Shown here: piece by piece, positions 1 to 64,000 of the stretch
Layout of the letters: the number at the start of each line of letters is the position of its first letter
How positions within the stretch are numbered: the stretch's first letter is position 1
NCBI GenBank assembly: GCA_964348415.1
Contig: CAYGCR010000004.1
Span: 21,651 to 85,650 of the forward strand
From: an uncultured Ignavibacteria bacterium
Lineage (GTDB): Bacteria; Zixibacteria; MSB-5A5; SM1-73
Direction of reading: 5' to 3'
DNA: 64,000 bases
Program-made: the position numbers and the translations under genes
Notes under the pieces: model-generated
Database searches by the model: none
The model's input: the letters and a program-made list of their open reading frames with translations, nothing else
Told to the model about the DNA's origin: nothing

Positions 1-304
<304 letters not shown>

Positions 305-348
305 AATCAGTAAACAGTCTACGGTTTACAGTTTACGGTCTGCAGTTG

Positions 349-425
349 AAAGGCGACCGATGGTTGGTGGGCGCCTTTTCTTCTAAAAAGAATCGGCCAG
401 GCAAAACCTGGCCGATATCTTGAGA
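349..425. terminator. Two adjacent hairpins between convergent genes. The first (aaaggcg..cgccttt plus TTTTCTTCT) is a rho-independent terminator for the + gene ending at 304. The second (tcggccagg-caaaa-cctggccga, followed on the minus strand by TTCTTTTT) is the terminator for the minus gene 466..1146.
   Basis: Inverted repeats and flanking T-runs read directly from the sequence. Confidence 0.55.
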
Positions 426-465
426 CTTCTCAAAACTAACGCTTGCCCACAGGCAAGATAGGGTC

Positions 466-1146
466 CTACATCTTCTCACACATCTTCTTCAGCTTGTCCA
501 GCTGCTCTGGAGTCAGCAGCGCCTTGGCGTTCCGGCAGGATTTGATGCAGGAGAGCTTCATATCCGTCCTTATCTTGGCGACAGACTTCAGCTTGGCCTC
601 TATATCCTTGACGCTGGCCTTCTCGTCGTGCATCACGCTTTTCAGTTCCAGCTGGGCTATCTTCAAGCTGGCCTCGGCCTCGATGCTTCCTCGCATAAAG
701 TTCATCTTGATGGACTTGAGCTCCTCCACCTGCTCATCAGTCAACTCCAGTTCCTTCTCGCAGCAGATGAAGAAGTCCTGTTGGCGGCAGCCCATCATGC
801 CGCCACACATCCCCATCCCACAACACATCTGGCCGCATCCCGTCATGCCGGCACACATCCCCATCCCACAACACATCTGACCGCATCCCATCTGGTGCAT
901 CATGCCTGAACCCATTCCGCAGCATCCTCCCTGATGCATCATACCTGCACCCGTGGAGCCGCATCCCATTTGATGCATCGTCTCTCCGCAGTGGTGTCCC
1001 AATGCTTCCTGGTGCATCATCTCGTCGCCCATCACCTTGATCACCTTCTTGCAACCCTTTCCTATGTCCATCTGGGCGAAGGACCAGGTGAAGGCCAGAA
1101 GCACCAAGAGGACAACTGCACCTCCTGCTAAACCAAGCTTCCTCAT
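466..1146 (-). CDS. Secreted or periplasmic Met/Cys/His/Gly-rich protein with a C-terminal Spy/CpxP/ZraP-like LTXXQ domain. It is a putative metal-binding periplasmic stress protein.
   Basis: There is an N-terminal signal peptide. The middle has repeated MMHQ(x)GCG and GQMCCGMGMC motifs. The C-terminus carries LTDEQVEEL and LTPEQLDKL motifs (LTXXQ) in a helical region, as in CpxP/Spy/ZraP. Confidence 0.6.
   Translation of the reverse strand: MRKLGLAGGAVVLLVLLAFTWSFAQMDIGKGCKKVIKVMGDEMMHQEALGHHCGETMHQMGCGSTGAGMMHQGGCCGMGSGMMHQMGCGQMCCGMGMCAGMTGCGQMCCGMGMCGGMMGCRQQDFFICCEKELELTDEQVEELKSIKMNFMRGSIEAEASLKIAQLELKSVMHDEKASVKDIEAKLKSVAKIRTDMKLSCIKSCRNAKALLTPEQLDKLKKMCEKM
790..900. repeat. Tandem direct DNA repeat of about 54 nt (..catgccg[c/g]cacacatccccatcccacaacacatctg[g/a]ccgcatcc..) encoding the MMHQ/GCG repeats.
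   Basis: Near-identical adjacent copies are visible at about 795-845 and 846-895. Confidence 0.6.
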
Positions 1147-1363
1147 AAATCACCTCCTTCGAGTTTGAGGGACAATATACATATATACTAATATACGGAT
1201 TTAACTCGGATCGATTGTAGGAAGTCCCGTTCTGCGCGCGGAATTTGGCCAGATGCCACAGCCTCTCAGTCTCGGGCGTGAAACCCACCGGTACAGAAGC
1301 CGTAGAAGAATAGTATAGACGGACCTTAATCAAAGGTAACGTTGAAACAAAGGAGATTTCACA

Positions 1364-2062
1364 ATGTCTTTACTCAAAACGGTAGCAGCCATTTCCCTGA
1401 TCAGCTTTCCCATTTCTGTAGTGGGACAGACCTTGCCGATCGCTCAAGCGGCGGAATCCGCAGGCCGATCTTCTTCAGGATCACTTCGAGGTAAACATGG
1501 TATTGAACTGACTATGGGACTTCTCAGTGGGGTCAGCTCCACCACTGAAGTGTCTCCGGGTGATGTAAGGACGAAGAGCGAGGCGAATGGTCTTATCGGA
1601 TCTATTGGCTATACCTACTGGCTTGAAAACGATTGGGCCATCAATGTCAGTACAGGGGTGGTAGACGCAGACGCTACGGTATGGGCGGGTGGTGGCGGCA
1701 CTTATGTTGAATCTGCCGCGGTTGTCCCCATGTTGTTCGGGGTGAAGTATCAGCCCTCTAGACTCATCGACAGCGACGTGGTTCGACCCTATTTGTCTGC
1801 ATCTGTCGGACCCTACCTTGGGTTTGCCTCAAACGTCTGGACAGGGACGGCCGCTTCAGTGGAGTCTCGCGCGGAAACAGCCCTGGGTTCGCGTCTGGCC
1901 ATGGGCGCAGATATTTCCCTCAGCAGATTGTTCAGGCTGGGTATTGGGGGCGGTTATCATTTCGTCACCGATTTTGAAAATCGTATCGGGTCGGAGAAGA
2001 ACCACACCAGTCCCGAGTTTTCCATCTCTTTTGGAATCGTCTTTGGCAAAGGAAGAAAGTAA
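1364..2062 (+). CDS. Hypothetical secreted protein, probably an outer-membrane beta-barrel.
   Basis: It has a signal peptide, alternating hydrophobic beta-strand-like segments and a Gly/aromatic-rich C-terminus (..FSISFGIVFGKGRK). Confidence 0.4.
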   Translation: MSLLKTVAAISLISFPISVVGQTLPIAQAAESAGRSSSGSLRGKHGIELTMGLLSGVSSTTEVSPGDVRTKSEANGLIGSIGYTYWLENDWAINVSTGVVDADATVWAGGGGTYVESAAVVPMLFGVKYQPSRLIDSDVVRPYLSASVGPYLGFASNVWTGTAASVESRAETALGSRLAMGADISLSRLFRLGIGGGYHFVTDFENRIGSEKNHTSPEFSISFGIVFGKGRK

Positions 2063-2134
2063 CCTCGGTGGTACCAGCCACTGGATCTATCTCTTTTCTG
2101 TCAGGATCTACTCCCCTCTACGCCCCAGCCCTCA

Positions 2135-2235
2135 GCGGGTGTGACCTGACAGGTGAAGATTAATTGGGTTGTGATCGGAAGGGGTGCCAGGTCACACTCA
2201 TGGCGTACCATGAGCAAGACCTGACACAACGTGTA
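2135..2235. repeat. REP-like intergenic hairpin element of family 1: GTGTGACCTGACAGG...CCAGGTCACAC...CAAGACCTGACACAAC.
   Basis: A perfect 10-bp inverted repeat gtgtgacctg/caggtcacac is present. Related copies lie at about 30415-30485, 33655-33735 and 35862-35940. Confidence 0.55.
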
Positions 2236-2368
2236 AAAACGGTCATCGCGAGTAGTCCCCGTCCGGGGAGACGTGGCGATCTGCTGTCGGCGATAGGACG
2301 GGGAGGAAGAGATTGCCGCGCTCCTGTTAGTCGTTTGTAATGACAGTATCTAATTCTTCGCGGACGTC

Positions 2369-3844
2369 TTAACGTGCAAGTAGTTCTTCGATCTTCCCCG
2401 CGACCGTTCCTGCGGCTCCATCGTAATTGGCCATTACCGCTACCGTATAACCGCTGTCCAGATACATATCCAGCTTGGCATTGATGCCAGGCGCTCCACC
2501 GCCATGCCCCACGATGCGGTGGCCGTTTACGTTTCGATCCTGAAACAGATAGGCGTACATGCTTTCAGGGCCCATGTGCGCCTTGCCAGTAGTGAGGGTG
2601 TCGAAGGATTCCCTGCTGATAAGCTTGTTGCTGCGCAGGGCAATATCGAACCTTAGCAGGTCTTCTACCGTAGAGAACCCGCCTCCGGCTGGACCGCCTT
2701 TGACAACGTGCATGAAAAGGTTATTGCGCCACGCGCCGCCTGGGCTGCGGCTTCCGTCATAGTCTATCTTGGTATAACCGATGGCTAGATTCGGCACCGG
2801 CGTATCCATCTCGTAGCAATCGGTGTTGATCATTCCGGCGGGCTGGTAAATGTGCTCCCTGATATAATCATAATAGTCCTGCCCGGTGACCTTTTCGATG
2901 ATCATGCCCAGGACGATGGGGCCGGAATTGCTGTAATGAAAATCAGTCCCCGGCTCAAAGAGCAGGCTGTCATCGAAGATCAACTCCGCCAGTTGGCCGA
3001 CGGTCTTGATCTCCCACCAGTGGGCGTCAAACACCTCGTCCCAGTAATCCTGCATCCCCGAGGTGTGAGTAAGCAGGTGGTGAATGGTCACCTTTTCTGC
3101 AATCTCCGGTTGCGGCAGGTCAGGTAGATATTTCCCTACGGGGTCGTTGAGAGAGACTTTCCCTTGTTCCACTAGCTGCATGACGGCCACCCCGGTGAAC
3201 ATTTTGTTCATCGATCCTAAGTTGAACTTGGTGTCCAGCCGGTTGGGGATGTTATATCGCTTGCTGGCTAATCCATGTACGCGGGTGTAGAATGGCTTTC
3301 CATCTTTAGCGATCAGGACCGTTCCGGAGAATCGGTCTTTGGATACCAAGTTATCCAGGTAACGATCGAGGAAATCGACTATCTGCTCCTGCGTCAGATC
3401 ACCTTCCGGCGCCTCAAATCCTGGTTCCTCTCCCGGTCGGATAGAAAGCATATCCAGCTTATGCGGAGGAAGAGTATCGGCCTGTACCCTTAGCATCACC
3501 CACTCAATGGGGCCGCTGGGTCTCTCAGCCTTCATCAGCCCGGAGATGGAGTAGTTACTTGAGTGCTCGATGCGGTGAAGAATAAAGCCGCCCACGTCGG
3601 AGTAGACCTGTTTGAACATGTTCAAGCGGTTTTCAAACTTTCCTTCGCGCTCCTTCCAGTGGTTGTTGATGAAATCGGTCCACTCTTTCTCTTCACCGGA
3701 GTTGAACGCCTCAATAAGGCGAACTAACAACTTGCCTGCAGGCGTGTCTGGTATCTCAGGCGGCGCCTGCTGGGCCCACGATGGAAAGGCCAGGGCACAT
3801 ACCAAGATAAGCGGAACAATCTTCCAGCGCACTCCGTTCTGCAT
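2369..3844 (-). CDS. Secreted serine hydrolase of the beta-lactamase/PBP (class C-like) family with an extra N-terminal domain.
   Basis: It has a signal peptide and an S-x-x-K motif (GSMNKMF) in a beta-lactamase-like fold context (..LLTHTSG..). Confidence 0.75.
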   Translation of the reverse strand: MQNGVRWKIVPLILVCALAFPSWAQQAPPEIPDTPAGKLLVRLIEAFNSGEEKEWTDFINNHWKEREGKFENRLNMFKQVYSDVGGFILHRIEHSSNYSISGLMKAERPSGPIEWVMLRVQADTLPPHKLDMLSIRPGEEPGFEAPEGDLTQEQIVDFLDRYLDNLVSKDRFSGTVLIAKDGKPFYTRVHGLASKRYNIPNRLDTKFNLGSMNKMFTGVAVMQLVEQGKVSLNDPVGKYLPDLPQPEIAEKVTIHHLLTHTSGMQDYWDEVFDAHWWEIKTVGQLAELIFDDSLLFEPGTDFHYSNSGPIVLGMIIEKVTGQDYYDYIREHIYQPAGMINTDCYEMDTPVPNLAIGYTKIDYDGSRSPGGAWRNNLFMHVVKGGPAGGGFSTVEDLLRFDIALRSNKLISRESFDTLTTGKAHMGPESMYAYLFQDRNVNGHRIVGHGGGAPGINAKLDMYLDSGYTVAVMANYDGAAGTVAGKIEELLAR

Positions 3845-3939
3845 AACTCCTCCTCGTCAAGGTTACAGAAGGTACCGAATTTGCGTGACATCCTATTCAT
3901 ACTTCTTATCCGGTTCTTTACGCAGACTAAGGGAATGTC

Positions 3940-4032
3940 GTGCGGTGCGTCTTTGTAGAGCCACTCGGCCAATCTCCTGAATCGGCCGGCCAGGGCCAAT
4001 GGCCCGAGCTCTCTTATCAGATCCACGTGCAA
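3940..4032 (-). pseudogene. Remnant 5' fragment of about 30 codons of a MarR-GNAT regulator gene. It is a duplicate of the N-terminus of the gene at 42508..43518.
   Basis: The translation MHVDLIRELGPLALAGRFRRLAEWLYKDAP matches HVDLIRELGPLALASRFRRLAEWLYKDGP of the 43518 gene. The reading frame then diverges and overlaps the serine-hydrolase gene. Confidence 0.5.
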
Positions 4033-4039
4033 GCCTCCA

Positions 4040-4115
4040 TTGTCTGAACATGAGTTGCCATTCTCCGAATTTATGTAAGTACTTACGCATCGTCAACCGA
4101 TTTGTTTCACAAATC
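4040..4115 (-). promoter_or_regulatory. Duplicated MarR-type promoter and operator region. It has a 12-bp palindrome gtaagtacttac (4075..4086) and a tttgtttcacaaa element.
   Basis: It is about 85% identical to 43520..43585, upstream of the intact MarR-GNAT gene. A perfect palindrome is present. Confidence 0.5.
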
Positions 4116-4406
4116 CGAGCTTCTGATCGCCGGCACAATTTGTGAACGGCGATGCCCGTCGAAATCACTCGCTGCTGATTATGCCCCTTGCTTTCTGTGA
4201 GATCTTGCCCACCCCTGCACGCGTAACCTGGCATGTATGACCAGGCAGCCCAGCTGTCAAGTGTAAGGTCGCACTTATGCCAGGCGGTCGGCAAGGCCTG
4301 ACGCAACCGCGAAGGCCTTGGAATGATGGACCTGGTCATCCTGACTAACTCTTGTGACTTAACCGACCCATCCGTTCTGCTTTTTGTTGACTTGCCCTCG
4401 GAGAGG

Positions 4407-5747
4407 TTACTCCGCTAATCCTGGAGCTTCCACCGGCGCACCGGGCGAAGGCGCAAAACAAGGCTCTTCTGTGTGGGGCAGACAATCTTCGGGTTTCATA
4501 TTCTTAAAACTGGTACGCAGCCCCCAGTTAGTACAAAAATAGAGCAGTGGATGAGCGTAGCTATGAAAGAATCTGGAAAATATCGAGGCTTTGGCGAAAA
4601 AATTTCTCCCCAACCACAGAAAACCTTCCGCCAGTTCTTCCGGGGTCATACTCTTGGGTCTGAAAACCACGGTTCTGTGGTTGTAGTCCTGCCAGTTCTG
4701 GCTTAGGAGCCTTCCTTCCTTCTTGAATCTGTCGAAAATGGTGGTGCCCGGGTAAGGGGTCAGAATATTAAAGGTTGCGCTGGTGATTCTGTTGTTCTCC
4801 AGAAAATTCAAGGTTTTTTCGAATATGCTCTTGTCGTCATGGTCGAAGCCGAACACCAGTGAGGCATGGAAGAGGATCCCGGAATCCCGAATGATCTTGA
4901 TAGCCTGGCTATATTCTTTGGCATCGTCTGGAGCTTTACGGAGCCTTTTTAGATTGTCAGAGGAAACCGACTCTATTCCGATGAACAAGCCGACACAACC
5001 AGATTCCTTCGCCAGCCTCAGTAAAGCCTGGTCCTTTGCCGAAGATATGGATGCCTGGCCGACCCACCAGCGAATTTTCGAATCCAAAAGAGCAGTAAAT
5101 AACTCCCTGGCAAATCTGGCATCCCCCATGATATTATCATCCAGAAAGAAGATCTTCTTACCTTTTCTTGCAGCTATTTCCCTCACGATGTCTCGAACTG
5201 CCCGGTGTCTTATCTTCTTACCATAAAGATGAGTAACCGAACAAAATTCGCAGTTATAGGGACAACCTCTGGTGCACAGGACGGGGCTCACGTGAAAGGG
5301 GGTATGATTGTGGTTAAGCTTGGCTACGGGGAATTTGGCCAGATCGGAATCAAAAGACCGGTAAAATCTTCGTAGCCTATTCTCTCTGAAATCTTCCAAA
5401 AGTTCACCCCAACATCCTTCTGCTTCGCCCATAACTACAGAGTCGCAGTGGGCGATGGCCTCGTCGGGCATGACCGTGGGATGAATCCCTCCCAAGACCA
5501 CCTTGGCACCCTTTTTTCGGAAAGCAGAGGAGAGCTGGTAAGCCCGAGGAGCGGCTGCGGTCATACAGGAGATTCCCACCAGATCGTAGTGTCTGTCAAA
5601 ATCGACCTCCTCGATCTCCTCCTCAACCACATCCACCTCAATCTCGGGCGGAGTCAAAGCAGAGATAACACCCAGGGTAAGCTGAGGCATTCTCAGAAAT
5701 CGGCTCCGCTCTTTGTCCAAAGAAGGAGCTATCAAAAGAATCTTCAT
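4407..5747 (-). CDS. B12-binding-domain radical SAM protein.
   Basis: It has an N-terminal B12-binding-like Rossmann region and a CTRGCPYNCEFC (CxxxCxxC) radical SAM motif. Confidence 0.8.
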   Translation of the reverse strand: MKILLIAPSLDKERSRFLRMPQLTLGVISALTPPEIEVDVVEEEIEEVDFDRHYDLVGISCMTAAAPRAYQLSSAFRKKGAKVVLGGIHPTVMPDEAIAHCDSVVMGEAEGCWGELLEDFRENRLRRFYRSFDSDLAKFPVAKLNHNHTPFHVSPVLCTRGCPYNCEFCSVTHLYGKKIRHRAVRDIVREIAARKGKKIFFLDDNIMGDARFARELFTALLDSKIRWWVGQASISSAKDQALLRLAKESGCVGLFIGIESVSSDNLKRLRKAPDDAKEYSQAIKIIRDSGILFHASLVFGFDHDDKSIFEKTLNFLENNRITSATFNILTPYPGTTIFDRFKKEGRLLSQNWQDYNHRTVVFRPKSMTPEELAEGFLWLGRNFFAKASIFSRFFHSYAHPLLYFCTNWGLRTSFKNMKPEDCLPHTEEPCFAPSPGAPVEAPGLAE

Positions 5748-5800
5748 TTTTTCTTTCGATGTGGGCCTAATCCGGCCACATGTTGGGAAGGTGAGTCCCT

Positions 5801-6007
5801 CTACTCGCTGACTCTCTTGACGCCGATAGCCTGAGGACCCTTCTTGCCCTTGACAATACTAAATTCCAGGTGGTCTCCCTCCTGTAATTCATCGAAGTCC
5901 ACGTCCTGTACTTCTGAGCGATGAAAAAATACCTCCCTTCCATCCTCCGCGGAGATGAATCCAAATCCGCGTTCTCTCATTATCCGCTTTACCGTTCCCT
6001 TGGACAT
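5801..6007 (-). CDS. Cold-shock protein (CspA family).
   Basis: The motifs GFGFI and VFFHRS are present in a protein of about 68 aa. A long AT-rich 5' leader (6008-6400) is typical for csp genes. Confidence 0.9.
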   Translation of the reverse strand: MSKGTVKRIMRERGFGFISAEDGREVFFHRSEVQDVDFDELQEGDHLEFSIVKGKKGPQAIGVKRVSE

Positions 6008-6496
6008 ATTTGTGTTCTCCTTTCAAGGAAGATGTACTGTCCTCTGAAAGTAATTGTTCCTCTTCGGCCCGGTCAGAAACTAATCGGGCTTGAGACTACT
6101 TTTCCTGAATCTCAATCATTGCACAGAGATTCCTATGGTTTGTGATATAACCTTTTATTTCTAAATGTCAAGGTCTATTTACGTTTTTGAATAATTATTT
6201 GAATAGCCAGAGTTATACCGAGCTAATCGACTGATCATTTCTTTGTCTATTGTTCGGAAGATAGACCGGGGTTGGGCTGGCCTGGGATAGAAGAAATGCC
6301 AAGGAGTTTGAATGACTGTTTTTCCTGATTACAGCCGCAGAGGACAAACCTTTTTGGCATGAATGAGATTGAGTTTCCCCAGTCAGCAGGATGCCCCAAG
6401 CCTAATCCAGGCCAGTGAGTAATCCAAGATTCAATAGATTCGGTTCCTGCAAAGAGGGATTGCAGTGCATTTTTTTGGATTTTGCGCCGGACACGC

Positions 6497-6718
6497 TTAC
6501 TGGTCGGGTGGCGACGGCTGGATAGGCGGTTCCCCGCGAGCCAGGTAGACCATCAGGGCATCCGTCTCATCAACCTCGTCTCCGCTTCCCGAATCACTTC
6601 CAGGGTTGCTGAACAATCTGTTCAAAAGCAACTCGAAGTGCTCCTTTTTCATTTTGGTGAAAGCCACATTGTATTTGTATCTTAGCAACTCCCAATCTGC
6701 CCTTTTGAGTTTACTCAT
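6497..6718 (-). CDS. Hypothetical small protein with an acidic Ser/Gly/Asp-rich tail.
   Basis: A strong RBS (AAAGGAGGTG) lies 6 nt upstream of the ATG. It is immediately downstream of the kinase gene. No family was recognised. Confidence 0.4.
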   Translation of the reverse strand: MSKLKRADWELLRYKYNVAFTKMKKEHFELLLNRLFSNPGSDSGSGDEVDETDALMVYLARGEPPIQPSPPDQ

Positions 6719-6786
6719 TCACATCACCTCCTTTTTTTGATTCTCTTTTGCAGTGCCCTCTCAGCAGGAACCAAATCGGTGGAGTT

Positions 6787-9588
6787 TCAGAGTTCTTCCA
6801 ATCGCTTCTTGGCATCTGTCAACTGCGGCAGGTCTTCATCTGCATCCTCCCATATTTCGATAAATTTCTGGAAATGTTGCCTGCTCTTCTTGTCTGTGCC
6901 TTTTTTCTCGTAGAGCAGACCAAGTAGATAATGAGTTTGTGCATAGCTGGGATTAGTTTTAAGCACAGCTTCAAATTGTTCTACCGCGGCATCCCACTCC
7001 CCCATTTTGTAATGGGCTTCTCCCAGGGTATTAATAAAAAATGCGCGGTCCAATATAGGGATGCTGGCTGCTTTGTTGAAGTTTTCCAGTGCCCTTTGGT
7101 GTAGGCCTCTGCTGAGCCAGAACTCGCCCAGAAGGTGATAATAATATACCTTTGGCTCGTCAGCCTCCGTTTTTTTCATCAGCTCACTGATCGCCAGGGT
7201 CTCGATTTCAGCCTGGCTGAACATTGTCTTCTTAATCAATGCTAACCCCAGCATCCAATGGGCCTGTGGCATCTTGGGGTCGAGTCTCAAAGCCTGGCGA
7301 GATTCCTGAACAGCCTCCGTGTAGTCATTCTTCAGGTACTTGAGCTTACCCAATAGAAAGTGAGCGTCCGCTTTCTCAGATTCACTAGTGGATAAGGCAA
7401 GATATCTTTCATAAGAACGCAGCGCTTCGGCATACCTCCCTTTGGCCAAATAAATGTCTCCCAGGCATGCGTGAGCGTCAACAAAATCGGGTTTTGCTTC
7501 CAAAGACTGCTTTAAACGTGCTAGCGCCTGGTCATAATTGCCAACGATGAGATAGAACTCGCCCAAGCAAAGCAAAGGTAAAGGCTGGTTCGGAGATAAA
7601 TCAACGTGCGTCTTGAACGCCGCCTCGGCTTTGCCCAATTCTCCTTTGCGGAGGTAAGCGTAGCCGAGCACCTTGTAGGTAAAGTCGACGACGCGCGGTT
7701 TCATTCCTTGCGGGTCAAGCTCTAACACCTTCTTGAACTCGGCAATGCCTTCATCGTACATCTTTTTCTTTTGGTAGTACACCATACCCAGGTCGATATG
7801 GGCGCGCACGTTTTCCGGATTCATGCTGGTGATCTTTCTTAAATAGGCCACCGCCAAATCCCAATGTTCCTTAATCAGGGCTTCCAACACAAGGACCTCC
7901 AGCAACTTCTCCTGAGTTGCCCTTGTAGATTGGGTAGCAATTGTCTTCAGCTTTTCACAAACTCTCAGAGCTTTCTCGCTCTCGCCAACGGTATAATACT
8001 GCCGCACCAGAGCATCGTAAGCTTCTATGAAACTGGAATCTAAGGCCACCGCTTTCTGCAGATCGTCGATGGCCTCTTGGTTGTAACCTGCGGAACCAGC
8101 CTCTTTTCCCATGACGAAATACCTGTATGCTTCTAAAGAGGTGGTGGTAAGTTCCGTTATGTTCTTCTGTTCTTGTTGGATCTCCCGGGCAGAAATCTCC
8201 ATGTCTTTTTTGATCCTGTCGGTGAGATCATCCACCAAATGTCCCAGTATGCTATTTTCGCCCTCGCCCGTCTCCGTTTGGGCTGCTATAAGCTTTTTCG
8301 TATCCACGTTGAGCACCTGGGTATTTATCACGAAAGTCTCTCCGCTCTTGGCGAGACTTCCCATAACCATCACACGAGCACCGGCCGATTTGCACAGTTC
8401 AAACCCGACAGAGGCATCGATGATTTCGACATCCCCATAGCCCATCGATTGGAGGAGATCGAACATCCGGGGGAAACTCATGACCTGCAGATACCTCGAC
8501 TGGCTGAGATCTGTGATCAGCATGTCAGCTAATGCCTTGCGCAGGTAGTCGTATTTTTCTTCGTTGGTTTGGTTGTCGAAAAACATCACCCCCACAGAGG
8601 TTTTGGAGATCTCTTCCGGGAAAAATAGTTCATGAACTAGCCTGTATAGCTCCTTCCGCGCGAATAAAACCGCTAACACCGTAGCCACAACCAAAGCCGC
8701 GGCAATGAAGAGCGACAGGTTTTGGAGTCTGTAACCTCTTCTTCCAATCGGGAGTTCCTCGGTTATTGACTCCCCTTTCTTTACCGCCTGTAAATCAGTC
8801 AGCATCTGAGCCATAGTCTGGTATCTCTGGGCAGGGTCCTTTTTCAGAGATTTGTGGATAATCGCATTCAAACCTCTCTGGGCCTCCTTCCTCAATCCAG
8901 TGGCAGGCTTTGGCTCTTCATTCAGAATGCAGTGTATCACCGCCCCGTCATGCTCTCCCCCAAAGGGCAGCTGACCGGTAAGCATTTCATACAAGACAAC
9001 GCCCAGTGACCAGATATCGGTGCGTTGATCCAAGGTCTTTCCACGCGCCTGTTCTGGCGACATGTACGCCACCGTGCCCAGCTTTGTGCCGGTCTGAGTT
9101 ACCTGCGTGACTCCCCTGAGCTTGGCTAAACCGAAGTCCATTATCTTGCCAAGGTTCTCACTGGTGAGCATTATGTTGTCTGACTTGATATCACGGTGAA
9201 CGATACCTTTTTGGTGAGCTTTGGATAATCCTTCCGCTATCTGAATGGTCAGATCCAGCATCTTACTCGAATCCCAACCTTGAATCTGTCCCTCCTTGAT
9301 CAGCTGTTTTAGGGACTTGCCTTCGACGTACTCCATGGAGATGAAACATTCACCTTCTACTTCATCGATTTCATAGATTGTGGCTATATTGGGATGATTT
9401 AGTGCTGAGGCGGCTTTGGCTTCACGGACGAATCTTGTCCTGGCTTCTTCATCACACAGCAGATGCTTTGATAGGAACTTGAGGGCCACGACCCGATCCA
9501 ACTTGGTGTCCCTGGCTTTATACACCACCCCCATTCCGCCGCGACCCAGCTGCTCCAATATCCTGTAGTGGGAAACAGTTCTGTCCAT
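6787..9588 (-). CDS. Membrane-anchored Ser/Thr protein kinase with C-terminal TPR repeats.
   Basis: The N-terminus has Hanks-kinase motifs (GRGGMGVVYKA, HRDIKSDN, DFGLAK). A transmembrane segment follows. There are more than eight TPR-like repeats. Confidence 0.85.
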   Translation of the reverse strand: MDRTVSHYRILEQLGRGGMGVVYKARDTKLDRVVALKFLSKHLLCDEEARTRFVREAKAASALNHPNIATIYEIDEVEGECFISMEYVEGKSLKQLIKEGQIQGWDSSKMLDLTIQIAEGLSKAHQKGIVHRDIKSDNIMLTSENLGKIMDFGLAKLRGVTQVTQTGTKLGTVAYMSPEQARGKTLDQRTDIWSLGVVLYEMLTGQLPFGGEHDGAVIHCILNEEPKPATGLRKEAQRGLNAIIHKSLKKDPAQRYQTMAQMLTDLQAVKKGESITEELPIGRRGYRLQNLSLFIAAALVVATVLAVLFARKELYRLVHELFFPEEISKTSVGVMFFDNQTNEEKYDYLRKALADMLITDLSQSRYLQVMSFPRMFDLLQSMGYGDVEIIDASVGFELCKSAGARVMVMGSLAKSGETFVINTQVLNVDTKKLIAAQTETGEGENSILGHLVDDLTDRIKKDMEISAREIQQEQKNITELTTTSLEAYRYFVMGKEAGSAGYNQEAIDDLQKAVALDSSFIEAYDALVRQYYTVGESEKALRVCEKLKTIATQSTRATQEKLLEVLVLEALIKEHWDLAVAYLRKITSMNPENVRAHIDLGMVYYQKKKMYDEGIAEFKKVLELDPQGMKPRVVDFTYKVLGYAYLRKGELGKAEAAFKTHVDLSPNQPLPLLCLGEFYLIVGNYDQALARLKQSLEAKPDFVDAHACLGDIYLAKGRYAEALRSYERYLALSTSESEKADAHFLLGKLKYLKNDYTEAVQESRQALRLDPKMPQAHWMLGLALIKKTMFSQAEIETLAISELMKKTEADEPKVYYYHLLGEFWLSRGLHQRALENFNKAASIPILDRAFFINTLGEAHYKMGEWDAAVEQFEAVLKTNPSYAQTHYLLGLLYEKKGTDKKSRQHFQKFIEIWEDADEDLPQLTDAKKRLEEL

Positions 9589-9884
9589 GATTTCCCCTTT
9601 ATAACGGGCGTTCCCTTTATGTGTAATTAAACCGCAAATTTACTATTTGTCAACCAAAAAAGTGGATAGACAGGGTAAGAGGACGCTGCCGGATTGCTGC
9701 ACGTGGATTCCTAGATCAAGCTCTCGAATATCTTCGCGCTCAGGAAGATCTGGATGTCTCATTGTAAGTAAAAGTCTTGGAGTAGTCCTGTAACTTCCGC
9801 GTGGATCGATTCTGAGCCCCGCTGCCGGGATGTCAAGGCGTTCTTTGCCCGCAGGATTACTCTAATGCTGAGAGGACGCTGATT

Positions 9885-11156
9885 TCAGAAGTAGATACGA
9901 AAGGAAGTGAAGTAGAAATCGGGATAGCCACCGAATTCCGAGCGCAGCCTTAAGAAAGGGCCATAACCATAGTTGACCAGATATTCCGCGCTCTGGCCCA
10001 ATCCCAGGTAAACGCCAGCTGACAGGTAGATGTCCTCAGCGATGTTGTACTCAACTTGCGGCATCAAGAAGGCTGAAGGGTCGGTGACATTGACCAGCGC
10101 CTCCCCATTAAGGATAATAAGCGGTGTGATATGATAAGAAATTCCCGGGGCCAGATAATGCTTCCCCAGAAGATAGACCGAACCTTCTGTGTAGGCTGTC
10201 TTCTCGAATTGGGAGAGATAGTTGTCGGGTTCGCTTGCCCCGGCCTGATTGAAATGATACTCGGCAAAAAGGTAGGTGCCGTCCCCTAGGCTGTAGTCTA
10301 AGCCAATGCTGCCGCGGAAATAATCCTGTTCACCGTTGTGCTCATCCGACTTCAGGGCATCAACGAAAACGTACGCCGCTTCCAGCCAGAATCCCGCTCC
10401 ACCGATGGAGCGGGTTAGGTCAAGCCCGGTCAAAAGATTTTCCCGGAAGCCAATCACCATTGACGAAATGTCGGTGCGGCGATAGTTAAGTCTGCTTCTT
10501 AAAAACATGGCACTGTTCTCGAACTCGAAATCCTCCCCGAACACGTAGCCCGCGTCCATCTCGCCCATGAAGCCCATGGGCACCCGTACTCTAATCGCAT
10601 CTACGCCGAGACGGTCCTCCACGTCCAGTTCGTTGAAGGCATAAGGCACCAGGACATCCGTAGGATTGATCACACGAGCCGAGCCCCAGGCGATAGCTTG
10701 CCTGCCGAGGTAGACGTCGGCCAGACTGCTGTTTATGGTAACATATGCGCGGTCTAGGTTCTGGAAGATGGCGAAGCTGCTTGCCGGTTCACTCCCGTTT
10801 GGATATAGGCGGGAATCAAGATCGGAAACACGATAGGTTTGTGGGTTAAAACCAAGGTTTAGGGCCTGCTCTTCAAAGAGTGAGTTGTCTTGTATCCGGG
10901 GAGAGAAGTCGTAGGCCAGAGTCAGTGACATCCATTCGCTGATCCTGCCAGACACTCTGAATCTCAGCCGGTTGTTGACTGCGCCGATGATCGGTTGACC
11001 GGTTATGCCCGGAAGGTTCCTCACATCTGGCCGGTCCAAAGCCACGAAGTAATTCTTGTAATAACCGCCGATTGAAACCCGATCCGAAGCCGCTGAACAG
11101 AGCGGCCAAAACAGCATTAAAGCCACCGCCAAAATGAGTATACTCAGCCACCTCAT
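9885..11156 (-). CDS. Hypothetical outer-membrane beta-barrel protein that is the distal gene of an ABC export operon.
   Basis: A signal peptide begins at MRWLSILILAV. The sequence has beta-barrel character and ends ..FTSFRIYF. The ORF extends upstream to 11210. Confidence 0.45.
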   Translation of the reverse strand: MRWLSILILAVALMLFWPLCSAASDRVSIGGYYKNYFVALDRPDVRNLPGITGQPIIGAVNNRLRFRVSGRISEWMSLTLAYDFSPRIQDNSLFEEQALNLGFNPQTYRVSDLDSRLYPNGSEPASSFAIFQNLDRAYVTINSSLADVYLGRQAIAWGSARVINPTDVLVPYAFNELDVEDRLGVDAIRVRVPMGFMGEMDAGYVFGEDFEFENSAMFLRSRLNYRRTDISSMVIGFRENLLTGLDLTRSIGGAGFWLEAAYVFVDALKSDEHNGEQDYFRGSIGLDYSLGDGTYLFAEYHFNQAGASEPDNYLSQFEKTAYTEGSVYLLGKHYLAPGISYHITPLIILNGEALVNVTDPSAFLMPQVEYNIAEDIYLSAGVYLGLGQSAEYLVNYGYGPFLRLRSEFGGYPDFYFTSFRIYF

Positions 11157-11206
11157 CTTCTTTGACCAACCTTTGTCGTCAGAGGACAGATCCAGACGAT
11201 CTTCTC

Positions 11207-11911
11207 TCAACTCCTGATCTCGTCGCTGTCGATTATACCATCCTTCAGAGTCACCAGCCGCCTGGCTCGTTCCATTATCTGTTTATCGTGGGTGGAGAAG
11301 AGGAAGGTGATTCCACTCTTCTGGTTGAGTTGGCGCATCATGTCCAGAAGCTCGGCACCGGTCTTCGAATCCAGATTGGCGGTCGGCTCATCGGCCAGAA
11401 TCAGGGAGGGGCGGGAGACCATTGCACGCGCGACCGCGACCCGCTGCTGCTGTCCTCCCGAGAGTTTAGTTGGCAGCCTATCGGCAAAACCCTCCAGACC
11501 CAGTTCGGTTAGGATCGCCTCCACTCGGCGGTGTCGTTCAAGCTTCGGCACGCCTTGCAGCAACATTATGTACTCTATGTTCTCCTGCACCGTGAGTACT
11601 GGGATCAGATTGTAGGCCTGGAAAATGAAACCGATGTGGTCCCGGCGAAAATCGGATAGTTCCTTACCGCTCATAGCCGAGATCTCTTTGCCTGCCAGCC
11701 ACACCTCGCCGTCGCTGGGCGCGTCCAGGCCGGAAATTATGTTAAGAAATGTGGTCTTGCCGGAACCGGAGGGACCCACGATAGCAGTAAATTCCCCTTG
11801 CGTGATCGTCAGATCGATTCCTCGTACGGCCTCCACCGGCACCTCATCGTCACGGTACACTTTCTTGACCGACTTGGTTACAATCAAGTCTTCGGCACGG
11901 ACTTGTGACAT
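11207..11911 (-). CDS. ABC transporter ATP-binding protein (LolD/MacB-type).
   Basis: It carries Walker A GPSGSGKTT, the signature LSGGQQQRVAVARA and Walker B ILADEPT. Confidence 0.85.
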   Translation of the reverse strand: MSQVRAEDLIVTKSVKKVYRDDEVPVEAVRGIDLTITQGEFTAIVGPSGSGKTTFLNIISGLDAPSDGEVWLAGKEISAMSGKELSDFRRDHIGFIFQAYNLIPVLTVQENIEYIMLLQGVPKLERHRRVEAILTELGLEGFADRLPTKLSGGQQQRVAVARAMVSRPSLILADEPTANLDSKTGAELLDMMRQLNQKSGITFLFSTHDKQIMERARRLVTLKDGIIDSDEIRS

Positions 11912-11923
11912 TTGAACATCCTC

Positions 11924-13150
11924 CTAAAAGCTCCGCCGCATGGCCTTGGCTGGCGACATCTTTGCTGCAAATACAGCAGGATAGAGCCCCATCAGCACGG
12001 TGAATAGGAAAACCGCGAACGGGTAGATGACGAACTGATCCGCCTGCAGCACCGGGTAAAGTAACTCCCGAAAGGTCACGCCCGAGAACTCTATGCCGGT
12101 ATAGTCGATTCCGATTTTAGCAGTTATGGAAGTTGCCAAGAACCCCAGGACCGTGCCCAGAAGGATGCTTAAACCTGCTAGAGCGCCGGCCTCGAATATG
12201 ATCAGTCGCGCCATGGCGGATGAACGTGTACCCACCGCCCTTAAGACTCCGAACTCAAACATACGTTCGTGCAGCGACATGAACAAGGTATTGATGATAC
12301 CCAGAGCCACCACGCCAAACAGTATCAAGCCGACGATCCAGGTCATGAAGTGCGATAGCTCGAAGGCTGCCTCGAGCTCGGGCAGAAGTACGGTCCAGCT
12401 CACAGCTTCGTTGCCCTCCCGCGAGTAGCGTTGCCAGAAGGGCAGGCTCTGGTCGCGGGCGTATTCGCCGCGAGAAAAACGCAGGGCGATCTGGTGGACC
12501 TCATCGTCCAGTGCCAGCATCTGCTGCGCCTGGGGGAGGCGCACGAAGACCATTGCCCGATCCATTTCCTTTATGTTGAAATGATAGATTCCCGAAACAC
12601 GAAACATCTCCTGTGACAGGTCGCCGGAGTGCGCCTGCGCCACCGTCAACACCACCCGGCTGCCTATATCGACCTCCAAGATTTCGGCCAGCTTGCTGCC
12701 GATGATGATGTCGTGCTTTTTGTCGCCAGCAAAGTAGCTGCCAAGAGTTATTGCTTCGTCTATCTGCGATAGATATCGCTCTGAAGCGGGATCTATTCCC
12801 ACCATGCTCACCGAACTGAGATTGGCCGGAGAGGTGACCATGGCAAAAGACATGACGCGACGTGTGAAATGGCTGACTCTCTCTTCTTTTTTGAGCCGAT
12901 CGACCACTTGCGTCTGATTCGCGATTGTGCTTTCAACGGCGAAAGACTCACGGAAGCCCTCAAGATGAATCTGGCCCTCCCCCAAAAACGATTCGGTGGC
13001 GGAAGCGACCATGTTTTCTTCCATGCCTATGATCAGGGCATCTGTGAAAATCAGAGCCGCCAGGCCGATACCGATTGCGGTTCCGGCGATGAAGGTCCGC
13101 CGCTTATTGCGGAAGAGGTTTCGAACTGCCAATTTCAAGTATAACCGCAT
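11924..13150 (-). CDS. ABC transporter permease, FtsX-like (LolC/E family).
   Basis: It has four transmembrane segments with a large periplasmic loop and a C-terminal FtsX-type helix bundle. Confidence 0.8.
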   Translation of the reverse strand: MRLYLKLAVRNLFRNKRRTFIAGTAIGIGLAALIFTDALIIGMEENMVASATESFLGEGQIHLEGFRESFAVESTIANQTQVVDRLKKEERVSHFTRRVMSFAMVTSPANLSSVSMVGIDPASERYLSQIDEAITLGSYFAGDKKHDIIIGSKLAEILEVDIGSRVVLTVAQAHSGDLSQEMFRVSGIYHFNIKEMDRAMVFVRLPQAQQMLALDDEVHQIALRFSRGEYARDQSLPFWQRYSREGNEAVSWTVLLPELEAAFELSHFMTWIVGLILFGVVALGIINTLFMSLHERMFEFGVLRAVGTRSSAMARLIIFEAGALAGLSILLGTVLGFLATSITAKIGIDYTGIEFSGVTFRELLYPVLQADQFVIYPFAVFLFTVLMGLYPAVFAAKMSPAKAMRRSF

Positions 13151-13163
13151 TATTCACCTCGCG

Positions 13164-14381
13164 TCAATGCGTGCGCAGCGCGCGCGCCGGAGCGATTCGG
13201 GCTGCTTTTATGGCCGGGAAGATACTTACCATCATGGCCGACAGAGCCACAGCCAGTGCCGGTATATAAAGACTGTGGGCATTCACCTCGGCGTAGTAAT
13301 GAGTGAACTCCACACCGCCATAAGTGAAGCTCTGGGGCATGGGAATGCCGTGCTCGGACAAGATATAGTTGGCTAAAAGGCTTAAGCCGAAGCCGATAAC
13401 GATGCCTACAGAGGCCATCAGCGCCGTCTCCCAAAGCACTAGCCGGAGAATCTGCTGCGGTCGGGTGCCGAGCGCTCGCAGAACTCCGTATTCCCGGGTC
13501 CGTTCCAGCACGGTCATAAGTACCGTATTGAGTACGCCGATTGCCACGATCAGGATCACGATGAAAAGCATTATCCAGGCCCCCTGCTTGTCCGCCTGCA
13601 TGGCCACGTAAAACGATCTGGCAAATTCCTGCCAGGGGGCGACGTCTAGCTGGCGGTCGTTTAGCGCCTCGCGAATCCGCTTGGTCAAGCCAGTTACCTG
13701 ATCAAGCCTGTAGGCAATCACGGCTATCTCATGGATCATACCTTCAAGCACCAGCAGTTCCTGGGCGTCCCGCAGGTGGAGATAGAAAGCACTTTGGTCC
13801 AGAGCGGCGTCGCCACTCTCGAGAATGCCCACGATGGCATAAAGATCATTGGCGATAGATCCGTCAGCGCCCTGGGAGACGACCACAATTTCATCACCGA
13901 TCGCAGCTCTCAGTGTCTTGGCCACACCCTTTCCCAAGATCACCTCGTGGGACGGCACTTGCGAGAAGCTTCTTCCCTCGATGATTTTCTTCTCAAATCT
14001 GGTGGCGACCGATTCGTGCTCTGGATCAATGCCGATGATCCGAACTCCCGCGCTTTTCTCGCCGACAGAAGCCAGCCCTGCCGAGTACAGTCGAGGCGCC
14101 CAGGCCTCGACACCCCGAATCTGTTCGATCTTTCGTACGATTTCCTGGTAGTTCGCAATATTTTTGTAAAGCGAGGGCTTATCGAGATATCCTTTGGCGT
14201 GCACCTGGATATGGCCAAGTCGATTGCGAGTAAACATGTCGATGATTCGGTTATAAGTCCCGTCGGCCCAACCGATGGAGATCGCCGACAGGGTGAAGCC
14301 GCCGAACATGGTCAGTACGGTCAATGTGGTTCTTCGCTTCTGCCTGAAGATGTTGCGCCAGGCTATTCTCAGGGTTAACAC
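13164..14381 (-). CDS. ABC transporter permease, FtsX-like (second copy).
   Basis: It is a paralogue of the upstream permease with the same topology. Confidence 0.8.
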   Translation of the reverse strand: MLTLRIAWRNIFRQKRRTTLTVLTMFGGFTLSAISIGWADGTYNRIIDMFTRNRLGHIQVHAKGYLDKPSLYKNIANYQEIVRKIEQIRGVEAWAPRLYSAGLASVGEKSAGVRIIGIDPEHESVATRFEKKIIEGRSFSQVPSHEVILGKGVAKTLRAAIGDEIVVVSQGADGSIANDLYAIVGILESGDAALDQSAFYLHLRDAQELLVLEGMIHEIAVIAYRLDQVTGLTKRIREALNDRQLDVAPWQEFARSFYVAMQADKQGAWIMLFIVILIVAIGVLNTVLMTVLERTREYGVLRALGTRPQQILRLVLWETALMASVGIVIGFGLSLLANYILSEHGIPMPQSFTYGGVEFTHYYAEVNAHSLYIPALAVALSAMMVSIFPAIKAARIAPARALRTH

Positions 14382-14393
14382 CGTCGCACTCCT

Positions 14394-15161
14394 TTAGTCC
14401 GTGGCCCGTAGGTTGCGGAGTGAGAAAGTCTCGTCACTCACTTTCTTGTCGAATTCCAGTTCGAGGTAACGGATGACGGTCATGTGCCCTTCCTTGGTCT
14501 GGGGAATCATCTCCATGGTGGCGGGGATGATGCGGTCGTCAAATTCCCTGACGTCGCCGTAGTCGAGAATCCGCATCAGCTTGCCCTCCTCGTCATAATA
14601 CTTCTGCCAGATTGGGATAAAGTCTTCTTTTCTTACCGCGATTACTATGTTACCCCAGACTACTGGCAAGTCCTCGCGCGGAATACAGTTAATGTAAACG
14701 GTGTCCTCACTGCCGCCTTCGGGCTGGATCTGCTCATAGCTGAAATCCTCGAACAGGGAAAACTCCTTGACCAGATCGTCATTGGTGAAATCGGATCCCA
14801 TCCAGGAGCTCATCATCATCGAGGGCGGAATTTTGATCACCTTGTTGGTCTTGGGCAGGTAGTTCCACATTTCATTCTCAATGCGCAGCGTGGCCACTCC
14901 TTTGTCCTTTTTGGGAGAGGTGATGCGGATGAAAGTCTTGTCCATCCCCATGGTCCACGCGTTCATGGAGAGAGTGCGTTGCCAATGCGGCGTCACTATC
15001 TCCATCTCCAGTTCGGAATAGCTGGACGAAGAACGGTACAGCTGATCCACCTGGCGGATGATCTCTTCCACGTCAACCGGTGTCGCCATTTCCGATGCTG
15101 CAGGCCGTATCGATAACACGACGATTAGCAGGAACCAGATTTCCAGTTTGATTCTCATCAT
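14394..15161 (-). CDS. LolA-like periplasmic lipoprotein-sorting or outer-membrane lipoprotein carrier-like protein.
   Basis: A signal peptide starts at MMRIKLEIWFLL. It belongs to the LolA-like/DUF4292-type family that commonly accompanies FtsX permease operons. The ORF extends to 15236. Confidence 0.5.
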   Translation of the reverse strand: MMRIKLEIWFLLIVVLSIRPAASEMATPVDVEEIIRQVDQLYRSSSSYSELEMEIVTPHWQRTLSMNAWTMGMDKTFIRITSPKKDKGVATLRIENEMWNYLPKTNKVIKIPPSMMMSSWMGSDFTNDDLVKEFSLFEDFSYEQIQPEGGSEDTVYINCIPREDLPVVWGNIVIAVRKEDFIPIWQKYYDEEGKLMRILDYGDVREFDDRIIPATMEMIPQTKEGHMTVIRYLELEFDKKVSDETFSLRNLRATD

Positions 15162-15252
15162 GTTTCTATCCTTTCGGGCGCTCCCCCTTGTGCTGCAGGC
15201 GAACTTTCTATCCTCAACTGTGATCACTCGCAGCACATAAGAAATAGGAATG

Positions 15253-15867
15253 CTACAGTCTCATTTCGAAAGAACCTTCCTTTATGCCAAGTACTCTAGC
15301 CACGCATTGTTCAACAGTAATACGAGCCTTTTCAATCTGTTCAGGGTCACTCATTACTTCGGGATCATGGAATAGCCCGCCAACGCCCAGAAGAAGAAAC
15401 CTGGCGGTCTGCGCCGGGTGCTCAACTGTGAATACTCGTTCGGATATTCCATCCTGAATAATCTTCGACAGGATAGGGACGATCCTGGCGGTGGTGATCC
15501 TTCCAAGTCTCTCATGAAGGATCAGATTGCTCTCTTGATGGATGAAGCGCACTAACCCGGTACTCAGGCTGCCAAAGCTTACCAGTGCTCTGTAAAACTC
15601 ATTTAGTCTCGCTACTGCATCGGTATCCTTCCTGTCGGCGATCAGCTGAATCTTCTCGACAAGCGAAAGGATGGACTTTTTTACTGCTTCCTCAAGGATC
15701 TCGGTCTTTGACTTAAAGTGGTAATAGAATGTCCCCTGCGCTACATTGATCTCGTTAACAATATCGCTCACCGGTGTCTGTTCATAACCTTTGGCGACGA
15801 AAAGCCTCTTAGCGGCCTCTATCAATTCCTCTCTTCGTTTCTCCGGATCTTTGGAAATCCGTGCCAT
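15253..15867 (-). CDS. TetR/AcrR family transcriptional regulator.
   Basis: The HTH motif is GYEQTPVSDIVNEINVAQGTFYYHFKSK. The start was chosen at MARISK. The ORF extends to 15912. Confidence 0.8.
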   Translation of the reverse strand: MARISKDPEKRREELIEAAKRLFVAKGYEQTPVSDIVNEINVAQGTFYYHFKSKTEILEEAVKKSILSLVEKIQLIADRKDTDAVARLNEFYRALVSFGSLSTGLVRFIHQESNLILHERLGRITTARIVPILSKIIQDGISERVFTVEHPAQTARFLLLGVGGLFHDPEVMSDPEQIEKARITVEQCVARVLGIKEGSFEMRL

Positions 15868-15890
15868 TTGCGAGTTCCCGTTGTTGATAA

Positions 15891-15909
15891 CTGACTGACG
15901 ATCAGTCAG
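15891..15909. promoter_or_regulatory. Candidate TetR operator: the perfect palindrome ctgactga-cga-tcagtcag just upstream of the TetR start.
   Basis: The inverted repeat is read from the sequence. The position fits autoregulation. Confidence 0.35.
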
Positions 15910-16411
15910 CATTCATTTCGAGTTACGTTCTTTGTTTACTATCTGTTTCAGAACAAGGGAAAAATACAATCGTTCCCTATTATTTGTGGATGATATTGCT
16001 CCGGATGACGGAGAACCTTATTGGTGAGCCGCCCACTTTCGACCTTATCACTGGTGACAGAGCAGTGGAAACGACGAGGACGAGCGCATTGGCTGGAGTG
16101 TTATATCGCGTCAGTTTTTCCTCAAACTGCGATACCTGTTTCAGCTGTACCGCGGGGCCAATCACGCGGCCTGAACTGACCTGCGCTGGATTGGTGACCG
16201 CTCCATGCAGAACTAACGTGACAACTGAGGATCTATATGCTCAAGATAAAATGATTGGACTGTTTCTGAGCATTCTGTCCGCTCTGCGTTCTTGCGCGTT
16301 CGGGATTAAAAGCTGAGTTTTGGCCGAAACTGAAGACAAAGAAGACTCTGATCGAGCCAGAAGCGGGGTGGCTGTGCATTTGCCCCGCAGACCTTTCGAA
16401 GAAAATCTTGA

Positions 16412-17164
16412 TCAAAACCTCCTGCCGATGCCAAAAACCAAATGCCTCGTCCTTATGTCCGTCTCCGCATGTCCGTTCTGAATCTTGGCATCCTTTACCT
16501 GGACATAGGTGTATTTGTATTCTATTGATAAAGCCAGACTGTGCGCTATTCCGACTTCAGTTGCGGCAGCTAACTGGTACGCGGGCCCGTGAATTTCATA
16601 CTGTTCTTTTTCCTCTCCCTCGATGGTACTTTCGGTATGCGGAATTAGGGGACCAATCCCCACTCGCCCGTAAAGCTCGACTTTGTTCCAAGAATCACCT
16701 TCGTCCCTGAGAAGTCCCAATCGACCCACCAGGTTGAAAAACAGAAAATTCAGGCCGTGACTCATGGAAAAACCCTGAACTATGTCTCCGAGCCTGATGG
16801 TTGAATCGACCAATTCTCCCCTTTTTGTTCCTGAAACATGAACTCCCTGTTCAGACTTGGAATACATCTTGGCGTGGATAAATTCGGCTTCCAAGCCAAA
16901 ACTAGGATAACGGTTAGGGAAGTAATTCACCCTTAAACCATAATACAAAGGAGTTTTCAATGATCTGTCATCATATTTAATATCGTGGAACACAAGATGA
17001 GTTTCCCTTGAAGGCTGTTCGATTCTTAAGTCGCTGTTAGAGCTGGAGGCTTTTCCCAGATAAGCTTCCAATCTCCATTCGGCGCTCGCAGGAACGGTTA
17101 GTATGACAAAGAGGTTCAGGGCTATCCAGATGATATTGGACAAGAATCGCATCCGAGACTCCAC
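16412..17164 (-). CDS. Outer-membrane beta-barrel protein (OmpW/PagL-like size class).
   Basis: It has a signal peptide and an amphipathic beta-strand pattern. The C-terminus is ..VFGIGRRF. Confidence 0.5.
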   Translation of the reverse strand: MESRMRFLSNIIWIALNLFVILTVPASAEWRLEAYLGKASSSNSDLRIEQPSRETHLVFHDIKYDDRSLKTPLYYGLRVNYFPNRYPSFGLEAEFIHAKMYSKSEQGVHVSGTKRGELVDSTIRLGDIVQGFSMSHGLNFLFFNLVGRLGLLRDEGDSWNKVELYGRVGIGPLIPHTESTIEGEEKEQYEIHGPAYQLAAATEVGIAHSLALSIEYKYTYVQVKDAKIQNGHAETDIRTRHLVFGIGRRF

Positions 17165-17432
17165 CCGTGATTATTCTAGTATTTTTTGTTTCCCAGTCAA
17201 GTAGTTTTGTTTCGATCTCAAAGGAACGCCTTCCAATCCACAGTATGTCCAGCTTCAACCTTGTTTTGCAAATAGACTGCCACAAAGCCTCTTACGTTGA
17301 CTTCTAGGCGATCCGGCGACCGTTAGCCTTTTGGGCGAAAAGCAATATCAAAGTTCTTGCACTTCGCTGCCCCAATCTCTATCTTGTGCTAAAAGGGCGT
17401 GGGTAAAACGTGGAAAGGAAAAGGGATTAATT

Positions 17433-18689
17433 ATGGCACATCTGGCAGGGAGAGACATTTATCGGAAGCTCGGCAAGAAGATTGACAATCTGACCATGAG
17501 GGCACCCTGGAATCAAACGTTTCATGCCATTTTGAAGGAGCTTTACTCTGAAGAGGAAGGAGAGGTTGTAGTCAAAATGCCTTTCGGCTTGTCTAATCTG
17601 GATCAAATTGAAAAGACCACCAGGTATGAGCGTGCTAAGTTGCAGAAAATCCTTGATAGTCTGTGTTCAAAGGGTCTGGTCATGGACCTCTGGTTACGCG
17701 GGGAGTATCACTATTCGCCTTCTCCCATGATCATCGGGATATTTGAGTTCACTATGATGCGGACACGGGGCGAGCTCAACATGAAAGAGTGGGCAAAGCT
17801 TTTCCACGAGTATTTCGACAGCGAAAACAACTTCTACTGGGCGAATTTCAGGCATGGTGAGAAAATCTCTCCTTTGCGGGCGCTGCCGCATGAGGGTACA
17901 GTGGATCCATCAGAATACGTTGAAGTCTTGGATTATGAGAAAGCGACGTCGATCGTGGAGGAAGCTGAGAAATTCTCCCTGGGCATATGCTCCTGCCGGC
18001 ACGAGAAGCTGCATGTTGGCGAGAAGAAGTGCGACGTGCCGCTTGAGACCTGTTCCTCCTTCGGAGCTGCCGCCGACTTCATGACCAGACACGGTTTTGC
18101 GAAAGAAGCTTCCAAATCCGAGATGCTGGAAAACCTTGAACGTTCGAAAGAGATGGGGCTGATATTTTGCGCAGACAACACGAAGCAGGGCGTCTCCTTC
18201 ATCTGTCACTGTTGTGGGTGCTGCTGCAACGCCCTTCTGGGTGTAAGCAAATTCGGATATCCCGGCATGGTGGTCACGTCCAACTTCATCGCACAAAGCG
18301 ACGAAGAGGTGTGCACTGAATGCGGGACGTGTGCCCAGTCCTGCCCCATCAATGCCATCGAGACGGCTCCCCAAGCCAGCCCCAGGATCGACGCGTCCAT
18401 GTGTTTGGGTTGCGCGGTGTGTGCGCTGAAGTGTCCGACCCAAGCCATGAAGCTGGTAAAGCGGAAGCAGCGAGTGCTCCATCCGGAGGACACCTTTGAA
18501 AGGGTTATTCTGCAATGCCTGGAGAGGGGAACCCTGCAGAATTTGATGTTCAACAACCCCCAGAGCCGGACCCACGCATTCGTGCGCGGGTTCGTGGGCG
18601 GATTTTTAAAACTGCCGCCGGTGAAGAAGGCCCTCATGAGCGATATGCTCCGTTCTTCATTTCTGGGGATGATGAAGAGGGGGGCCTGA
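17433..18689 (+). CDS. Fe-S protein with a 4Fe-4S dicluster ferredoxin domain plus a Cys-rich CHCCGCCC segment.
   Basis: Motifs CTECGTCAQSCP and CLGCAVCALKCP are present. The start at MAHLAGRD is preceded by a purine-rich RBS. The ORF is open from 17331. Confidence 0.5.
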   Translation: MAHLAGRDIYRKLGKKIDNLTMRAPWNQTFHAILKELYSEEEGEVVVKMPFGLSNLDQIEKTTRYERAKLQKILDSLCSKGLVMDLWLRGEYHYSPSPMIIGIFEFTMMRTRGELNMKEWAKLFHEYFDSENNFYWANFRHGEKISPLRALPHEGTVDPSEYVEVLDYEKATSIVEEAEKFSLGICSCRHEKLHVGEKKCDVPLETCSSFGAAADFMTRHGFAKEASKSEMLENLERSKEMGLIFCADNTKQGVSFICHCCGCCCNALLGVSKFGYPGMVVTSNFIAQSDEEVCTECGTCAQSCPINAIETAPQASPRIDASMCLGCAVCALKCPTQAMKLVKRKQRVLHPEDTFERVILQCLERGTLQNLMFNNPQSRTHAFVRGFVGGFLKLPPVKKALMSDMLRSSFLGMMKRGA

Positions 18690-18886
18690 AAACAGATGAG
18701 GGGATCGATTTCATAAAAATCAAATGGTGTTGTGAGGCTGGTTTAGCACTCGGAAGGTGAGCTCAGATGGCTTATCATTACACGTGGAAACCTAAGAGCG
18801 GTTTAGTTTTCTTATCACCTTTGGTGGTCGACAATCGTATAATGATTGGGAGCTTGTGAAATAATTCACTAACGGAATGGTGATCT

Positions 18887-20452
18887 GTGTTGAGGAAAAG
18901 CATTGGAGCTAAACTGATTCTGGTGGTGGGGTTCATCCTGATGTTGTCCATCGGGATCTATGCATACGTCAACATAGCATCTCAAAAAAGACAGCTGACC
19001 GGTGAGGTGATGCGGGGGGCTCTGAGAATCAGCGAGACGGTTAGAAGAAGCACCAGGTTGGACATGCTGAAGAACCTGAGGGAAGACCTGCACCAGATGA
19101 TCGAAACCATCGGACAGCAGGAAGGTCTGGAGAAGATCAGGGTCTTCAACAAGGACGGTCAGATAATGTTCTCCTCTGACAAAACCGACATTGGAGAGAT
19201 GGTGGACAAAAGGGCTGAAGCCTGCTACGCCTGCCACTCAGCCGAAAAGCCGTTGGAGAGACTGAACATCCCGGACCGCTCCAGAATCTTCACCTCCAAG
19301 GACGGCCACCGAGTGTTGGGGGTAATCTCCGCAATCTACAATGAACCAGACTGCTACACGCCCGAATGCCACGCCCATCCCCCGGGACAGAAGGTTCTGG
19401 GGGTATTGGATATTGGAATGTCGCTGGCGGACGTGGATAAAGACGTAAAAGGTGCCCAGAACAAGATGATCGTTTTCGCCGTAATTGCCTTTCTGATCAT
19501 TTCGGTGACCATAAGCATCTCCATCAATCGGTATGTCACTCGTCCGGTCAGGGAGTTAGTCAAAGCGACCAGAAAGATCGCCGAAGGGGACTTAGACTAT
19601 TCCATACCTGTCAAAACTGAAGGAGAGATCGCCCAGTTGGCTTCTTCCTTTAGCCAAATGACCTTGGATTTGAAAAAGGCGGACGAAAAGCTGGTCGAGT
19701 GGGGAAAAACGCTGGAACAGAAGGTGCGGGAGAGGACCGAGGAGTTGAGAAAGACCGAGAATCAGCTGATTCAGTCGGACAAGGTGGCTTCTCTGGGTAA
19801 GTTGGCTGCCGGGGTTGCCCACGAGATCAATAGTCCCCTGACCGGGATTCTTACCTATTCGTCGCTTTTGTTCAAAGCCAAGTCAGATGGAGACCCGGAC
19901 AAAGAGGATTTAGAGGTTATCGTAAATGAAACCAATCGGTGCAAGAAGATTGTCAAAGGCCTTCTGGACTATGCGCGGCAAACCGAACCCCAGAAGACCC
20001 TGTCGGACATCAATGAGGTGATCGGCAAATCCATAGACTTGATTTCGCATCAGGCCAGTCTGCAAAATGTGAAAATCGAGAAGAAAATGAAAGCGGACTT
20101 GCCCAAGATAATGGTGGATGTGAGCCAGATTCAACAGGTCTTCATCAATATCTTACTTAATGCCATTGAGGCCATGCCAGAGGGGGGAGCTTTGACTGTA
20201 TCCTCTGAGGCCGAAGGTAGAATGGTAGCTGTTCGGTTTGCGGATACCGGCATCGGAATTCCGGAGGAGCTCCTGCCGAAAATCCTGGATCCTTTCTTTA
20301 CAACCAAGACGCAGGGCAGGGGGACTGGTCTGGGGCTGTCTGTAAGCTACGGCATAGTCGAGAGGCACAGAGGCAAACTGGAAGTGAAAAGCCAGGTCGG
20401 AAAAGGCACCACCCTTACGGTAAAGCTGCCCATAAAGGAAGGGCTTTCCTGA
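18887..20452 (+). CDS. Sensor histidine kinase with a periplasmic domain carrying a c-type haem-binding motif, plus HAMP, HisKA and HATPase domains.
   Basis: It has a GTG start and two transmembrane segments. The periplasmic region contains CYACH (CXXCH) and [12 protein letters not shown] domain and an H-box ([14 protein letters not shown]) follow. N/G boxes are present. Confidence 0.8.
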
Positions 20453-20474
20453 ATTGCAGAAGGGGTAAAAGCAA

Positions 20475-21872
20475 ATGATCAAAGCCAGGATACTGGTAGT
20501 GGACGATGAGGAGATCGTACTGAAAAGCTGCCGCAGGATACTGGAGGAAGGCAAGCATGAGGTCTTTGCGGCACTATCCGGTGAGGAAGCTTTTGAGCTT
20601 CTGGCGAAAGAGCCTATCGACATCGTCATCACTGATGTCAAGATGCCGGGAATGGACGGCATGGAGGTTCTGGAAAGAATCAAGAAGGAATACCCGGACA
20701 TCTTGGTGATCATGATCACCGGCTACTCCACGGTCCAATCTGCGGTTCAGGCCATGAAACTGGGAGCTTTTGACTACATTCCCAAGCCTTTCAGCCCGGA
20801 CGAGGTTCTGATCGTGGTCGAGAAGGCTATGGAAAAAAAAAGCCTGATCTGTGAGACCATCTACCTGCGGAAGGAGCTACAAGCCAAGTACGGCTTTGAG
20901 AATATCATCGGCAACAGCCCCAAGATGCAGGAGGTGTATAAGCTGATTCGTAAAGTCGCTCCGACGGAGAGCACCGTTCTGATTCGGGGAGAAAGCGGGA
21001 CGGGCAAAGAACTCATCGCCCGGGCAATCCACTTCAATAGCCCCAGAAAGCAAAAGCCCTTCGTTCCGGTCGACTGCGGGGTTTTTGCCCAGGAACTTTT
21101 GGAATCTGAACTTTTCGGCCATGTAAGAGGATCGTTCACGGGGGCAATAGTGACCAAGCCCGGGCTGTTTGAGATAGCCGATGGAGGATCGATCTTCTTA
21201 GACGAGATCGGGGATACAAATGCCAATTTCCAGTCCAAGCTACTGAGAGTGATTCAGGAAAGAGAGTTTACTCCGGTGGGGGGAGTGAGGCCCAAGAGAG
21301 TGGATCTAAGATTTATCGTGGCCACAAACAAAGACCTGGAGAAGCTAGTGCAGGAGGAAAAATTCCGGGAGGACCTTTTTTACCGATTGAACGTGGTCAG
21401 CATCAGCGTGCCAACCTTGAGAGAAAAGAAAGACGACATTCCCCTTTTGGCTTATCACTTCCTGAGAAAATACGCTGAGGAGATGAAAAAGAACATCAAA
21501 AGCATTTCAGTCGACGCGATGAATATGTTAATTGTCTATAGCTGGCCCGGAAATGTCAGACAACTGGAGAACGTGATTGAACGGGCTGTTGTCATGGCCG
21601 AAGGGAATACCATCACCACCGAACACCTCCCCTTTGTTGTGGGAGCTGAGGCAGCGCATCCCGACACCCCTATTCCCAAGACTTCAGAGGAGTTGAAGGA
21701 CACTAAGAAAAAGCTGAGGGAATTTGCCGTTGAGAGCGTTGAGAAATCGTTCCTTCTCGATGCGTTGACCAGAAACGACTGGAATGTGACCAAATCCGCC
21801 AAGGACGTGGGAATGCAGAGGTCGAATTTCCAGGCTCTTATGCGGAAATACAATATAAAGCTACAGAAGTAA
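20475..21872 (+). CDS. Sigma-54-dependent response regulator (NtrC/AtoC family).
   Basis: It has a receiver domain, an AAA+ sigma-54 interaction domain (GESGTGKE, GAFTGA) and a C-terminal Fis-type HTH. Confidence 0.9.
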   Translation: MIKARILVVDDEEIVLKSCRRILEEGKHEVFAALSGEEAFELLAKEPIDIVITDVKMPGMDGMEVLERIKKEYPDILVIMITGYSTVQSAVQAMKLGAFDYIPKPFSPDEVLIVVEKAMEKKSLICETIYLRKELQAKYGFENIIGNSPKMQEVYKLIRKVAPTESTVLIRGESGTGKELIARAIHFNSPRKQKPFVPVDCGVFAQELLESELFGHVRGSFTGAIVTKPGLFEIADGGSIFLDEIGDTNANFQSKLLRVIQEREFTPVGGVRPKRVDLRFIVATNKDLEKLVQEEKFREDLFYRLNVVSISVPTLREKKDDIPLLAYHFLRKYAEEMKKNIKSISVDAMNMLIVYSWPGNVRQLENVIERAVVMAEGNTITTEHLPFVVGAEAAHPDTPIPKTSEELKDTKKKLREFAVESVEKSFLLDALTRNDWNVTKSAKDVGMQRSNFQALMRKYNIKLQK

Positions 21873-21897
21873 GTGGAGATCGTATATAAAAAAGATT

Positions 21898-21920
21898 CGG
21901 TGTATATTTCGTGTATACAC
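21898..21920. promoter_or_regulatory. Candidate enhancer or UAS: ggtgtatatttc-gtgtatacac with a 10-bp perfect palindrome gtgtatacac.
   Basis: The palindrome lies about 190 bp upstream of the sigma-54 promoter at 22107. Confidence 0.3.
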
Positions 21921-22106
21921 AAACTAAAATTGCTAAGTCCTTATTTATGAATGACTAAGTCTCATCACCCCGCATAATTCTTTCATTCACCAAGTTGCTC
22001 AACTTGCCAAGACCTACCGATTCTGGATTTCCCTGCAGTCGTTAAGCTTTTCTATTTCAATTCCTTAGCTGGCTCGCTGATGAAATTTGTGAAAAAGTTC
22101 ACAATG

Positions 22107-22122
22107 TGGCACGCTTGTTGCA
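22107..22122 (+). promoter_or_regulatory. Sigma-54 (-24/-12) promoter TGGCACG-N4-TTGCA.
   Basis: The sequence is an exact match to the RpoN consensus. It lies about 40 nt upstream of the RBS and ATG at 22163 and immediately downstream of the sigma-54 activator gene. Confidence 0.7.
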
Positions 22123-22162
22123 CTGACGGGCGGTGTTTGGAAAAGAAAGGAAGGTGAGAAAG

Positions 22163-23179
22163 ATGGGGTACAGAGCAAATGTGCTGGTGGTGGACGATGA
22201 GCAGATAGTGTGCGATAGCTGTAGAAAGGCGTTAAGTCAGCACGGGCACAATGTTCAGACTGCTCTAAACGGCAGGGAAGCTCTGAGAAAGGTGGAACAG
22301 GACAAATATGACGTGCTTATTGCCGATTGGAAGATGCCGGAGATCGACGGCATGGAGGTCTTGAGAATCGTAAAGAAGAATCACCCCGACATAGTGGTAA
22401 TAATGATAACGGGGTATCCATCAGTCGAGTCTGCAGTAAAAGCGATGAGATTAGGTGTCTCCAACTATGTTCCAAAACCTCTTGACCCGGATGAGCTAAG
22501 TCGAACCCTGCAAAAGGCCCTGGAGGAAAGGAAAACCGGGGAAAATGACCTGTTCTATTATCAGAAATACATCTGGGCGCGCATGTTGGAGGATGGAACG
22601 GTCGAAGTCGGAGTGAACAACCTGTTTCGCGAATCCGTGGGGGACATAATGTACGTTGACTTGCCTTGTCACGAGACCAGGGCGGAACACGGAAGGCTCT
22701 TTGTCAGGATTTTGGCTGCGGACAAGCAGATGCACAAGCTCTGTGTTCCTATTCGGGGACGAGTGGTGGGGATCAACCACGAGATCAACTTCAATACCGA
22801 TTTGATAAACAAAGATCCATTCGGGAAAGGCTGGATCGTCCGACTGGAACCTTTCAATTTGGAGGGGGACCTGAAGAACTGGTCAGGCAACATCTCGATT
22901 TTCTCCGACGGTAGACAAGCGGAATTGAATTCTCAGAGCAGAGTTATCACCTCGGATTCCACGCCGACCACCGCAACCGGAACTGAAAGAGAGGAAAAAA
23001 TCAAAGAGCACTTAACCCAAAAGCCGGGAAGAAGACTGTCTGGCTTTAGGTTTCCCCTTGGGAAGTTCTTCCTATCTGCGCTTGAATCTCGGCTTTTCTT
23101 CTTGGCTTTGTTGCCCATATGCTTGGGCGCGATATCCAGAGCAGTACTTTGCCAGGTTAGCCCCCAGGGGGCTGACTGA
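22163..23179 (+). CDS. Response-regulator receiver domain fused to a GcvH-like (lipoyl-carrier fold) domain with a C-terminal hydrophobic tail.
   Basis: The receiver has the phospho-accepting Asp region (DWKMPEIDG). The downstream region aligns with glycine-cleavage H protein (..DGTVEVGV..GDIMYVDLP..LAADKQM..PIRGRVVGIN..DPFGKGWIVRLEP), and the Lys is at the lipoyl position. A strong RBS precedes the start. Confidence 0.65.
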   Translation: MGYRANVLVVDDEQIVCDSCRKALSQHGHNVQTALNGREALRKVEQDKYDVLIADWKMPEIDGMEVLRIVKKNHPDIVVIMITGYPSVESAVKAMRLGVSNYVPKPLDPDELSRTLQKALEERKTGENDLFYYQKYIWARMLEDGTVEVGVNNLFRESVGDIMYVDLPCHETRAEHGRLFVRILAADKQMHKLCVPIRGRVVGINHEINFNTDLINKDPFGKGWIVRLEPFNLEGDLKNWSGNISIFSDGRQAELNSQSRVITSDSTPTTATGTEREEKIKEHLTQKPGRRLSGFRFPLGKFFLSALESRLFFLALLPICLGAISRAVLCQVSPQGAD

Positions 23180-23184
23180 AAGGG

Positions 23185-23853
23185 GTGATTGACATGAAAC
23201 GCCGAGCCAATGTGCTGGTGGTGGACGACGAGAAGACCGTATGCAACAGTTGCAGAAAGATTCTGACCCGGGAGGGATACAATGTGGATGTGGCCCTATC
23301 GGGAGAGGAGGCGCTAAACAAGGTCAGAGGTAACGGGTTCGACGTGGTGATCACCGACTGGAGAATGCCCGAGATCGATGGCTTTGAAGTAACCCGAAGG
23401 ATAAAGAAAGAGAAGCCCCAGGTTGTGGTAGTACTGATCACTGGCTATCCTTCAGTTGAAAACTCGGTCAAGGCCATAAGATCGGGGGTGTCCGACTACC
23501 TGACCAAGCCCTTCACGCCGGAGGAACTTTCTGACGCCGTGCTGAGAGCCCTGGCGAAGGGTCAAGCTGTCCCGGCAGATTTAGCCCTGGATCGATTGGT
23601 TGAGGAAGGGATCGTGGCCCCGAGGCCGAAACCCAAGGAGGCGGAAGCCGTCGTGGACAAAGCCGCCATTGCTCCGGCAGCGACTCCGGTCCCTGCCGAA
23701 GAGGAAAAGGCTGGCCCGGCAAGATTCGTGTTGAAGTCTGTGTTGGCGCCCGTTTTTGGCAGGTTGTTCTTCATCGCCCTGGGTCCCATAGTCATTTTTT
23801 CCATCGTCAGCGGCGTTTTCAAAGCAGTTCTTGGAAAGAAGCCTGTGAGTTAG
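23185..23853 (+). CDS. Single-domain response-regulator receiver protein with a C-terminal transmembrane segment. It is a paralogue of 22163 and 23981.
   Basis: The receiver consensus has a VCNSCRK motif. An Ala/Pro-rich linker follows, then a hydrophobic tail LFFIALGPIVIFSIVSGVF. Confidence 0.7.
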   Translation: MIDMKRRANVLVVDDEKTVCNSCRKILTREGYNVDVALSGEEALNKVRGNGFDVVITDWRMPEIDGFEVTRRIKKEKPQVVVVLITGYPSVENSVKAIRSGVSDYLTKPFTPEELSDAVLRALAKGQAVPADLALDRLVEEGIVAPRPKPKEAEAVVDKAAIAPAATPVPAEEEKAGPARFVLKSVLAPVFGRLFFIALGPIVIFSIVSGVFKAVLGKKPVS

Positions 23854-23980
23854 CAGCCCCCTTGCGATTTTCGGAACGGGTTTAGGTAGAGATCTTTGTA
23901 ATGGAGATGAAGCTAAAGCAGGTTGAACAGAAGACAGCAGCCATGAAAAGAACGACAACAGATAACGAAAGGAGTAACAA

Positions 23981-24511
23981 ATGGTAGCTTTGTTGGTGGT
24001 ATTGACCTTCATAGTGGCGCTGGCAATTGACGCTCTGGTCAGACGAGGCAGAAAGGTGGAACACACGGCAGAATTCTCGGCAGTTACAAGACCAGCTGTT
24101 GCAACGGCTGCCGCTAAACCCGTACCCAACGTCTTGGTGGTGGACGACGAGAACACCGTATGTAACAGCTGCAAGAAGATACTGACCCAGGGAGGTTACA
24201 ACGTGGATGTGGCCTTGTCGGGACAGGAAGCATTGAACAAAATGAAGGGAAGAGGATTTGACGTGCTGATAACCGACTGGAAGATGCCGGAGATCGATGG
24301 GCTGGAGGTAACCAAAAGGATAAAGAAGGAAAATCCCAATGTAGCGGTGATAATGATAACTGGTTATCCTTCAGTCGAGTCCTCCGTCAATGCCATAAGG
24401 TCCGGGGTATCCGACTATGTGCCGAAGCCCTTTACCCCGGACGAGCTCAATGACGCTGTGATCAGGGTGTTAGAGAAGGCTGGTCGCATTCCTGCGGCCG
24501 CGCGAGCCTAA
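23981..24511 (+). CDS. Receiver-domain protein with an N-terminal transmembrane anchor (third tandem paralogue).
   Basis: The N-terminus is MVALLVVLTFIVALAI. The receiver is highly similar to the two upstream paralogues (VCNSCKK..DWKMPEIDG..ITGYPSVESSV). Confidence 0.7.
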   Translation: MVALLVVLTFIVALAIDALVRRGRKVEHTAEFSAVTRPAVATAAAKPVPNVLVVDDENTVCNSCKKILTQGGYNVDVALSGQEALNKMKGRGFDVLITDWKMPEIDGLEVTKRIKKENPNVAVIMITGYPSVESSVNAIRSGVSDYVPKPFTPDELNDAVIRVLEKAGRIPAAARA

Positions 24512-24654
24512 CCTTGGTCGGGAACCTGCCGGAAACCGTCTGTGAGCGGAACCTCTCACTGTTTCGGGCCGGCGGCCAGGGAGAGGCTCGGACCTAAATC
24601 CCTGATGGAATCGATTGCAATAAGAGAGCAAGAACAGAATCAAGGAGCAATTCA

Positions 24655-25419
24655 ATGACAAAACCAAAAGCGCTCTTAATTGATATCACCAAATGCATCG
24701 GCTGTCAGGCCTGCGCATTGGCCTGTAAGGAAGCCAACGGTCTTCCCGGGGAGGAGGAAGAAGAGCTCTCCGCCACAGCCTATACCGTGGTGAAGGAGAA
24801 AGACGACGTGTATTATCGTCGCCTGTGCATGCACTGCAATGACCCCACCTGCGCCTCGGTTTGTCCGGTGGGAGCGTTCGAGAAGACTCCGGAAGGCGCC
24901 GTTATCTATCAGGCATACAAGTGCATAGGGTGCCGTTACTGCATGCAGGCCTGTCCCTTCGGCGTGCCCACCTATGAATGGAAAAAGCTTGCGCCCAAGG
25001 TGAGGAAGTGCATTATGTGTTACCACAGACTGAAGGAAGGCAAGATAACCGCTTGCGCCGAGGCGTGTCCTACCGAAGCCACCATTTTCGGAAAGCGGGA
25101 CGAGCTTATCCAGGTGGCGAGAGGACGCATAAAAGAAAATCCTGATCTGTACGTGGATCACATATACGGCGAGAAGGAAGCTGGAGGGACCTCGGTTCTG
25201 ATTTTATCAAGCCTGCCATTTGAGGCGCTTGGATTCCCCACCAACCTTGGTGAACGCCCTCTGCCCGAACTGACCTGGGCGGCCCTGAAGAAAGTTCCCA
25301 GCATCATCGTTTTTGGCGGCGCAGTCCTTTACGGGATATGGTGGATTATCGACCGTAGAATGGAGTTGGCCGAATACAGAAGAAAAGAGGCGGACTCTGA
25401 GTTAAAAGACAAGATATAA
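24655..25419 (+). CDS. 4Fe-4S ferredoxin-type subunit (HybA/NrfC/PsrB-like) with a C-terminal transmembrane anchor.
   Basis: It has four Cys clusters (CIGCQAC..C, CMHCNDPTCASVCP, CIGCRYCMQACP, C..C). The C-terminus has the hydrophobic helix VPSIIVFGGAVLYGIWWII. Confidence 0.7.
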   Translation: MTKPKALLIDITKCIGCQACALACKEANGLPGEEEEELSATAYTVVKEKDDVYYRRLCMHCNDPTCASVCPVGAFEKTPEGAVIYQAYKCIGCRYCMQACPFGVPTYEWKKLAPKVRKCIMCYHRLKEGKITACAEACPTEATIFGKRDELIQVARGRIKENPDLYVDHIYGEKEAGGTSVLILSSLPFEALGFPTNLGERPLPELTWAALKKVPSIIVFGGAVLYGIWWIIDRRMELAEYRRKEADSELKDKI

Positions 25420-25469
25420 AAATGCAGTCACACGCCGACTACGAGGTTGATGACTGAAGGGAGATTACG

Positions 25470-26657
25470 ATGAGTATCAAACTACCGTTCAAGGTGACTT
25501 TCTGGAAAGTGGTTTTGCTGTTGATTTGGCTGGCTGGCCTGGTGGCGACAATCGTGCGCTTTGGTGGCGGATTAGGAGCCGCAACCAATCTGAGCGACAA
25601 GTTTCCATGGGGGCTGTGGATTGGTTTCGACGTCATATCCGGAGTGGGACTATCTGCTGGCGCATTCACCATAGCCGCGGCAGTCTACGTGTTTCACGTA
25701 AAGCGCTTCTATCCCATCCTGAAGCCCACTATCCTAACTGCCTTCTTAGGCTATCTTCTGGTCATCGTGGGGCTTTTGTTTGACGTGGGACGTCCGGACA
25801 AAATCTACAATCCACTTTTCATGGGCAACTTCCACTCGGCGCTATTTGAAGTAGCCATGTGCGTCATTTTTTACACCACGGTTTTGTTTTTCGAATTCAG
25901 CCCCAATCTTTTCGAGCGTTTAGGCTTGAGGGGACCCAAAAGATGGATAAGCAGAGTGACCATCCCCTTGGTGATACTGGGGGTCATCCTTTCCACCATG
26001 CACCAATCCTCTTTGGGCTCGCTGTTTTTGATCGTCCCCGCCAAGCTGTACGTCTTCTGGTATTCAGCCTCCCTGCCGCTTTTGTTTTACGTCTCTGCTA
26101 TTGCCGTGGGATGCGCTATGGTGATCTTCGAATCCCACCTGAGCTTCAGGGCTTTTGGTCACCGTCTGAAAGAGGACGTGCTGGCGGACATAGGAAGAAT
26201 TCTTCTGGTCGTTCTGGTGATCTATCTGCTGATGAAAGCTTATGATTTTTACATGCGGGGAGTGTGGTCGGAATTCTTCCTGCCTCGCATGGAGACCTGG
26301 CTTTTCTGGCTGGAAATCCTGTCCGGGATGGTCGCTCCCATCGTTTTGCTCTCTATACGAAAGATAAGGCTCTCCACCGGGGGATTGTACTATGCCGCGG
26401 TATGCACCATCGTGGGGTTCCTGCTAAACCGATTAAATGTTTCCACCACCGGTTTCGTGGCTTCGTCCGGCGTGAACTACTTCCCGTCCTGGATGGAAAT
26501 CGCCATTACGCTGGCTTTGGTATCCACCGGCTTTTTTATCTTTGCCATGGCGGTTCGTTATTTGCCTATCTTTGAGCATCCGGAAGCGGGTGCGGAGCCA
26601 GAAGCAGTTGGAGTCCGCGAGCGGGTCTTTGATGTTGCAGCATTGCGTAAATCGTGA
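25470..26657 (+). CDS. NrfD/PsrC/HybB-like polytopic membrane subunit (quinone-interacting).
   Basis: It has about 8-10 transmembrane helices and is adjacent to the FeS subunit, as in NrfCD/HybAB modules. Confidence 0.65.
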   Translation: MSIKLPFKVTFWKVVLLLIWLAGLVATIVRFGGGLGAATNLSDKFPWGLWIGFDVISGVGLSAGAFTIAAAVYVFHVKRFYPILKPTILTAFLGYLLVIVGLLFDVGRPDKIYNPLFMGNFHSALFEVAMCVIFYTTVLFFEFSPNLFERLGLRGPKRWISRVTIPLVILGVILSTMHQSSLGSLFLIVPAKLYVFWYSASLPLLFYVSAIAVGCAMVIFESHLSFRAFGHRLKEDVLADIGRILLVVLVIYLLMKAYDFYMRGVWSEFFLPRMETWLFWLEILSGMVAPIVLLSIRKIRLSTGGLYYAAVCTIVGFLLNRLNVSTTGFVASSGVNYFPSWMEIAITLALVSTGFFIFAMAVRYLPIFEHPEAGAEPEAVGVRERVFDVAALRKS

Positions 26658-26795
26658 GTTAATGGAATGGTGGATGCGATAAGAAAAGATTAGCCCCCAA
26701 CGAAAGGGGAAGGGTTCAGGTTCCCTTCTTAAGTATTACCCTTCCCCTTCCCCCCTTTATCGACTGCAAAATAGTCTAGCGGCTGACAAATAGAA

Positions 26796-26830
26796 GCGGC
26801 AGGAACGCGGGGCTCCTGACCTACTTGTCT
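26796..26830. repeat. REP-like element of family 2 (..GGGGCTCCTGACCTACTTG..).
   Basis: The motif recurs at 27718-27752, 28838-28900, 28950-28985, 33100-33130 and 34978-35035. Hairpins of the type GTCAGGAGC/GCTCCTGAC and GTCAGGTGC/GCACCTGAC are present. Confidence 0.5.
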
Positions 26831-27007
26831 GGGCCAGACCTGCCAAAGCCTTCAAGACTCCTGTAAGTTCCTAAGTTGGTATACCATGCAAATGATTCTC
26901 TGCCCACCATCTTATCTGAAACGAAAACGGCGAACCAGTACCACCTGGAGACCGTATAGACTTAAGGTAAAGGGTACAACATAAAAGATCAGGAAAGGAG
27001 CCATAGA

Positions 27008-27676
27008 ATGAAAATTGGAAGCTTCTCTGAACAAGACGTGCTGAAGTTGGCTAAGAAGGCATACACTGAAGGAGACGCAGGATTTGAAATCAAACCGAAC
27101 AAATGTGCCCTCTTAGTTATTGACATGCAAGATGAGTTCGTCAAACCTCATTGGTCTCCTGGTTGGGTGCCGGAAGCGACAAAGCGAGTTCCCCGAATTA
27201 AGACGCTAATTGAACACTGCAGGAGTAAGAATATCCCGGTAATCTACACAGTCTACTCAAACACACATAATTACCTGGACCGTCCGAAAACCCTAAAATT
27301 CATGCCACTGCTATATTCTGAACTGGATATTGATTTCTCGATATTCTTTGTAAACGGGCAAGTTTGGCACGAACTTGCTCCTCGGGAGGATGAGATAGTA
27401 ATCAAGAAGTCGTCTTACGGAGCATTTTATGACACACCTTTGGAGACAATTCTAAAGAATAGGGAAAAAGACACGGTGATAATATGTGGAACGATTACCA
27501 ACTGTTGCTGCGGCACAACAGCACGACAGGCATATGAAAGGAGCTTCAAAGTAATCTTCGGAAGCGATGTAACGGCGCCTGATGATCCGGAAACGCAGGA
27601 ACCGGAATTGAAAGTCTTAAGGAAAGGTTTTGCCAGGGTCCTGACGGCAGAAGAAATAATCAAGGCGCTAAGTTGA
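27008..27676 (+). CDS. Isochorismatase-family cysteine hydrolase (copy 1).
   Basis: The motifs LLVIDMQDEF and ICGTITNCCCGTTAR (catalytic Cys region) are present. A near-identical paralogue lies at 31792..32460. Confidence 0.8.
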   Translation: MKIGSFSEQDVLKLAKKAYTEGDAGFEIKPNKCALLVIDMQDEFVKPHWSPGWVPEATKRVPRIKTLIEHCRSKNIPVIYTVYSNTHNYLDRPKTLKFMPLLYSELDIDFSIFFVNGQVWHELAPREDEIVIKKSSYGAFYDTPLETILKNREKDTVIICGTITNCCCGTTARQAYERSFKVIFGSDVTAPDDPETQEPELKVLRKGFARVLTAEEIIKALS

Positions 27677-27685
27677 ATTTTCTTA

Positions 27686-27958
27686 TTGTTCTGTCGGGAG
27701 CTGCTTCTGACAGAAAGATGTCAGGAGCACGGGGCTCCTGACCTACTAGCTTTAATGGAAATCGTCTTGCCGTATGTATGTAAAGGCTATGTAAGTAAAA
27801 CAATGAGATTTGTTGAAGATTGGTTAAGAGAGAATTGGTGGGAAATCAAGAGGATATTTCTTGACACGATTATTCCCGAATATAATGGTCGGTTTTACGA
27901 GAAAATGGGGACAAAAAGATTGGTGAAGGTAAACGCATATTTCAAGATTTGCAACTAA
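27686..27958 (+). CDS. Hypothetical small protein. It is doubtful, because the start lies inside a REP element.
   Basis: Only an ORF is seen. It may start later, at MRFVEDW. Confidence 0.2.
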   Translation: MFCRELLLTERCQEHGAPDLLALMEIVLPYVCKGYVSKTMRFVEDWLRENWWEIKRIFLDTIIPEYNGRFYEKMGTKRLVKVNAYFKICN

Positions 27959-28012
27959 AAGTAGTCAGACTTCAGTTTTGAGGGGATTAGCCTCGGAAAG
28001 GAGGCACCAGAC

Positions 28013-28828
28013 ATGCGTTACGGAAGTCAAAGCATGATCGATCAACTCAAGGTAGTCTTGGTCCGTCGTCCGGACGCTTCATTTGCGCCGGCGCAGCCAA
28101 ACCTATCGATTGCACAGCGGGAACACGATAAGTTTGTCGGTTTGCTCAGAGATGCAGGCGTGAAGGTCCTTTATCATGAAGAGGTTCTGGTTAATTGTTC
28201 AGCTGCTATCTTTGTGCGTGACCCTGCCATGATAATCTCTGATGGCGCGATTATCTTTCAAATGGCAAAAGAACACCGGCGCGGTGAAGAAGATGGAATC
28301 CGCAGATGTCTGGAAAAGCTGGATATTCCAATTCTCCATCAGTTTTCTGGGGACGTATTTATTGATGGCGGGGATTTGGTCTGGATTGATAAACATAATT
28401 TAGCGGTCGGGCAAGGTCCACGTACTGGAAAGGCGGGACTTTATCTGTTAGAAGAAGTTCTGTCTCGCCACGGAATTCGTGTGCTCCCGGTTCCCTTTAC
28501 GAACGCGCTACACCTAGGGTCGGTTTTTTGTATTGTCCATCAGAACATTGCGGTTGTCATGCCACAATATCTTCCCAAGTCGTTCTCCATATTTCTTGAA
28601 GAACGAGGATTTCATCTCATTACTCTGCCGCAGGAGGAGGATGATTCGCTTGGAATCAGCATATTGACATTATCGCCGGGCAAGTGTATTATGCTAGAAG
28701 GTAATCCTATCACGATGCAACGACTGAAATCGGCTGGTTGCGAAGTTATGACTTATCAAGGAGATGAAATATCTCTTAAAGGAGGAGGAGGGGCACTTTG
28801 CTTGACGCAGCCTCTCCTGCGTGAGTAA
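28013..28828 (+). CDS. Amidinotransferase-superfamily enzyme (dimethylarginine dimethylaminohydrolase or arginine-deiminase-like).
   Basis: The C-terminal motif GGGGALCLTQPL (a Cys nucleophile following Gly residues) is typical of DDAH/ADI-like enzymes. Confidence 0.65.
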   Translation: MRYGSQSMIDQLKVVLVRRPDASFAPAQPNLSIAQREHDKFVGLLRDAGVKVLYHEEVLVNCSAAIFVRDPAMIISDGAIIFQMAKEHRRGEEDGIRRCLEKLDIPILHQFSGDVFIDGGDLVWIDKHNLAVGQGPRTGKAGLYLLEEVLSRHGIRVLPVPFTNALHLGSVFCIVHQNIAVVMPQYLPKSFSIFLEERGFHLITLPQEEDDSLGISILTLSPGKCIMLEGNPITMQRLKSAGCEVMTYQGDEISLKGGGGALCLTQPLLRE

Positions 28829-28837
28829 GTTCGTGGG

Positions 28838-28990
28838 TCAGGTGCCCTGAGCACCTGACAAATGAAGGTCTCAGAGCACGATTCTCCTGACCTACTGCTA
28901 AGTTGAATTTTCTTATTGTTCTGTCGGCAGCTACTCCTGACAGAAAGACATGAGGAGCTCGGGGCTCCTGGCCTACTGGCTGGTGCGGGT
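28838..28990. repeat. Cluster of REP family-2 hairpins plus a remnant of the isochorismatase 3' end (gctaagttgaattttcttattgttctgtcgg).
   Basis: A 30-nt string identical to 27657-27690 recurs at 28893-28922. Confidence 0.5.
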
Positions 28991-29448
28991 GGTCAGGGCC
29001 AAGGGGGGACGCCGCGAGTCCGACTACGTGACGCTGTTTGACAAGCATCGGCGCCTGCGATGAGCCATATTGAAACTGGCAGAAGAGATACCATAGGAAG
29101 AGGACTCTTTGGGTTTTTCCACAGCAGAGCTGTAGAGCACCCCGGGATCAATATAAACAATGTTAAACGCAAGACATAAGGACAGAATGCCATGAAAGAT
29201 GTTTTGAATAATCAAACACAAGTCGGTCGTGTGGCCAAATAACTATTGCCGACAATCAAGAATCACTCTGTTGTGAGAAGATATGTCATTCCTCTCGTTT
29301 TGGTCTCTTTTGTATTGATGTTAGATCTTATCATTATTCGTTCAGGGTCGGCAGGAGGGGATGGTCTTTCCCCATCAAAAACAACGAGGCAACTGGCGAA
29401 TTCATTGTTTTCGCTTCAAATCGAGATGGCAACCTGGAAATCTATAGG

Positions 29449-30213
29449 ATGAACACCGAAGGTAACGATTCGAAGCGACTCACCAGCCATACCGGAAATG
29501 ACAGGTTTCCCTCCTGGTCGCCTGATGGTAAACAGATCGCCTTTGTTTCAGATCGAGACGGTAATGATGAATTGTATCTCATGAATCACGACGGGACTGA
29601 AACAAAACGATTGACTCATACTCCCGATAGGGAAGGTTCGCCCTCGTGGTTCCCTGATGGGAAAACAATATATTTGAACTCGGATCGGGACGGCGGAGGA
29701 AACATCTATAGCTTTGACATTGACAGTGGTCAAATTCAAAGGTTGTCATTTGTCGATGGTGACGCATGGCATCCTGCCTGTTCACCTGACGGAAAATGGA
29801 TTGTATTCGATATGATAAAAGAGGGAAAACGTGACATTTACGTCATGGATAGCAACGGTCGAAATATCAGGCAAGTGACTAAAATTGGGCAAGTGGGAGG
29901 TCCGTGTTGGTCGCCTGATGGGTCGAAGATTGTATTTGATGCGTTTCTCAATGACAATATTGATATTTATACGATCGATGCAGATGGAAGCAATTTAAAA
30001 CAAGTCACCCGTTCAGAAAAATATGACGAATATCCAACCTGGTCTGCAGATGGGAAACAGATCGTTTTCACTTCCAGGCGTGACGGGAATGAAGAGATTT
30101 ACAAAATAAATGTGGATGGAAGTCATCCGATACGATTAACCAATCATGTCGCAAGTGATTTTCTACCTAGCTGGCAACCAAAACCTACTATGCAACCTAA
30201 ACAAAGAAAATGA
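29449..30213 (+). CDS. TolB-like PD40 beta-propeller repeat protein, apparently 5'-truncated.
   Basis: It has repeated DGKxIxF..DRDGNxEIY motifs. In-frame upstream codons encode ..FIVFASNRDGNLEIYR, another PD40 repeat. However, there is no start codon or signal peptide. Confidence 0.6.
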   Translation: MNTEGNDSKRLTSHTGNDRFPSWSPDGKQIAFVSDRDGNDELYLMNHDGTETKRLTHTPDREGSPSWFPDGKTIYLNSDRDGGGNIYSFDIDSGQIQRLSFVDGDAWHPACSPDGKWIVFDMIKEGKRDIYVMDSNGRNIRQVTKIGQVGGPCWSPDGSKIVFDAFLNDNIDIYTIDADGSNLKQVTRSEKYDEYPTWSADGKQIVFTSRRDGNEEIYKINVDGSHPIRLTNHVASDFLPSWQPKPTMQPKQRK

Positions 30214-30414
30214 GGTATAGTAATCGCCTGATAAACATATTCAGTTGAAGAATAAGACTCGGGATCTTAATCTAAATTGCTTCTTCAATATTATGTATAA
30301 AGCGTGCAACACGGGTAGCAACGAGATGCGCCTTAGAACGCCTCGGGCTCTCCGAACCCTTCGGCGACCGACGCATCCCGTCTTAGGGGTCTTCCCAGTT
30401 CTGTCGGGTCTTGC

Positions 30415-30485
30415 TCGCACTGGCGCGTGACCCGACAGCCGAGCAAGCAGGTGGCAGGTCACACCCGTAGGGCAAGACCTCGCAT
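30415..30485. repeat. Copy of the REP family-1 element.
   Basis: The sequence gcgtgacccgacag...caggtcacacccgtagggcaagacc is present. Confidence 0.45.
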
Positions 30486-30497
30486 AACTTTGAGTGG

Positions 30498-31562
30498 GTG
30501 TTTCAAGGACATCTTATGAAACCCTATGAAGAACTAACCTATCTTGGCCGGGTACGGAGATTTCGACAGTTGGCCGCTGCAGCACTTGCTGACTATCGGT
30601 TATCTGAAGCGCACTTCAAACTCTTCAGACAAGCTGGGAATACACTTTTCCGTGTGGCCGCATCAGACCCTACTCCCATGAAAGAATGGGACGATCGGTA
30701 CGAGAATGGTCAATACCTGTTGCGGATTCACCACCCTGGCTACCAGTCCGCAGAGGCGATTGAACTGGAGTTAGCCTGGCTTGCTGCGATGTGCCGAGAC
30801 GCCAATCTACCGGTGCCGCATCCCGTCCCAACCACTGACGGCAGGCTCTTGACGCAGGTCTCCATACCCGGGATACCGGGGAAACGTAACTGCTCACTTC
30901 TTCGCTGGTTGAAGGGACGATTTCTTACCAAAGTGATCAGACCTCACCACTACCGAGCACAGGGGAGATTGATGGCACGATTGCATGATTATGCAGCACG
31001 CTGGCGACCTCCTCCGGGTCTTACCAAACGGCGTTACGACTGGAAAGGGTTGTTCAAAGACGATTCGGGCACGGGCATGCCGGCGAGTGAGGCTTGGGCG
31101 CTTTTGCCGCAATCCCACCGCGAGCCCTTTGAAATGGTGGCCGGGCGGGTAAAGAAGGTGATGAACGAGTTAGGTGAAGGCCCTGATGCTTTCGGGCTGA
31201 TCCACGCTGATCTTGGCGTAGATTCGAACGTGCTGTTCTGGCGAGGAGAGGCTCGCGCCATCGACTTTGACGAATCTGGTTTCGGCTACTGGGTGTACGA
31301 CTTGGCCATCGCATTGGAGCATTGCCGGGAAGATGCCGAATATCCTGAATTTCGGGACGCCCTGCTGGATGGATATACCCAGATCCGCTCCCTGCCGGAG
31401 GGGCACCTGGAACATTTAGATCTCTTTGCAGCGGCCTTTGACGTTTATTGGACTCTCTGGGCCACTGCGGCAACACGTCTCTCTCCGAGCAGTCGAGAAA
31501 AGCTTCGCCCCCGGATGGAAAGGGCCGCGAGGCTGGCAGGAGGCTACCTTACCGGCCGCTGA
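30498..31562 (+). CDS. Phosphotransferase-family enzyme (APH / homoserine-kinase-type II-like).
   Basis: Catalytic-loop and Mg-binding motifs LIHADLGVDSNVLF and IDFDESGFGYWVYDLA are present. Confidence 0.65.
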   Translation: MFQGHLMKPYEELTYLGRVRRFRQLAAAALADYRLSEAHFKLFRQAGNTLFRVAASDPTPMKEWDDRYENGQYLLRIHHPGYQSAEAIELELAWLAAMCRDANLPVPHPVPTTDGRLLTQVSIPGIPGKRNCSLLRWLKGRFLTKVIRPHHYRAQGRLMARLHDYAARWRPPPGLTKRRYDWKGLFKDDSGTGMPASEAWALLPQSHREPFEMVAGRVKKVMNELGEGPDAFGLIHADLGVDSNVLFWRGEARAIDFDESGFGYWVYDLAIALEHCREDAEYPEFRDALLDGYTQIRSLPEGHLEHLDLFAAAFDVYWTLWATAATRLSPSSREKLRPRMERAARLAGGYLTGR

Positions 31563-31659
31563 TGCTCCCGAAATGCAAATTCCCGAGGCTGACTGTCATC
31601 GAGGTTTCTCCCGCCTCTGGCGGGATCTTGAGATTAATGCCGACGCATGAGGAAATCCC

Positions 31660-32465
31660 CTAATTGCCCACCCACGTGATTTTCTGCCCAGCATCGTATC
31701 TGAGACGAAAACGGGGAACCGCTACCGTCTGGAGACCGTATAGACGTAAGGTAAACGGTACAACAAAATAGATCAGGAAAGGCGGTATGCAATGAGAGTG
31801 GGAAGTTTCTCCGAACAAGATGTGCTCAGCTTGGCTAAGAGAGCGTACAATGAAGGAGACGCAGGGTTTGAGATCAAATCGGATAAATGCGCCTTGTTAG
31901 TCATTGACATGCAGGATGAATTTGTGAAACCTCATTGGTCTCCTGACTGGGTGCCCGAAGCCACAAAACGAGTACCCCGGATTAAGATGCTGATTGAACA
32001 CTGCAGGAGTAAGAATATCCCGGTAATCTACACGGTATACTCAAACACACATAATTTCCTGGACCGTCCGAAGACCGGGAAATTCATGCCAGGACGATAT
32101 TCGGAGCTGGACATTGACTTCTCCATATTCTTTGTGAATGGACGAGTCTGGCACGAACTTGCTCCTCGAGAGGATGAGATAGTGATCAAGAAGTCGTCCT
32201 ACGGAGCGTTCTATGATACACCCTTAGAGACAATTCTGAAGAACATGGGAAAGGACACGGTGATTATATGTGGGACGATAACCAACTGTTGTTGTGGTAC
32301 AACAGCACGACAGGCGTATGAAAGGAGCTTTAAAGTAGTCTTCGGAAGCGATGTAACGGCGCCTGATGATCCGGAAACGCAAGAGTCAGAGCTGAAGGTC
32401 CTAAGGAAAGGTTTTGCGAGGGTCTTGAGCGCGGAAGAAATAATCAGGGCTTTAAGCTAAATTGT
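31660..32465. repeat. Segmental duplication of about 0.8 kb. It comprises isochorismatase gene copy 2 plus about 130 bp of upstream leader, and is a duplicate of 26880-27690.
   Basis: DNA identity is about 85-90% in the leader (..ctggagaccgtatagac..taaggtaaa.ggtacaaca..gatcaggaaagg..) and in the CDS. Confidence 0.7.
31792..32460 (+). CDS. Isochorismatase-family cysteine hydrolase (copy 2).
   Basis: It is about 90% identical at the amino-acid level to 27008..27676. Confidence 0.8.
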   Translation: MRVGSFSEQDVLSLAKRAYNEGDAGFEIKSDKCALLVIDMQDEFVKPHWSPDWVPEATKRVPRIKMLIEHCRSKNIPVIYTVYSNTHNFLDRPKTGKFMPGRYSELDIDFSIFFVNGRVWHELAPREDEIVIKKSSYGAFYDTPLETILKNMGKDTVIICGTITNCCCGTTARQAYERSFKVVFGSDVTAPDDPETQESELKVLRKGFARVLSAEEIIRALS

Positions 32466-32635
32466 CCTGTTGGCTTTCACGCTGGATGGCTTGGGGATTA
32501 GAAATTCCCGAGGCTACGCGGCATCGGCATTTCCGAATGCCGATGCATCACGAGAGAAGTTGCCTTTGGCGCTTCGACCGGTTAGCCTAGATATTTGGGC
32601 TCGTTCACTGAAACTAAGTAAGGGAGGACCTATCT

Positions 32636-33034
32636 ATGATCGGTGAGCAACGTCAATCGGTTTCGAGCGGCAGTCCATATGAGCCGCTGGTCGGTATTTC
32701 CAGAGCGGCGCGTGTCGGCCAAATCATTGCGGTCTCTGGAACGGCACCGTTGGATCCAGACGGCAAGACCGTGGCCGTGGGTGATGCCGAACAGCAGGCC
32801 AGACGCTGCCTGCAGATTGCCCAAGAGGCGCTTGAGAAACTGGGAGCCTCCTTAAAGGATGTGATTCGTACCAGAATCCTCCTCACCAGAATCGATGATT
32901 GGGAGAAGGTAGCGAGAGTCCACGGCGAGTTCTTCTCGCAAATCCGACCGGTTAGCACCGTCGTACAGGTGAGCCGTTTTGTGGATCAGGATTGGCTGGT
33001 CGAGATCGAAGTCGATGCCGTGCTTCGAGAGTGA
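32636..33034 (+). CDS. RidA/YjgF/TdcF-family reactive-intermediate deaminase.
   Basis: It matches the family fold across about 130 aa, with AVSGTAPLDPDGK and the C-terminal motif ..RILLTRIDDWEKV..LVEIEVDAV. Confidence 0.75.
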   Translation: MIGEQRQSVSSGSPYEPLVGISRAARVGQIIAVSGTAPLDPDGKTVAVGDAEQQARRCLQIAQEALEKLGASLKDVIRTRILLTRIDDWEKVARVHGEFFSQIRPVSTVVQVSRFVDQDWLVEIEVDAVLRE

Positions 33035-33147
33035 AGCCTGGAAAAAGTGTCATGAGCCAGGGCGGCTACCTGCATGCTTGCAGGGCATCTGCTCAGATGT
33101 TCCTGTCTGAGCTCCTGACCTACTGGCTTCATACCAAGGAGTCAAAC

Positions 33148-33630
33148 ATGAATTTCAGAGTAAACATATTGAACACAATGTTGATTCTATTTTCAATAGC
33201 TTTACTCGGATGTCATTCACGACCAGATTTTGAAGCATTAAGGTCGGAGATACTTGAACTTCATAAATCAACAATTGAAGCACACCTGAGTAACAATGTT
33301 GATTTTCTCGTTCGAAATTTGTCTGGCGATTTCATGTCGGTTTCCAACGGAGAGATAGACTATCCAACGAAAGAAGAACTCAGATCGGAATTCAGCAGCT
33401 ATCTCAATAATACTGAATTTTCGGAATACACAGATCTCCGTGAACCGATAATCGGTTTCTCAAAGGATGGCTCAGTTGCCTGGTCTGTGGTACAAGTGAA
33501 GGTAACGGGAAGGCGTACGATGGACGACGGGACCCAGAGGGATTTGGATTTCACTTGTGCATGGATCACGCTATATGAAAGGGAAGGCAGTCGATGGATA
33601 AAATTGGCAGAGGTGTCGAATTTCAAGTGA
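33148..33630 (+). CDS. Lipoprotein with an NTF2-like/SnoaL-like (DUF4440-type) fold.
   Basis: It has a signal peptide and lipobox (LLGC). The CDS is AT-rich (about 38% GC). The ORF is open from 32992. Confidence 0.45.
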   Translation: MNFRVNILNTMLILFSIALLGCHSRPDFEALRSEILELHKSTIEAHLSNNVDFLVRNLSGDFMSVSNGEIDYPTKEELRSEFSSYLNNTEFSEYTDLREPIIGFSKDGSVAWSVVQVKVTGRRTMDDGTQRDLDFTCAWITLYEREGSRWIKLAEVSNFK

Positions 33631-33654
33631 TAGCTTGCGTTCCGTCGGGTCCGG

Positions 33655-33735
33655 CCCCAGGTGGCTGGTGTGACCCGACAGCTGACTAACCAGGTGTTAG
33701 GTGACGCCCGTTGGGCAAGACCTGACACGACCTCA
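33655..33735. repeat. Copy of the REP family-1 element.
   Basis: The sequence ggtgtgacccgacagctgac...gacgcccgttgggcaagacctgacacgacc is present. Confidence 0.5.
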
Positions 33736-33754
33736 GCGCAGCAAGGAGATTCAT

Positions 33755-34921
33755 ATGTCAGCGTTTCCCTACGAGACCCCAGTCGAACCCGAATCGGTGA
33801 ATACAGATCCAGGTAGACTGGCGAGAGTTGTTGAACGCTTTCAAAGGCAGCAATCATCCGGTTCGTTTCCCGGCGGACAGCTTGTTTTAAGGCGTGACGG
33901 GAGGCTCGTACTCAATAAAGCTATAGGGATCGCTCGTGGATTCCGATCCAATGAGTCCATGTCACCTGTGCCGGTTGAATCCCAAACTCCATTTCCTGTT
34001 CTTTCTGCTGGCAAGCCTCTCGCTGCAACTACAATCGCCATGCTGGAGGATCGAGGGATACTGGATGTCGAGGCTCCTATTGCTGAAATCTTCCCAGAGT
34101 TTGCACGACATGGCAAAGAACGTATTACCACGCTGGACGTCTTGACCCACAGATCCGGAATGTTGATGCCAGGTTTTGTTAAGAATATGCATTTATGGGG
34201 AGATATAGAAGCCATTCGGAAAGCGCTGATAGAGACGGTGCCTTCTTACCCTCACGGTACATTGGCCTACCATCCCCATGAATACGGATGGATTCTTTCG
34301 GAAATCGTGCAGAGGGTAGATGGAAGGAGCCTACCCGATTTCTTTGTGGATGAGATTGCGACCCCTTTACGGTTACCTGCGCTTCAGTTTGGGTTGGCAG
34401 GCCGAGATATAAATTCATTAGCTTTTTCTTATTGGTTAGGGAAGGAAAAGGTCATTGTAGCTGGAATGAACGTTGCTGAAGATTTTGAGGGACAAAACTC
34501 TGTGCAGTTTTTCAATGCCAGGAATCCAGCAACCAGTTTGGTCACTGATGCTTCTAGTCTCGCGGTTTTTTATGATTTTCTCGTAAATGGGGGGAAGACG
34601 CCTGCCGGGCAGCGATTGATTTCGGAAAAAACGGTATGCCGGTATACCTCACGGCATGTTCTGTCGTGGGACAGGAACCTAAGAAACCCCTTGGCAGTCG
34701 GTAGAGGATTTGTTGTGGGAACGCTATTTCCCTCAAGTTTCGGGTGGTGGAACACAAGCCAATGTTTTGGGCACCCTGGAGGATTTTCTTGCCTGGCCTT
34801 TGGGGACCTTGGGACAAACATCTCAGTGGCCATTGTCACCAATGGAAACAGAAGCATCAATGATTTTGCCAAACGATTCTTACCTCTTGCTCACGGACTC
34901 CGCAGAGCGTGCAAAAGATGA
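33755..34921 (+). CDS. Serine hydrolase of the beta-lactamase family (class C / EstB-like).
   Basis: It has an S-x-x-K motif (LSAGKPL), LTHRSG, and GHPGGFSC near the C-terminus. Confidence 0.7.
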   Translation: MSAFPYETPVEPESVNTDPGRLARVVERFQRQQSSGSFPGGQLVLRRDGRLVLNKAIGIARGFRSNESMSPVPVESQTPFPVLSAGKPLAATTIAMLEDRGILDVEAPIAEIFPEFARHGKERITTLDVLTHRSGMLMPGFVKNMHLWGDIEAIRKALIETVPSYPHGTLAYHPHEYGWILSEIVQRVDGRSLPDFFVDEIATPLRLPALQFGLAGRDINSLAFSYWLGKEKVIVAGMNVAEDFEGQNSVQFFNARNPATSLVTDASSLAVFYDFLVNGGKTPAGQRLISEKTVCRYTSRHVLSWDRNLRNPLAVGRGFVVGTLFPSSFGWWNTSQCFGHPGGFSCLAFGDLGTNISVAIVTNGNRSINDFAKRFLPLAHGLRRACKR

Positions 34922-35087
34922 TCTCAGTTGAGAATATACCTTTCAGGGGCAGGGCAGTGGCAAACTAGTAGCAGTAGACCGTAGGTCAGGTGCCCTGCGC
35001 ACCTGACAAAAGAAGGTGTCAGGAGCTACTCGCGACGGAAGGCCGCAGCTGATGCCAGTCGTCGTTATGCAGCAGAATCGAGGGCTT

Positions 35088-35858
35088 ATGGTGAACTACT
35101 TCGGTGATGGAATGGACGCCAGACGTTACGCAAGGGCGCGTCCGAACATCCATCCAACTGCTGTCGAGAGATTCCGACGGTTTGCGCAGATAGATACGCG
35201 GCTTTCTCTGGCGCTAGATGTAGGTTGCGGCACGGGTCAATCCACGGTCGCCCTTACGGAGGTGGCGGAACAGGTCATCGGGATCGACCCATCTGTCGAC
35301 ATGCTGAGGCACGCTGCACGCCACCCGAACGTCGAGTATCGGCAGTCAGCAGCCGAGCAGACTCCGTTCTGCGATAGTCAATTCGATCTCATCACTGCGG
35401 CGCAAGCGTTTCATTGGTTCGATCATGACGCGTTTCTTGCCGAGTCGCACCGCCTGCTGCGAGCGCCTGGCTGGCTGCTGGTCTACACGAGCTGGTTCAC
35501 CGGCGAGATGAAGGGCGAGCCCACCTTCTGTGATTGGTTCAAGGACCAGTATCTTTGTCGCTACCCAACTCCACCCCGCGACCGAACTCCCATCACGAAA
35601 GAACTCGCCCACAAACATGGTTTTGTATTCCGCCGAGAAGAGGAGTTCTCCAACGAAGTGGGTATGACGATTAACCGGTTCACAGATTACCAGCTATCAA
35701 CGACCAATATCATCGCGGCGGTCAAGCGGGGGACATGCTGCTTTGACGATGCTGCTGAATGGATACACAGTTCACTTAAGCCCTTCTTCTCGGATAGGCG
35801 CGAGAGAGTGTTTCTGTTCGGCGGGAAGATATGGTACTTAGAGAAGGCTGCTGCATAA
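35088..35858 (+). CDS. Class I SAM-dependent methyltransferase.
   Basis: Motif I is LDVGCGTGQST. It resembles methyltransferase types 11/12. The ORF is open from 35016. Confidence 0.7.
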   Translation: MVNYFGDGMDARRYARARPNIHPTAVERFRRFAQIDTRLSLALDVGCGTGQSTVALTEVAEQVIGIDPSVDMLRHAARHPNVEYRQSAAEQTPFCDSQFDLITAAQAFHWFDHDAFLAESHRLLRAPGWLLVYTSWFTGEMKGEPTFCDWFKDQYLCRYPTPPRDRTPITKELAHKHGFVFRREEEFSNEVGMTINRFTDYQLSTTNIIAAVKRGTCCFDDAAEWIHSSLKPFFSDRRERVFLFGGKIWYLEKAAA

Positions 35859-35861
35859 CTA

Positions 35862-35940
35862 GCGAGTGTGAGTCGACAACCGAGCAGTCAGCTGTCAGGT
35901 CGCACCCGTAGGGGAAGACCTGACACAACCTGCAAAGGTA
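35862..35940. repeat. Copy of the REP family-1 element.
   Basis: The sequence cagctgtcaggtcgcacccgtaggggaagacctgacacaacctg is present. Confidence 0.5.
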
Positions 35941-35959
35941 TGAGTTGGGCGGGAGAAAA

Positions 35960-36835
35960 ATGAAGATCGAATATCGTAGCGGGTACTTTAACGATCCTGA
36001 TGCGAAAGCATCGTTCGAGCGCTACGCAAAGAAAATCTTCGGACTCGATTTCAGTCGATGGAAAGCCCGGGGACTTTGGGATGATCAGTACAAGCCCTTT
36101 TCCGCTTTCATCGGCGGAGAATGTGTCGCCTCCATTTGTGTCTATCCTTCGGACATGAGAGTCGATGGTTTGAAGAAGAAAGGTGGCCAACTTCTGACGG
36201 TAGGAACTCTGCCCGAGGATCGATCGCAAGGCATACAAAGAGAGATTTGGAAAAGAGTCTGGGCTTGGATACAGCAGGAGTGCGATTTCGCTTTTCTATT
36301 CACCGACGAATCGGCGGCAGACTTTTACGAAAAGCTGGGTTTAACAAGACAACCAGAGCATTTCGATGTGGTGAGCTGCCCGCAGCTAACAAGCCAAGAT
36401 GAGTTGCGATTCAAGAGGCTAAATTTAGAGCTTGACCGCGAATATGCGATTGTTGAGCGTTTGGCGAGAGAAAGAGAGATGGTCTCCGATCGGCTTGGTT
36501 TCTTCAATCCCAACCTGCTTTTGTTCATGTTTCTCTATGTTTACCAGAGCTGGTCCTATTATCTTGCGGATATCGATACTGTAGTTGTCGTCGAGGAGAC
36601 AGAAGACCGATTGCGGATTCACGACATCGTGGCCAAGAAGATGCCGAAGCTATCCGATATCGAGATCTTCCTTGCACAGTTCAGGAAGGAGGAAATCGAA
36701 TTCCTGTTTTGCACGGATCGTCTGGGACTAATTCAACCTACGAAGAAGAAGAGGGTGGAAGAAGATGTGTTGTTTGTCAGCGAGGATTTCGAGTTAGACG
36801 GCCGGTTCGTTTTTCCTTACTCGATTCGTGCATAG
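35960..36835 (+). CDS. GNAT-like acetyltransferase domain protein with a C-terminal extension.
   Basis: The N-terminal approximately 150 aa have a GNAT-like pattern. An RBS (GGGAGAAAA) lies before the ATG at 35960. Confidence 0.4.
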   Translation: MKIEYRSGYFNDPDAKASFERYAKKIFGLDFSRWKARGLWDDQYKPFSAFIGGECVASICVYPSDMRVDGLKKKGGQLLTVGTLPEDRSQGIQREIWKRVWAWIQQECDFAFLFTDESAADFYEKLGLTRQPEHFDVVSCPQLTSQDELRFKRLNLELDREYAIVERLAREREMVSDRLGFFNPNLLLFMFLYVYQSWSYYLADIDTVVVVEETEDRLRIHDIVAKKMPKLSDIEIFLAQFRKEEIEFLFCTDRLGLIQPTKKKRVEEDVLFVSEDFELDGRFVFPYSIRA

Positions 36836-36958
36836 AATGGAGACCCGCTAAATCACTGCGTGTTCTGTCAGGGGATACTCCTGACAGTCACGTCAGATCT
36901 GAGGACCTGACGGAACAAGAATACTCACGCCCTCTTGGCTTCATTTTGGCACTTCATC

Positions 36959-38203
36959 TTAATATATCTGGCGGAGCGTGATAACTACGCCATTTAGCAC
37001 TTGATCTTCTCGCGAGATATCGAGTGTAACCTGTTTTCCTTCATCAGAAAGAATTGACCTGATCTCTCCGGCTTTGTACTCTGAAGGTTTCACTCCATTG
37101 ATATGTGTAATGACGTCATTCACTCTAATGCCTGATTCGTCTGCAGGAGATTTGGGATAGACTCTGGTGACTCTCAAATTGCCAAGTTGGTCAGGTAATA
37201 GCTCCATCCCCGTCATGTTGACCTTAAATGGATCATTAAACGCTTTTGACGGTTCAAGAATCAGTCGGCTATTGAAGTAATCGAAGGTGACATTGAATCT
37301 CTGCAACAAAGGAAATCCTATCATGGTATTTCCATAAACGTCGGTTTCTTTGTCAACCAAGGTGAACGCGGTCTCTACATCATTCAGAATATATTTTCCC
37401 AGTTTTATGCTTTCTACTCTACCCAGGAATCCTTCATGAAGAGAGAAAGCTGTGCCCAGACCTGATTTTGCAGCGTTTTTCGGAAGTCGGATACTGTCGT
37501 ATTTCCCGATGGGCAAATAAAGAGGGTAAATTCCGCCGAGATCAACGAGGAGATCGATCGAGGTTTGAGAACCATCCTGCATTTTTATATCGGCCCGAAT
37601 GGTCCTTGAGTCATGGGGACCTGGTTTCATGGTCATGGCCTGCCCCTTACCCGAATCATCGAATTCTGCCGGGGGCATTAATTCGATTACAGACTCGTCA
37701 AAGTTGATCCTCACAACGAAATGCTTGAAGAAGGTTGCGCTCACCTGTCCATCAATTCCCTCCCACAAATTGGGCAGACGGGGGTCATATCTTGTTACTA
37801 TGGCCGTTTGTTCGGTAAAAACGACATCCTTGAAATCAAGCGAAACATTCGGAGCGACATCGGCTCGTATGGGATTGGCGACATTGGAATCACCGATCAC
37901 GGTTTCTCCGGTATATTTCAAGGCTAAAGAATCCGTTTTGGGGCTCCCAAAGAAAAGAAGTTCATCCCAAAGTGAACCATTATCGATCGACAAATGACAG
38001 TCCCGGCCATTGACTTTCGCTGTCATCCGGATTTTATCTCTATACAGCTCAAAAGGAATCGTGATCTTTCCGTCTTCCGTTAATACCTTGTATTTGCCGG
38101 GCAGGGTCTTTTCAGGTGAAGAGTCTTGTTGCGAAAATGACACAGAACAGATGGTGAACGTGAATAATAGGAACAGTGAAATCAAGATACATCTGGGATT
38201 CAT
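36959..38203 (-). CDS. Secreted two-lobed retropepsin-like (clan AA) aspartyl-protease homologue with a C-terminal PDZ domain. Its active-site motifs look degenerate.
   Basis: It has a signal peptide and two aspartyl-protease-like domains with DNGS and DLGG in place of DTGA. A C-terminal PDZ domain is present (LRVTRVYPKSPADESGIRVNDVITHINGV). It is a paralogue of 55479..57335. Confidence 0.5.
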   Translation of the reverse strand: MNPRCILISLFLLFTFTICSVSFSQQDSSPEKTLPGKYKVLTEDGKITIPFELYRDKIRMTAKVNGRDCHLSIDNGSLWDELLFFGSPKTDSLALKYTGETVIGDSNVANPIRADVAPNVSLDFKDVVFTEQTAIVTRYDPRLPNLWEGIDGQVSATFFKHFVVRINFDESVIELMPPAEFDDSGKGQAMTMKPGPHDSRTIRADIKMQDGSQTSIDLLVDLGGIYPLYLPIGKYDSIRLPKNAAKSGLGTAFSLHEGFLGRVESIKLGKYILNDVETAFTLVDKETDVYGNTMIGFPLLQRFNVTFDYFNSRLILEPSKAFNDPFKVNMTGMELLPDQLGNLRVTRVYPKSPADESGIRVNDVITHINGVKPSEYKAGEIRSILSDEGKQVTLDISREDQVLNGVVITLRQIY

Positions 38204-38380
38204 GTTTCTTCCTATCCCGGTTCAATCAGTTGGATTTCTCGACGAGCTTGCCATTAGCCAGTTAATTGCCTATCACAAGCGTTCGCACAGCAAAGAAGCG
38301 GAATGTTTTTTACCTATACTCGCGGTGCAGCACAGGGATTTAGATTCCATTGCGTTCCCGTTGTAAGGACTCCTCGTCGA

Positions 38381-40864
38381 CTATTTCAGCAGCAACATCT
38401 TCTTTACCTCGACGTGATCGCCGGCTGCCACGCGGTAGAAATAAACGCCCGTAGCCAGTTCATGGCCGTTATCGCCCCTGCCGTCCCATTGGATTGCGTA
38501 AGGGCCAGCTAACTGCTCACCGTCGACAAGTGACCGGACCCGCTGACCCAAGAGATTAAAGATCTCAACGGTCACATGGGCGCGTTCAGGCAGGCTATAT
38601 TCAATCAATGTCGAAGAATTGAACGGATTGGGGTAGTTTTGTCGGAGAACGAAATCTTCCGGAAGGACTGAGCCATTGTCATCTTCAACATCGCTACCAC
38701 TGATGATAACAAGCGTTAGGTGCTGGATATCTGCCAGCGGCGGGTTACTGCTGTCCATAACCCGAACCGTGAAATGGGCTGTGTCTAAACCGGTAGGTAG
38801 ACCGGAGATAACGCCTGTTGGGCCATCCAGCGTAATGCCTTCCGGCAAACCTCCAGCCGTAAGATCCCAGAAGTAAGGCGGGGTCCCGCCGACTGCCTGC
38901 AAAGTCTGGTCATAGTACCGTTCCAGGCTGGCGTGGGGAATAGTCAGGGTAGTGATTTCGACCACTGGCTCGGGTTCCTGGATGACCACAACCCGGATGT
39001 CGAAATTGTGGCCTTCGGGATCCAGGTCGTCGAAGAGAATCCACTCGCCGTTGTACATCAAGCTGCTGCGCATAGGCAGACTGTCCACCCTCACACCGGA
39101 GTGCATATCAACACGTTCCCCCGGTTGCAGGTTCACAGCGGTGAATCCTACGTGGAAATCCTCCCCTGGGAAGAACTGCAGTCCCAGTTCGGACACATCC
39201 ACCCAGGTCCAGCGGCCTATGTTGGCGGGATCCAACTGGACATCAATTGAATCTATTTTGTCTGTCGGAAACGTACCATCACTGTTCCAGACGTAGATTC
39301 GACAGGTCGGTGCTCCGCCCCATGGATTAGCTAGCATCAGAACTGCTGATAGCGAACAAGACTCATCAGCGGTGAATCGGGTGTTAAAGAGGTCCATGCC
39401 GTTGTCGTTCGGAAGGCAGACGCTGGAGCCTCCCCACTCGTTATCATATTGAATCATCCGCGAGTTTGATTTTTCCTGTATTCTCAATGTTGGATCGCCC
39501 AATAGGGTTAATCCGTAATAGTAACATTCTTCCCACTCCCAAAAACCGCCCGCCGCCTGGGCTAGAAACCAGTCCATATATGCATCGCCAATCGGCTTTT
39601 GATAGCCCAGGGACGGATAAAAATCATGACAGTATATCATGGCCCCCAAAGTTGTGTTTCCAATAGCCGCCAAGCCATAACTCGGGCTGAAAATATACCA
39701 TCCAGCCATGTAATCGGAAGCAGTATACCTGGCATTGGAGCAGGCACACAGGATGTAGAAATAGACTCTGGGATCGACGGCAGGTATTTCCCAGCTGTAA
39801 GTAAAGCTCCACTGGCCGGCGGGATTGGTAAAGCCGTGGCTTACCGGGTCGGAATGAGCATACAATTGAATTAATTCGTGAGGCTCGGTCAGAGTGTTTT
39901 CGTAGTGGGCATCCCAGGTTGTCCAGGGGTCATTTACGGCCGTGCATCCGCCAATGAATTCAGACTGGAGCATATTCAAATGGTAAGTCAGGAAAATACA
40001 ATCATCATCGAGATAAGCCAGCCCCCGATGCGCCAACGGCGCCAGGCCACTCCGGTATAAGTGATTCTTGCGAAAATAATTCTCGAGCAGTTCAATTTCG
40101 GACAAACCGCCTGCAATCAATGGCGAGGCGGTCAGTCGTCCGATCCAAATCTCAGGAGCCCTATCGCCGGTGTGAAGATCGTACAGGCCGTCAGCGTCCG
40201 TGTCGTGAAACAGACCGTTTAAATCCATATAAAAGAAATCGCAGGGGAATTCGAGGTGAAAAGGAAAGGGCGGATCATAGCAACCGTTCGTCTCATACCA
40301 GGCGATCGGCAGATCGCCGACAAAGATGGCACCTTTCAACCCCTCCGCGTACAGACTCTGCAACAGACCGCGCAGTTCTTCCGGGGTCCCGCACGATACG
40401 GTATAGATGTCAACGCTGAAGCCCTCACCGGCCAGATCAAGCGCGTGAAGTTCCAGACTGGCTTGGAGACGTTCCCACAGGTCAGCATTCACCATGACGG
40501 CTACGCGGGAACTACTCAGAACGGAGCCCAGCGGATATGCGGAGTGCACATGCTCGTATCGAAGCGGCTCCGGGGCATCCCGGCCGGCTTTCCAGTCATC
40601 GTAGGTGGAGCGGTCAGCCCCCTCAAGGTGAATCCCTCGAATCAGATCGTGGTGATTTGGGCTGACAACCGCCCGAGCGCTTGATGCCTCCGAAGAATTG
40701 CCCGCGTTTGAAACCGGAAAAGTGTTCTCTGTGCTCAGGGTGCTTCCAGAGGCGATGCTTAGCCAGAGCAATACCTGGATGACAACCGCCACGATGCGCA
40801 CTCGGGCCCTCTGGTCTGTCCGCGACGCAGGAAACAGCCAAACATGACTCCGTCGTCGATCCAT
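38381..40864 (-). CDS. Large secreted protein with a clan-CD (peptidase C25 / gingipain-like) catalytic region, a putative Ig-like domain and a T9SS-type C-terminal sorting domain.
   Basis: An H-G ... A-C dyad context is present (YAHSDPVSHGF ... YILCACSNARY). There is a He_PIG-like Ig segment (GGTPPYFW). The C-terminal approximately 80 aa read NYPNPFNSSTLIEYSLP...GVYFYRV..., typical of Por/T9SS CTDs. Confidence 0.55.
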   Translation of the reverse strand: MDRRRSHVWLFPASRTDQRARVRIVAVVIQVLLWLSIASGSTLSTENTFPVSNAGNSSEASSARAVVSPNHHDLIRGIHLEGADRSTYDDWKAGRDAPEPLRYEHVHSAYPLGSVLSSSRVAVMVNADLWERLQASLELHALDLAGEGFSVDIYTVSCGTPEELRGLLQSLYAEGLKGAIFVGDLPIAWYETNGCYDPPFPFHLEFPCDFFYMDLNGLFHDTDADGLYDLHTGDRAPEIWIGRLTASPLIAGGLSEIELLENYFRKNHLYRSGLAPLAHRGLAYLDDDCIFLTYHLNMLQSEFIGGCTAVNDPWTTWDAHYENTLTEPHELIQLYAHSDPVSHGFTNPAGQWSFTYSWEIPAVDPRVYFYILCACSNARYTASDYMAGWYIFSPSYGLAAIGNTTLGAMIYCHDFYPSLGYQKPIGDAYMDWFLAQAAGGFWEWEECYYYGLTLLGDPTLRIQEKSNSRMIQYDNEWGGSSVCLPNDNGMDLFNTRFTADESCSLSAVLMLANPWGGAPTCRIYVWNSDGTFPTDKIDSIDVQLDPANIGRWTWVDVSELGLQFFPGEDFHVGFTAVNLQPGERVDMHSGVRVDSLPMRSSLMYNGEWILFDDLDPEGHNFDIRVVVIQEPEPVVEITTLTIPHASLERYYDQTLQAVGGTPPYFWDLTAGGLPEGITLDGPTGVISGLPTGLDTAHFTVRVMDSSNPPLADIQHLTLVIISGSDVEDDNGSVLPEDFVLRQNYPNPFNSSTLIEYSLPERAHVTVEIFNLLGQRVRSLVDGEQLAGPYAIQWDGRGDNGHELATGVYFYRVAAGDHVEVKKMLLLK

Positions 40865-41089
40865 CCGAGATTCCCCATATAAGGGTTTCAGAAACACTGT
40901 CTACCCCTTTCAACGTGTGAACAACGGAGAGGTTTCTTCGAATTGTCAATGATCTGGTCGTTTCACTGAGTGATCGCTTCTATGAAGAGAAAAATCCGGG
41001 CCTTTTGCCGTTCAGTGCCCGTCGGATCCCCCGACCCGATCAGGCAGAACGCGGGACCAGGCCAGGGGACCTTGCAGGCACAGAACAGT

Positions 41090-42487
41090 CTATTTGTCGC
41101 GCTTGTTGCCGTCTGTTCGACCACTGTCATACTGCCCGATCATCTCGTTGAACTCCCCGCTGGCGTCCGCCACGAACTGAATTCTGAAATAGTCTAGTCC
41201 GTCCAGCATAAACCTGTGATCCCCCATCGGTATGAGGGCATACTTAGGTCTGTCTTCACGCTGGTAGTACAGTGTGCCGTCTTCAACCCAGAACTTCCTG
41301 GGGCCGAATCGGCCTGTGTACTTCTGTAGCTGGCTCAGCTCGACCGTGAGAGGGTTAAGCCTCACATTCTTGCCCTCTATGGCCCACTTGTACTGCGCCT
41401 TGCGGTCAGGGTCGTCGGTTTTCTCCTCCAGCTTCTTGAGAGCCTCCAGATGCGCCACATCCAGTGCCTGCTCCTGAGGCACGGCGATGTGGGGAGCGAT
41501 CCCCGTACCCTCCCAGTTGGTTCCGGTGACCGGGTTCACGGCACGGCCGAAAGGCAGCGACATGCCGATATTCAGGTTGGCAAACGGCTTGATCTCGATG
41601 GGATGGGCCCCGCCGCCGGTAGTGTCGCCTATTATTGTGGCTCTCTCCATGTTCTTGAGATTGTAGGTGAACTCCTCCGCCCCGGAGAAAGTGTAGCTGC
41701 TGGTGAGCACATAAAGATCGACATCGGTCATTCGAGGACCCTGAACGGATGCCTGAGTCCAGAACTGGTGGGTCGAATCGGTTTTGCGAATGTAAAAACT
41801 GTTTAGAAGAACCGGCTCCGGGAAGAAATAGCTGGAGATGAGCTGGATCATGCTGGGAGAGCCGCCGCCATTCTGGCGCAAATCGAAAATGATGGCATCC
41901 GTATGAGCCAGGAAATTCATTGCAGCAATTGCCGTGGGACCAGCATCGGTGGCTTCGGAGAAGCAGCGAAGATCAACATAACCGATGTTCCCCTCCAAGA
42001 GTTTCACTTCCTTGAAGCAGAAGTTGTCTCTGCGCTTCTCTTCCAATTCGCGCTGTTTAGCTTCGTCCGTCAAGGTATCTCCCATAAATTGGGCTAGCAG
42101 CTCATCGGGTGCGAACCTCACCCACAGGTGCCTGTCGTGGCTTATCTCCTGCAGATCTTCGGTCAGCTTTTGGGCGAATTGGCTCAGGCTGGTAATGTCT
42201 TTGTATGCTTTCTTCTTGTACTGTTTCCGAAGATGCTTCTCCATCTTCTTGGCCACGTCGGGGAAGACATAGATTTCGTTTAGCGCCTGGGTCACACTGT
42301 CGATCATTTCCGCCTGCATAGAGGCATCGATCACCTTGTCTGGTGGTTGCCCCGCGGGTGCCTGTGCCCAGGCGCTGGCAGGGGAAAGCCAAATCAGCAC
42401 CAGCAACGTGATCGAAAACACTAGCAACCGTGCTCTCGTCCCAGAAGAGCAAGCTGCCCGAGCACTGCAAGAGGATGCCTTTTGCAT
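41090..42487 (-). CDS. S41-family (C-terminal processing / tail-specific-type) serine peptidase.
   Basis: It has a signal peptide and S41 catalytic-domain motifs (..IIFDLRQNGGG.., ..TSSYTFSGAEEF..). Confidence 0.65.
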   Translation of the reverse strand: MQKASSCSARAACSSGTRARLLVFSITLLVLIWLSPASAWAQAPAGQPPDKVIDASMQAEMIDSVTQALNEIYVFPDVAKKMEKHLRKQYKKKAYKDITSLSQFAQKLTEDLQEISHDRHLWVRFAPDELLAQFMGDTLTDEAKQRELEEKRRDNFCFKEVKLLEGNIGYVDLRCFSEATDAGPTAIAAMNFLAHTDAIIFDLRQNGGGSPSMIQLISSYFFPEPVLLNSFYIRKTDSTHQFWTQASVQGPRMTDVDLYVLTSSYTFSGAEEFTYNLKNMERATIIGDTTGGGAHPIEIKPFANLNIGMSLPFGRAVNPVTGTNWEGTGIAPHIAVPQEQALDVAHLEALKKLEEKTDDPDRKAQYKWAIEGKNVRLNPLTVELSQLQKYTGRFGPRKFWVEDGTLYYQREDRPKYALIPMGDHRFMLDGLDYFRIQFVADASGEFNEMIGQYDSGRTDGNKRDK

Positions 42488-42507
42488 AACACCTCCTGGT
42501 TGGATGT

Positions 42508-43518
42508 TTATGGTTTCTTTGTCTTCAAGTTCAAGCTCATAGCTATTGAGTCTCGCTTATAGGGAGTGGCCCACGGTTGTGCGATGGATATCTCAACGAA
42601 GCCCAGCGAGCGATAGAGATTACACGCGGCGGTCATTTTAGGGCTGGTGAGCAAAACCAACTGCCTGGCACCAATCTCTCTTGCCCGTTCGACCGCGGCC
42701 AAGGCGAGCTTGCGTCCCACCTGATGACCCTGGGCTTTCCTGGTGACCGCCATCTTGGTCAACTCGAGGGTATGCTTATCATGTTTGACCAACGCCGCGG
42801 TGCCGACGATCTTCCCGTCAACTCGGGCGAAGAGCACGAACCCTCCGGCCTTGATGATTTTTCCATATGGGTCGGACAGCAGTCTGGTGTCCTCGTCCTC
42901 CACAGCGAAGAACTTCTGGAGCCATTCCAGGTTGAGCGACTTGAAATGCCGTTTGAACCGGGGTTTGTAGTCGATGATCTCAACTCTCTCCAGTTCGCGC
43001 GACTTGACTAGACGCATCACCCGCTCATACATCCCGGCCTTATTCAATGCTTCATCAAGCCGTCCGAGCGAGGCCAAGAGATCGCCACCAGCCTCATTCA
43101 AAAGTTCGCTGGCAGCAGTAGCTATATCCTCCCACACCGGTTCTAACGACGATACCGCATTCTTTCCTTTTCTGGTCAGACGTAAAAGATGCTTACGTTC
43201 ATCTTTCTTGTCCTTAATTGATTCAAGCAACCCTTGCCTGGCCATCTCGCCAGCAATCTGATTGATCGCCGGATGGCTGTAGCCCAGAGCTGCTCCTGCT
43301 TCGGTTACAGGTACCGGCCCAGATTCCTTCAGAAGATAGAAGAGAGGGAACCAGCGGGGCTCGAAATCGGCAGACCTTTCGCGGTAAATGCGCGGTCCGT
43401 CCTTATAAAGCCACTCGGCCAACCTCCTGAATCGACTGGCCAGGGCCAACGGTCCAAGCTCTCTTATCAGATCCACGTGTAAATCTCCATGGCTGAATAC
43501 GACCCGTCCCTTCCTCAA
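42508..43518 (-). CDS. MarR-family winged-helix regulator fused to a GNAT N-acetyltransferase.
   Basis: It has a MarR-like wHTH (..LLRLTRKGKNAV..) and a GNAT motif (..HQVGRKLALAAVERAREIGARQLVL..). It lies 20 nt upstream of the S41 peptidase gene, so the two are probably an operon. Confidence 0.75.
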   Translation of the reverse strand: MRKGRVVFSHGDLHVDLIRELGPLALASRFRRLAEWLYKDGPRIYRERSADFEPRWFPLFYLLKESGPVPVTEAGAALGYSHPAINQIAGEMARQGLLESIKDKKDERKHLLRLTRKGKNAVSSLEPVWEDIATAASELLNEAGGDLLASLGRLDEALNKAGMYERVMRLVKSRELERVEIIDYKPRFKRHFKSLNLEWLQKFFAVEDEDTRLLSDPYGKIIKAGGFVLFARVDGKIVGTAALVKHDKHTLELTKMAVTRKAQGHQVGRKLALAAVERAREIGARQLVLLTSPKMTAACNLYRSLGFVEISIAQPWATPYKRDSIAMSLNLKTKKP

Positions 43519-43519
43519 A

Positions 43520-43585
43520 TTTATGTAAGCACTTACGTATTGTCAAGCGATTTGTTTCACAAATCTGACCGTCTGATCAGCATCA
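43520..43585 (-). promoter_or_regulatory. Promoter and operator region of the MarR-GNAT gene. It contains gtaagcacttac (a near-palindrome) and tttgtttcacaaa.
   Basis: It is conserved with the duplicated copy at 4040-4115. Confidence 0.45.
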
Positions 43586-43754
43586 CAGATGCGTCAAATG
43601 GAACACTGTCGTCCTGGACGTTCCCCTGATGAGAATGGCATACTCCACATCAAATGCAGTGAGGCCAAACAGGCCCCTGGCTCGTATTTGCTTGCATTAT
43701 TCGGGGATTTGATGTAAGATAAGCACGGTGCCCGGGATTCGAAAGGAGGAGCGC

Positions 43755-45215
43755 ATGAGGCCGGTGGTGAGATTCCTGAGTGATGAACTCGTTGAGAGGA
43801 TAATCTCGGAGGGCAGGGAGGTTCTGTGCAGACTGGGCGTGGAGATTCACAACCAGAGAATTCTCTCTCTTTTGCAGGAACATGAAGCGAGAGTGGATAT
43901 CGGAAGAAACCACGTCCTTTTTACTGACGAGATAATTGACCAGGCATTGAAAACGGCTCCTTCCTCCTTCGGTCTTTATGACGTTCTGGGCGATGAAACT
44001 CATGATTTCTCAGGATATAACGTCTATTTCACTCCCGGCTCCGCAGCGCTGAATATCCTGGATTATGAGAAAAACCGGATTCGGAAGCCAACGACGCACG
44101 ACTACGTCGAATATGCAAAGCTGATGAGTCGGCTCGATAATATTGCTTCCCAGGCCACGGCGTTCATACCGGCCGACGTCCATGAAAAAATCTCAGACAG
44201 CTATCGACTCTACCTTTCGCTTCTTTTCTGCGAAAAGCCCGTCGTCACCGGTGCCTTCACGGTCGAAGCATTCGATATCATGCGCGACCTCCAGCTTGCC
44301 GTTCGGGGCACAAGAGAGGAACTGGCTGCCAAACCTCTTGCTGTATTCTCCTGCTGTCCGACTTCGCCTCTGAAATGGAGCGATGTCACATCCCAGAATC
44401 TTGTTGACTGTGCTGAATACTCAATTCCGATTGAGTTCGTGTCAATGCCGCTGTCGGGTTTCATGGCGCCGGTGACCTTGGTCGGGACTCTTATTCAGCA
44501 TACTGCGGAGACCTTAAGCGGGGTGGTGATAAGCCAGCTTGTCAATCCCGGCACACCGGTTCTGTACGGCGGCTCACCGGCCATATTCGACGTCCGATAC
44601 GAAACTACCCCAATGGGCGCGGTGGAGACGATGATGATAGACTGCGCATACAACGAGATCGGAAAGTACCTGGGCATGCCTACTCAGGGTTACATATCGC
44701 TCAGCGACGCCAAGCAGCTGGATGCGCAGTCGGGACTGGAATCTTCCATGGGGGCAACCTTGGCTGCCCTTTCGGGCATAAACAACATATCCGGCCCGGG
44801 GATGCTCGATTTCGAAAGCTGCCAGAGCTTGGAAAAGCTTGTTTTGGATAACGAAATCTGTGGAATGACCCTTCGCATGATACGGGGCATCGAGCCTAAA
44901 GAGGATTTTCCGTCGCTTGCCAGATTCGAGGAGCTTCTTAAGGATAAGCACTTGCTGATATCAAATCACACCTTGAGATATTTGAAAGAGGAGTTTTATC
45001 TTCCCGGGCCGGCAATCGACCGAGCAACCAGAACAAGATGGCAGGAGGAAGGCAGCTTAACGCTTTCGGAAAGGGCACACGCTGAAGTGGAAAAACTGGT
45101 TAACGAGTATGTGCCCTCCAGACTGCCGCACAGCGCAAAAAAGGAGTTAACAAAACTGATGGAGGCGGAGGTTCGTCGCTACGGGATGGATAGTCTTCCT
45201 AGGATAAATTCATGA
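43755..45215 (+). CDS. MttB-superfamily methyltransferase (trimethylamine/glycine-betaine:corrinoid methyltransferase family, non-pyrrolysine type).
   Basis: It shows full-length COG5598-like similarity (TIM-barrel MttB family). There is no in-frame TAG. A strong RBS (AAGGAGG) lies before the ATG at 43755. Confidence 0.75.
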   Translation: MRPVVRFLSDELVERIISEGREVLCRLGVEIHNQRILSLLQEHEARVDIGRNHVLFTDEIIDQALKTAPSSFGLYDVLGDETHDFSGYNVYFTPGSAALNILDYEKNRIRKPTTHDYVEYAKLMSRLDNIASQATAFIPADVHEKISDSYRLYLSLLFCEKPVVTGAFTVEAFDIMRDLQLAVRGTREELAAKPLAVFSCCPTSPLKWSDVTSQNLVDCAEYSIPIEFVSMPLSGFMAPVTLVGTLIQHTAETLSGVVISQLVNPGTPVLYGGSPAIFDVRYETTPMGAVETMMIDCAYNEIGKYLGMPTQGYISLSDAKQLDAQSGLESSMGATLAALSGINNISGPGMLDFESCQSLEKLVLDNEICGMTLRMIRGIEPKEDFPSLARFEELLKDKHLLISNHTLRYLKEEFYLPGPAIDRATRTRWQEEGSLTLSERAHAEVEKLVNEYVPSRLPHSAKKELTKLMEAEVRRYGMDSLPRINS

Positions 45216-45955
45216 GAACGATCATCGAGATTCCAGCAGATGAAGTAAAGGCTGAGAGCGAGGATGTCTTGAGGTTACAAAGCATTCCTCCGGAAAAGGA
45301 GCCATCTGAGGAAATGAAGATGCTCTTGCTGAAGACAGTGGATCTATTCCTCAAGTTCTCTCGGCCTAAGGGTATCATCTCGGACATATCGATTCCCGAA
45401 TTTGCGATTGTGTACAACGGTGAGGGGCGCAATGAAAAGACAACGCCTCTGGAAGAAGTCTTCAGTAAGGCAGATAATCTGGCTCTGTTTGCCCTTACGT
45501 TAGGGGAGAGGGTGTCGGAGAAAATAGATGAGTTGTTCAGAACAAGTGAGTTTGCTTTGGCAAGCATGCTAGACTCGGTTGCTTCAGCCGCAGCAGATAT
45601 GGCGGCGGATACGGTCGAAAAGCGTTTTCTTGGCTTACTATGTGACAAAGGAGAAATTGCTCCATCAAAAGCCATGTTGAGATTCAGCCCGGGCTATTGT
45701 GGATGGCACATGAGCGGGCAGAAGAAACTGTTCGAATTTCTGCGTCCAGAAGACATTGGCATCAGATTGCTTGATAGTTTTCTGATGAAGCCTTTGAAAT
45801 CAATTTCTGGTGTGATAGTTGCTGGAGACAAAGATATCTTTGCCTTTGAAGACTCGTATCCGTTCTGCAGCGAATGCAGAACTCGTTCTTGTCGTGACAG
45901 GATTAATGCGCTGTTTGAAGAATCGAGACGAAACAACAAGAAAGGTGTAACGTAA
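45212..45955 (+). CDS. Protein with a MetH-like AdoMet-binding reactivation domain.
   Basis: The RFSPGYCGWHM motif resembles the RxxPGYPA region of the methionine-synthase activation domain. It overlaps the upstream stop codon (ATGA coupling). Confidence 0.55.
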   Translation: MRTIIEIPADEVKAESEDVLRLQSIPPEKEPSEEMKMLLLKTVDLFLKFSRPKGIISDISIPEFAIVYNGEGRNEKTTPLEEVFSKADNLALFALTLGERVSEKIDELFRTSEFALASMLDSVASAAADMAADTVEKRFLGLLCDKGEIAPSKAMLRFSPGYCGWHMSGQKKLFEFLRPEDIGIRLLDSFLMKPLKSISGVIVAGDKDIFAFEDSYPFCSECRTRSCRDRINALFEESRRNNKKGVT

Positions 45956-46593
45956 TGGACATTCTGGAAGAGATTTCACAGTTTCTACAGCAGGGTCATG
46001 ATGAAAAGATATCTGAGCTTACCAGGCAGGCGATAGAAGAAAAAATACCCCCAAAGGAGATACTGGACAAGGGGCTTATCGGTGGCATGAATATAATCGG
46101 CGAAAAGTACAAGGCGCACGAAATCTTTCTTCCGCAGGTTCTGCTTGCTGCAAAGGCGATGTACACGGGGATGGACCTGCTGAAGCCTATGTTCGTCGAA
46201 GAGGGGATGCCGACGATGGGAAAGGTCATCATGGGATCAGTGCAGGGTGATCTGCACGATATAGGGAAGAATCTCGTAGCCATAATGTTGAAGGGCGCTG
46301 GCTTTGAGGTCATTGACCTGGGAAATGACGTTCCACCCGAGAGATTCGTGCAGACCGCGAAAGATGAGAGCGCCGCTATCATAGGTATGTCCGCTCTTCT
46401 TACCACCACCATGCCGGTGATGAAGAGGACGGTGGATATTCTCAAGGAGCAAGGTTTGGATGGAAAGATAAGGACCATAATCGGTGGTGCGCCCGTTTCT
46501 GAGGAATTTGCCCGGGAGATCGGCGCGGACGCCTACGGTTATGATAGTGCAAAGGCAGTGGACATCGTAAAGGAACTTGTCAAGAAGGTTTAA
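45955..46593 (+). CDS. Corrinoid (cobalamin-binding) protein of the MtxC/MetH B12-domain type.
   Basis: The DxHxxG motif (GDLHDIGKNLV) and a B12-binding Rossmann segment (GMSALLTTTM) are present. Confidence 0.85.
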   Translation: MDILEEISQFLQQGHDEKISELTRQAIEEKIPPKEILDKGLIGGMNIIGEKYKAHEIFLPQVLLAAKAMYTGMDLLKPMFVEEGMPTMGKVIMGSVQGDLHDIGKNLVAIMLKGAGFEVIDLGNDVPPERFVQTAKDESAAIIGMSALLTTTMPVMKRTVDILKEQGLDGKIRTIIGGAPVSEEFAREIGADAYGYDSAKAVDIVKELVKKV

Positions 46594-46594
46594 C

Positions 46595-47482
46595 ATGAAA
46601 GCACTGCTTGAGAGGCTAAAAGACGGTGAGATCCTTGTCGCCGATGGTGCCATAGGGACCCTGCTCTGGGATTACGACCTCAAGCCCGGTGAGCCGCCGG
46701 AGTCTTTCAACCTCACCCGCGCTGAAGTTCTTGAGGAAATTGGCCGTGAGTATGTGGATGCCGGTGCGGACATGATTCAGACTAACACGTTCGGAGCATC
46801 GCCAACTAGACTTTCGCTCTTCGGGCTGGACCGTGAGATCGACGAAATAAACCGTAACGCGGTCCTGGCCGCGCGAAAAGCAGCTGGCGATCGCACCTGC
46901 GTCGCCGCCTCTTGTGGGCCGAGCGGGAGGCTCTTGGAGCCATATGGAGATGCTGATCCCGAACAGATCCGCGTGGGTTTTGTAAAGCAGATAAAGGTTC
47001 TGGTTGAAGCTGGCGTTGACGCCATATCCGTGGAGACCATGACCGATCTGGTCGAAGCCACGCTCGCCGTCAAAGCTGCAAAAGAGGTTTCGCCGTCAAC
47101 CCCTGTTCTGGCGGAGATGACTTTTGACAGGACCCCTAAAGGTTTCTATACCGTTATGGGAGCAAGCGTCGAAGATGCCGCAGGAGCGCTTGAAGAGGCG
47201 GGAGCGGACGTCATAGGTTCGAACTGCGGGAACGGTATTGAAAATATGATAAAGATTGCCGTAGAATTCAAAAGGCACACCGAGCTCCCAATCATAATCC
47301 AATCCAATGCGGGTCTTCCGGAGATGCAGGGTGATAAACCTGTATATCCTGAGACGCCTGAGTTCATGGCAGAGAAAGCGAAACAACTGGTCTGGACAGG
47401 CGTATCAATCATTGGAGGCTGCTGCGGAACAACGCCGGAGCATATCAGAGCTATCAGGAGGATGGTTGACCTGCAGAGATGA
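46595..47482 (+). CDS. Homocysteine-binding S-methyltransferase domain protein (MetH N-terminal module / BHMT-like).
   Basis: It matches Pfam S-methyl_trans, with a zinc-ligand Cys triad context (..ASCGPSG.., ..IGGCCGTTPEHI..). Confidence 0.75.
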   Translation: MKALLERLKDGEILVADGAIGTLLWDYDLKPGEPPESFNLTRAEVLEEIGREYVDAGADMIQTNTFGASPTRLSLFGLDREIDEINRNAVLAARKAAGDRTCVAASCGPSGRLLEPYGDADPEQIRVGFVKQIKVLVEAGVDAISVETMTDLVEATLAVKAAKEVSPSTPVLAEMTFDRTPKGFYTVMGASVEDAAGALEEAGADVIGSNCGNGIENMIKIAVEFKRHTELPIIIQSNAGLPEMQGDKPVYPETPEFMAEKAKQLVWTGVSIIGGCCGTTPEHIRAIRRMVDLQR

Positions 47483-47664
47483 TTTTCTCCGCATAAGAAT
47501 TCCATTTGATTCCCCACGTCTCTGGGTCATGATTGAATTGATCTTCTCTGTGCTGGTAAGATGGTTTGCCATTTCTTCACAATCCTCAGATCACACAATT
47601 GGTGCTTTCGGATTTCAGTGTGTAGGTTCCAGACAAATTCATCGTTTTTACCAAAGGAGGTGAT

Positions 47665-47988
47665 GTGATGTCGTCCGAGATGCCCAAGTGTAAAATCACT
47701 GTGCTCAAAAGGACCGTCAACCAGAATCTGATTGATGAATATCTGGATGACGAAAACAAGAGTGCGAAACCGTGTGAGCATTTCAGAGACGGCCAGGAAT
47801 TCATACTGGATCGTTACTACCGAGCGCCAGAGGGCTTTTGTGACTGGGCTTGGGCAGACATCCGTTATGACATACTGGCTGTTGCATACGGTGGCAATAT
47901 GCCCGGGATGAAGCAGCCCGGTACCATCATTGCCGGCTGTACGGATTGGTTCAGGCCGGTGATCTTTAAGGTGGAGAGGCTGGACTGA
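47665..47988 (+). CDS. Small Cys-containing hypothetical protein linked to the corrinoid methyltransferase cluster.
   Basis: An RBS (GGAGGTG) is present. The protein is 107 aa and contains the cysteine spacings CKITVLK-x15-C, CEHF-x18-CDWAWADI and CTDWF. No family was recognised. Confidence 0.45.
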   Translation: MMSSEMPKCKITVLKRTVNQNLIDEYLDDENKSAKPCEHFRDGQEFILDRYYRAPEGFCDWAWADIRYDILAVAYGGNMPGMKQPGTIIAGCTDWFRPVIFKVERLD

Positions 47989-48023
47989 AACGTTTGGATC
48001 TTTAAAAAGGAAAGGAGAAAACC

Positions 48024-49496
48024 ATGAAAAAGCCAAATCTAATGGTCTGTGCAATGTTACTTTCGGTCGGCGCTATTCTGCTTATGGCAATCGGCTGCGG
48101 GGCCCCGGAGCAGGACGGCAAAATGCCGATTACCACGAAATCTGAAAAAGCGCGGGAAGATTATCTGCAGGGGCGTGATTTGCAGGAGAAGCTGCGGGGT
48201 CAAGACGCCCGCCCATTCTTCGAAAGAGCCATTGCCGAGGATCCGGACTTTGCCCTGGCCTATCTTAACCTGTCCTTCGTTGTGCCCAGCGTAAAGGAAT
48301 TCTTCGCGAATCTGGACAAAGCAAAGGCGTTGGCGGATAAGGTCTCGGAAGGCGAGCGGTGGTGGATTCTGGGGGTGGAAGCAGGGGTCAACGCTTACCC
48401 CATGGAGCAAAGAGACTTGTACCAGAAACTGGTTGAGGCCTACCCCAACGATGAGCGGGCTCACAATCTACTGGGCAATAATTACTTCGGTCAGCAAGAT
48501 TGGGAACTGGCAATAGAGCAGTACCAGAAAGCAACCCGAATCAACCCGGACTTTTCGCAGCCTTATAATCAAATGGGTTATGCCTACAGATTTTTAGAGC
48601 GATATCCGGAAGCAGAAGAAGCCTTTAAGAAGTATATCCAGCTGATTCCGGACGATCCGAATCCATACGATTCTTACGCTGAGCTGCTTATGAAAATGGG
48701 CAAATATGATGCGTCCATAGAATCCTACCAGAAGGCTCTGGAGCAGGATCCCAATTTCGTTGCCTCTCATATTGGCATTGCCACAAACTTGAATCTCAAG
48801 GGCCAACACGGGAAGGCCAGGGAGCAGCTTCAGAAGCTGATGGATGTGGCTCGCAATGATGGCGAGCGACGCGCGGCACTCTTTGCCATGTCGGTCTCTT
48901 ATGTGGACGAGAAAAACTTCGATGCCGGCCTGGAAGAGCAGGAGAAGGCGTACGCATTGGCAGAGAAGATCAATGACGCCGCCTCCATGGGCGGAGATCT
49001 GGTGGCCATGGGCAATATCCTCCTGGAAGGTGAAAGGCTGGATGAAGCCCAGGCCAAGTACGACAAGGCAGTGGAGATCGTAGAGGCATCCAATCTCTCT
49101 GAAGCGGTCAAAGACAACACTAGGCGTCTCTATCTTTACAACAGCGCACGCGTTGCCCTAGCGAAAGGGGACTTGGAGACGGCAGAGCACAGGGCGCAGG
49201 AGTTTCACCAGGAAGTCAAAGCGATAAACAATCCGTTTCAGATTCGATTAGCGCATGAACTGGCGGCACAGATTGCACTCGAAGAAAAAGAGTACGACAA
49301 GGCTCTGGAAGAACTCCAGCAGGCCAACCGGCAAAACCCGTACAACTTTTACAGAATGGCGCTGGCCTACCAGGGCAAAGGGGACAAGTCAGAAGCCAAA
49401 GAGCAGCTCAAGGTCGCTGTGAACTTCAATGCACTTAATAACCTAAACTACGCCTTCATCAGACAGAAAGCCAAGCAGATGCTGGATTCGATGTAG
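48024..49496 (+). CDS. TPR-repeat lipoprotein.
   Basis: It has a signal peptide with a lipobox (MAIGCG) and about 10 TPR-like repeats. Confidence 0.75.
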   Translation: MKKPNLMVCAMLLSVGAILLMAIGCGAPEQDGKMPITTKSEKAREDYLQGRDLQEKLRGQDARPFFERAIAEDPDFALAYLNLSFVVPSVKEFFANLDKAKALADKVSEGERWWILGVEAGVNAYPMEQRDLYQKLVEAYPNDERAHNLLGNNYFGQQDWELAIEQYQKATRINPDFSQPYNQMGYAYRFLERYPEAEEAFKKYIQLIPDDPNPYDSYAELLMKMGKYDASIESYQKALEQDPNFVASHIGIATNLNLKGQHGKAREQLQKLMDVARNDGERRAALFAMSVSYVDEKNFDAGLEEQEKAYALAEKINDAASMGGDLVAMGNILLEGERLDEAQAKYDKAVEIVEASNLSEAVKDNTRRLYLYNSARVALAKGDLETAEHRAQEFHQEVKAINNPFQIRLAHELAAQIALEEKEYDKALEELQQANRQNPYNFYRMALAYQGKGDKSEAKEQLKVAVNFNALNNLNYAFIRQKAKQMLDSM

Positions 49497-49544
49497 GTCG
49501 TGTAGGTCAGGCGCGTCCCTGGGCGCTGCTCGACGCAGAAACCG

Positions 49545-50099
49545 ATGGAACCTGCAGAATCGGTTTTCATCATCATATTGGTGGCAGTTAATCTGGCCGC
49601 AGGATTTGCTTTTGCTGTTCCCATTGCCAGACTGCTAGGCGAAGTCACCGGCAAACCGGGGAGATTTCTTCGCCATTTCGCAGCGCTTATCGGCATATAC
49701 TTCCTTGAGTGTGTGGCTTTTGCTGCAGGAATGGCAACACAGGTCTTCAGCATCGGACTGGCATTCGTATGGGGCGTTGTTTTCGGCCTGTGGCTCCGTG
49801 ATCGGCCCCCATTTCGAAAGATTGTGAAAACAGGATTTTGGGTGGCTCTCTATACAAGTGCCCCCACAACCTTTTTTGGCGTCCTGCTTTTGCTCGGCAA
49901 ATTGCTGGATGGGAGCAACGTTCTCAGCATAGACCAGGCGACCGCGTTCGGCATCCCGGACTTTGTTCCCTGGCCGCTGAGTACAATACTGGGTTTCTGC
50001 ATGGCTCTGGTAATGGGCACGGTCGTATCCAAGGCCGCAATAACAACCGGGGAGCTCAGCCTGCTTGTTCATCTGGGAGAAAAATCCCAGGGCGTGTAG
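49545..50099 (+). CDS. Hypothetical integral membrane protein (4-5 transmembrane segments).
   Basis: Hydrophobicity pattern only. Confidence 0.4.
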   Translation: MEPAESVFIIILVAVNLAAGFAFAVPIARLLGEVTGKPGRFLRHFAALIGIYFLECVAFAAGMATQVFSIGLAFVWGVVFGLWLRDRPPFRKIVKTGFWVALYTSAPTTFFGVLLLLGKLLDGSNVLSIDQATAFGIPDFVPWPLSTILGFCMALVMGTVVSKAAITTGELSLLVHLGEKSQGV

Positions 50100-50172
50100 A
50101 TACAAAACGTCCGCAAGACTTTTGACTTGGAAAGCCTGTAGTCGAACCGTTAACCACCGAAGGGAGAGTGAA

Positions 50173-50988
50173 ATGAGAAGCACCGTCGGCAGGTCTATTG
50201 TGTTACTCTTTATGTTGGCCGTCTGTATTCTTTGGGTTCACTGTGGGAAAGACAAATCCTCCGGTCCAGACGACAAAGTCAGCAATACCGATTTCGTGGC
50301 AAAAGAGTCTTTCCGGTTTGCAGTCGACGCAGAGGATCACACGGGACTAAGCTTGGAAGGCATAAACGGCAACGTGACCATCACCGGTTTGTCCGGAGCG
50401 GATTCAGTTATTGTTGCAGGCGAAAAGCGCGTTGGCTCAGAGAGCATGCAGGATGCCGAGGAGCACCTGCAGGACCTTCAGGTTAACGTGTGGGGCGTGC
50501 AGGGCGTGGTGTTCGTGAAAACCACCCAGCCTGACCAAACGCAGGGTCGGGCCTATGTGGTTGATTACGATATCACTCTCCCGAAAAGCCTGCAAGTGTT
50601 GGTCATTAACGTCAATGGAGCTGTGACCATAGATTCGATCAACAGTTTCATTTCCGTTCAGAATGTCAACGGGCCGGTCACATTGGAGGAGATCTTCGGC
50701 AGCGTTTCTGTCCAGTTAGTCAATGGCCAAATCCAGGCTGAGGTGACTTTGCCGCAAGCCGGCTTAATCACTATGTCCGCCGTGAACGGGGGTATCGAAC
50801 TTGCCGTCCCTCAGAACACGTCGGCGGAATTCTCGGCCAGCGTAGAAAACGGCATAATTAGTATGTCTAATCTTGTCCTTCAAGATTTGAGGAGTACCCC
50901 CAATTCCCTGACCGGCACATTGGGAGATGGTCAGGGGACGATTTCTTTGACTACGGTCAACGGCAGCATAAGTGTGTGGGGATTCTAA
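50173..50988 (+). CDS. Secreted protein with DUF4097-like (putative adhesin / all-beta repeat) architecture.
   Basis: It has a signal peptide and lipobox-like VHCG. Repeated segments of the type INGNVTI..VNGAVTI..VNGPVTL..VNGQIQA..VNGGIEL..VNGSISV are present. An RBS (AAGGGAGAG) is present. Confidence 0.5.
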   Translation: MRSTVGRSIVLLFMLAVCILWVHCGKDKSSGPDDKVSNTDFVAKESFRFAVDAEDHTGLSLEGINGNVTITGLSGADSVIVAGEKRVGSESMQDAEEHLQDLQVNVWGVQGVVFVKTTQPDQTQGRAYVVDYDITLPKSLQVLVINVNGAVTIDSINSFISVQNVNGPVTLEEIFGSVSVQLVNGQIQAEVTLPQAGLITMSAVNGGIELAVPQNTSAEFSASVENGIISMSNLVLQDLRSTPNSLTGTLGDGQGTISLTTVNGSISVWGF

Positions 50989-51080
50989 AACCCGATTCAT
51001 CGTATCGATCTCGGTGGAATACGCACTTCTTTGGGATTGCTGGATAAAGGCTGGTGATCGCCGGACAGGAGAATGTTGGA

Positions 51081-51854
51081 ATGCCGAAAGCACATGATAT
51101 TCAACTCAGAATCAAGCATTTCCTTGATTCGAGTGGAATATCATTGACGGGAATAGCTTCCGTGGGTCCACTGCCTGGGGTTCCGGAGCATTTCTCACCG
51201 CCGGCCTTGCTGAAACAGGCAAGGTCTGTCATTTGTTATGCGGTGCCGATCCCCAGGGGAATTGTCTTCGCAGACAGCAAAGATCTGGACCTATACTGGC
51301 GTTTCTCTAACATGGCATACAGATCTCTTGATGCAACCTCCAACCGGCTCTGCCTGATGTTAGAAGAGGGAGGTGCTTCAGCCGTTCCGATCTATGGATG
51401 CTTTCCCTGGAAACTTTTGGACGGTGAGTTCTGGGGACTTTTGCCTTTGGTCTATTGGGCTGAGCAAGCAGGTTTGGGTAAGCTCACAAGAAGCGGTTTA
51501 CTTGCCAACCCCAGAAATGGAACCAGTATTCTATTGGGCGGTGTCGTAACGACATTGGATCTGGAGCCGACCGGGAGGCAGAACGACGAGCCCTGCCCTC
51601 CGGGCTGTTTTGACTGCATCGAGGCTTGTGCTGTCCACGCCATTGGGAGGACCGGGAAGGTAAATCACAACCTGTGCCTACGCTACTCGACTTCCAATCC
51701 CCTTGCCGCACACCTGGCTCGAGACCTTAAGACAAGGGACAGCCTGACATTTGAAAGACTGTTGAATACCGTCGGAGTTGATGATCACGCCAGCTATCTG
51801 TGTTTCAAGTGCTTGAAAGTATGCCCATTGAACAATAGAACCAGCCCTAGCTGA
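51081..51854 (+). CDS. Fe-S cluster protein with ferredoxin-like Cys motifs (QueG-like / uncharacterised).
   Basis: The motifs CPPGCFDCIEAC and CFKCLKVCP are present. The family assignment is uncertain. Confidence 0.35.
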   Translation: MPKAHDIQLRIKHFLDSSGISLTGIASVGPLPGVPEHFSPPALLKQARSVICYAVPIPRGIVFADSKDLDLYWRFSNMAYRSLDATSNRLCLMLEEGGASAVPIYGCFPWKLLDGEFWGLLPLVYWAEQAGLGKLTRSGLLANPRNGTSILLGGVVTTLDLEPTGRQNDEPCPPGCFDCIEACAVHAIGRTGKVNHNLCLRYSTSNPLAAHLARDLKTRDSLTFERLLNTVGVDDHASYLCFKCLKVCPLNNRTSPS

Positions 51855-51872
51855 GAAGATCAAGTTCGAGGA

Positions 51873-52358
51873 ATGAGAATGGGGAAAGGTGATCTAGAAA
51901 GAATCGAGATGAAATCTATAGGACTCGTGAGCCGAACTTCACCCGATGAAGACGTCAAGGACAAAAGTCTTGTCTCGAGAATTGTGCTCAGGAAGGATCT
52001 CACCAAAGCCCTTGATGGAATTGAAGACTTCTCTCACATCCTTGTTATCTATTGGTTGCACAACGTTAAAGGCGCTGAAAAACCCATCTTGCATCATCCC
52101 AGCCAAAAGAGAGAATCACAGCCTTTGGGGATATTTGCTACGAGGGCTCCAATTCGCCCCAATCCTATCGGGTTGACTTTGGTGGAGCTTGTCTCACGCG
52201 ATGAGAATGTTCTTGTGGTGAGAGGTCTTGACGCAGTTGATGGCACCCCTGTTCTGGATATTAAGCCGTACCCCGACTGGGAGCAAGGGCGCCCCATCAT
52301 CGTGACGGATTTCAAAGTACCCAAATGGCTGACAAGAACTGACGACCAACACTTGTGA
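51873..52358 (+). CDS. trmO: TrmO/TsaA-family tRNA (m6t6A37) methyltransferase-like protein.
   Basis: The family signature ..TRAPIRPNPIGLTLVELV...GLDAVDGTPVLDIKPY is present. The start may be at 51909. Confidence 0.7.
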   Translation: MRMGKGDLERIEMKSIGLVSRTSPDEDVKDKSLVSRIVLRKDLTKALDGIEDFSHILVIYWLHNVKGAEKPILHHPSQKRESQPLGIFATRAPIRPNPIGLTLVELVSRDENVLVVRGLDAVDGTPVLDIKPYPDWEQGRPIIVTDFKVPKWLTRTDDQHL

Positions 52359-52362
52359 AAAA

Positions 52363-52884
52363 ATGATTGAAACCAAACGGGTCATCTTACGCAAGATGAC
52401 CACTGGTGATCTGGACGATCTTTTGCGCATTTTCTCCGATCCCAAGGTCATGGCATCCTTCGGCGGAATTCTGTTCGATCGGGAGAAGATGCGGCATTGG
52501 GTCCAACGCAATCTCGATCACCAGGAGCGATACGGTTACGGCATTTTTTGTGCCATTCTGAAGGAGAACGGTGAGCTCGTGGGTGCATGTGGGTTGCACC
52601 ATGTGGAAGCCGACGGATTGCCGCAGGTCGAGCTGGGATATGATTTTCGCAGCGCATATTGGGGCCGCGGCCTGGCCACCGAGGCAGCAGGAGCTCTGCG
52701 CGATTATGCATTCGGGCAGCTCGGGCTGCAACGAATCATAAGTCTGATCCGGACTCACAATAAGGCATCGATGCGAGTGGCGGAAAAGATCGGAATGGTG
52801 CGAGAGAAAGAGTGGACAAGAGGGGATATCAAGTACTATATTTACTCGCAATCTCGTCAAAAGAGGACGCCCGGAAAAAGCTGA
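52363..52884 (+). CDS. GNAT-family N-acetyltransferase (RimJ/RimL-like).
   Basis: GNAT motifs A/B are present (..YWGRGLATEAAGALRDYAF..). Confidence 0.75.
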   Translation: MIETKRVILRKMTTGDLDDLLRIFSDPKVMASFGGILFDREKMRHWVQRNLDHQERYGYGIFCAILKENGELVGACGLHHVEADGLPQVELGYDFRSAYWGRGLATEAAGALRDYAFGQLGLQRIISLIRTHNKASMRVAEKIGMVREKEWTRGDIKYYIYSQSRQKRTPGKS

Positions 52885-52908
52885 GGGTTTACGAAGCTGG
52901 AGGTGTAG

Positions 52909-53823
52909 ATGGGTCAGGAAAACTCGTCGGAGAACTGGACGCTAACGCGGGTGCCCGGCGTATTGGTGGGGCATTGGACTGATGAGGCCAAAAGCACCGG
53001 CTGCACTGTGCTTCTTTTCCCGGATGGAGTACGCTGCGGAGCAGTACAGCTTGGCTCAGCGTCAGGCACGCGGCAGATGGGAGTGTTTGATCCGGCTCAT
53101 ATCTCGGGTAAGGTGCACGGAATGTGTCTTTCCGGCGGCTCGGCTTTCGGCTTGAGTACCGCAGATGGTGTGGTCGAATTCCTGGAGTCAAAAGGCATTG
53201 GTTTTGACTCCGGGTTTGGCAAGGTGCCGATTGTTCCGGCGGCGATTATTTTTGATCTGACTACGGCCAAGACCAGGCCAAATGCAGAATCAGGGCGATT
53301 GGCCGCTGAAGCGGCAAGCTCTGAGCCGGTGCAGCAGGGGCGGGTTGGGGCAGGCGCCGGCGCGACTGTGGCCAAGTGGGGCGGTGGGCGAATTCCCGGA
53401 GGTTTAGGTAGTTCGGCTCAGGATGTCGGTGACTACGTCGTTGGGGCGTTAGCCGTAGTGAATGCTGCAGGCTCGATTAGAGACCCGGAAACAGGAAAAT
53501 GGGTTGCAGGTGACGGCAAGGCACATACGGAGCCTCCAAAGATTGGTGCCGACTGGGCAGGCAACACCACCTTGGTTTGCGTAGTAACTAACGCTCCTCT
53601 TGACAGTGTGCAGCTAATCGTTCTCGCCCGCATGGCCAGCGCCGGCATTGCCAGAACCATATACCCGGCTTTCACGCCGTTTGATGGAGATGCGGTTTTT
53701 GCGTTTTCAACTGGAATTGGGGAAGAAGTAGACCGCACCAAACTGAGTCACGTGGGTAGTGTAGCCGCGCAATCAGTGGCCAAGTCGATATCACGTGCTG
53801 TCGGCGAGCTACGCAAAGTGTAA
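52909..53823 (+). CDS. P1/S58-family peptidase (DmpA / L-aminopeptidase D-Ala-esterase-like, Ntn-hydrolase).
   Basis: It shows full-length similarity to DmpA/ArgJ-like proteins (GVLVGHWTD, GSASGTR, ..VVTNAPLD..). Confidence 0.6.
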   Translation: MGQENSSENWTLTRVPGVLVGHWTDEAKSTGCTVLLFPDGVRCGAVQLGSASGTRQMGVFDPAHISGKVHGMCLSGGSAFGLSTADGVVEFLESKGIGFDSGFGKVPIVPAAIIFDLTTAKTRPNAESGRLAAEAASSEPVQQGRVGAGAGATVAKWGGGRIPGGLGSSAQDVGDYVVGALAVVNAAGSIRDPETGKWVAGDGKAHTEPPKIGADWAGNTTLVCVVTNAPLDSVQLIVLARMASAGIARTIYPAFTPFDGDAVFAFSTGIGEEVDRTKLSHVGSVAAQSVAKSISRAVGELRKV

Positions 53824-53854
53824 GCGCGAGCCAAGAAAGAGGAATATCAGGGTC

Positions 53855-54682
53855 ATGAGCAAGACAGGAGAAGGAAAAGGGCCAAAGAAAAGGATTACGC
53901 AACAGGAGCTGCAGCGAAAGTTGCAGGAGTCACTCAAAAGGGTGACACCAGGAGACATGCAGACGCTCAACCAGGTGTTATTCCAACACCTCAAGTTCTA
54001 TGCGGATAACTACGACGCCTTAGACTCTGAGGCTAAGAGACGGCTTGATGATGCGATGAGGGGGATTCAGACTGACTTACCTCAGGTTCTGGAAAAGGTC
54101 CCGGATAGTAAAGATAAGAGAGTTCTGAAACGCTTGCATCGCGGCATGCTCGGACAGCGCGTGATGGTTGATCTATTGTTAGAGGAGTTGGGCACCGCAT
54201 CAACGTTGGAGGACGATAATAGTGCGGAGTCCCAGAGACTGCTCATCGAGGAATTGCAGAAGGTCACTGATTTCTTTTGCGATATATGTGATAACACATT
54301 GCGTGGTCCTGCCACTTTCGGGCAGATCAGCCTTTTAGGGCTGTGCGTAACTGAACTGATGGTAGGGCTACACCTAGCGCGACACTATTACACGAATCAA
54401 GCATATTCCCACATAAGGACTGTAATCGAACATGTGGACAAGATCGAGCTGTTCAGGCGGGAACCAAAGTGGGCTGACCTATGGTGCAGCGGTGATGATG
54501 TGGCAATTTCGAAAGAGCTTTCGCCGATGAAGGTTAGGATGAAGCTGGGGAGACACAAGTATGACGCTGTGTACGGTTTCTTCAGTGGGCTTGGGCCACA
54601 TGGCAGCTTTCAGGCGGCACAAGCTAGGACATACCGAAGTCTTGAGCAGTCTTCCAAGGGGAATCTTCAAATCCGTCAGTAG
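53855..54682 (+). CDS. Hypothetical protein.
   Basis: It is an ORF of 275 aa with no recognisable motifs. The ORF is open from 53795. Confidence 0.4.
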   Translation: MSKTGEGKGPKKRITQQELQRKLQESLKRVTPGDMQTLNQVLFQHLKFYADNYDALDSEAKRRLDDAMRGIQTDLPQVLEKVPDSKDKRVLKRLHRGMLGQRVMVDLLLEELGTASTLEDDNSAESQRLLIEELQKVTDFFCDICDNTLRGPATFGQISLLGLCVTELMVGLHLARHYYTNQAYSHIRTVIEHVDKIELFRREPKWADLWCSGDDVAISKELSPMKVRMKLGRHKYDAVYGFFSGLGPHGSFQAAQARTYRSLEQSSKGNLQIRQ

Positions 54683-54718
54683 TTAGGGGGTTGCCCGGCA
54701 GAGCACCATATCATTTTC

Positions 54719-54946
54719 GTGTATGGCGGGATGTTCTATGCCCTTCATTTGTTGTTGTTGCAGGTGGTCAAGAGCTTTGGTCATTTTCTGAATCCTGAGG
54801 AAACGGAGGAGGTCCTGCAGCAAAACGCAAGCAAAACAGCCGAGTATCTGCGGCGCTACTTCTTGCCCTGGGCAAAGGATAATAGCTTGGATGTTATAGA
54901 ATTGGAACAACGTTTGGAAAGCAACCGGTGGGGGAAATCAGAATGA
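54719..54946 (+). CDS. Hypothetical small protein.
   Basis: Only an ORF is seen. It could be a fragment. Confidence 0.2.
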   Translation: MYGGMFYALHLLLLQVVKSFGHFLNPEETEEVLQQNASKTAEYLRRYFLPWAKDNSLDVIELEQRLESNRWGKSE

Positions 54947-55267
54947 TCCTTGAAGATTTCGCTTTCTCTTTGAAATTCCTCAGTAATAAGAATCTATTGG
55001 TTTAGTTCCTTGTTCGCAGCGAAATCTTCAACCACCCTTCGGGGTGGTTGGCATACAGAAGTTTGGATTCTCTCGTATCATTTTTGGTGAACGGTGGTCT
55101 CGGGTCCAAGTATCGGGTTCAGGTCATTGCCCCGAGGCGTCAGGACTGCCATCGCGCAATAATCCAGCCTGCTGGAGCGCCAACCTGTGTGAGACACCGT
55201 TCACCTCTATTTATGTGCGCTGCCAGGTTCTGTTTACCCCGGTGGGTGGGTGTGGCCTGGCAACTTC

Positions 55268-55358
55268 GAAGTTGTAGCCGCAATCTTTAGATTGCACAAA
55301 TGTCAGGAATTGAGCAGATTTTGATCGTAGGCTGAAGCCTGCGGCTACAAAAACCCCA
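55268..55358 (+). ncRNA. Conserved structured element (candidate cis-regulatory RNA or MITE) upstream of a secreted-protease gene. Its second copy is at 61333-61421.
   Basis: The two copies are 80-90% identical. The element has nested inverted repeats (gtagccgca...tgcggctac, gcaatct-N2-agattgc, aggctNaagcct) and ends in ctacaaaaacccc. Confidence 0.4.
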
Positions 55359-55478
55359 CTTTCGGTTCATCCTCCTCCCATACCGGAAACTATAGACGGC
55401 AGTCGATTTGTATTTGACGGAACCTAAGTGCAGACATATCGTAGAATACTATGAAACTCAAAAGCGAGGAGGTTTGAC

Positions 55479-57335
55479 ATGTTTTCCAAAAGATGCTTAG
55501 CTTTGGCCATCGCTGCCATCATGCTTGTTGGTGGTTGGCAAGGCCTGAATGCTCAGACTCTGGAGGATGTTCTGAGCAAGTATGCGGAGGCTCTGGGCGG
55601 GAGAGAAGCTCTTGAAGCCCTGAGGAACTCTGTGGCGGAGTATGAGATCACAGTTCCCGGTGGGCTAACCGGCACGCAAAAATCCTATTTCAAGTATCCC
55701 GACAAGCTCCGGTCCGAAATGGATTTCAAGATCATGCAAAGCCTGACCGTTTTTGACGGCGAGAAAGGATGGACTAAAGATCCCAACGGCCAGGTGCGTG
55801 AATTGGCCGGCGCAGAACTGGAGAACGTTCAAAGGGAACTGTACTTCAGTCTCTACGCACACCTGTTCCCGGAAAGAGCTAATGGAGAGGTCAAGTACCT
55901 GGGACGAGAGGAGGCAGACGGCATCAACTACTATGTTATCCAGATAACTCCTGAGGGAGTTGAACCGGTGAAGATGTACATAAACCCCGACACGTACCTG
56001 GTGGACAGAACGGTTATGCAGGAGGATATCATCGAGGTGACCAGTTACTATTCGGATTACCTTGATTTCGCCGGAATCAAGATGGCTACCTCCTATCGTA
56101 TGAGCACAGGCGATACCGCCTACGATATGAGATCAACTGTGACCAGCATCGAATTCAATAAACCGCTGCCCGACGAGCTGTTCACTATGCCTGTGGCAGC
56201 GGAGAAGGATTACAGGTTTCCAGCCGGAAAGAACTTTGTCGAGATTGCATTTGTGCTGAACAGCAATCATATCCATTTTCCGGTCGTGATCGGTGACGCA
56301 AAGCCGCTCAACTTCATCCTGGATACCGGCGCGGGCGGGCCGGTGGTAGACACGGACGTCGCCAAGAGCTTGGGTCTGGAACTGCTCGGCAAGATCGAGG
56401 CTCGCGGCGCAGGTGAAGGAACCCAGGAGGCTAATCTCATAAGCATGCCCAATGTAAAGTTCGCCGACCTGGTCATAGACAGCGTCTCCGGCGCAACCAT
56501 AAGTCTTAGTCCCTTGAACAAGTACGAGGGAATGCCGGTTGAAGGGATATTGGGCTATGACATCTTCAGCAGGTTCGTGGTTAAGATCGATTATTCGAAT
56601 CAGAAGCTGACTCTGTACGAGCCTTCAGCTTTCAAATATGAGGGCAAGGGCGAGATTCTACCCATCACGCTTGAGAGAAATCATCCCCACGTTAAAGCCG
56701 TCGTGGACGGGCAATACGAGGGGACTTTCGTAGTCGACTGCGGAGCCAGAAGCAGCCTGGCTCTTCACACGCCTTTTGTGGAGAAGCATGATCTGCTGGC
56801 AAAGACCGGCAAGAAGATCGAGGTATTTGCCGGGGTAGGTGTTGGGGGGAAGGTGATGGGCAAGGTCACCCGGGTCAAGAATATACAGATAGGCAGCTTC
56901 AAAATACCTGCTCCTCTCACAACCTTAGCTTCGGCTGAGGCGGGCGCGCTTGCCAGCGAGAGGATAGACGGTAACATCGGCGGCGGCATACTGAAAAGGT
57001 TTACGGTCATCTTCGATTATACCAATAGCCGGATGATCCTGGAGCCCAACGCCGATTTCGGCTACGAAGACAACCTCGACATGGCCGGTTTATGGTTGAC
57101 CAAGGAGAATGATACGACCAGGGTCGATTTTGTGATCGAGGATTCACCTGCCGGCAGGGCTGGACTCAAGGAGGGGGATGTGGTGCTGAAGATAAACGGC
57201 CAGTCCAGCAAAGACCTTCTCCTGGGGGATATGCGCGATATGTTAAAAGCCGGGGAAGGGAAGAAGGTGAGCTTGATAATCAGCTCGGAAGGGAAAGAGA
57301 AAAACATAGATCTTAAGTTAGAGAAGTTGATTTGA
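55479..57335 (+). CDS. Secreted tandem retropepsin-like aspartyl protease with a C-terminal PDZ domain.
   Basis: It has a signal peptide. It carries DTGAG (..NFILDTGAGGPVV..) and a second DCGA lobe, plus a PDZ (..DFVIEDSPAGRAGLKEGDVVLKINGQ..). Confidence 0.6.
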   Translation: MFSKRCLALAIAAIMLVGGWQGLNAQTLEDVLSKYAEALGGREALEALRNSVAEYEITVPGGLTGTQKSYFKYPDKLRSEMDFKIMQSLTVFDGEKGWTKDPNGQVRELAGAELENVQRELYFSLYAHLFPERANGEVKYLGREEADGINYYVIQITPEGVEPVKMYINPDTYLVDRTVMQEDIIEVTSYYSDYLDFAGIKMATSYRMSTGDTAYDMRSTVTSIEFNKPLPDELFTMPVAAEKDYRFPAGKNFVEIAFVLNSNHIHFPVVIGDAKPLNFILDTGAGGPVVDTDVAKSLGLELLGKIEARGAGEGTQEANLISMPNVKFADLVIDSVSGATISLSPLNKYEGMPVEGILGYDIFSRFVVKIDYSNQKLTLYEPSAFKYEGKGEILPITLERNHPHVKAVVDGQYEGTFVVDCGARSSLALHTPFVEKHDLLAKTGKKIEVFAGVGVGGKVMGKVTRVKNIQIGSFKIPAPLTTLASAEAGALASERIDGNIGGGILKRFTVIFDYTNSRMILEPNADFGYEDNLDMAGLWLTKENDTTRVDFVIEDSPAGRAGLKEGDVVLKINGQSSKDLLLGDMRDMLKAGEGKKVSLIISSEGKEKNIDLKLEKLI

Positions 57336-57496
57336 GCGCGCTCGATGGTTTAACGCCGCGGGCGGTCGACGGTCCGAGTTTAGGTCGAGTCTTGCCCCCC
57401 TCACGGGCAAACTTTATCGGTCAAGCATGTCCTTCAAGGACTGCTTGACACAAGAAACTGGCAACGACCTTTCGAGATGGTCGAGCTACCGACTTA

Positions 57497-57524
57497 TATC
57501 GAATGTGGCGGGATTTCATTCCCG
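57497..57524. terminator. Perfect 11-bp stem hairpin (atgtggcggga-tttcat-tcccgccacat) between convergent genes. It is probably a bidirectional terminator.
   Basis: The inverted repeat is read from the sequence. It lies between the 55479..57335(+) gene and csp(-). Confidence 0.45.
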
Positions 57525-57599
57525 CCACATTAAGTCTCCGAGACCAAGGGAGGCCCCGGAAAGACCAACGATATAGTTTAGAGACTTGTTTTCTCTAGA

Positions 57600-57803
57600 T
57601 TATATCTTTTGGACATTTTTTGCCTGAGGTCCTTTTTGCCCCTGTGCTTCTTCGAAGCTAACTCCTTCACCTTCACGAAGGGTCTTGTATCCTTCTTCCT
57701 GTATTTCAGAGAAGTGTACAAACAGGTCGGCTCCTCCGTCTTCCGGAGTGATGAATCCATACCCTTTGGATTCATTGAACCATTTTACCGTACCATGCTT
57801 CAC
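57600..57803 (-). CDS. Cold-shock protein (CspA family).
   Basis: The motifs [12 protein letters not shown] (RNP1) and VFVHFS (RNP2) are present. It has a long structured 5' leader (57804-57990) with an 11-bp hairpin. Confidence 0.9.
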
Positions 57804-58163
57804 AGAATCACCTCCTTTCCGTTATAGAAAAAAGCCACGAAAGTCTCATCAAAATAAGCTTTCGTGGCTGCATAACTTCGAGCTAACAAAAACCTATCTT
57901 AACTTTCCTCTCTGTACTTCGGTATCTATACGCACCATTCTTGTTATTTAAGAAGATTTTCACATAATTATGTCATCGGTTTTGAAACCGTGGACACCTC
58001 TCTTGGGCGTTTTTGCGGGTGTTACCTCGTAGCCGGATGTGCCTTGCACCTAACGCAGGACCGGCCATGTCAAGAGAAAAGGAACCGTCAAGCCTACAAG
58101 TCGTATACAGGAATAGCATGTCTTTATTTTGCGGCATGTACCATATTTCGGGAGTCAGCAGTT

Positions 58164-58934
58164 ATGGTAGAGCTTACACCTACCAAAGCAAACATAGTCA
58201 GACTAGCCAGAGCGTTTAAAGGAAATAAACGGGTTGACCTCTCTATCGATTGTGCGATTGAAGGGCAGATGGGCAAAGCATACGCGGATGATCCGAGAGC
58301 CCCGAAGGCGTTTAAGATACAGGTGGGACCCTTCTTGTATCTGGCAGGGGATGCGAGAAGTCCGGGTGGATATGAGATGATGAGAGAACTCCGGCCTTAT
58401 ACCCTGCTCATGCCGTCGCCTGTTGAATGGATCAATGTGGCAAAAGAGATTCACGGCGAAAGGCTGGTCCCGTTTTTGCGCTATAGTTTCTCGTCAAAGA
58501 ATTTATCGGCTGACCGTCTAAGCGGTTTGCTGGATAGTTCACCATTCAAGGATGCGATAAAGCGCATTGATACGGCCGCTGCCACGGAGGCGCTCGCAGT
58601 GCAGGATGGTGTCTTAGACCTTTCCGCTTTCGATTCGGCGGAAGATTTCCTGGAGCGAGGGATAGGCTTCCGTGTGATGAGCAGCGAGACCATAATGGGG
58701 GTGGCTTATTCCTCGCTGGTTTGCAGCAAAGGCATCGAGGTCAGCATCTTCGTGTTCCCGGAGCATCGAAGAAAAGGAATAGCTACGGCCTTAGCAAGCG
58801 CCTTGTTGAAGTGGGGTCTGGAGCACGGCATGGATCCTCACTGGGATGCAGCCAACCCGGAATCGTGCACCTTAGCCGAGAAGCTGGGGTACGTTCAGAC
58901 AGAAACGTATGACGCTTATTACCTGAGACAATAA
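58164..58934 (+). CDS. GNAT-family acetyltransferase-like protein.
   Basis: The C-terminal GNAT motif ..FVFPEHRRKGIATALASALLKWGLEHG.. is present. The ORF is open from 57990, and the ATG at 58164 has an RBS-like GGGAG. Confidence 0.55.
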   Translation: MVELTPTKANIVRLARAFKGNKRVDLSIDCAIEGQMGKAYADDPRAPKAFKIQVGPFLYLAGDARSPGGYEMMRELRPYTLLMPSPVEWINVAKEIHGERLVPFLRYSFSSKNLSADRLSGLLDSSPFKDAIKRIDTAAATEALAVQDGVLDLSAFDSAEDFLERGIGFRVMSSETIMGVAYSSLVCSKGIEVSIFVFPEHRRKGIATALASALLKWGLEHGMDPHWDAANPESCTLAEKLGYVQTETYDAYYLRQ

Positions 58935-58999
58935 CATTGCCCAGCCTTGATCACTTCAGGCGGCATTCATCCTGCGTAGTCCTTTGAGAAAGGAAAGCT

Positions 59000-59281
59000 A
59001 TGTTACCGGAAAAACAAAAAAAGGCATTTGCCGATTTCTATGATTCGGCCCGGCATAATGACATACTGGAGCCGAAGACAACGCTTTTGATCCACCTGGC
59101 TACGTCCATGGCGGTTAACTGTCATCCCTGAATGGCGAGTTACTTTGGCGTGGCCAAAGAACAGGGGATAACCGACGACGAAATCGGTGCTGTGCAGTCT
59201 ATAGTAATGGCCGTTTCTGCAGGCAGAGTTCAGGCTCAGTTTCGCGAAGCTCGAGTCGCAAGCAGAAAGCAGAACAAGTAA
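59000..59281 (+). CDS. AhpD-like / carboxymuconolactone-decarboxylase-family protein. It is a candidate selenoprotein with an in-frame TGA (59129..59131) in a C-x-x-U motif.
   Basis: An RBS (AAAGGAAAG) precedes the ATG at 59000. The translation ..TLLIHLATSMAVNCHP[TGA]MASYFGVAKEQGITDDEIGAVQSIVMAVSAG.. matches the CMD/AhpD core (LxxLxSxxNGCxYCxxxH..A...G..deel) on both sides of the TGA. The TGA sits at the position of the second Cys of CxxC. A 7-bp-stem hairpin ctttggc-gtg-gccaaag starts 11 nt downstream of the TGA. Confidence 0.55.
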
Positions 59282-59539
59282 AACACAGCGCTCAAATAAT
59301 TTGTACTCAACACTGCGGCTCTTCACACAGAGTCGACCGCAGACCGTCGGCACATCGTTTCATGATCTACCAGATCTCGAGTGCTCAGGCGGGTGTGATC
59401 TGATGCCTGATCATGGGACCGAGTACTACTTGAACTCTCACGTTCTCCAAACGGAACTATTCACGTCGGCAACAAGTATAACCATATAAGGTTCTAGTAC
59501 CATGTCACTAGTGCTATTAAATGCTCACGGAGGGGAAAC

Positions 59540-61279
59540 ATGAAAGCAATACTGTTGTCGGCTCTTGCCGCTATTTTGCCGCTCGCAGTCTCTATCTTCG
59601 CTGCCGAGATACACGATGCAGCAGAGCAAGGCGATCTTGCCGCAGTGAAGAGGCTGGTGTCAGAGAGTCCTGATCTGCTGGATGCCAGCAATGAGAGAGG
59701 GAGTACGCCGCTGCACAACGCATCATTCGGGGGCCATCTGGAGGTCGTCAAGTTCCTGCTGGAAAAAGGAGCGGACATCGAAGCCGTCAATGGCAGAGGT
59801 TTCACGCCGCTACACTTTGCAGCTTATAGAGGCCACCGGGACGTTGTACAGCTCCTGCTCGACAAGGGCGGGAATATTAACGCAATGAATGAACAGATGG
59901 ACATGACCGCTCTTGATTTCGCTTTCCTCAAGGAAATCCAGGCACGTAAGCTGGATATCGCCCCCTTGCTGATTGAGAAGGGAGCAGAGTTCGAAGTAAA
60001 CAAGAAGAACCAGTTCGGGTACACCACCCTGGATATGACCATAGTGTTCGGGCATACCGAGGGAGCCGAGTACTTGCTGGGATTTGGACCGGATATAAGC
60101 AGTATGAGAGAGAAGGACGGGAAGACTCCCCTGATCAATGCCATACTCCGTGGCCGCCCGGAAATCGCCATGCTGCTGATAAAAAAAGACGCTGATGTCA
60201 ATGCGCCGGATAACGAGGGACAACCTCCGGTCTATTGGGCAGTGAAGAAAGGTCTTCCTGATATCCTTCAGACTCTCCTGGCCAAAGGCGCAAACACAGA
60301 TTTTGTGGATAAAGACAACGGAAGAACCATGCTTCATATAGCTGCTCTGCAAGGTCACCTGGGTGTGATGGAAATACTGTTGGATAGCAAAACGGATGTC
60401 AATACAAAAGACAACGGTGGCAAGACCCCGCTCTTTTATGCGGGCAAGTACGGTCACAAGATGGTTGCTGAGCTTCTGGCCAAACACGGCGCCAAGAAAA
60501 CCGGAGACGTGGTGGAAAACTATGGTAAGTCGCCTCATCTGACACGCAACTTCAAGGACCGCGAGGCGGTTGTCTGGTATCTGGCTCACCGGGGTTGGGC
60601 GGTCAAGACAGCGAACCATGTGCTCATATTCGATGCCGAGGAATTCGGAGTGACGCGGCCGACCGAACCATCGCTTGCCAACGGCTTCCTAACGACCCAT
60701 GAACTGGCTGATCAGGACATCTTTGCCATCTACACGTGCTATCACGGGGAACCGGGCGAACCTGCGTATGTCCACACAATAGAGGACTCAATTGCCAGCA
60801 TCACCTACGTTCACAATGAGGGTGATCGCTGGAGAGGATCAGAGGGGACCGTCTACATGAAGCCGAGAGAGGAGAAGAAGCTTGACGATATGAGGATTGT
60901 CTCGGCATTGACACCGGGAAACATGCCAATGATGGCATATCTATGCGATCTGGATGGATTGACCATCTTCTATTCGGGCTTCCGGCCGCGGGACATCGAG
61001 AAATACAAAGAGGAGATCGATTTCCTTACCCAATACACCACCAAAGTAGATCTTGCCTTCCTCCCCATAGCCGAAGCCGACGCGGAGGATAGTGCATCAA
61101 TATATCTCTGCGAGAAACTCCACCCCAGGTACGTTTTTCCGCTGGATCCCGATCGCCGCGAACATCTTTACCCTGATGTGGCCAAAATGACTGCGGAGAA
61201 AGGCTTCAAGACCGAAGTCTTGTGCGCCGAAAATCCAGGCGATCACTTCATCATCATGCCGGGCTCCAAAACAAGGTAA
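59540..61279 (+). CDS. Secreted ankyrin-repeat protein with a C-terminal MBL-fold-like (Lactamase_B_3-type) domain.
   Basis: It has a signal peptide and at least seven ANK repeats (..GSTPLHNASFGGHLEVVKFLLEKGADI.., ..GFTPLHFAAYRGHRDVV..). The C-terminal approximately 250 aa form a globular domain. Confidence 0.7.
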   Translation: MKAILLSALAAILPLAVSIFAAEIHDAAEQGDLAAVKRLVSESPDLLDASNERGSTPLHNASFGGHLEVVKFLLEKGADIEAVNGRGFTPLHFAAYRGHRDVVQLLLDKGGNINAMNEQMDMTALDFAFLKEIQARKLDIAPLLIEKGAEFEVNKKNQFGYTTLDMTIVFGHTEGAEYLLGFGPDISSMREKDGKTPLINAILRGRPEIAMLLIKKDADVNAPDNEGQPPVYWAVKKGLPDILQTLLAKGANTDFVDKDNGRTMLHIAALQGHLGVMEILLDSKTDVNTKDNGGKTPLFYAGKYGHKMVAELLAKHGAKKTGDVVENYGKSPHLTRNFKDREAVVWYLAHRGWAVKTANHVLIFDAEEFGVTRPTEPSLANGFLTTHELADQDIFAIYTCYHGEPGEPAYVHTIEDSIASITYVHNEGDRWRGSEGTVYMKPREEKKLDDMRIVSALTPGNMPMMAYLCDLDGLTIFYSGFRPRDIEKYKEEIDFLTQYTTKVDLAFLPIAEADAEDSASIYLCEKLHPRYVFPLDPDRREHLYPDVAKMTAEKGFKTEVLCAENPGDHFIIMPGSKTR

Positions 61280-61332
61280 CCGATCCCATGCCCCCGATGT
61301 GACGTCCCGCAGATAAAACATTGACATGCTCT

Positions 61333-61421
61333 AAGTTGTAGCCGCAATCTTCAGATTGCGTAAACGTAGGGAATTCGGCAGAGAATCATCGCAGGCTAAA
61401 GCCTGCGGCTACAAAAACCCC
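61333..61421 (+). ncRNA. Second copy of the conserved structured element seen at 55268-55358. It lies upstream of a secreted-protein gene.
   Basis: See the 55268 copy. The same nested inverted repeats are present, with sequence changes that keep the hairpins. Confidence 0.4.
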
Positions 61422-61633
61422 TTTTTTCCTTTCTGCCAGGTCTTGTCCAGTTAGGGGGCTGGCGGATTTGGGATTCTCGACACGCTATGGTTGCGTGTTC
61501 CGCGCAACATTCGATACTACCTCCACTACGTACTTCCGCGAAGGGAACATTCCAAGTGATGGCACGTACACTTGGGTAGCGTTTCGCTATCTGGTAACCC
61601 GAACCTTCTGGATTCATGGTTAAGGAGGACGAG

Positions 61634-63508
61634 ATGAACCCAAACATCCTGAAGCTAACGGCAGTGTTTTTTCTCTGCCCTTTGCTGTTTATGGCAAGTG
61701 CAGTGGCCCAAGAAGATATCATCGACTTCGAGTCTGATCGTTGGGATGCGACGAATGCGGAGATAGTTCAGCATATGGAAAGAAAGTGTCTTATCGGAAA
61801 CGCCTTCTTAAGGGACGTAGAATTCGAGAACGGCGTCATTGAGGTGGATATTGCGTTTGCAGCGCGTTCACGCTCTTATCCAGGGATCGTATTCCGAATG
61901 GAGTCAGAGGGGAATTATGAGAGGTTTTATATCCGTCCGCACAGATCGCCCTATTACTCCGATGCACTCCAGTATACGCCTGGGTTCAACGGCATCGACG
62001 GCTGGCAGCTGTATAACGGCGAAGGATACACTGCCGCGGCAGATATCCTCCCCGACCAGTGGATTCACCTGACGATGGAAATCTCCGGCAAGCAGGCCAG
62101 GGTTTTCCTGGATGATGCCCCCCAGCCTGCTCTGGCGATAACTGATCTCAAGCGCGGTGTGAGCAAAGGGACCATTGGTCTGATGGGGCCAAGGGACAAG
62201 ACGGCCTACTTTTCGAATTTCAAATATAAAATCGATAACCAGCTGCAATTCGATCCTCCTCCCGAGATTGAAACGCCCCTGGGCATGATCACCGAATGGG
62301 AATTGTCTCAGCCCTACGACTTTACCACGATCGACTTGGAGCGTACGCCGGAGCAGCAAGGCATAACGGACATCACCTGGCAGAAGGTGAAAAGCGATCC
62401 CACCGGTCTGGTAGACATATCGCGCTACACCGGAAGGACCAGCCGAATCGGCGACTGTGTATTTGCGAGAACCACGATTCAATCAGACCGGGATACAGTT
62501 CTGAATCTGAAATTCGGATACAGTGACGCGGTATTCGTATTTATAAACGGCGATCTGATATTCTTCGGCAACAGCGCATACCAGCACAGGGATCCATCTT
62601 TCCTGGGCATCATCGGACTGAATGACGCCGTCTACTTACCATTGAAAAAGGGCGAAAACGAGCTGCTCTTATTGGTTGCGGAGTCATTTGGAGGCTGGGG
62701 ATTCATCTGCCAGGACGGCAATGCCTTCTTCCAGCACGAAAGCCTGACCAAATCATGGGAATTGCCCCGCAAGTTCAGATTTCCGGAATCCGTAGTCTAC
62801 GACAGAAGACGGGGTCTGCTGTACGTCTCCAACTACTTCCTACCAGGGAGAGGATTCATATCAAAGGTCAATCCGAACGGTGAAGTGAAGGAGCTCGAAT
62901 GGATCACCGGTCTGAACCGTCCGGCAGGTTTGTGGATATTCAAAGATAAGCTGTACGCGGTCGACAGAGCCGACCTGATTGAGATAAACGTAGACTCCGA
63001 TTCGATAGAAAACAAATACCCGGTGCCAGGCGCGATGTTCATCAATGACGTTGCTTTTGACTCCGAAGGAAACGCCTACATCACCGATTCCCGGGCCAGT
63101 GCCATTTACAAGTTCACCAACGGCGAATTCGAGGTCTGGCTGCAAGGCAACGAAATCAACGATCCAAACGGATTGCTGGTTGACAGGAACAAGCTGGTCG
63201 TGGGGAACTCCGGCGACGGGTGTTTGAAGGCCGTCGATCTCGAGGACAAGAAGGTCAGCACCATAGTCTGCCTGGGCAAAGGATCCATTATGGACGGAGT
63301 GAGACCGGACGGAAAGGGTAACTACATCGTTTCGGACTTCAATGGGAGAGTTTTCCTTGTTACGCCGTCCGGAAAGAAAACAGAACTTCTTAATACGAAA
63401 ACCCCTCAGCTGTTTTGCGCTGATTTGGAATACATCCCGGAACAGAAGCTGCTGGTTATCCCCACGTTGTACGACAACAGGATTATGACATATAGGTTCA
63501 ACAGGTAG
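61634..63508 (+). CDS. Secreted protein with an N-terminal DUF1080 (concanavalin-like lectin/glucanase fold) domain and a C-terminal NHL/SMP-30-like beta-propeller.
   Basis: A perfect RBS (AAGGAGG) and a signal peptide are present. The N-terminal domain has a DUF1080-like pattern (..GVIEVDIAF..GIVFRMESEGNYERFYIRP..). The C-terminus has repeated beta-propeller blades (..NAYITDSRASAIYKF.., ..NYIVSDFNGRVFLV..). Confidence 0.55.
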   Translation: MNPNILKLTAVFFLCPLLFMASAVAQEDIIDFESDRWDATNAEIVQHMERKCLIGNAFLRDVEFENGVIEVDIAFAARSRSYPGIVFRMESEGNYERFYIRPHRSPYYSDALQYTPGFNGIDGWQLYNGEGYTAAADILPDQWIHLTMEISGKQARVFLDDAPQPALAITDLKRGVSKGTIGLMGPRDKTAYFSNFKYKIDNQLQFDPPPEIETPLGMITEWELSQPYDFTTIDLERTPEQQGITDITWQKVKSDPTGLVDISRYTGRTSRIGDCVFARTTIQSDRDTVLNLKFGYSDAVFVFINGDLIFFGNSAYQHRDPSFLGIIGLNDAVYLPLKKGENELLLLVAESFGGWGFICQDGNAFFQHESLTKSWELPRKFRFPESVVYDRRRGLLYVSNYFLPGRGFISKVNPNGEVKELEWITGLNRPAGLWIFKDKLYAVDRADLIEINVDSDSIENKYPVPGAMFINDVAFDSEGNAYITDSRASAIYKFTNGEFEVWLQGNEINDPNGLLVDRNKLVVGNSGDGCLKAVDLEDKKVSTIVCLGKGSIMDGVRPDGKGNYIVSDFNGRVFLVTPSGKKTELLNTKTPQLFCADLEYIPEQKLLVIPTLYDNRIMTYRFNR

Positions 63509-63575
63509 CAGGGATCGTTGTCGGCGTGCGCCGAGGTCGGTTGAGACGTCAGGTTGAAGAAGGGGAGACATAAGC

Positions 63576-64000
63576 TTGCCCATAGATTCTTCAGAAGTAA
63601 ATAAGATTATTGATGATCGCGACGAGAAGCAGCCCTTCTCCGGGGTTGTCCTGGTTCAGGAAAAAGGGGAGACCGTTTTCGAAAAAGCCTGGGGCCTGGC
63701 CAACAGGGCCGAATCGATACCGAACACTTCGAAGACGAGATTTCAGGTGGCTTCGGGCTCCAAGATCTTCACCAGCGTGGCCATATGCCAACTGGTACAG
63801 AGAGGTTTGATTTCCTTCGATACGCCTCTTGAGCATTGTCTGGACATCTCATTTCCTGAATTCTCACCGGCGATCACCGTGCACCATTTGCTGACACACA
63901 GCTCCGGCATCACCTCTTATTTTGAGGAAGACGTTAATCCCGACTATGAGGCCCTATGGAAAGATCGACCCATGTATGAAATTCGCACGCCTGGAGACTT
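63576..64000 (+). CDS. Serine hydrolase of the beta-lactamase family. It is 3'-truncated by the window edge.
   Basis: A TTG start follows an RBS (AAGGGGAG). An S-x-x-K motif is present (VASGSKIFTS). The ORF continues to the window end. Confidence 0.55.
   Translation, partial: MPIDSSEVNKIIDDRDEKQPFSGVVLVQEKGETVFEKAWGLANRAESIPNTSKTRFQVASGSKIFTSVAICQLVQRGLISFDTPLEHCLDISFPEFSPAITVHHLLTHSSGITSYFEEDVNPDYEALWKDRPMYEIRTPGD

What the first reader, a model, noticed from the sequence alone, without database searches (positions are those of the whole stretch)
18887..20452. Sensor histidine kinase with c-type haem motifs in its periplasmic domain
The periplasmic loop between the two transmembrane helices of this HAMP/HisKA/HATPase kinase contains a canonical CXXCH (ACYACHS). 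A second motif, CYTPECH (CX4CH), lies about 50 residues later. Covalent haem c in a sensor domain implies direct redox or ligand (NO, O2, metal) sensing at the periplasm. This is known from a few Geobacter-type sensors but is otherwise rare. The kinase sits immediately upstream of a sigma-54 activator and next to Fe-S and quinone-interacting modules, so it is probably the input of a redox-responsive regulon.
Basis: partly seen in the sequence, partly recalled or inferred. Interest (0 to 1): 0.6.

Follow-up and report, generated by a model that had tools for sequence, protein, structure and literature searches.

The report
Two-haem periplasmic redox sensor kinase
This gene encodes a membrane sensor kinase whose outward-facing domain very probably carries two covalently bound haems; it is a new member of a sensor family first described in Geobacter, is widespread rather than rare, and appears to switch on a neighbouring membrane electron-transfer operon.

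Summary
ORF 18887-20452 (+) is a 521-aa TM1 / periplasmic domain / TM2 / HAMP / HisKA / HATPase kinase. C113-YA-C116-H117 and C156-YTPE-C161-H162 both lie in the periplasmic segment. No other ORF in the 64 kb has such a motif. Both motifs are essentially invariant in more than 250 homologues.

The domain has a single-Cache (PAS-like) fold and is remotely homologous to the Geobacter haem-c sensors GSU0935/GSU0582. A profile alignment places the CX4CH site on GSU0935's experimentally proven haem site. It also places the invariant Met60 on GSU0935's redox-labile distal ligand Met60. So the "odd" motif is the ancestral haem site and CYACH is the added one.

Two-motif relatives (GSU0599, GSU0591/CbcD, Adeh_2011/3383) were already noted in the literature, but none has been characterised. 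The family is not rare: 1310 clusters at 50% identity and at least 582 genome loci across many phyla.

The kinase is followed by a sigma-54 activator. The only perfect -24/-12 promoter in the window sits in front of the next operon (three receiver proteins plus an HmcB/HmcC-like quinone module). This linkage is conserved across phyla, often together with a 13-haem cytochrome.

Verdict: new member of a known kind; moderate interest.

The parts
18887..20452 (+). Sensor histidine kinase, 521 aa
   Evidence: ORF; HAMP, HisKA and HATPase_c domains
18911..18976 (+). TM1 (aa 9-30)
   Evidence: Hydropathy; 3 K/R in the N-terminal tail
18977..19465 (+). Periplasmic single-Cache / PAS-like sensor domain (aa 31-193)
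   Evidence: AF2 model with pLDDT 86.6. Foldseek hits to WalK, DctB, KinD and CitA sensor domains. Weak hits to PF17203 and PF21563. Profile hit to 3b42.
19064..19066 (+). Met60 codon, candidate redox-labile distal ligand of the haem at the CX4CH site
   Evidence: Invariant in 113 sequences. Aligns with chain Met26 of 3b42, which is GSU0935 Met60 (PMC8396549).
19223..19237 (+). Haem-c motif 1, C113-YA-C116-H117, the additional site in the beta2-beta3 loop
   Evidence: Invariant in every alignment, including the divergent set A3. Lies in a low-pLDDT loop, aa 111-130.
19352..19378 (+). Haem-c motif 2, C156-YTPE-C161-H162, plus A-H164
   Evidence: Aligns with NEQRCQSCH of GSU0935, whose haem is bound at Cys140/Cys143/His144. 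Spacing is CX2-5CH across the family, and H164 is conserved only in the closer subfamily.
19466..19528 (+). TM2 (aa 194-214)
   Evidence: Hydropathy; 6 K/R follow it
19523..19669 (+). HAMP domain
   Evidence: PF00672, E=1.6e-14
19793..19984 (+). HisKA domain (contains the AHEINSPL sequence)
   Evidence: PF00512, E=1.4e-15
20117..20437 (+). HATPase_c domain
   Evidence: PF02518, E=3.7e-27
20475..21872 (+). NtrC-family sigma-54 activator (REC, AAA+ with GSFTGA, HTH_8), the presumed cognate response regulator
   Evidence: Pfam; GSFTGA at aa 219; adjacent to the kinase in 28/80 related loci
22107..22121 (+). Sigma-54 -24/-12 promoter, TGGCACGCTTGTTGC
   Evidence: The only zero-mismatch match in 64 kb on either strand. 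Ends 42 nt upstream of the ATG at 22163. An equivalent site lies upstream of the same operon in L004 and L006.
22163..23179 (+). REC + GcvH-like domain + C-terminal TM helix (the ORF is listed from GTG 22133; the likely start is ATG 22163)
   Evidence: Pfam REC and GCV_H; TM at aa 302-333; found near the kinase in 39/80 loci
23185..23853 (+). Single-domain receiver with a C-terminal TM helix
   Evidence: Pfam REC; TM at aa 181-217
23981..24511 (+). N-terminal TM helix plus receiver domain
   Evidence: Pfam REC; TM at aa 1-23
24655..25419 (+). HmcB/HybA-like 4x[4Fe-4S] protein with no Tat signal and a C-terminal TM helix
   Evidence: NF045715, 275 bits, below its cutoff of 420; Fer4_11; no twin-arginine motif; linked to the kinase in 51/80 loci
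25470..26657 (+). HmcC/NrfD-like integral membrane quinone-interacting subunit
   Evidence: PF03916; NF045714, 321 bits, below its cutoff of 550; 10 hydrophobic segments; linked to the kinase in 50/80 loci

Best explanation
This is a class-I membrane histidine kinase. Its periplasmic single-Cache (PAS-like) domain carries two covalently attached c-type haems.

Haem A sits at C156-X4-C161-H162. This is the ancestral site of the Geobacter GSU0935/GSU0582 haem-c sensor family, with Met60 on the N-terminal helix as its distal ligand. Haem B sits at C113-X2-C116-H117, in an insertion in the beta2-beta3 loop. In this subfamily, H164 is the candidate distal ligand of haem B.

By analogy with GSU0935/GSU0582, reduction or oxidation of haem A binds or releases Met60. 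A diatomic ligand could displace Met60 in the same way. The resulting movement of the helix that continues from TM1 would pass through TM2 and HAMP to the kinase core. Haem B most likely serves as the electron entry or relay haem.

The kinase would then phosphorylate the sigma-54 activator encoded next to it, and probably the three single-domain receivers as well. The activator would fire the -24/-12 promoter at 22107-22121 and switch on the operon REC-GcvH-like / REC / REC / HmcB-like / HmcC-like.

Shown here: topology, fold, motif conservation, homology to the Geobacter haem site, the promoter, and synteny. Inferred: haem attachment, axial ligands, redox potential as the signal, and the phosphotransfer partners.
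For: Topology and domains.

Both motifs are conserved, and M60, C113, C116, H117, C156, C161, H162 and H164 are invariant in 113 sequences at 36-85% identity.

Profile versus PDB: 3b42 (GSU0935) at E=9.7e-5. Met26 of that chain (Met60, the distal ligand) aligns with our M60, and NEQRCQSCH aligns with [11 protein letters not shown]. The ligand identities come from PMC8396549.

PF21563, the family built on the Geobacter sensor, is hit by 17/18 relatives, best E=2e-7, and by 17/72 at E<=1e-4, best 4.7e-10.

The AF2 model has pLDDT 86.6 with a Cache fold, and the low-confidence stretches are the two motif loops. The best structural neighbours are WalK, DctB, KinD and CitA. WalK is also the comparison sCache domain used in the sCache_haem preprint.

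The only perfect sigma-54 promoter in the window lies before the downstream operon and is conserved in L004 and L006.

Linkage across 80 loci: HmcB-like 51, HmcC-like 50, REC-GcvH 39. A c3-type multihaem cytochrome lies directly upstream in 34/72 loci.

In Geobacter, the two-motif proteins GSU0591 (CbcD) and GSU0599 flank the cbcBA quinol oxidoreductase operon. That operon is induced at low potential through the sigma-54 activator BccR, GSU0598.
Against: Nothing here shows that haem is attached.

This protein scores only 18.5-19.4 bits on PF21563, below the cutoff of 27. It finds no PDB relative as a single sequence.

H164 is lost in about 20 of 142 divergent representatives, so its role as a ligand is a guess.

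The window holds no other cytochrome c gene, and no cytochrome-maturation gene was identified.

In this lineage the HmcB-like protein has no Tat signal and no multihaem cytochrome is nearby. The link to the module may therefore be purely transcriptional.

Related single-haem Cache sensors behave like NO sensors, so the signal need not be redox potential.
Confidence: 0.72

Rival explanations
1. It is a gas sensor (NO or CO) rather than a redox-potential sensor. A diatomic ligand displaces Met60 at haem A and that displacement is the physiological signal.
For: GSU0582/GSU0935 bind NO and CO by displacing Met60. sCache_haem domains fused to signalling modules have NO-sensor-like properties (PMC12889525).
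Against: A second, strictly conserved haem is typical of electron transfer rather than ligand binding. The conserved genomic linkage is to quinone modules and c3-type multihaem cytochromes, not to NO-detoxification genes. The Geobacter analogue responds to falling potential.
Confidence: 0.2
2. Only the CX4CH site binds haem. C113/C116 form a structural disulfide or a metal site and H117 plays another role.
For: The characterised Geobacter relatives have a single haem at the position of motif 2. The AF2 loop around motif 1 has low confidence.
Against: C113, C116 and H117 are the three residues invariant in every set, including the most divergent one, where motif 2 varies more. A disulfide would not require the His directly after the second Cys. 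The literature treats such second motifs as haem sites.
Confidence: 0.06
3. The haem domain is mainly a docking or electron-accepting subunit of a respiratory complex, like CbcD. The kinase reports electron flux through that complex rather than ambient potential.
For: [quoted passage not shown] In 34/72 loci the kinase gene directly follows a multihaem cytochrome and an NrfCD-type module.
Against: In this window and its closest relatives (L004, L006) there is no cytochrome partner and the Fe-S subunit lacks a Tat signal. This is a refinement of the best explanation rather than a contradiction of it.
Confidence: 0.25
4. The motifs are chance occurrences, or the segment is cytoplasmic.
For: None was found.
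Against: The chance expectation is about 7e-4 per motif. The motifs are near-universally conserved. The topology has two TM segments followed by HAMP.
Confidence: 0.01

Closest known systems
GSU0935 / GSU0582 periplasmic haem-c sensor domains of Geobacter sulfurreducens chemoreceptors (PDB 3B42, 3B47; Pfam PF21563)
   Same: Both are extracytoplasmic PAS-like/sCache domains between two TM helices, followed by HAMP. The haem motif follows the conserved 'P-x-x-N-E' after the penultimate strand. The distal Met on the N-terminal helix aligns residue for residue. A redox-linked Met on/off switch has been proposed for these proteins, with Em of -156 and -251 mV.
   Different: Those proteins have one haem (CXXCH) and an MCP output. 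Here there is CX4CH at that site, an extra CXXCH haem motif in the beta2-beta3 loop, and a histidine-kinase output. Sequence similarity is remote: 25 bits by profile, and this protein falls below the Pfam cutoff.
Two-motif Geobacter/Anaeromyxobacter sensors: GSU0599 (two-component protein beside bccR/GSU0598), GSU0591 (CbcD of Cbc5), Adeh_2011, Adeh_3383
   Same: Those proteins have two CX2-4CH motifs in a sensor homologous to GSU0582/0935. A HAMP domain is reported for GSU0591. GSU0599 lies beside a sigma-54 activator and a quinol-oxidoreductase operon. That is the arrangement seen here.
   Different: I could not obtain those sequences, so direct homology or orthology is untested. The Geobacter target is a cytochrome b/c complex (CbcBA), whereas here it is an HmcB/HmcC-like Fe-S/NrfD pair with receiver proteins. 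None of these two-motif proteins has been characterised biochemically in the papers I could find.
sCache_haem family (DUF3365/Tll0287-like, PF11845; Deshpande et al. 2026 preprint)
   Same: Both are Cache folds with an inserted CXXCH element, and WalK is the nearest haem-free structural relative in both cases. The family is widespread and is fused to kinases, MCPs and GGDEF domains.
   Different: Only 1 of 18 relatives touches PF11845, at E=0.094. A search of the preprint text for 'two heme' or 'diheme' found nothing.
DcrA of Desulfovibrio vulgaris (chemoreceptor with a periplasmic c-type haem)
   Same: Both are periplasmic haem-c sensors of redox state or oxygen in an anaerobe (cited).
   Different: DcrA has an MCP output and a single haem. 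Homology was not tested here.
BccR-CbcBA low-potential regulatory circuit of G. sulfurreducens
   Same: In both, a sigma-54 response regulator activates a membrane quinone-linked electron-transfer operon when redox conditions change.
   Different: The cognate sensor of BccR was not discussed in that paper; a search for 'histidine kinase' and 'sensor' found nothing. The target genes differ.

Membership tests
Haem-c PAS-like/sCache periplasmic sensors (GSU0935/GSU0582 type, PF21563) | Sensor domain is extracytoplasmic, between two TM helices and ahead of HAMP | tested here: met
   Two hydrophobic segments, the positive-inside rule, and HAMP at 213-261
Haem-c PAS-like/sCache periplasmic sensors (GSU0935/GSU0582 type, PF21563) | Single Cache / PDC fold | tested here: met
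   AF2 pLDDT 86.6 with a long helix, a short helix and five strands. Foldseek hits to WalK (1e-5), DctB, KinD and CitA.
Haem-c PAS-like/sCache periplasmic sensors (GSU0935/GSU0582 type, PF21563) | C-Xn-C-H haem-attachment motif after the penultimate beta-strand | tested here: met
   [11 protein letters not shown] aligns with NEQRCQSCH of 3b42. The spacing here is X4 instead of X2. Relatives show X2 to X5 at the same place.
Haem-c PAS-like/sCache periplasmic sensors (GSU0935/GSU0582 type, PF21563) | Distal Met on the N-terminal helix (GSU0935 Met60) | tested here: met
   M60 is invariant and aligns with chain Met26 of 3b42
Haem-c PAS-like/sCache periplasmic sensors (GSU0935/GSU0582 type, PF21563) | Sequence score above the Pfam gathering threshold for PF21563 | tested here: inconclusive
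   This protein scores 18.5-19.4 bits against a cutoff of 27. Relatives reach 28.9 bits and E=4.7e-10. The family profile hits 3b42 at E=9.7e-5.
Haem-c PAS-like/sCache periplasmic sensors (GSU0935/GSU0582 type, PF21563) | Covalently bound haem c | not testable with these tools
   Needs expression, haem stain and spectroscopy
Two-haem-motif subgroup (GSU0599, GSU0591/CbcD, Adeh_2011, Adeh_3383) | A second CX2-4CH motif within the same sensor domain | tested here: met
   CYACH at 113-117 is invariant. The subgroup is described.
Two-haem-motif subgroup (GSU0599, GSU0591/CbcD, Adeh_2011, Adeh_3383) | Direct sequence homology to GSU0599/GSU0591, with both motifs in equivalent positions | not tested
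   Those sequences were not retrievable. The single genome-contig scan returned only the 80 best loci, none of them from Geobacter.
sCache_haem / Tll0287-like (PF11845) | Match to the PF11845 profile | tested here: not met
   Only 1/18 relatives matches, at E=0.094, and this protein does not
HisKA-type (class I) sensor histidine kinase | HisKA dimerisation/phospho-acceptor domain and an HATPase_c catalytic domain | tested here: met
   PF00512 at 1.4e-15 and PF02518 at 3.7e-27. H312, G455/G457 and G481/G483 are nearly invariant.
NtrC-family sigma-54 two-component pair | Adjacent regulator with REC, AAA+ (GAFTGA loop) and HTH, plus a -24/-12 promoter nearby | tested here: met
   Pfam; GSFTGA; TGGCACGCTTGTTGC at 22107-22121. 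Phosphotransfer itself was not tested.

The most novel reading that the evidence does not exclude
The two-haem kinase, the GcvH-like receiver proteins, an NrfC/NrfD-type quinone module and (in most phyla) a 13-haem c3-type cytochrome form one conserved, undescribed cross-phylum unit. In it, the sensor's haems are reduced directly by the co-encoded cytochrome chain, so the cell reads electron flux or potential at the periplasmic face. The membrane-anchored receivers, with non-lipoylated GcvH-like domains, would then regulate the quinone module post-translationally, in parallel with sigma-54 transcriptional control.
Probability: 0.2. Interest if true: 0.6.

Novelty: new member of a known kind. 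Interest (0 to 1): 0.36.

Why it matters
Haem-c Cache/PAS sensors are one of the few ways a bacterium can read periplasmic redox potential directly. Only two single-haem chemoreceptor domains have been studied in depth.

This analysis shows that the two-haem kinase version is a coherent and widespread family: 1310 clusters across Zixibacteria, Ignavibacteria, Bacteroidota, Desulfobacterota, Acidobacteriota, NC10, Gammaproteobacteria and others. It has defined candidate ligands (His162/Met60 and His117/His164). It is also consistently linked to quinone-interacting modules and multihaem cytochromes.

That gives concrete mutants and a concrete promoter (22107-22121) with which to test how anaerobes tune respiratory modules to potential. 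It may also identify the missing sensor type upstream of BccR-like regulators. It does not overturn current understanding.

Tried and rejected
- A single-sequence search of the PDB with the sensor domain gave only a chance hit. A family profile was needed.
I dropped it from the system.
- A search for activator-binding repeats between 21860 and 22135 found nothing convincing.
- Sigma-54 matches with 1-2 mismatches are at chance level across the window (59 observed versus 58.9 expected). Only the zero-mismatch site is used.
- A literature search for receiver-GcvH fusions found nothing.
- I could not retrieve GSU0599/GSU0591 to test orthology.
- Model coordinates are not exposed, so haem-ligand distances (M60-H162, H117-H164) could not be measured.
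- Lipoylation of the GcvH-like domain was considered and rejected.
Full report
**1. The observation**

The ORF at 18887-20452 (+) exists as described: 521 aa with a GTG start. Pfam finds HAMP (213-261), HisKA (303-366) and HATPase_c (411-517).

Hydropathy shows only two hydrophobic segments, at about aa 9-30 and 194-214. Three K/R precede the first. Six K/R and the HAMP domain follow the second. Residues 31-193 are therefore extracytoplasmic.

The two motifs are C113-YA-C116-H117 (nt 19223-19237) and C156-YTPE-C161-H162-A-H164 (nt 19352-19378). They start 43 residues apart. Four of the five cysteines in the protein belong to these motifs.

No other ORF of at least 100 aa in the 64-kb window has any CX2-4CH motif. 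The chance expectation is about 7e-4 per 160 residues.

**2. Conservation**

A search with the first 220 residues returned 212 homologues; the best 120 share 37-85% identity.
- All 120 keep CXXCH.
- 111 keep CX4CH and two have CX3CH.
- The other seven are truncated or frameshifted fragments.

In a 113-sequence alignment the invariant residues are M60, R85, G91, E111, C113, C116, H117, R133, C156, C161, H162 and H164. That gives two Cys-Cys-His triads plus exactly one Met and one further His. This is the number of side chains needed for two six-coordinate haems.

An exhaustive search of 1.84 billion cluster representatives found 1310 clusters at E<=1e-3 and 690 at E<=1e-10. Among the best 142 new representatives, 133 have two CX2-4CH motifs. 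The second motif varies from CX2CH to CX5CH, and H164 is lost in roughly 20.

In the alignment of 72 full-length members, C113, C116 and H117 stay invariant while C156, C161 and H162 are nearly invariant. Of these 72 members, 63-68 have the HAMP-HisKA-HATPase architecture.

**3. Fold and homology**

AlphaFold2 with the alignment gives a confident model (mean pLDDT 86.6, pTM 0.76). It has a long N-terminal helix continuous with TM1, a short helix, two strands, a loop carrying motif 1, two strands, a loop carrying motif 2, a last strand, and a helix running into TM2. The low-confidence stretches (pLDDT 61-75) are the two motif loops. That is expected when a cofactor is missing from the model.

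Foldseek against the PDB finds extracellular single or double Cache domains: WalK (E=1e-5; integrative model 9a5d at 5.8e-9), DctB, KinD and CitA.

Pfam gives sub-threshold hits to sCache_3_2 and to PF21563 (Mcp40H-20_sensor, the family built on the Geobacter haem-c chemoreceptor domain) for this protein. Relatives score above or near threshold: P0017 reaches 28.9 bits against a cutoff of 27, and 17/18 relatives match with best E=2e-7.

A profile of 18 sensor domains hits PDB 3b42 (GSU0935) at E=9.7e-5, and the alignment is informative.
- Chain Met26 of 3b42 aligns with our invariant M60. With the 34-residue offset that places the aligned CQSCH on Cys140/Cys143/His144, chain Met26 is the Met60 described as the distal haem ligand.
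- 'PFPNEQRCQSCH' aligns with '[14 protein letters not shown]'.

According to PMC8396549, GSU0935 binds haem through Cys140/Cys143/His144 with Met60 as distal ligand. Met60 binds the reduced haem and is released on oxidation or displaced by NO/CO. The midpoint potentials are -156 mV for GSU0582 and -251 mV for GSU0935.

CYACH is an additional site inserted in the beta2-beta3 loop. CX4CH is an established haem-c attachment motif in Desulfovibrio cytochrome c3 (my own knowledge), and the Geobacter sensor literature uses the signature CX2-4CH.

**4. What is already known**

PMC8396549 (citing Londer et al. 2006) lists twelve G. sulfurreducens signal transducers with haem-c motifs. Two of them have two motifs: GSU0591 and GSU0599. 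GSU0599 is annotated as a two-component protein.

PMC3831638 notes the same additional motif in Adeh_2011 and Adeh_3383.

GSU0598, next to GSU0599, is BccR. It is the sigma-54 activator required to induce the cbcBA quinol oxidoreductase as potential falls.

A 2026 preprint (PMC12889525) defines a large 'sCache_haem' family of about 20,000 sequences that includes GSU0582/0935. It uses WalK as the comparison sCache domain and shows NO-sensor-like behaviour for signalling members. A search of its text for 'two heme' or 'diheme' found nothing.

I found no biochemical study of any two-motif member. I could not obtain GSU0599/GSU0591 sequences to test orthology directly.

**5. Genomic context and output**

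The kinase is followed by an NtrC-type sigma-54 activator (20475-21872) with REC, an AAA+ domain carrying GSFTGA, and HTH_8.

The only zero-mismatch match to TGGCAC-N5-TTGC in the whole window, on either strand, is at 22107-22121. It lies in the intergenic region after the activator and ends 42 nt upstream of the ATG at 22163. Matches with 1-2 mismatches are at chance level and were ignored.

The operon behind this promoter encodes:
- REC + GcvH-like domain + TM helix (22163-23179);
- REC + TM helix (23185-23853);
- TM helix + REC (23981-24511);
- an HmcB/HybA-like four-cluster ferredoxin with a C-terminal TM helix but no Tat signal (24655-25419);
- an HmcC/NrfD-like membrane protein (25470-26657).

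The closest related loci that extend far enough (L004 and L006, Zixibacteria-type MAGs) carry an equivalent -24/-12 site just upstream of the same operon.

**6. Conservation of the neighbourhood**

A scan of one genome per species found at least 582 loci encoding relatives. The 80 best come from MAGs labelled Zixibacteria or Ignavibacteria (82-88% identity, so the window is probably from Zixibacteria), Desulfobacterota, NC10, Acidobacteriota, Bacteroidota, Calditrichia, KSB1, Gemmatimonadota and Gammaproteobacteria.

Within 9 kb of the kinase, the 80 loci contain:
- an HmcB-like gene in 51;
- an HmcC-like gene in 50;
- a REC-GcvH-like gene in 39;
- a sigma-54 activator in 28;
- the upstream Fe-S gene of this window in only 1.

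In 30 of the 51 HmcB-positive loci the HmcB-like protein has a twin-arginine signal. In 34 of the 72 loci with enough upstream sequence, a multihaem cytochrome is encoded directly upstream on the same strand.

In the complete Ignavibacteriales chromosome locus L052 the order is: Tat-HybA-like, NrfD-like, 13-haem class III cytochrome, two-haem kinase, REC-GcvH, TM-REC-GcvH.

The two-haem sensor is therefore habitually wired to periplasmic electron-transfer chains and quinone modules. The arrangement in this window is a reduced variant with no cytochrome and no Tat signal.

**7. Mechanism**

The best-supported reading is a two-haem periplasmic redox sensor, stated with its shown and inferred steps under 'best explanation'. 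In brief:
- Haem A (C156/C161/H162 with Met60) acts as the ligand-switch haem, as in GSU0935.
- Haem B (C113/C116/H117, possibly with H164) acts as a relay or second sensing centre.
- The signal passes through TM2/HAMP to the kinase, then to the sigma-54 activator, and then to the promoter at 22107-22121.

The main rival is that the physiological signal is NO or CO rather than potential. A one-haem model is unlikely given the absolute conservation of C113/C116/H117. A chance or cytoplasmic explanation is excluded.

**8. Verdict**

- the CX4CH site is the canonical one for this family;
- the family is common rather than rare;
- only the downstream module, not the upstream Fe-S gene, belongs to the system.

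This is a new member of a known kind: the haem-c Cache/PAS sensor family, in its two-motif subgroup that had been noted only from sequence. Interest is moderate. The most useful new points are the ligand assignment by homology, the sigma-54 promoter, and the cross-phylum linkage to NrfCD-type modules, c3-type cytochromes and the undescribed REC-GcvH-like proteins.

Noticed in passing
window 22163-23179 (also L052 11863-12669 and 12719-13882): A receiver domain is fused to a glycine-cleavage-H-like (barrel-sandwich) domain, here with a C-terminal TM helix. It is encoded next to the two-haem kinase in 39/80 loci across phyla. The lipoyl-lysine position is K in only 3 of 76 sequences (mostly D or N), so the domain is probably not lipoylated. 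I found no literature on such a fusion.
   Followed up: partly
window 23185-23853 and 23981-24511: Two single-domain response regulators are anchored by one TM helix, C-terminal in one and N-terminal in the other. They lie in the same sigma-54 operon as the HmcB/HmcC-like module. They could be phosphate sinks or membrane-level regulators of that module.
   Followed up: partly
window 24655-26657: An HmcB/HybA-like four-cluster Fe-S protein has no Tat signal but does have a C-terminal TM helix. It is paired with an NrfD/HmcC-like membrane protein, and there is no catalytic or cytochrome subunit nearby. In 30/51 related loci the Fe-S subunit does have a Tat signal. The orientation and partner of the signal-less form are unclear.
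   Followed up: partly
L052 9971-11854 and similar Ignavibacteria/Bacteroidota loci: The kinase is about 627 aa in these lineages, compared with 521 aa here. The L052 sequence contains cysteine pairs (CPECN...CPKCG) ahead of the C-terminal HATPase_c match and gives a weak Pfam Zn_Ribbon_1 hit at aa 498-519, which this window's kinase lacks.
   Followed up: no
protein P0052 (323 aa, seen on 24 contigs): The two-haem sensor domain has no TM2 or kinase and continues directly into a GcvH-like C-terminal part resembling the downstream TM-REC-GcvH gene. It is either a real deletion/fusion variant or an assembly artefact.
   Followed up: no
window 27008-27676 and 31792-32460: Two 222-aa paralogues that are 91% identical lie 4.8 kb apart on the same strand, suggesting a recent local duplication. 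No domain search was run on them.
   Followed up: no
window 17268-17282 (-): A one-mismatch sigma-54-like site (TGGCAGTCTATTTGC) lies about 100 nt upstream of the minus-strand ORF 16412-17164, which has a hydrophobic N-terminus. Matches with 1-2 mismatches are at chance frequency in the window as a whole, so this may mean nothing.
   Followed up: no
window 17331-18689: A 452-aa protein with two [4Fe-4S] ferredoxin motifs and a CHCCGCCC cysteine cluster lies directly upstream of the kinase. It is conserved there only in L005, so it is probably unrelated to the sensor system.
   Followed up: partly

Follow-up and report, generated by a model that had tools for sequence, protein, structure and literature searches.

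Three anchored receiver proteins, one fused to a GcvH-like domain, in a sigma-54-dependent operon with an FeS/NrfD pair in Zixibacteria

Genes and promoter of the locus

The window analysed here, a 64-kb stretch of Zixibacteria DNA, contains a unit at positions 18887-26657 that consists of a histidine kinase, an NtrC-type activator, a sigma-54 promoter, three receiver proteins, an FeS protein and an NrfD subunit (Table 1). The sigma-54 promoter TGGCACgcttgTTGCA, already proposed in the first-pass annotation, proved to be the sole exact consensus match within the 64 kb, where 0.04 such matches were expected by chance. It lies directly 3' of the activator gene and 40 nt 5' of the ATG of protein 1, and its -24 element is 3 nt from the end of the perfect palindrome TTGTGAAAAAGTTCACAA. 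A near-palindrome that is identical in kind, TTGTGAAATAATTCACTA, is found 16 nt 5' of the kinase start codon. The promoter arrangement recurs in other loci (designated by L numbers): GG-N10-GC equivalents precede the module's first gene in L001, L002, L003, L005 and L088, and a CRP/FNR-type palindrome beside the sigma-54 promoter is kept in L001, L003, L005 and L089. An Rfam scan of the 64-kb window found no RNA family.

Table 1. Features of the receiver locus (positions refer to the window)
Feature	Coordinates	Strand	Description
Near-palindrome TTGTGAAATAATTCACTA	18854..18871	none	TGTGA-N6-TCACA type; 1 mismatch to TTGTGA-N6-TCACAA
Membrane histidine kinase	18887..20452	+	Pfam HAMP, HisKA, HATPase_c; 2 TM segments
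NtrC-type sigma-54 activator	20475..21872	+	REC, AAA+ Sigma54_activat, HTH_8; Pfam Sigma54_activat E 1.8e-68
Perfect palindrome TTGTGAAAAAGTTCACAA	22087..22104	none	CRP/FNR-type consensus; 0 mismatches
Sigma-54 promoter TGGCACgcttgTTGCA	22107..22122	+	Exact match to consensus
Protein 1 (RG)	22163..23179	+	338 aa from an ATG with a good RBS; receiver, GcvH-like barrel, linker, C-terminal anchor
Protein 2	23185..23853	+	222 aa; receiver, Ala/Pro/Glu-rich linker, C-terminal anchor helix
Protein 3	23981..24511	+	176 aa; N-terminal anchor helix, RRGRK, receiver
HmcB/HybA-like FeS protein, four [4Fe-4S] clusters	24655..25419	+	Pfam Fer4_11; NCBIfam HmcB
HmcC/HybB-like NrfD-family membrane subunit	25470..26657	+	Pfam NrfD; ~10 TM helices

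With a kinase, a REC-AAA+(Sigma54_activat)-HTH_8 activator and a GG-N10-GC promoter, the unit includes an NtrC-type sigma-54 two-component system, and it resembles other such systems in its kinase, its activator architecture and its consensus -24/-12 promoter. However, its operon adds three receivers that resemble the activator's own receiver, and the kinase sensor bears putative haem-c attachment sites, namely a CxxCH and a CX4CH motif in the periplasmic loop of kinase 18887. C113, C116 and H117 were invariant in an alignment of four kinase orthologues, and putative haem-c motifs are also present in the kinases of loci L088 and L089.

The first-pass annotation had linked the receivers to redox biology. 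In agreement with this, the operon continues into a HmcB/HybA-like four-[4Fe-4S] protein and an NrfD-type quinone subunit. The FeS gene has an RBS (aaggag) 8 nt before its ATG, and its product carries the first Cys cluster at residue 14, with a position of about 14 in the homologues inspected, and a C-terminal tail-anchor helix at residues 214-232. The best NCBIfam matches of the pair were HmcB/HmcC, followed by HybA/HybB, all below equivalog level (FeS protein: HmcB 275 bits with a cut-off of 420, HybA 206 with a cut-off of 263; NrfD subunit: HmcC 321 bits with a cut-off of 550, HybB 268 with a cut-off of 450). Like HybA/HybB, HmcB/HmcC and Geobacter Cbc4 (CbcT/CbcU), the pair combines a tail-anchored four-[4Fe-4S] protein with a ~10-TM, cofactor-less subunit of the NrfD family. 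In contrast to these complexes, it scores sub-equivalog, is devoid of a Tat signal peptide (the HmcB/HybA alignment of the FeS protein starts at profile position 37-40) and has GcvH-like and receiver companions, which are unmentioned in the literature found on those complexes. Furthermore, the operon in the window holds no catalytic or cytochrome partner for the pair, and no Tat-signal partner was found near the operon in the ten loci examined.

Lys and Arg are enriched after the tail-anchor helix in 55/55 homologues of the FeS protein, and a hand count on the TM segments of the NrfD subunit gave a K/R bias of ~21 versus 9, which points to cytoplasmic N and C termini. The K/R bias of the two proteins therefore predicts a periplasmic FeS domain. 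An inverted, SoeC-like orientation of NrfD, with the FeS subunit in the cytoplasm, was also considered but was not adopted as the default, since both proteins show a canonical K/R bias. Because the receiver and GcvH-like domains must be cytoplasmic and the FeS domain is predicted to be periplasmic, contact could then involve no more than the TM helices and the side of NrfD that faces the cytoplasm.

Receiver domains, anchors and the GcvH-like barrel

All three receiver proteins matched Pfam Response_reg with E values from 3e-29 to 2.5e-32 (PF00072 scores of 101.8, 111.8 and 109.2 bits, curated cut-off 30.2), and their receiver domains share pairwise identities of 60%, 61% and 76% over 119 residues. 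Identity to the receiver of the adjacent activator is lower, at 48-52%. The phospho-pocket of protein 1 is formed by D11/D12, D55, T83 and K105, and the aligned positions are kept in proteins 2 and 3; in an alignment of 86 family sequences, D12, D55, T83 and K105 were 87-98% conserved. In an AlphaFold2 model of protein 1 built from a 70-sequence alignment, residues 1-125, which include Cys17, Cys20 and Asp55, adopt a (beta-alpha)5 receiver fold with a pLDDT of ~90, and Foldseek matched this domain to 3crn and the NtrC1 receiver with TM scores of 0.82-0.92. The longest ORF for protein 1 begins further upstream, at GTG 22133. A Pfam search of the three proteins found no DNA-binding domain. The first-pass description of three consecutive paralogous receivers, each tethered by a single helix and none with a DNA-binding output, is thus borne out by these matches and by the hydropathy profiles.

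In protein 1, a disordered linker (residues 242-300) leads to a modelled helix at 301-329, and hydropathy places the anchor at 311-329 (nt 23093-23149), with VSPQGAD as the tail behind it. The anchor helix of protein 2 (residues 194-212, nt 23764-23820) is homologous to that of protein 1, while the hydrophobic anchor of protein 3 comprises residues 2-20 (nt 23984-24040) by hydropathy. The N-terminal helix of protein 3 is identical at 18/25 positions (72%) to the N-terminal helix of a TM-GcvH-like protein in locus L003. The C-terminal anchor of protein 1 is missing in ~14/86 orthologues, with hydropathy near or below zero, and falls just below threshold in six more. Two of the three receivers are missing in some species, so that copy number ranges from 1 to 3 between species. 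Thus, the C-terminal anchor and two of the receivers are dispensable.

The barrel of protein 1 spans about residues 128-240, and residues 131-235 matched Pfam GCV_H with 69.1 bits (cut-off 22.2, E 4e-19). The domain also matched the solved H-protein 1onl in sequence (E 1.9e-16), and Foldseek aligned it to 1onl and 3a7a with TM scores of 0.75-0.77 and matched 3ab9 as well; the rmsd to H-protein structures was ~2 A over 110 residues. The GcvH-like domain reported at first pass, including a lysine (Lys188, nt 22724-22726) that aligns with the lipoyl-lysine, was therefore recovered at the level of Pfam profile and fold.

Gene neighbourhoods of related proteins

A locus scan seeded with five GcvH-like domains returned 80 loci, most of which were ordinary short gcvH genes. 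The Zixibacteria loci long enough to judge all contain REC-GcvH, optionally REC-TM and/or TM-REC, and then the HmcB-like and NrfD genes, with a minimal form of REC-GcvH, FeS and NrfD in L011. In locus L003, REC-TM and TM-GcvH are encoded by two separate genes 5' of an FeS/NrfD pair of the same type. In loci L087-L089, from other phyla, a TM-GcvH gene lies 1-23 nt 5' of the FeS gene; the kinase and activator in these loci are of the type found in the window, and L087 and L088 additionally have a gene for a tetrahaem cytochrome c just 5', a placement that resembles CbcSTU. Genes foreign to this pattern intervene between activator and receiver operon in two loci (type I restriction-modification genes in L009, two radical-SAM/SPASM genes in L011); they are not conserved and were judged unrelated.

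Homologues of protein 2 adjoin an HmcB'C' pair in L003 and an HdrCB-HdrA-Mvh cluster in L005; the REC-TM beside HdrCB-HdrA-Mvh belongs to a Terriglobales MAG. A delta-proteobacterial (Desulfobacterota) MAG encodes a REC-GcvH-HdrC fusion beside HdrB and an HdrA/NfnB-like protein, and P0252 carries a triple GcvH-like repeat followed by C-terminal Cys-rich motifs, with a FAD-oxidase and HdrD-like region recognised by eye only. Members of the GcvH-like branch neighbour HmcBC-like and Hdr-like redox proteins in Zixibacteria and Desulfobacterota as well as in one MAG each of Bacteroidota and Acidobacteriota (Terriglobales), and they occur in a DsrC/HdrD-like/APS-reductase neighbourhood on a Pirellulaceae (Planctomycetota) contig. 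Furthermore, a REC-GcvH subfamily of ~257 aa is encoded next to a PAS histidine-kinase gene in 3/3 contexts examined, either overlapping it by 4 nt (L091) or following 2-25 nt behind (L093, L092). These contexts speak for REC-GcvH being a genuine response-regulator class.

The first-pass annotation had called the fusion of a receiver to a GcvH-like domain an undescribed architecture. This held for the literature, in which differently worded searches for a receiver combined with GcvH turned up no relevant paper, but not for sequence databases, where the REC-GcvH architecture is abundant and auto-annotated as 'CheY-like/glycine cleavage system H'. The arrangement of receiver, GcvH-like domain and quinone module is uncharacterised yet widespread, not rare.

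Candidate roles of the receivers and the GcvH-like domain

Two proposals made at first pass concern the chemistry of individual side chains, and neither gained support. One was a lipoylated swinging arm or acyl-state signalling, in which Lys188 of the Lys-bearing Zixibacteria would be lipoylated or acylated and would act as a dithiol/disulfide or acyl carrier gated by receiver phosphorylation. The position of Lys188 fits this proposal, since in the AlphaFold2 model it lies at the tip of the hairpin that joins strands 179-185 and 190-194, where its register matches that of the lipoyl-lysine, and it is preceded by Asp, as is the lipoyl-lysine in the TDKA motif of E2 lipoyl domains. There is also a precedent in sulfur oxidisers, where Hdr-like complexes operate together with GcvH-like proteins that bind lipoate (LbpA/sHdr), and relatives of the present domain likewise adjoin Hdr-like proteins. 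The expected conservation of the lysine held among close homologues to the extent that 85/92 keep it; however, 7/92 have Arg or Glu, 13/92 have a one-residue insertion directly after the Lys, and in 2/8 species-level Zixibacteria loci (L011 and L001/L013) the position reads Asp-Arg with the rest of the operon intact. Across the wider family, Lys was present in merely 4/38 cluster representatives of REC-GcvH-like proteins and 2/11 TM-GcvH-like representatives, compared to 57/83 short canonical-type H proteins, and Leu or Glu occupies the position in the REC-GcvH paralogues linked to Hdr. Thus, although the domain shares its fold and Pfam GCV_H match with the glycine cleavage H protein, it differs from the H protein and LbpA in having a receiver or a membrane helix as fusion partner and in not conserving the lipoyl-lysine, the family signature being instead a His at +3 (His191) and a Trp at +6. 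The domain also missed the NCBIfam GcvH threshold (NF002270, 71.6 bits versus a cut-off of 117), and a scan of all but 5 of the non-overlapping window ORFs of at least 150 aa found neither a lipoate ligase nor a lipoyl synthase nor gcvT/gcvP. Given the lack of family-wide conservation of the lysine and of a lipoate-handling gene among these ORFs, we consider a lipoyl carrier very unlikely; the GcvH-like domain of protein 1 is probably not lipoylated. The other proposal was a redox or metal switch at the Cys pair of the motif V-C-x-S-C-(R/K)-K, which is indeed present in all three receivers directly after the DDE pocket, although this counts as one observation and not three because the genes are paralogues. 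A Cys17-x-x-Cys20 disulfide or metal/Fe-S centre, maybe formed between receivers, would make phosphotransfer redox-dependent. V-C-x-S-C is present in 85/88 Zixibacteria orthologues of protein 1 and in the accessory receivers of loci L001, L008, L012 and L014, its first Cys sets the accessory receivers of Zixibacteria apart from the activator (V-L-K-S-C in the window), and Cys352 in the second DHp helix of the kinase is invariant. Against a switch, both Cys lie in the model within helix alpha-1 and not at its N-cap, and in close relatives that share the gene context Leu or Val can take their place: REC-TM homologues read V-L-D-S-C in 29/29 cases, delta-proteobacterial paralogues read V-C-x-S-V, and P0317, P0302 and P0397 have zero Cys at the motif positions. 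Alpha-1 is the main kinase-contact helix, as in the HK853-RR468 complex, and the exchange for Leu or Val therefore fits packing or kinase-docking positions. A Cys switch is accordingly highly improbable in our view. As Lys188 and the Cys pair are conserved within most Zixibacteria, there may still be lineage-specific chemistry at either site.

From the genes and promoter present, the domain folds, the patterns of conservation and the recurrence of the neighbourhood, we infer a different role, to which we give about an even chance: the three receivers would serve a sigma-54-dependent membrane redox module as accessory subunits or regulators under phosphorylation control, and would not be lipoyl carriers. 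Kinase 18887, with its periplasmic domain and two putative haem-c motifs, would phosphorylate activator 20475, which would then fire the promoter at 22107 and so drive transcription of the three receivers, the FeS protein and the NrfD quinone subunit. Because the receivers keep every phospho-acceptor residue and have an alpha-1 like that of the activator, they would probably be phosphorylated by the same kinase. Two conserved anchor helices would hold them at the membrane, where they would associate physically with the FeS/NrfD pair. One of these helices appears to be that of the TM-GcvH-like protein encoded directly 5' of the FeS gene in other phyla; in Zixibacteria this subunit has apparently been rebuilt as TM-REC plus REC-GcvH-like, which would bring the GcvH-like domain under phosphorylation control. 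The barrel itself would be a lysine-independent output domain that docks onto FeS or CCG-type redox proteins, and phosphorylation would exert its regulatory effect by altering how the barrel engages the module, e.g. in assembly, in electron flow or at the cytoplasmic face of NrfD.

The same genes could be read as a phosphate sink with feedback, in which the receivers compete with the activator for phosphoryl groups from the kinase and so exert negative feedback, the anchors just keep them near the kinase, and there is no functional contact with the redox module. Single-domain receivers are established phosphate sinks in chemotaxis and other branched pathways, and several features of the locus agree with such a function: the promoter ahead of the receivers is under the control of the locus's own activator, their alpha-1 resembles that of the activator, and a copy number that varies between species is what would be expected of a tuning device. 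However, a sink leaves unexplained the conserved GcvH-like domain, the REC-GcvH-HdrC fusion and the re-use of the TM-GcvH anchor, a helix that goes with the FeS/NrfD pair in phyla without extra receivers. We therefore regard it as unlikely, although it can coexist with a role of the receivers as accessory subunits. A more far-reaching version of the accessory role, which we find comparably improbable, is a new type of respiratory complex. The receiver and GcvH-like proteins would then be true subunits of a signal-less HmcBC-like quinone module, and the kinase would control respiration post-translationally too, by switching a lysine-less 'plug' on or off the cytoplasmic face of NrfD or the FeS partner. 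In a still more radical variant, the family-conserved His191 may contribute to phosphoryl or ligand chemistry; the analogy here is to PTS EIIA-Glc, which carries a phospho-His on a fold related to the hybrid-barrel domain.

Among the closest known counterparts is Rrf1 (DVU_0530), a CheY-like receiver encoded 3' of hmcABCDEF in Desulfovibrio vulgaris Hildenborough that, as quoted from Keon et al. (1997), influences the hmc operon. Common to both systems, as far as the quoted description extends, is a receiver without a DNA-binding domain genetically linked to an operon for an HmcB-type, tail-anchored FeS protein and an HmcC-type NrfD subunit. By contrast, the quoted description of Rrf1 mentions no GcvH-like domain or anchor, a comparison made by description and not by sequence, and the operon in the window lacks counterparts of the 16-haem cytochrome, the cytochrome b and the HdrD-like subunit that are described for the hmc operon.

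These findings bear on annotation, in that REC-GcvH-like genes should neither be named 'glycine cleavage system H' nor be presumed to encode lipoylated proteins. They also raise a question for Tat biology, as HmcB-like proteins of this kind, which form a very abundant family, look periplasmic and carry no export signal. If the proposed accessory role is true, a two-component system would act directly on a quinone-linked respiratory module via dedicated receiver subunits, beyond its sigma-54 control, and a first function, that of a docking or output domain, would be assigned to a large, unstudied branch of the GcvH fold without the lipoyl-lysine.

Tandem receivers and their operon

The analysis bore out what the first-pass annotation had observed at 22163-24511, namely three tandem receivers with membrane anchors, a GCV_H domain and a sigma-54 promoter. 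Each of proteins 1-3 carries a Response_reg domain (Pfam, E 3e-29 to 2.5e-32), and their receivers share 60%, 61% and 76% pairwise identity with one another and 48-52% with that of the sigma-54 activator encoded next door. Hydropathy analysis placed one strongly hydrophobic segment in each protein. Protein 1 is 100% identical to the NCBI entry 'response regulator, partial [candidate division Zixibacteria bacterium]', and a profile search matched its residues 131-235 to Pfam GCV_H with 69.1 bits, above the cut-off of 22.2. Protein 1 was also modelled with AlphaFold2 from 70 homologues (mean pLDDT 72.5). Foldseek matches of the model in the PDB were NtrC1-type receivers and the H proteins 1onl, 3a7a and 3ab9 (TM about 0.76), and no solved structure with both domain types was found there.

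Features of the locus (nucleotide positions in the window; residue numbers within the named protein)
Feature	Position	Strand	Description
Membrane histidine kinase	18887-20452		HAMP, HisKA, HATPase_c
NtrC-type activator	20475-21872		upstream of receivers
Protein 1	22163-23179	+	338 aa
Protein 1, receiver	residues 1-125		AlphaFold2
Protein 1, GcvH-type barrel	residues about 128-240		AlphaFold2
Protein 1, disordered linker	residues 242-300		AlphaFold2
Protein 1, helix	residues 301-329		AlphaFold2
Protein 1, hydrophobic segment	residues 311-329		C-terminal
Protein 2	23185-23853	+	222 aa
Protein 2, hydrophobic segment	residues 194-212		C-terminal
Protein 3	23981-24511	+	176 aa
Protein 3, hydrophobic segment	residues 2-20		N-terminal, then RRGRK
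FeS protein	24655-25419	+	254 aa, four [4Fe-4S] clusters; downstream
NrfD-family membrane protein	25470-26657	+	395 aa; downstream

The only exact sigma-54 consensus within the window, TGGCACgcttgTTGCA, lies at 22107-22122 (0.04 expected by chance), and no convincing terminator was found within 22163-26657. The unit is larger than the three receiver genes and includes the kinase, the activator, the FeS protein and the NrfD subunit. In NCBIfam the FeS/NrfD pair best matched HmcB/HmcC and next HybA/HybB, all under equivalog cut-offs. The pair is similar to HmcBC, HybAB and Geobacter CbcTU; however, it lacks a signal peptide and is accompanied by no cytochrome in the window. Genes farther away (transport, isochorismatase, beta-lactamase-like and others) are unrelated. 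Among them, two isochorismatase-family genes (27008-27676 and 31792-32460), 4 kb apart and encoding 91% identical proteins, look like a recent local duplication, and a cluster at 43728-47482 (MttB-family methyltransferase, B12-activation domain protein, corrinoid (B12-binding) protein, homocysteine S-methyltransferase-like protein) looks like a corrinoid-dependent methyl-transfer system.

A perfect CRP/FNR-type palindrome, TTGTGA-N6-TCACAA (22087-22104), lies right beside the sigma-54 promoter at its -24 element, and a second copy with one mismatch (18854-18871) is found 16 nt ahead of the kinase start. Such a palindrome also flanks the sigma-54 promoter in homologous loci, on the upstream side in L001 and on the downstream side in L003, L005 and L089. 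Within the window, no gene of the CRP/FNR family was noted. A sigma-54-like element with one mismatch, TGGCAGtctatTTGCA (17267-17282, minus strand; 2.15 such matches expected per window by chance), is intergenic, upstream of an outer-membrane beta-barrel gene (16412-17164, minus strand). The gene directly upstream of the kinase (17331-18689, plus strand) encodes a Cys-rich protein of 452 aa. This protein combines a 2x[4Fe-4S] ferredoxin domain with a CCGCCC motif, and it is absent from the corresponding position in L001.

The periplasmic loop of the kinase (residues ~30-190) contains an invariant CxxCH motif (CYACH, C113-H117) and a second motif, CYTPECH (CX4CH), which reads CFLCH in the delta-proteobacterial orthologue, CSNADCH in L088 and CSGENCH in L089. 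These motifs suggest that the sensor binds c-type haem, one or two per protein, a feature shared by the Zixibacteria, delta-proteobacterial and L088/L089 loci. The second DHp helix carries an Arg-Cys (RCKKIV; residues 351-352, window 19937-19942) that is invariant in Zixibacteria and delta-proteobacterial orthologues; the position is Cys in L089 and Ser in L088.

The GcvH-like domain and the alpha-1 cysteines

Lys188 of protein 1 aligns with the lipoyl-lysine and sits at a hairpin tip in the AlphaFold2 model, and the first-pass annotation had proposed a possibly lipoylated swinging arm. Conservation of this lysine among orthologues held in large part, with Lys in 85 of 92 aligned homologues, and failed in the other seven (Arg 3, Glu 4); 13 of the 92 have a one-residue insertion straight after this column. 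Two of eight Zixibacteria species loci (L011; L001/L013 = CP070839) have Asp-Arg at the site in an otherwise intact operon, and delta-proteobacterial paralogues have Leu or Glu. We scanned 1.84 billion cluster representatives in full with the domain (HMMER) and classified the top 150, which include 38 REC-GcvH proteins (receiver plus GcvH-like domain), 11 TM-GcvH proteins (N-terminal helix plus GcvH-like domain) and 83 short H proteins. Lys occupied the lipoyl column in 57 of these 83 short H proteins, compared to 4 of the 38 REC-GcvH and 2 of the 11 TM-GcvH representatives. His191, in the pattern H-x-[LV]-W-[SA]-P, is by comparison kept in 88% of the REC-GcvH family (86-sequence alignment). 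Furthermore, the domain of protein 1 falls under the NCBIfam GcvH threshold, and the search for lipoate-handling or gcv genes, which covered all but five of the non-overlapping window ORFs of at least 150 aa, returned none. The domain shares its fold with H protein and LbpA, but their defining lysine is not kept in the GcvH-like family. The lipoyl and swinging-arm reading is thus not upheld: this evidence speaks against lipoyl carriage for the family at large, and protein 1 is probably not a lipoyl carrier, although Lys188, so common among its close homologues, may bear a lineage-specific modification in protein 1.

Positive support was likewise lacking for the proposal that the receiver cysteines may form a redox or metal switch, an unlikely though possible role in Zixibacteria. 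In the model, helix alpha-1 spans residues 14-25 and contains both Cys17 and Cys20. V-C-x-S-C is found in 85 of 88 Zixibacteria protein 1 orthologues, whereas the motif reads V-L-K-S-C in the activator of the same locus, [VI]-L-D-S-C in all 29 outside homologues of the REC-TM type (that of protein 2) and V-C-x-S-V in delta-proteobacterial receivers; Cys is absent at these sites in three inspected representatives of other REC-GcvH lineages. Replacement by Leu or Val is the pattern expected of packing or docking positions. In solved complexes of kinases with their regulators, contact with the kinase is made mainly by helix alpha-1. The likeness of this helix between accessory receivers and activator fits one shared kinase.

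Gene contexts across lineages

Among species-representative genomes, the fusions closest to that of the window came from eight Zixibacteria and one delta-proteobacterial MAG. All sufficiently long Zixibacteria contigs have the order REC-GcvH, optional REC-TM and/or TM-REC (the protein 3 type), FeS protein and NrfD, usually with kinase and activator upstream. Loci with three receivers are confined to the window and L008-L010; two are present in L012 and L014, and REC-GcvH alone in L011. Upstream of the first gene there is a sigma-54 element in L001, L002, L003, L005 and L088. The last nine residues of protein 1, after the anchor helix (window 23150-23176), are conserved as (V/F)SP(Q/E/K)GA(D/N), also in L007-L014; this tail is predicted to be extracytoplasmic, which hints at a specific periplasmic contact.

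The FeS protein family (about 255 aa, no signal peptide) is very large, with 7476 matches at E <= 1e-20. In L087-L089, one of them from a Bacteroidota MAG, a 225-234-aa TM-GcvH protein (N-terminal membrane helix and GCV_H) is followed after 1-23 nt by the FeS gene and then NrfD, within which the L087 sequence stops. L088 has a like kinase and activator beside the cluster, and L089 a kinase and the start of a further gene. In L003, REC-TM, TM-GcvH, FeS and NrfD are all separate genes, and its TM-GcvH N-terminal helix (MVAILVALTFITAIVIDGLVRRGRE) is identical to that of protein 3 (MVALLVVLTFIVALAIDALVRRGRK) at 18 of 25 positions. On the simplest reading, the GcvH-like domain would be the ancestral partner of the FeS/NrfD pair, and the TM-GcvH subunit would have been rebuilt in Zixibacteria as TM-REC and REC-GcvH. 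Upstream of the L089 cluster (1426-5958), two multihaem cytochromes c of 413 and 562 aa are followed by a 433-aa protein whose sequence looks like that of a putative outer-membrane beta-barrel; the resemblance of this arrangement to a porin-cytochrome conduit hints at a possible role of the module, in some lineages, in electron transfer outside the cell or in the periplasm.

Hdr-type contexts were also found. In the delta-proteobacterial L002, kinase, activator and sigma-54 promoter precede REC-GcvH, REC-STAS, REC-GcvH, a REC-GcvH-HdrC fusion, HdrB and a 1218-aa HdrA/NfnB-like protein. In L005 (Terriglobales MAG), a REC-TM protein, its receiver about 64% identical to that of protein 1, is followed by HdrC, HdrB, an HdrA-like protein, MvhD and NiFe hydrogenase. 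The representative P0252 has three GcvH-like repeats, after which comes a long C-terminal region containing ferredoxin-like and Cys-rich motifs, read by eye as a putative FAD-oxidase and HdrD-like region. A REC-GcvH subfamily of about 257 aa gave 847 matches at E <= 1e-10, the named ones being Planctomycetota, Zixibacteria and GN15. In each of the three contexts examined, its gene comes directly after one for a PAS-PAS-HisKA-HATPase kinase (4-nt overlap in L091; gaps of 2 nt in L093 and 25 nt in L092), and the L091 surroundings are those of sulfur metabolism (DsrC-like protein, HdrD-like protein, APS reductase). The redox link suggested by the first-pass annotation is supported by gene context. 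Family-wide conservation of D12, D55, T83 and K105 argues that REC-GcvH proteins are real phospho-receivers, and on these matches they are a widespread response-regulator class. The architecture had been called undescribed: no published account of receiver-GcvH proteins was found in the literature, but they are abundant in databases rather than a one-off, and IMG auto-annotates them as 'CheY-like chemotaxis protein/glycine cleavage system H lipoate-binding protein'.

Sidedness and proposed control

The FeS protein has no Tat signal: it aligns to the HmcB and HybA profiles from their position 37-40 onward, its RBS lies 8 nt ahead of the ATG, and the first Cys cluster of the homologues examined is at about residue 14. 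K/R excess after the tail-anchor helix in 55 of 55 homologues (from 120, P0131-P0250), together with the NrfD bias (about 21 K/R on the termini side vs about 9 on the opposite side), predicts a periplasmic FeS domain. No Tat-signal partner gene was found near the operon in ten loci checked. There is a precedent in a signal-less tail-anchored FeS protein proposed to be carried along by a FeFe hydrogenase that is itself Tat-targeted (bioRxiv 10.1101/2023.11.02.564894). For SoeABC, a cytoplasmic orientation has been proposed in which the NrfD-like subunit is inverted (PMC8076601). Which of these arrangements applies decides whether the GcvH-like domain can directly touch the FeS protein.

By sequence comparison, the receiver active sites are intact, the anchor helices conserved and the operon conserved under a sigma-54 promoter beside kinase and activator, and the GcvH-like domain, independently of its lysine, recurs beside FeS and Hdr-type proteins or as a fusion with them. 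We propose that kinase 18887 would phosphorylate the activator, to drive transcription, and the accessory receivers as well, which would be seated on the FeS/NrfD module via their anchor helices. Receiver phosphorylation would then alter the way in which the GcvH-like barrel interacts with the module, with effects on assembly, on electron flow or on the NrfD cytoplasmic face, the site of proposed proton half-channels. We give this general picture an even chance, and any particular gating step a far smaller one. That the receivers are a pure phosphate sink is unlikely, though compatible with the redox-module picture. Among receiver proteins linked with an Hmc-type operon, the nearest precedent is Rrf1 of Desulfovibrio vulgaris; the descriptions consulted mention neither a GcvH-like domain nor an anchor for it. 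The locus represents two-component control attached to a quinone module, in a real and conserved variant that is so far uncharacterised.

Follow-up and report, generated by a model that had tools for sequence, protein, structure and literature searches.

Four translationally coupled genes on the plus strand of an uncultured Zixibacteria genome, at positions 43755-47482 of the window (the whole 64,000-nucleotide stretch analyzed here), form an operon that we interpret, with moderate confidence, as encoding a modular methionine synthase that is self-contained, depends on cobalamin, and lacks a folate (pterin-binding) module. All four domain identities are significant and full length (Table 1), which counts in favor of this explanation.

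Table 1. Features of the cassette and its flanks, in window positions
Feature	Position	Strand	Basis
Upstream intergenic region with ribosome-binding site	43519..43754	+	Sequence read; GGAGG at 43745-43749
MttB homologue, MT1 module, 486 aa	43755..45215	+	Pfam PF06253
Stand-alone MetH-type AdoMet reactivation-domain protein, 247 aa	45212..45955	+	Pfam PF02965
Corrinoid (B12) carrier protein, 212 aa	45955..46593	+	Pfam B12-binding_2 + B12-binding
Zn-dependent homocysteine S-methyltransferase-domain protein, MT2 module, 295 aa	46595..47482	+	Pfam PF02574
TIGR04076-family small Cys-containing protein, 107 aa	47665..47988	+	TIGR04076

Operon layout and domain identities

The MttB and activation genes overlap by ATGA (45212-45215) and the activation and corrinoid genes by TAATG (45953-45957), and a 1-nt spacer (46594) precedes the homocysteine methyltransferase gene; the tight packing and gene positions reported in an earlier sequence-only reading of this DNA are thus reproduced. 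The ATG of the MttB homologue lies 5 nt downstream of GGAGG. A TTG at 46577 was considered as the start of the homocysteine methyltransferase gene and rejected; ATG 46595 is the real start, and the 295-aa product from it is 100% identical to the NCBI Zixibacteria MAG protein GTO24_19625. No Rfam family, the SAM and cobalamin riboswitches included, was found in the upstream region at the gathering threshold or at an E value of ≤5, and shuffled sequence yields promoter-like matches at least as often as the region upstream of the operon does. That no SAM or B12 riboswitch tags the operon as a methionine gene counts against our explanation. On the upstream side, a MarR-GNAT gene on the opposite strand diverges from the cassette.

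The MttB homologue matches Pfam MTTB (E = 6.8e-75) across residues 8 to 478 and, among solved structures, MtgB (9yce; E = 4.3e-57) and MttB (7xcl; E = 1.3e-49), with about 30% identity to each. Its ORF contains no internal stop codon and therefore no in-frame TAG, and the Pyl334 position of MttB is occupied by Leu316, in agreement with its initial assignment as a non-Pyl MttB-superfamily substrate:corrinoid methyltransferase. Taken at face value, its database name, trimethylamine methyltransferase, and its full-length alignment to TIGR02369 (351 bits) would make it an enzyme of methylamine catabolism or a methyl source for HgcA-like corrinoid proteins, a transfer from MttB to HgcA that one paper has proposed for Zixibacteria, with the methionine-synthase neighbors being unrelated. 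We regard this as very improbable, given that the TIGR02369 score does not reach the 525-bit cut-off, that Tyr364 and Gly110 of MttB are, in addition to the Pyl334 change, both replaced by Ser, that pyl genes are absent along with the TAG codon, and that linkage to the homocysteine, corrinoid, and activation genes is near universal while RamA and a catabolic acceptor are absent.

The activation protein scores 42.5 bits against Pfam Met_synt_B12 (gathering score, 25), and a profile of 11 homologues matches Thermotoga maritima TM0269 (1j6r) over nearly its full length (E = 1.8e-10); the same profile reaches the activation domain of Escherichia coli MetH at an E value of 0.013. The protein carries an extra, conserved C-terminal C219-x2-C222-x4-C227 (Cys3) motif, and its homologues share invariant SPGYCGW and LMxPxKSxSG motifs as well as all three cysteines. 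In characterized MttB systems, reductive activation is of the ATP-dependent RamA type (PMC12478193); a MetH/TM0269-type protein in its stead would fit a low-flux biosynthetic role.

The corrinoid protein combines cap and Rossmann domains (B12-binding_2, E = 3.4e-21; B12-binding, E = 1.9e-28) and displays the DxHxxG motif as GDLHDIG, which is conserved among its homologues. Its top NCBIfam match is MtgC (209 bits), and its solved relatives are 1y80 (199 bits), MttC (154 bits), and the B12 domain of MetH (110 bits). By these sequence comparisons it is of the MttC/MtgC type and not the MetH type.

The product of the fourth gene contains Pfam S-methyl_trans (E = 3e-66), and among solved structures it comes closest to the Hcy domain of T. 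maritima MetH (E = 1.7e-53; 185 bits), as against BHMT (E = 7.7e-18; 68 bits) and MmuM (E = 3.3e-10; 43 bits). Across 51 homologues, the motifs that supply the Zn ligands, GSNCG and GGCCGT, do not vary. Its organization as a single-domain, stand-alone protein of about 300 aa does recall MmuM, and it could be conceived of as a corrinoid-independent, MmuM/YagD-like homocysteine methyltransferase using S-methylmethionine or AdoMet that is merely coregulated with the other genes. This reading is barely credible in view of the 185 versus 43 bits noted above, a PRK09485 score of 97 bits against a cut-off of 215, and a gene that begins 1 nt past the corrinoid gene, a position kept in 48 of 55 loci. 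The sequence-only reading therefore identified the parts correctly: a MetH-type AdoMet reactivation domain, a DxHxxG corrinoid protein, and a genuine Zn/Hcy-type acceptor that is not a misassigned pterin binder. Its description of them as a split MetH set holds for the activation and homocysteine parts, two of the three, but not for the MttC/MtgC-type carrier.

Conservation of the cassette and its neighborhood

A genome scan with the window MttB protein recovered 378 relatives, the best 80 of which are 71 to 84% identical to it and come from more than 10 phyla, with hosts in Zixibacteria, Cloacimonadota, WOR-3/Stahlbacteria, Phycisphaerae/Planctomycetota, Gemmatimonadota, Fermentibacteria/Aegiribacteria, KSB1, Krumholzibacteria, Acidobacteriota, Bacteroidota, Fischerbacteria, and "Ca. 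Electryonea." All four cassette genes are present in 48 of the 55 informative loci from other genomes, i.e., those with at least 3.2 kb of sequence downstream; 45 of the complete loci have the order MttB-Act-CoP-HcyMT and 3 have Act-MttB-CoP-HcyMT. In 23 of 25 truncated loci, every gene that fits is there. The four-gene arrangement is thus far beyond chance, and the genes are strongly co-conserved from phylum to phylum; a lack of co-conservation would have refuted the sequence-only reading. A sister MttB with 49% identity lies in a rearranged HcyMT-Act-MttB cluster; therefore, the linkage outlives rearrangement. The MttB gene stands apart from some or all of its partners in about 13% of the informative loci, which counts against our explanation. 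Organisms with the cassette belong to uncultured phyla, known mostly from metagenomes of sediments, cold seeps, groundwater, and digesters, and are therefore probably anaerobes.

There is no recurrent fifth gene in these loci, the next most frequent gene cluster occurring in just 10 of 82, and no Pfam family exceeds 4 of the 132 immediate neighbors. Nor is a transporter or a gene handling the demethylated product linked in the loci, a further point against our explanation. The small Cys-containing protein (TIGR04076, 80.7 bits; cut-off, 33), which has no solved relative, had been described as linked to the cassette. Its gene does adjoin it, across a 182-nt gap, but beyond the window copy its homologues are restricted to about five Zixibacteria-like loci (L001/L020, L010, L011, and L012), two of which (L010 and L011) have a GT87 gene in between. 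It lies directly upstream of a TPR gene every time, and a GNAT gene occupies its place in L013. It is probably a Zixibacteria-local neighbor outside the cassette.

Consistent with the claim that no pterin-binding methyltransferase is coupled to the cassette, no such gene was found within about 7 kb of the cassette, in the window or in any of 95 related loci (1.12 Mb), or among the 132 immediate neighbors. The pterin domain of E. coli MetH gave no tblastn match at an E value of ≤0.01 in the window or the 95 loci; its Hcy domain has matches in 65 of these loci and its B12 domain in 80. This bears on the possibility, which we consider unlikely, that the corrinoid protein serves two pathways as a shared hub, as in Ruegeria MtgBCDE. 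A pterin-binding MtgD/MtgA-like methyltransferase encoded elsewhere would then link it to methyl-THF, from which methionine would be made, with the MttB homologue mainly feeding catabolic demethylation into the folate pool and any direct flow from donor to homocysteine being incidental. Genetic data show that MtgC and MtgD are needed for both methionine synthesis and glycine betaine use, and mtgE usually lies apart from mtgBCD (Mausz et al. 2025); separation of the MttB homologue from its partners in some genomes points the same way. However, it is the homocysteine module and not a pterin module that stays linked, reactivation is of the MetH/TM0269 type rather than the RamA/DUF1638 type (PMC12478193), and neither C1-oxidation nor downstream demethylation genes are linked at the cassette loci.

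The substrate pocket and the methyl donor

The pocket signature of the window MttB homologue is S96, Q311, Y313, S346, D352, E354, and C356. Relative to MtgB, this entails replacement of all four glycine betaine ligands (Tyr97 by Ser, Arg312 by Gln, His348 by Ser, and Phe356 by Glu), and the substituted residues are invariant in 77 to 79 of 79 homologues; the Arg common to MtcB, MtpB, MthB, and MtyB is likewise replaced. On sequence grounds, the window protein is a member of a distinct clade, and these replacements make a carboxylated betaine an improbable donor; glycine betaine, proline betaine, and carnitine, the substrates of the known systems named in the sequence-only reading, are thus unlikely. 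Where MtgB has its betaine- and carboxylate-binding residues, the clade has invariant polar and acidic ones (Ser, Gln, Tyr, Ser, Asp, Glu, and Cys), so that the expected donor would be a cation of the N-methyl or another onium type that carries no anionic group, which would leave out glycine betaine, proline betaine, carnitine, gamma-butyrobetaine, and phosphocholine. Such pocket reasoning from sequence is weak, and an identical signature recurs in sister clades of MttB whose partner is instead a URO-D-type methyltransferase; both points count against our explanation.

The same substitutions, from cation-pi and Arg ligands to hydrogen-bonding Ser/Gln/Ser/Glu, could also suit a universal C1 carrier from the cell's own metabolism (methyl-THF or a pterin akin to it), in which case the MttB homologue would stand in place of the MetH pterin module and the cassette would be an ordinary split, chimeric methionine synthase. 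The unusually high conservation of MttB between phyla (71 to 84% identity among the best 80 of 378), the setting of the cassette among unrelated or housekeeping genes without a transporter, the TIM-barrel fold that MttB shares with folate-binding modules, in each case serving to present a methyl group to the corrinoid (PMC9842639), and the occurrence of MttB as the sole corrinoid methyltransferase in some Zixibacteria MAGs of a deep-sea study (PMC12484752) all speak for this. It is nevertheless distinctly unlikely: pterin use is known for no member of the MttB superfamily, the sister clades with the same signature pair with methyltransferases typical of methylotrophic pathways, and absence of MetH as judged from MAGs is weak evidence. 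Moreover, a full-length, folate-dependent MetH is encoded alongside the cassette in Ca. Electryoneota MAGs (PMC9324843), which would make such a cassette redundant; some organisms thus have a methionine synthase besides the cassette, which counts against our own explanation as well.

Proposed methyl transfer and relation to known systems

In the modular methionine synthase that we favor, we infer that the methyl group flows from donor to homocysteine. MT1 would bind a small methylated donor and transfer its methyl group to Co(I) of the MttC/MtgC-like corrinoid protein, and the methyl-Co(III) carrier would then dock on the MetH-like Zn/homocysteine MT2, yielding methionine and regenerating Co(I). 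Should the cofactor be oxidized accidentally to Co(II), reductive methylation with S-adenosylmethionine by the TM0269-like activation protein would restore it; an external flavodoxin or ferredoxin would supply the electrons, possibly via the conserved Cys3 site of the activation protein. The core of the earlier reading, namely, an MttB donor module, a corrinoid protein, and a Zn/homocysteine acceptor with MetH-type activation, is thereby retained as a predicted biochemical function.

Neither the cassette nor the hypothesis is new as an idea: in one paragraph of MAG annotation, Williams and coworkers (2022, Environ Microbiol; PMC9324843) reported a "methionine synthase gene cluster" in Ca. Electryoneota and proposed corrinoid-dependent methionine synthesis with an unspecified donor. 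That they arrived at this hypothesis independently counts in favor of our explanation. [quoted passage not shown] Electryonea clarkiae locus is 72% identical to ours. Beyond that annotation, the present analysis quantifies the co-conservation, finds neither a pterin module nor any fifth gene that accompanies the cassette, shows that the residues binding betaine are replaced, assigns the activation protein to the TM0269 type and describes its Cys3 motif, and gives the gene contexts of the sister clades.

The premise that THF is always the methyl acceptor of known MttB systems no longer holds, as MtgB/MtgC have been linked to the homocysteine-binding MtgE, a genetic precedent for MtgB/MtgC/MtgE cooperation (Mausz et al. 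2025; PMC12478193). Ruegeria pomeroyi MtgBCDE and the split MetH of Phaeobacter inhibens share with the cassette an MttB-family MT1 (MtgB) and separate MtgC and homocysteine-binding MtgE proteins (PMC12478193; Price et al. 2018, PMC5764234), and a shared B12 carrier connects methylated-amine demethylation with methionine synthesis. However, these aerobic Proteobacteria use glycine betaine as the donor, require the pterin-binding MtgD with passage of the methyl group via THF, depend on RamA and DUF1638 for reactivation, and have mostly dispersed genes; the window clade comes from uncultured phyla and has a tight operon, a MetH-type activation protein, no pterin module nearby, and no betaine ligands. 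The glycine betaine:THF system MtgB-MtgC-MtgA of Desulfitobacterium hafniense and Eubacterium limosum MtpB/MtcB/MtyB/MthB likewise pair a non-Pyl MT1 with a cognate DxHxxG corrinoid protein, but their acceptor is THF via a pterin-binding MT2 instead of a homocysteine-type MT2, and their MT1 proteins keep Arg312, to which MtgB adds Tyr97, His348, and Phe356 as betaine ligands.

Other parts of the cassette resemble those of T. maritima, where a separate polypeptide is known to carry out reactivation (Huang et al. 2007, as cited in PMC7857596) and whose TM0268 (MetH) and TM0269 contain the closest solved relatives of the window MT2 and activation protein. In TM0268, one polypeptide joins the Hcy, pterin, and B12 modules, and methyl-THF is the methyl source, whereas in the window the modules are separate and the MttB homologue replaces the pterin module; the Cys3 tail is an addition of the window activation protein. 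[quoted passage not shown] 2021, PMC7857596). MesA-D are MetE-like (PF01717-type) and draw the methyl group from CoFeSP or MtrA, in contrast to the MetH-like PF02574 acceptor and dedicated MttB-type loader of the window.

Organization and conservation of the four-gene cassette

The cassette is a compact, translationally coupled unit. Its MttB homologue starts at an ATG 5 nt 3' of a GGAGG; the first two junctions are overlaps (ATGA, then TAATG), and the third is a 1-nt spacer. ORF calls, Pfam searches, and inspection of the junctions bore out all of the genes, their order, and their packing as given in the sequence-only reading. The product of the homocysteine methyltransferase gene (HcyMT) matches, with 100% identity, a protein from a metagenome-assembled genome (MAG) filed at NCBI under "candidate division Zixibacteria," which assigns the window to an uncultured member of the Zixibacteria; this deposited protein begins at the ATG at 46595, and a longer form starting from the TTG at 46577 had no match on look-up. 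The region ahead of the operon in the window matched no Rfam family, no S-adenosylmethionine (AdoMet) or B12 riboswitch was detected in nine diverse loci, and a promoter and terminator scan gave signals not above shuffled expectation. A MarR-GNAT fusion gene diverges from the cassette.

Coordinates of the cassette, its neighbors, and other features discussed in the text (window positions, except where the name of a locus around an MttB relative in another genome, an L-number, is given)
Feature	Position	Strand	Length	Remarks
MttB homologue	43755-45215	+	486 aa	Pfam MTTB, E = 6.8e-75
PYLIS_3 match (RF02510)	44702-44799	+		31.4 bits; gathering score 38
Activation-domain protein	45212-45955	+	247 aa	Pfam Met_synt_B12, 42.5 bits; gathering score 25
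C-x2-C-x4-C of activation protein	45866-45892			C219, C222, C227
Corrinoid protein	45955-46593	+	212 aa	B12-binding_2 + B12-binding; GDLHDIG (DxHxxG)
Homocysteine methyltransferase	46595-47482	+	295 aa	Pfam S-methyl_trans (PF02574), E = 3e-66
TIGR04076 protein	47665-47988		107 aa	182 nt past cassette; followed by TPR protein
Isochorismatase-family ORF 1	27008-27676	+	222 aa	
Isochorismatase-family ORF 2	31792-32460	+	222 aa	
DDAH/arginine-deiminase-like gene	28013-28828			
GNAT gene	35945-36835			
T9SS-sorted protein	38381-40897	-	838 aa	C-terminal sorting domain
MarR-GNAT fusion gene	42508-43518	-		
Fe-S protein	51054-51854	+	266 aa	3.5 kb downstream of cassette
TrmO-like gene	51873-52358			
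GNAT gene	52363-52884			
GNAT gene	57990-58934			
Ankyrin-repeat protein	59540-61279	+	579 aa	
Enlarged cassette spacers	L006 2373-2752; L008 2220-2764; L011 9830-10161; L020 9755-10023; L024 9093-9554			Repeat-like sequence
PYLIS_3 in other loci	L023 7946-8045; L025 7948-8045; L030 7946-8045; L044 7943-8042			38.5-48.5 bits

With the MttB protein as the query, 378 relatives were recovered from a set of genomes, one per GTDB species, and the best 80 of these relatives are 71 to 84% identical despite coming from more than 10 phyla; these include Zixibacteria, Cloacimonadota, WOR-3/Stahlbacteria, Phycisphaerae and other Planctomycetota, Gemmatimonadota, Fermentibacteria/Aegiribacteria, KSB1, Krumholzibacteria, Acidobacteriota, Bacteroidota, Fischerbacteria, and "Ca. 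Electryonea." All four genes are present in 48 of the 55 loci with at least 3.2 kb of downstream sequence, 45 of them in the order of the window and 3, of the Bacteroidota type, with the activation gene first, and 23 of 25 partial loci with shorter downstream sequence carry whatever still fits. Among the bearers of the cassette are the complete MAG chromosomes CP070839.1, CP070756.1, CP070802.1, CP070718.1, and CP070744.1. The flanks of the cassette are wholly different between lineages. Clustering of all flanking ORFs uncovered no fifth conserved gene; the next most frequent flanking family occurs in 10 of 82 loci, and its only member scanned, a C25 peptidase, bears a secretion tail. No Pfam family appears more than four times among the 132 immediate neighbors, and neither the clustering nor these counts revealed a transporter, a pterin module, RamA, or MTHFR as a recurrent partner. 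In loci where the MttB gene lacks its partners, it adjoins unrelated genes coding for a ferric reductase, a metallo-beta-lactamase, a kinase, a glycosyl hydrolase, or an ABC transporter. The longer intergenic gaps inside some cassettes hold no conserved ORF, only repeat-like sequence, the translations of which contain recurring strings of the type PLP.GER...VRG (L006, L008, L011, and L020) or FSIF(N/H)F(P/Q) (L024). These enlarged spacers look like REP or miniature-element insertions between the operon genes.

The small Cys-containing protein that follows the cassette had been regarded as a linked part of the system. It is a member of the TIGR04076 family (80.7 bits against a family cutoff of 33), for which we found no solved structure. 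Few loci, all of them Zixibacteria-like, have its gene alongside the cassette, and there it always precedes the TPR gene; it is separated from the cassette by an inserted GT87 gene in L010 and L011, and its place is taken by a GNAT gene in L013. It is a lineage-local neighbor, not a component of the cassette.

The MttB homologue and its substrate pocket

The MttB homologue matches the MttB superfamily (PF06253) over its full length (residues 8 to 478), and the solved TIM-barrel enzymes MtgB (9yce; E = 4.3e-57) and MttB (7xcl; E = 1.3e-49) both align over nearly their full lengths. It is about 30% identical both to the glycine betaine:corrinoid methyltransferase MtgB of Desulfitobacterium hafniense (29.5%) and to the pyrrolysine (Pyl)-dependent trimethylamine (TMA) methyltransferase MttB of Methanosarcina barkeri, which are themselves 30% identical. 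The ORF is uninterrupted, with no in-frame UAG, and Leu316 aligns with Pyl334, a position that is Leu in 78 of 79 members of the clade. The gene adjoins one for a corrinoid protein with a DxHxxG motif, which is its neighbor in other genomes too. By sequence, the protein belongs to the non-pyrrolysine branch of the MttB superfamily and has a predicted substrate:cob(I)amide methyl transfer activity.

Genes of this kind are commonly named TMA methyltransferases and taken as evidence of methylamine use, and one study (PMC12484752) read the Zixibacteria gene as a TMA methyltransferase supplying HgcA and so as a methyl source for mercury methylation. The model for Pyl-type MttB (TIGR02369) scores 351 bits against a cutoff of 525, and Pyl334, Tyr364, and Gly110-Thr111 of that enzyme correspond to Leu316, Ser346, and Ser96-Ala97; we therefore reject this identity. 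That the protein is a true TMA methyltransferase conflicts with these features and is very improbable, and the residues examined likewise do not support the HgcA proposal. If the route proposed below holds, a common annotation error would thereby be corrected.

Rfam PYLIS_3 ("pyrrolysine insertion sequence mttB") matches within non-Pyl mttB homologues, beginning at the Pyl334-equivalent codon (Leu316), below the gathering score in the window and with higher scores in four other loci. These matches, which could mislead the annotation of Pyl genes, probably reflect conserved coding sequence and not RNA structure.

A betaine-type donor, as earlier entertained for the cassette, fares no better. 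The glycine betaine ligands of MtgB, Tyr97, Arg312, His348, and Phe356, are known from mutagenesis and a ligand-bound crystal structure, and Arg312 is also kept in the enzymes acting on carnitine, proline betaine, gamma-butyrobetaine, and phosphocholine (PMC13080624). All four are replaced in the MttB homologue, by Ser96, Gln311, Ser346, and Glu354, which are invariant in 79/79, 79/79, 77/79, and 79/79 homologues, respectively; we accordingly reject its identification as a glycine betaine MtgB. Loss of the Arg312 equivalent disfavors an anion-bearing quaternary amine as the donor, and the pocket residues would lead us to expect a methyl compound that is cationic and bears no anionic group.

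Among 1.84 billion cluster representatives searched, 5387 matched the MttB family at E ≤ 0.001, their identities grading without a break from 67% to 30%. Many of those at 35 to 55% identity still show the pocket signature S96, [Q/H]311, Y313, S346, [D/E]352, E354, C356. Sister representatives at 47 to 55% identity (L086 to L089 and L091 to L093) share it in other gene arrangements. One, at 49%, lies in a rearranged HcyMT-activation-MttB cluster (L086/L087); the homocysteine link therefore predates the gene order of the window. Another, at 47%, is found in an archaeal-looking context (L091 to L093) with the order corrinoid protein-MttB-nitroreductase-URO-D, the last being an MtaA/MtbA-type methyltransferase; a third, at 48%, directly follows a corrinoid gene, and others stand alone or next to an NhaC-type transporter. 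Given this variety, an MttB-type methyltransferase of this kind can serve different acceptors, like the equivalent methylotrophic enzymes.

Partner proteins and the route of the methyl group

The acceptor module is of the Zn/homocysteine type, as the sequence-only reading had it. The closest solved relative of HcyMT is the homocysteine domain of Thermotoga maritima MetH (1q7m; E = 1.7e-53), against E = 7.7e-18 for BHMT and E = 3.3e-10 for MmuM. Its Zn-ligand cysteines (NC...GGCCGT) are kept with respect to 1q7m, and the motifs are invariant in 51 homologues. A BHMT-like enzyme acting directly on betaine was rejected, since BHMT chains score 62 to 68 bits against 185 bits for the MetH homocysteine domain; the PRK07534 model, used as a test for BHMT, gives 212 bits, below its cutoff of 338. 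MmuM lies far behind the MetH domain, so an MmuM-like identity was likewise rejected, and the proposal that this PF02574 protein works as a corrinoid-independent enzyme of that kind conflicts with the above features and is extremely improbable.

The activation protein is also MetH-like. A profile of 11 sequences aligns over nearly its full length with TM0269 (1j6r; E = 1.8e-10), the free-standing activation protein of T. maritima, and weakly with the Escherichia coli MetH activation domain (1msk; E = 0.013). We predict that it is an AdoMet-binding reactivation domain (PF02965). TM0269 reactivates TM0268, a MetH without an activation domain (Huang et al. 2007, as cited in PMC7857596). The protein further carries an extra C-terminal C-x2-C-x4-C motif, outside the region aligning to TM0269 or MetH, that is present in all 11 sequences of the alignment and in at least 90% of 61 homologues and is possibly a Zn or Fe-S center through which electrons enter.

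The corrinoid protein has B12-binding cap and Rossmann domains. Among solved structures, it scores best with Moorella 1y80 (199 bits), followed by MttC (154), MtmC (130), and the MetH B12 domain (110), and its best NCBIfam models are those for MtgC (209 bits), with MetH at 144 bits. By these scores, it appears closer to methylotrophic corrinoid proteins than to MetH. The description of the partners as a split MetH set holds for the homocysteine and activation modules but probably not for the corrinoid protein.

The absence of a pterin-binding methyltransferase from the set was upheld by two kinds of search. In tblastn searches of the window and 95 loci (1.12 Mb), the pterin-binding domain of E. 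coli MetH had no match, while its homocysteine and B12 domains matched 65 and 80 loci, respectively. By Pfam, no PF00809 gene occurs in the operon, within about 20 kb on either side, or among the 132 immediate neighbors, and no folate, betaine, or transport genes were found among the scanned ORFs over the same flanks in the window. An MtgD-type pterin partner and RamA/DUF1638 reactivation are absent from the locus and not recurrent near the cassette elsewhere. The four genes are thus co-conserved across phyla without a pterin module.

Genetic work in Ruegeria (Mausz et al. 2025; PMC12478193) showed that MtgB, MtgC, MtgD, and MtgE make up one interlinked system for glycine betaine demethylation and methionine synthesis. 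That system comprises an MttB-family protein, a corrinoid protein, a pterin-binding protein, and a homocysteine-binding protein, respectively, whereas the cassette has no MtgD-like gene nearby. Such a partner could be encoded elsewhere in the genome, with the corrinoid protein serving as a shared hub as in Ruegeria; given the surveys of the loci, we regard this as unlikely. Exactly the present cluster was described in "Ca. Electryoneota" MAGs, which also encode a full-length MetH, and was stated to occur in diverse bacteria (Williams et al. 2022; PMC9324843). A full-text query combining the names of the three components turned up no other paper, and none that we found characterizes this MttB clade. 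By sequence, then, the locus is a well-conserved variant of the corrinoid three-component and split-MetH theme. The core of the sequence-only reading is sound on domains and linkage and wanting on the type of donor, the MetH-like nature of all three partners, and the small Cys protein, and it was anticipated by the hypothesis of 2022, with genetic evidence for a related system following in 2025.

In the proposed route, the MttB homologue would move a methyl group from its donor onto the corrinoid protein in its Co(I) state, and the PF02574 protein would hand it on to homocysteine to yield methionine. Cobalt oxidized to Co(II) would be restored on the TM0269-like protein by reductive methylation with AdoMet. 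We infer the direction of flow, homocysteine as the acceptor, and the class of the donor. Thioethers are poor methyl donors and Co(I) is a strong nucleophile; the reverse flow, with an amine methylated from methionine or AdoMet, was rejected on chemical grounds. Reactivation of the MetH type rather than the RamA type suggests a low-flux biosynthetic role. If this route operates, many uncultured bacteria would make methionine, and hence AdoMet, B12-dependently from a donor other than methyl-tetrahydrofolate (methyl-THF), tying the methionine/AdoMet supply of these lineages to an environmental or cellular donor pool and to cobamide availability. The clade would also add to the MttB superfamily a substrate specificity not seen before, one open to study with four small soluble proteins.

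Alternatively, the MttB clade might itself bind methyl-THF or another endogenous carrier in place of the folate module, a reading that we judge quite unlikely. A bolder proposal, speculative and improbable as it stands, is that many uncultured, seemingly largely anaerobic phyla rely on the cassette as their chief or sole methionine synthase, with a donor new to the superfamily, either an endogenous C1 carrier (e.g., methyl-THF) or a non-betaine methyl compound not activated through Pyl. It would imply that, in evolution, MetH exchanged its folate module for one with the MttB fold, and "mttB" matches in these phyla would then not indicate methylamine catabolism.

Other features of the window

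The Fe-S protein encoded downstream of the cassette, just ahead of the TrmO-like gene, weakly resembles the epoxyqueuosine reductase QueG (43.7 bits) and reductive dehalogenases, both B12-dependent families; it is not among the gene families recurring near the cassette. At 91% identity and with 4.8 kb between them, the two isochorismatase-family ORFs look like the products of a recent local duplication; they are separated by the DDAH/arginine-deiminase-like gene and by genes for a PD40 propeller and an APH-type kinase. Genes for GNAT acetyltransferases are unusually dense. The ankyrin-repeat protein and the T9SS-sorted protein are unrelated to the cassette, and the sorting domain of the latter fits an organism of the FCB group.
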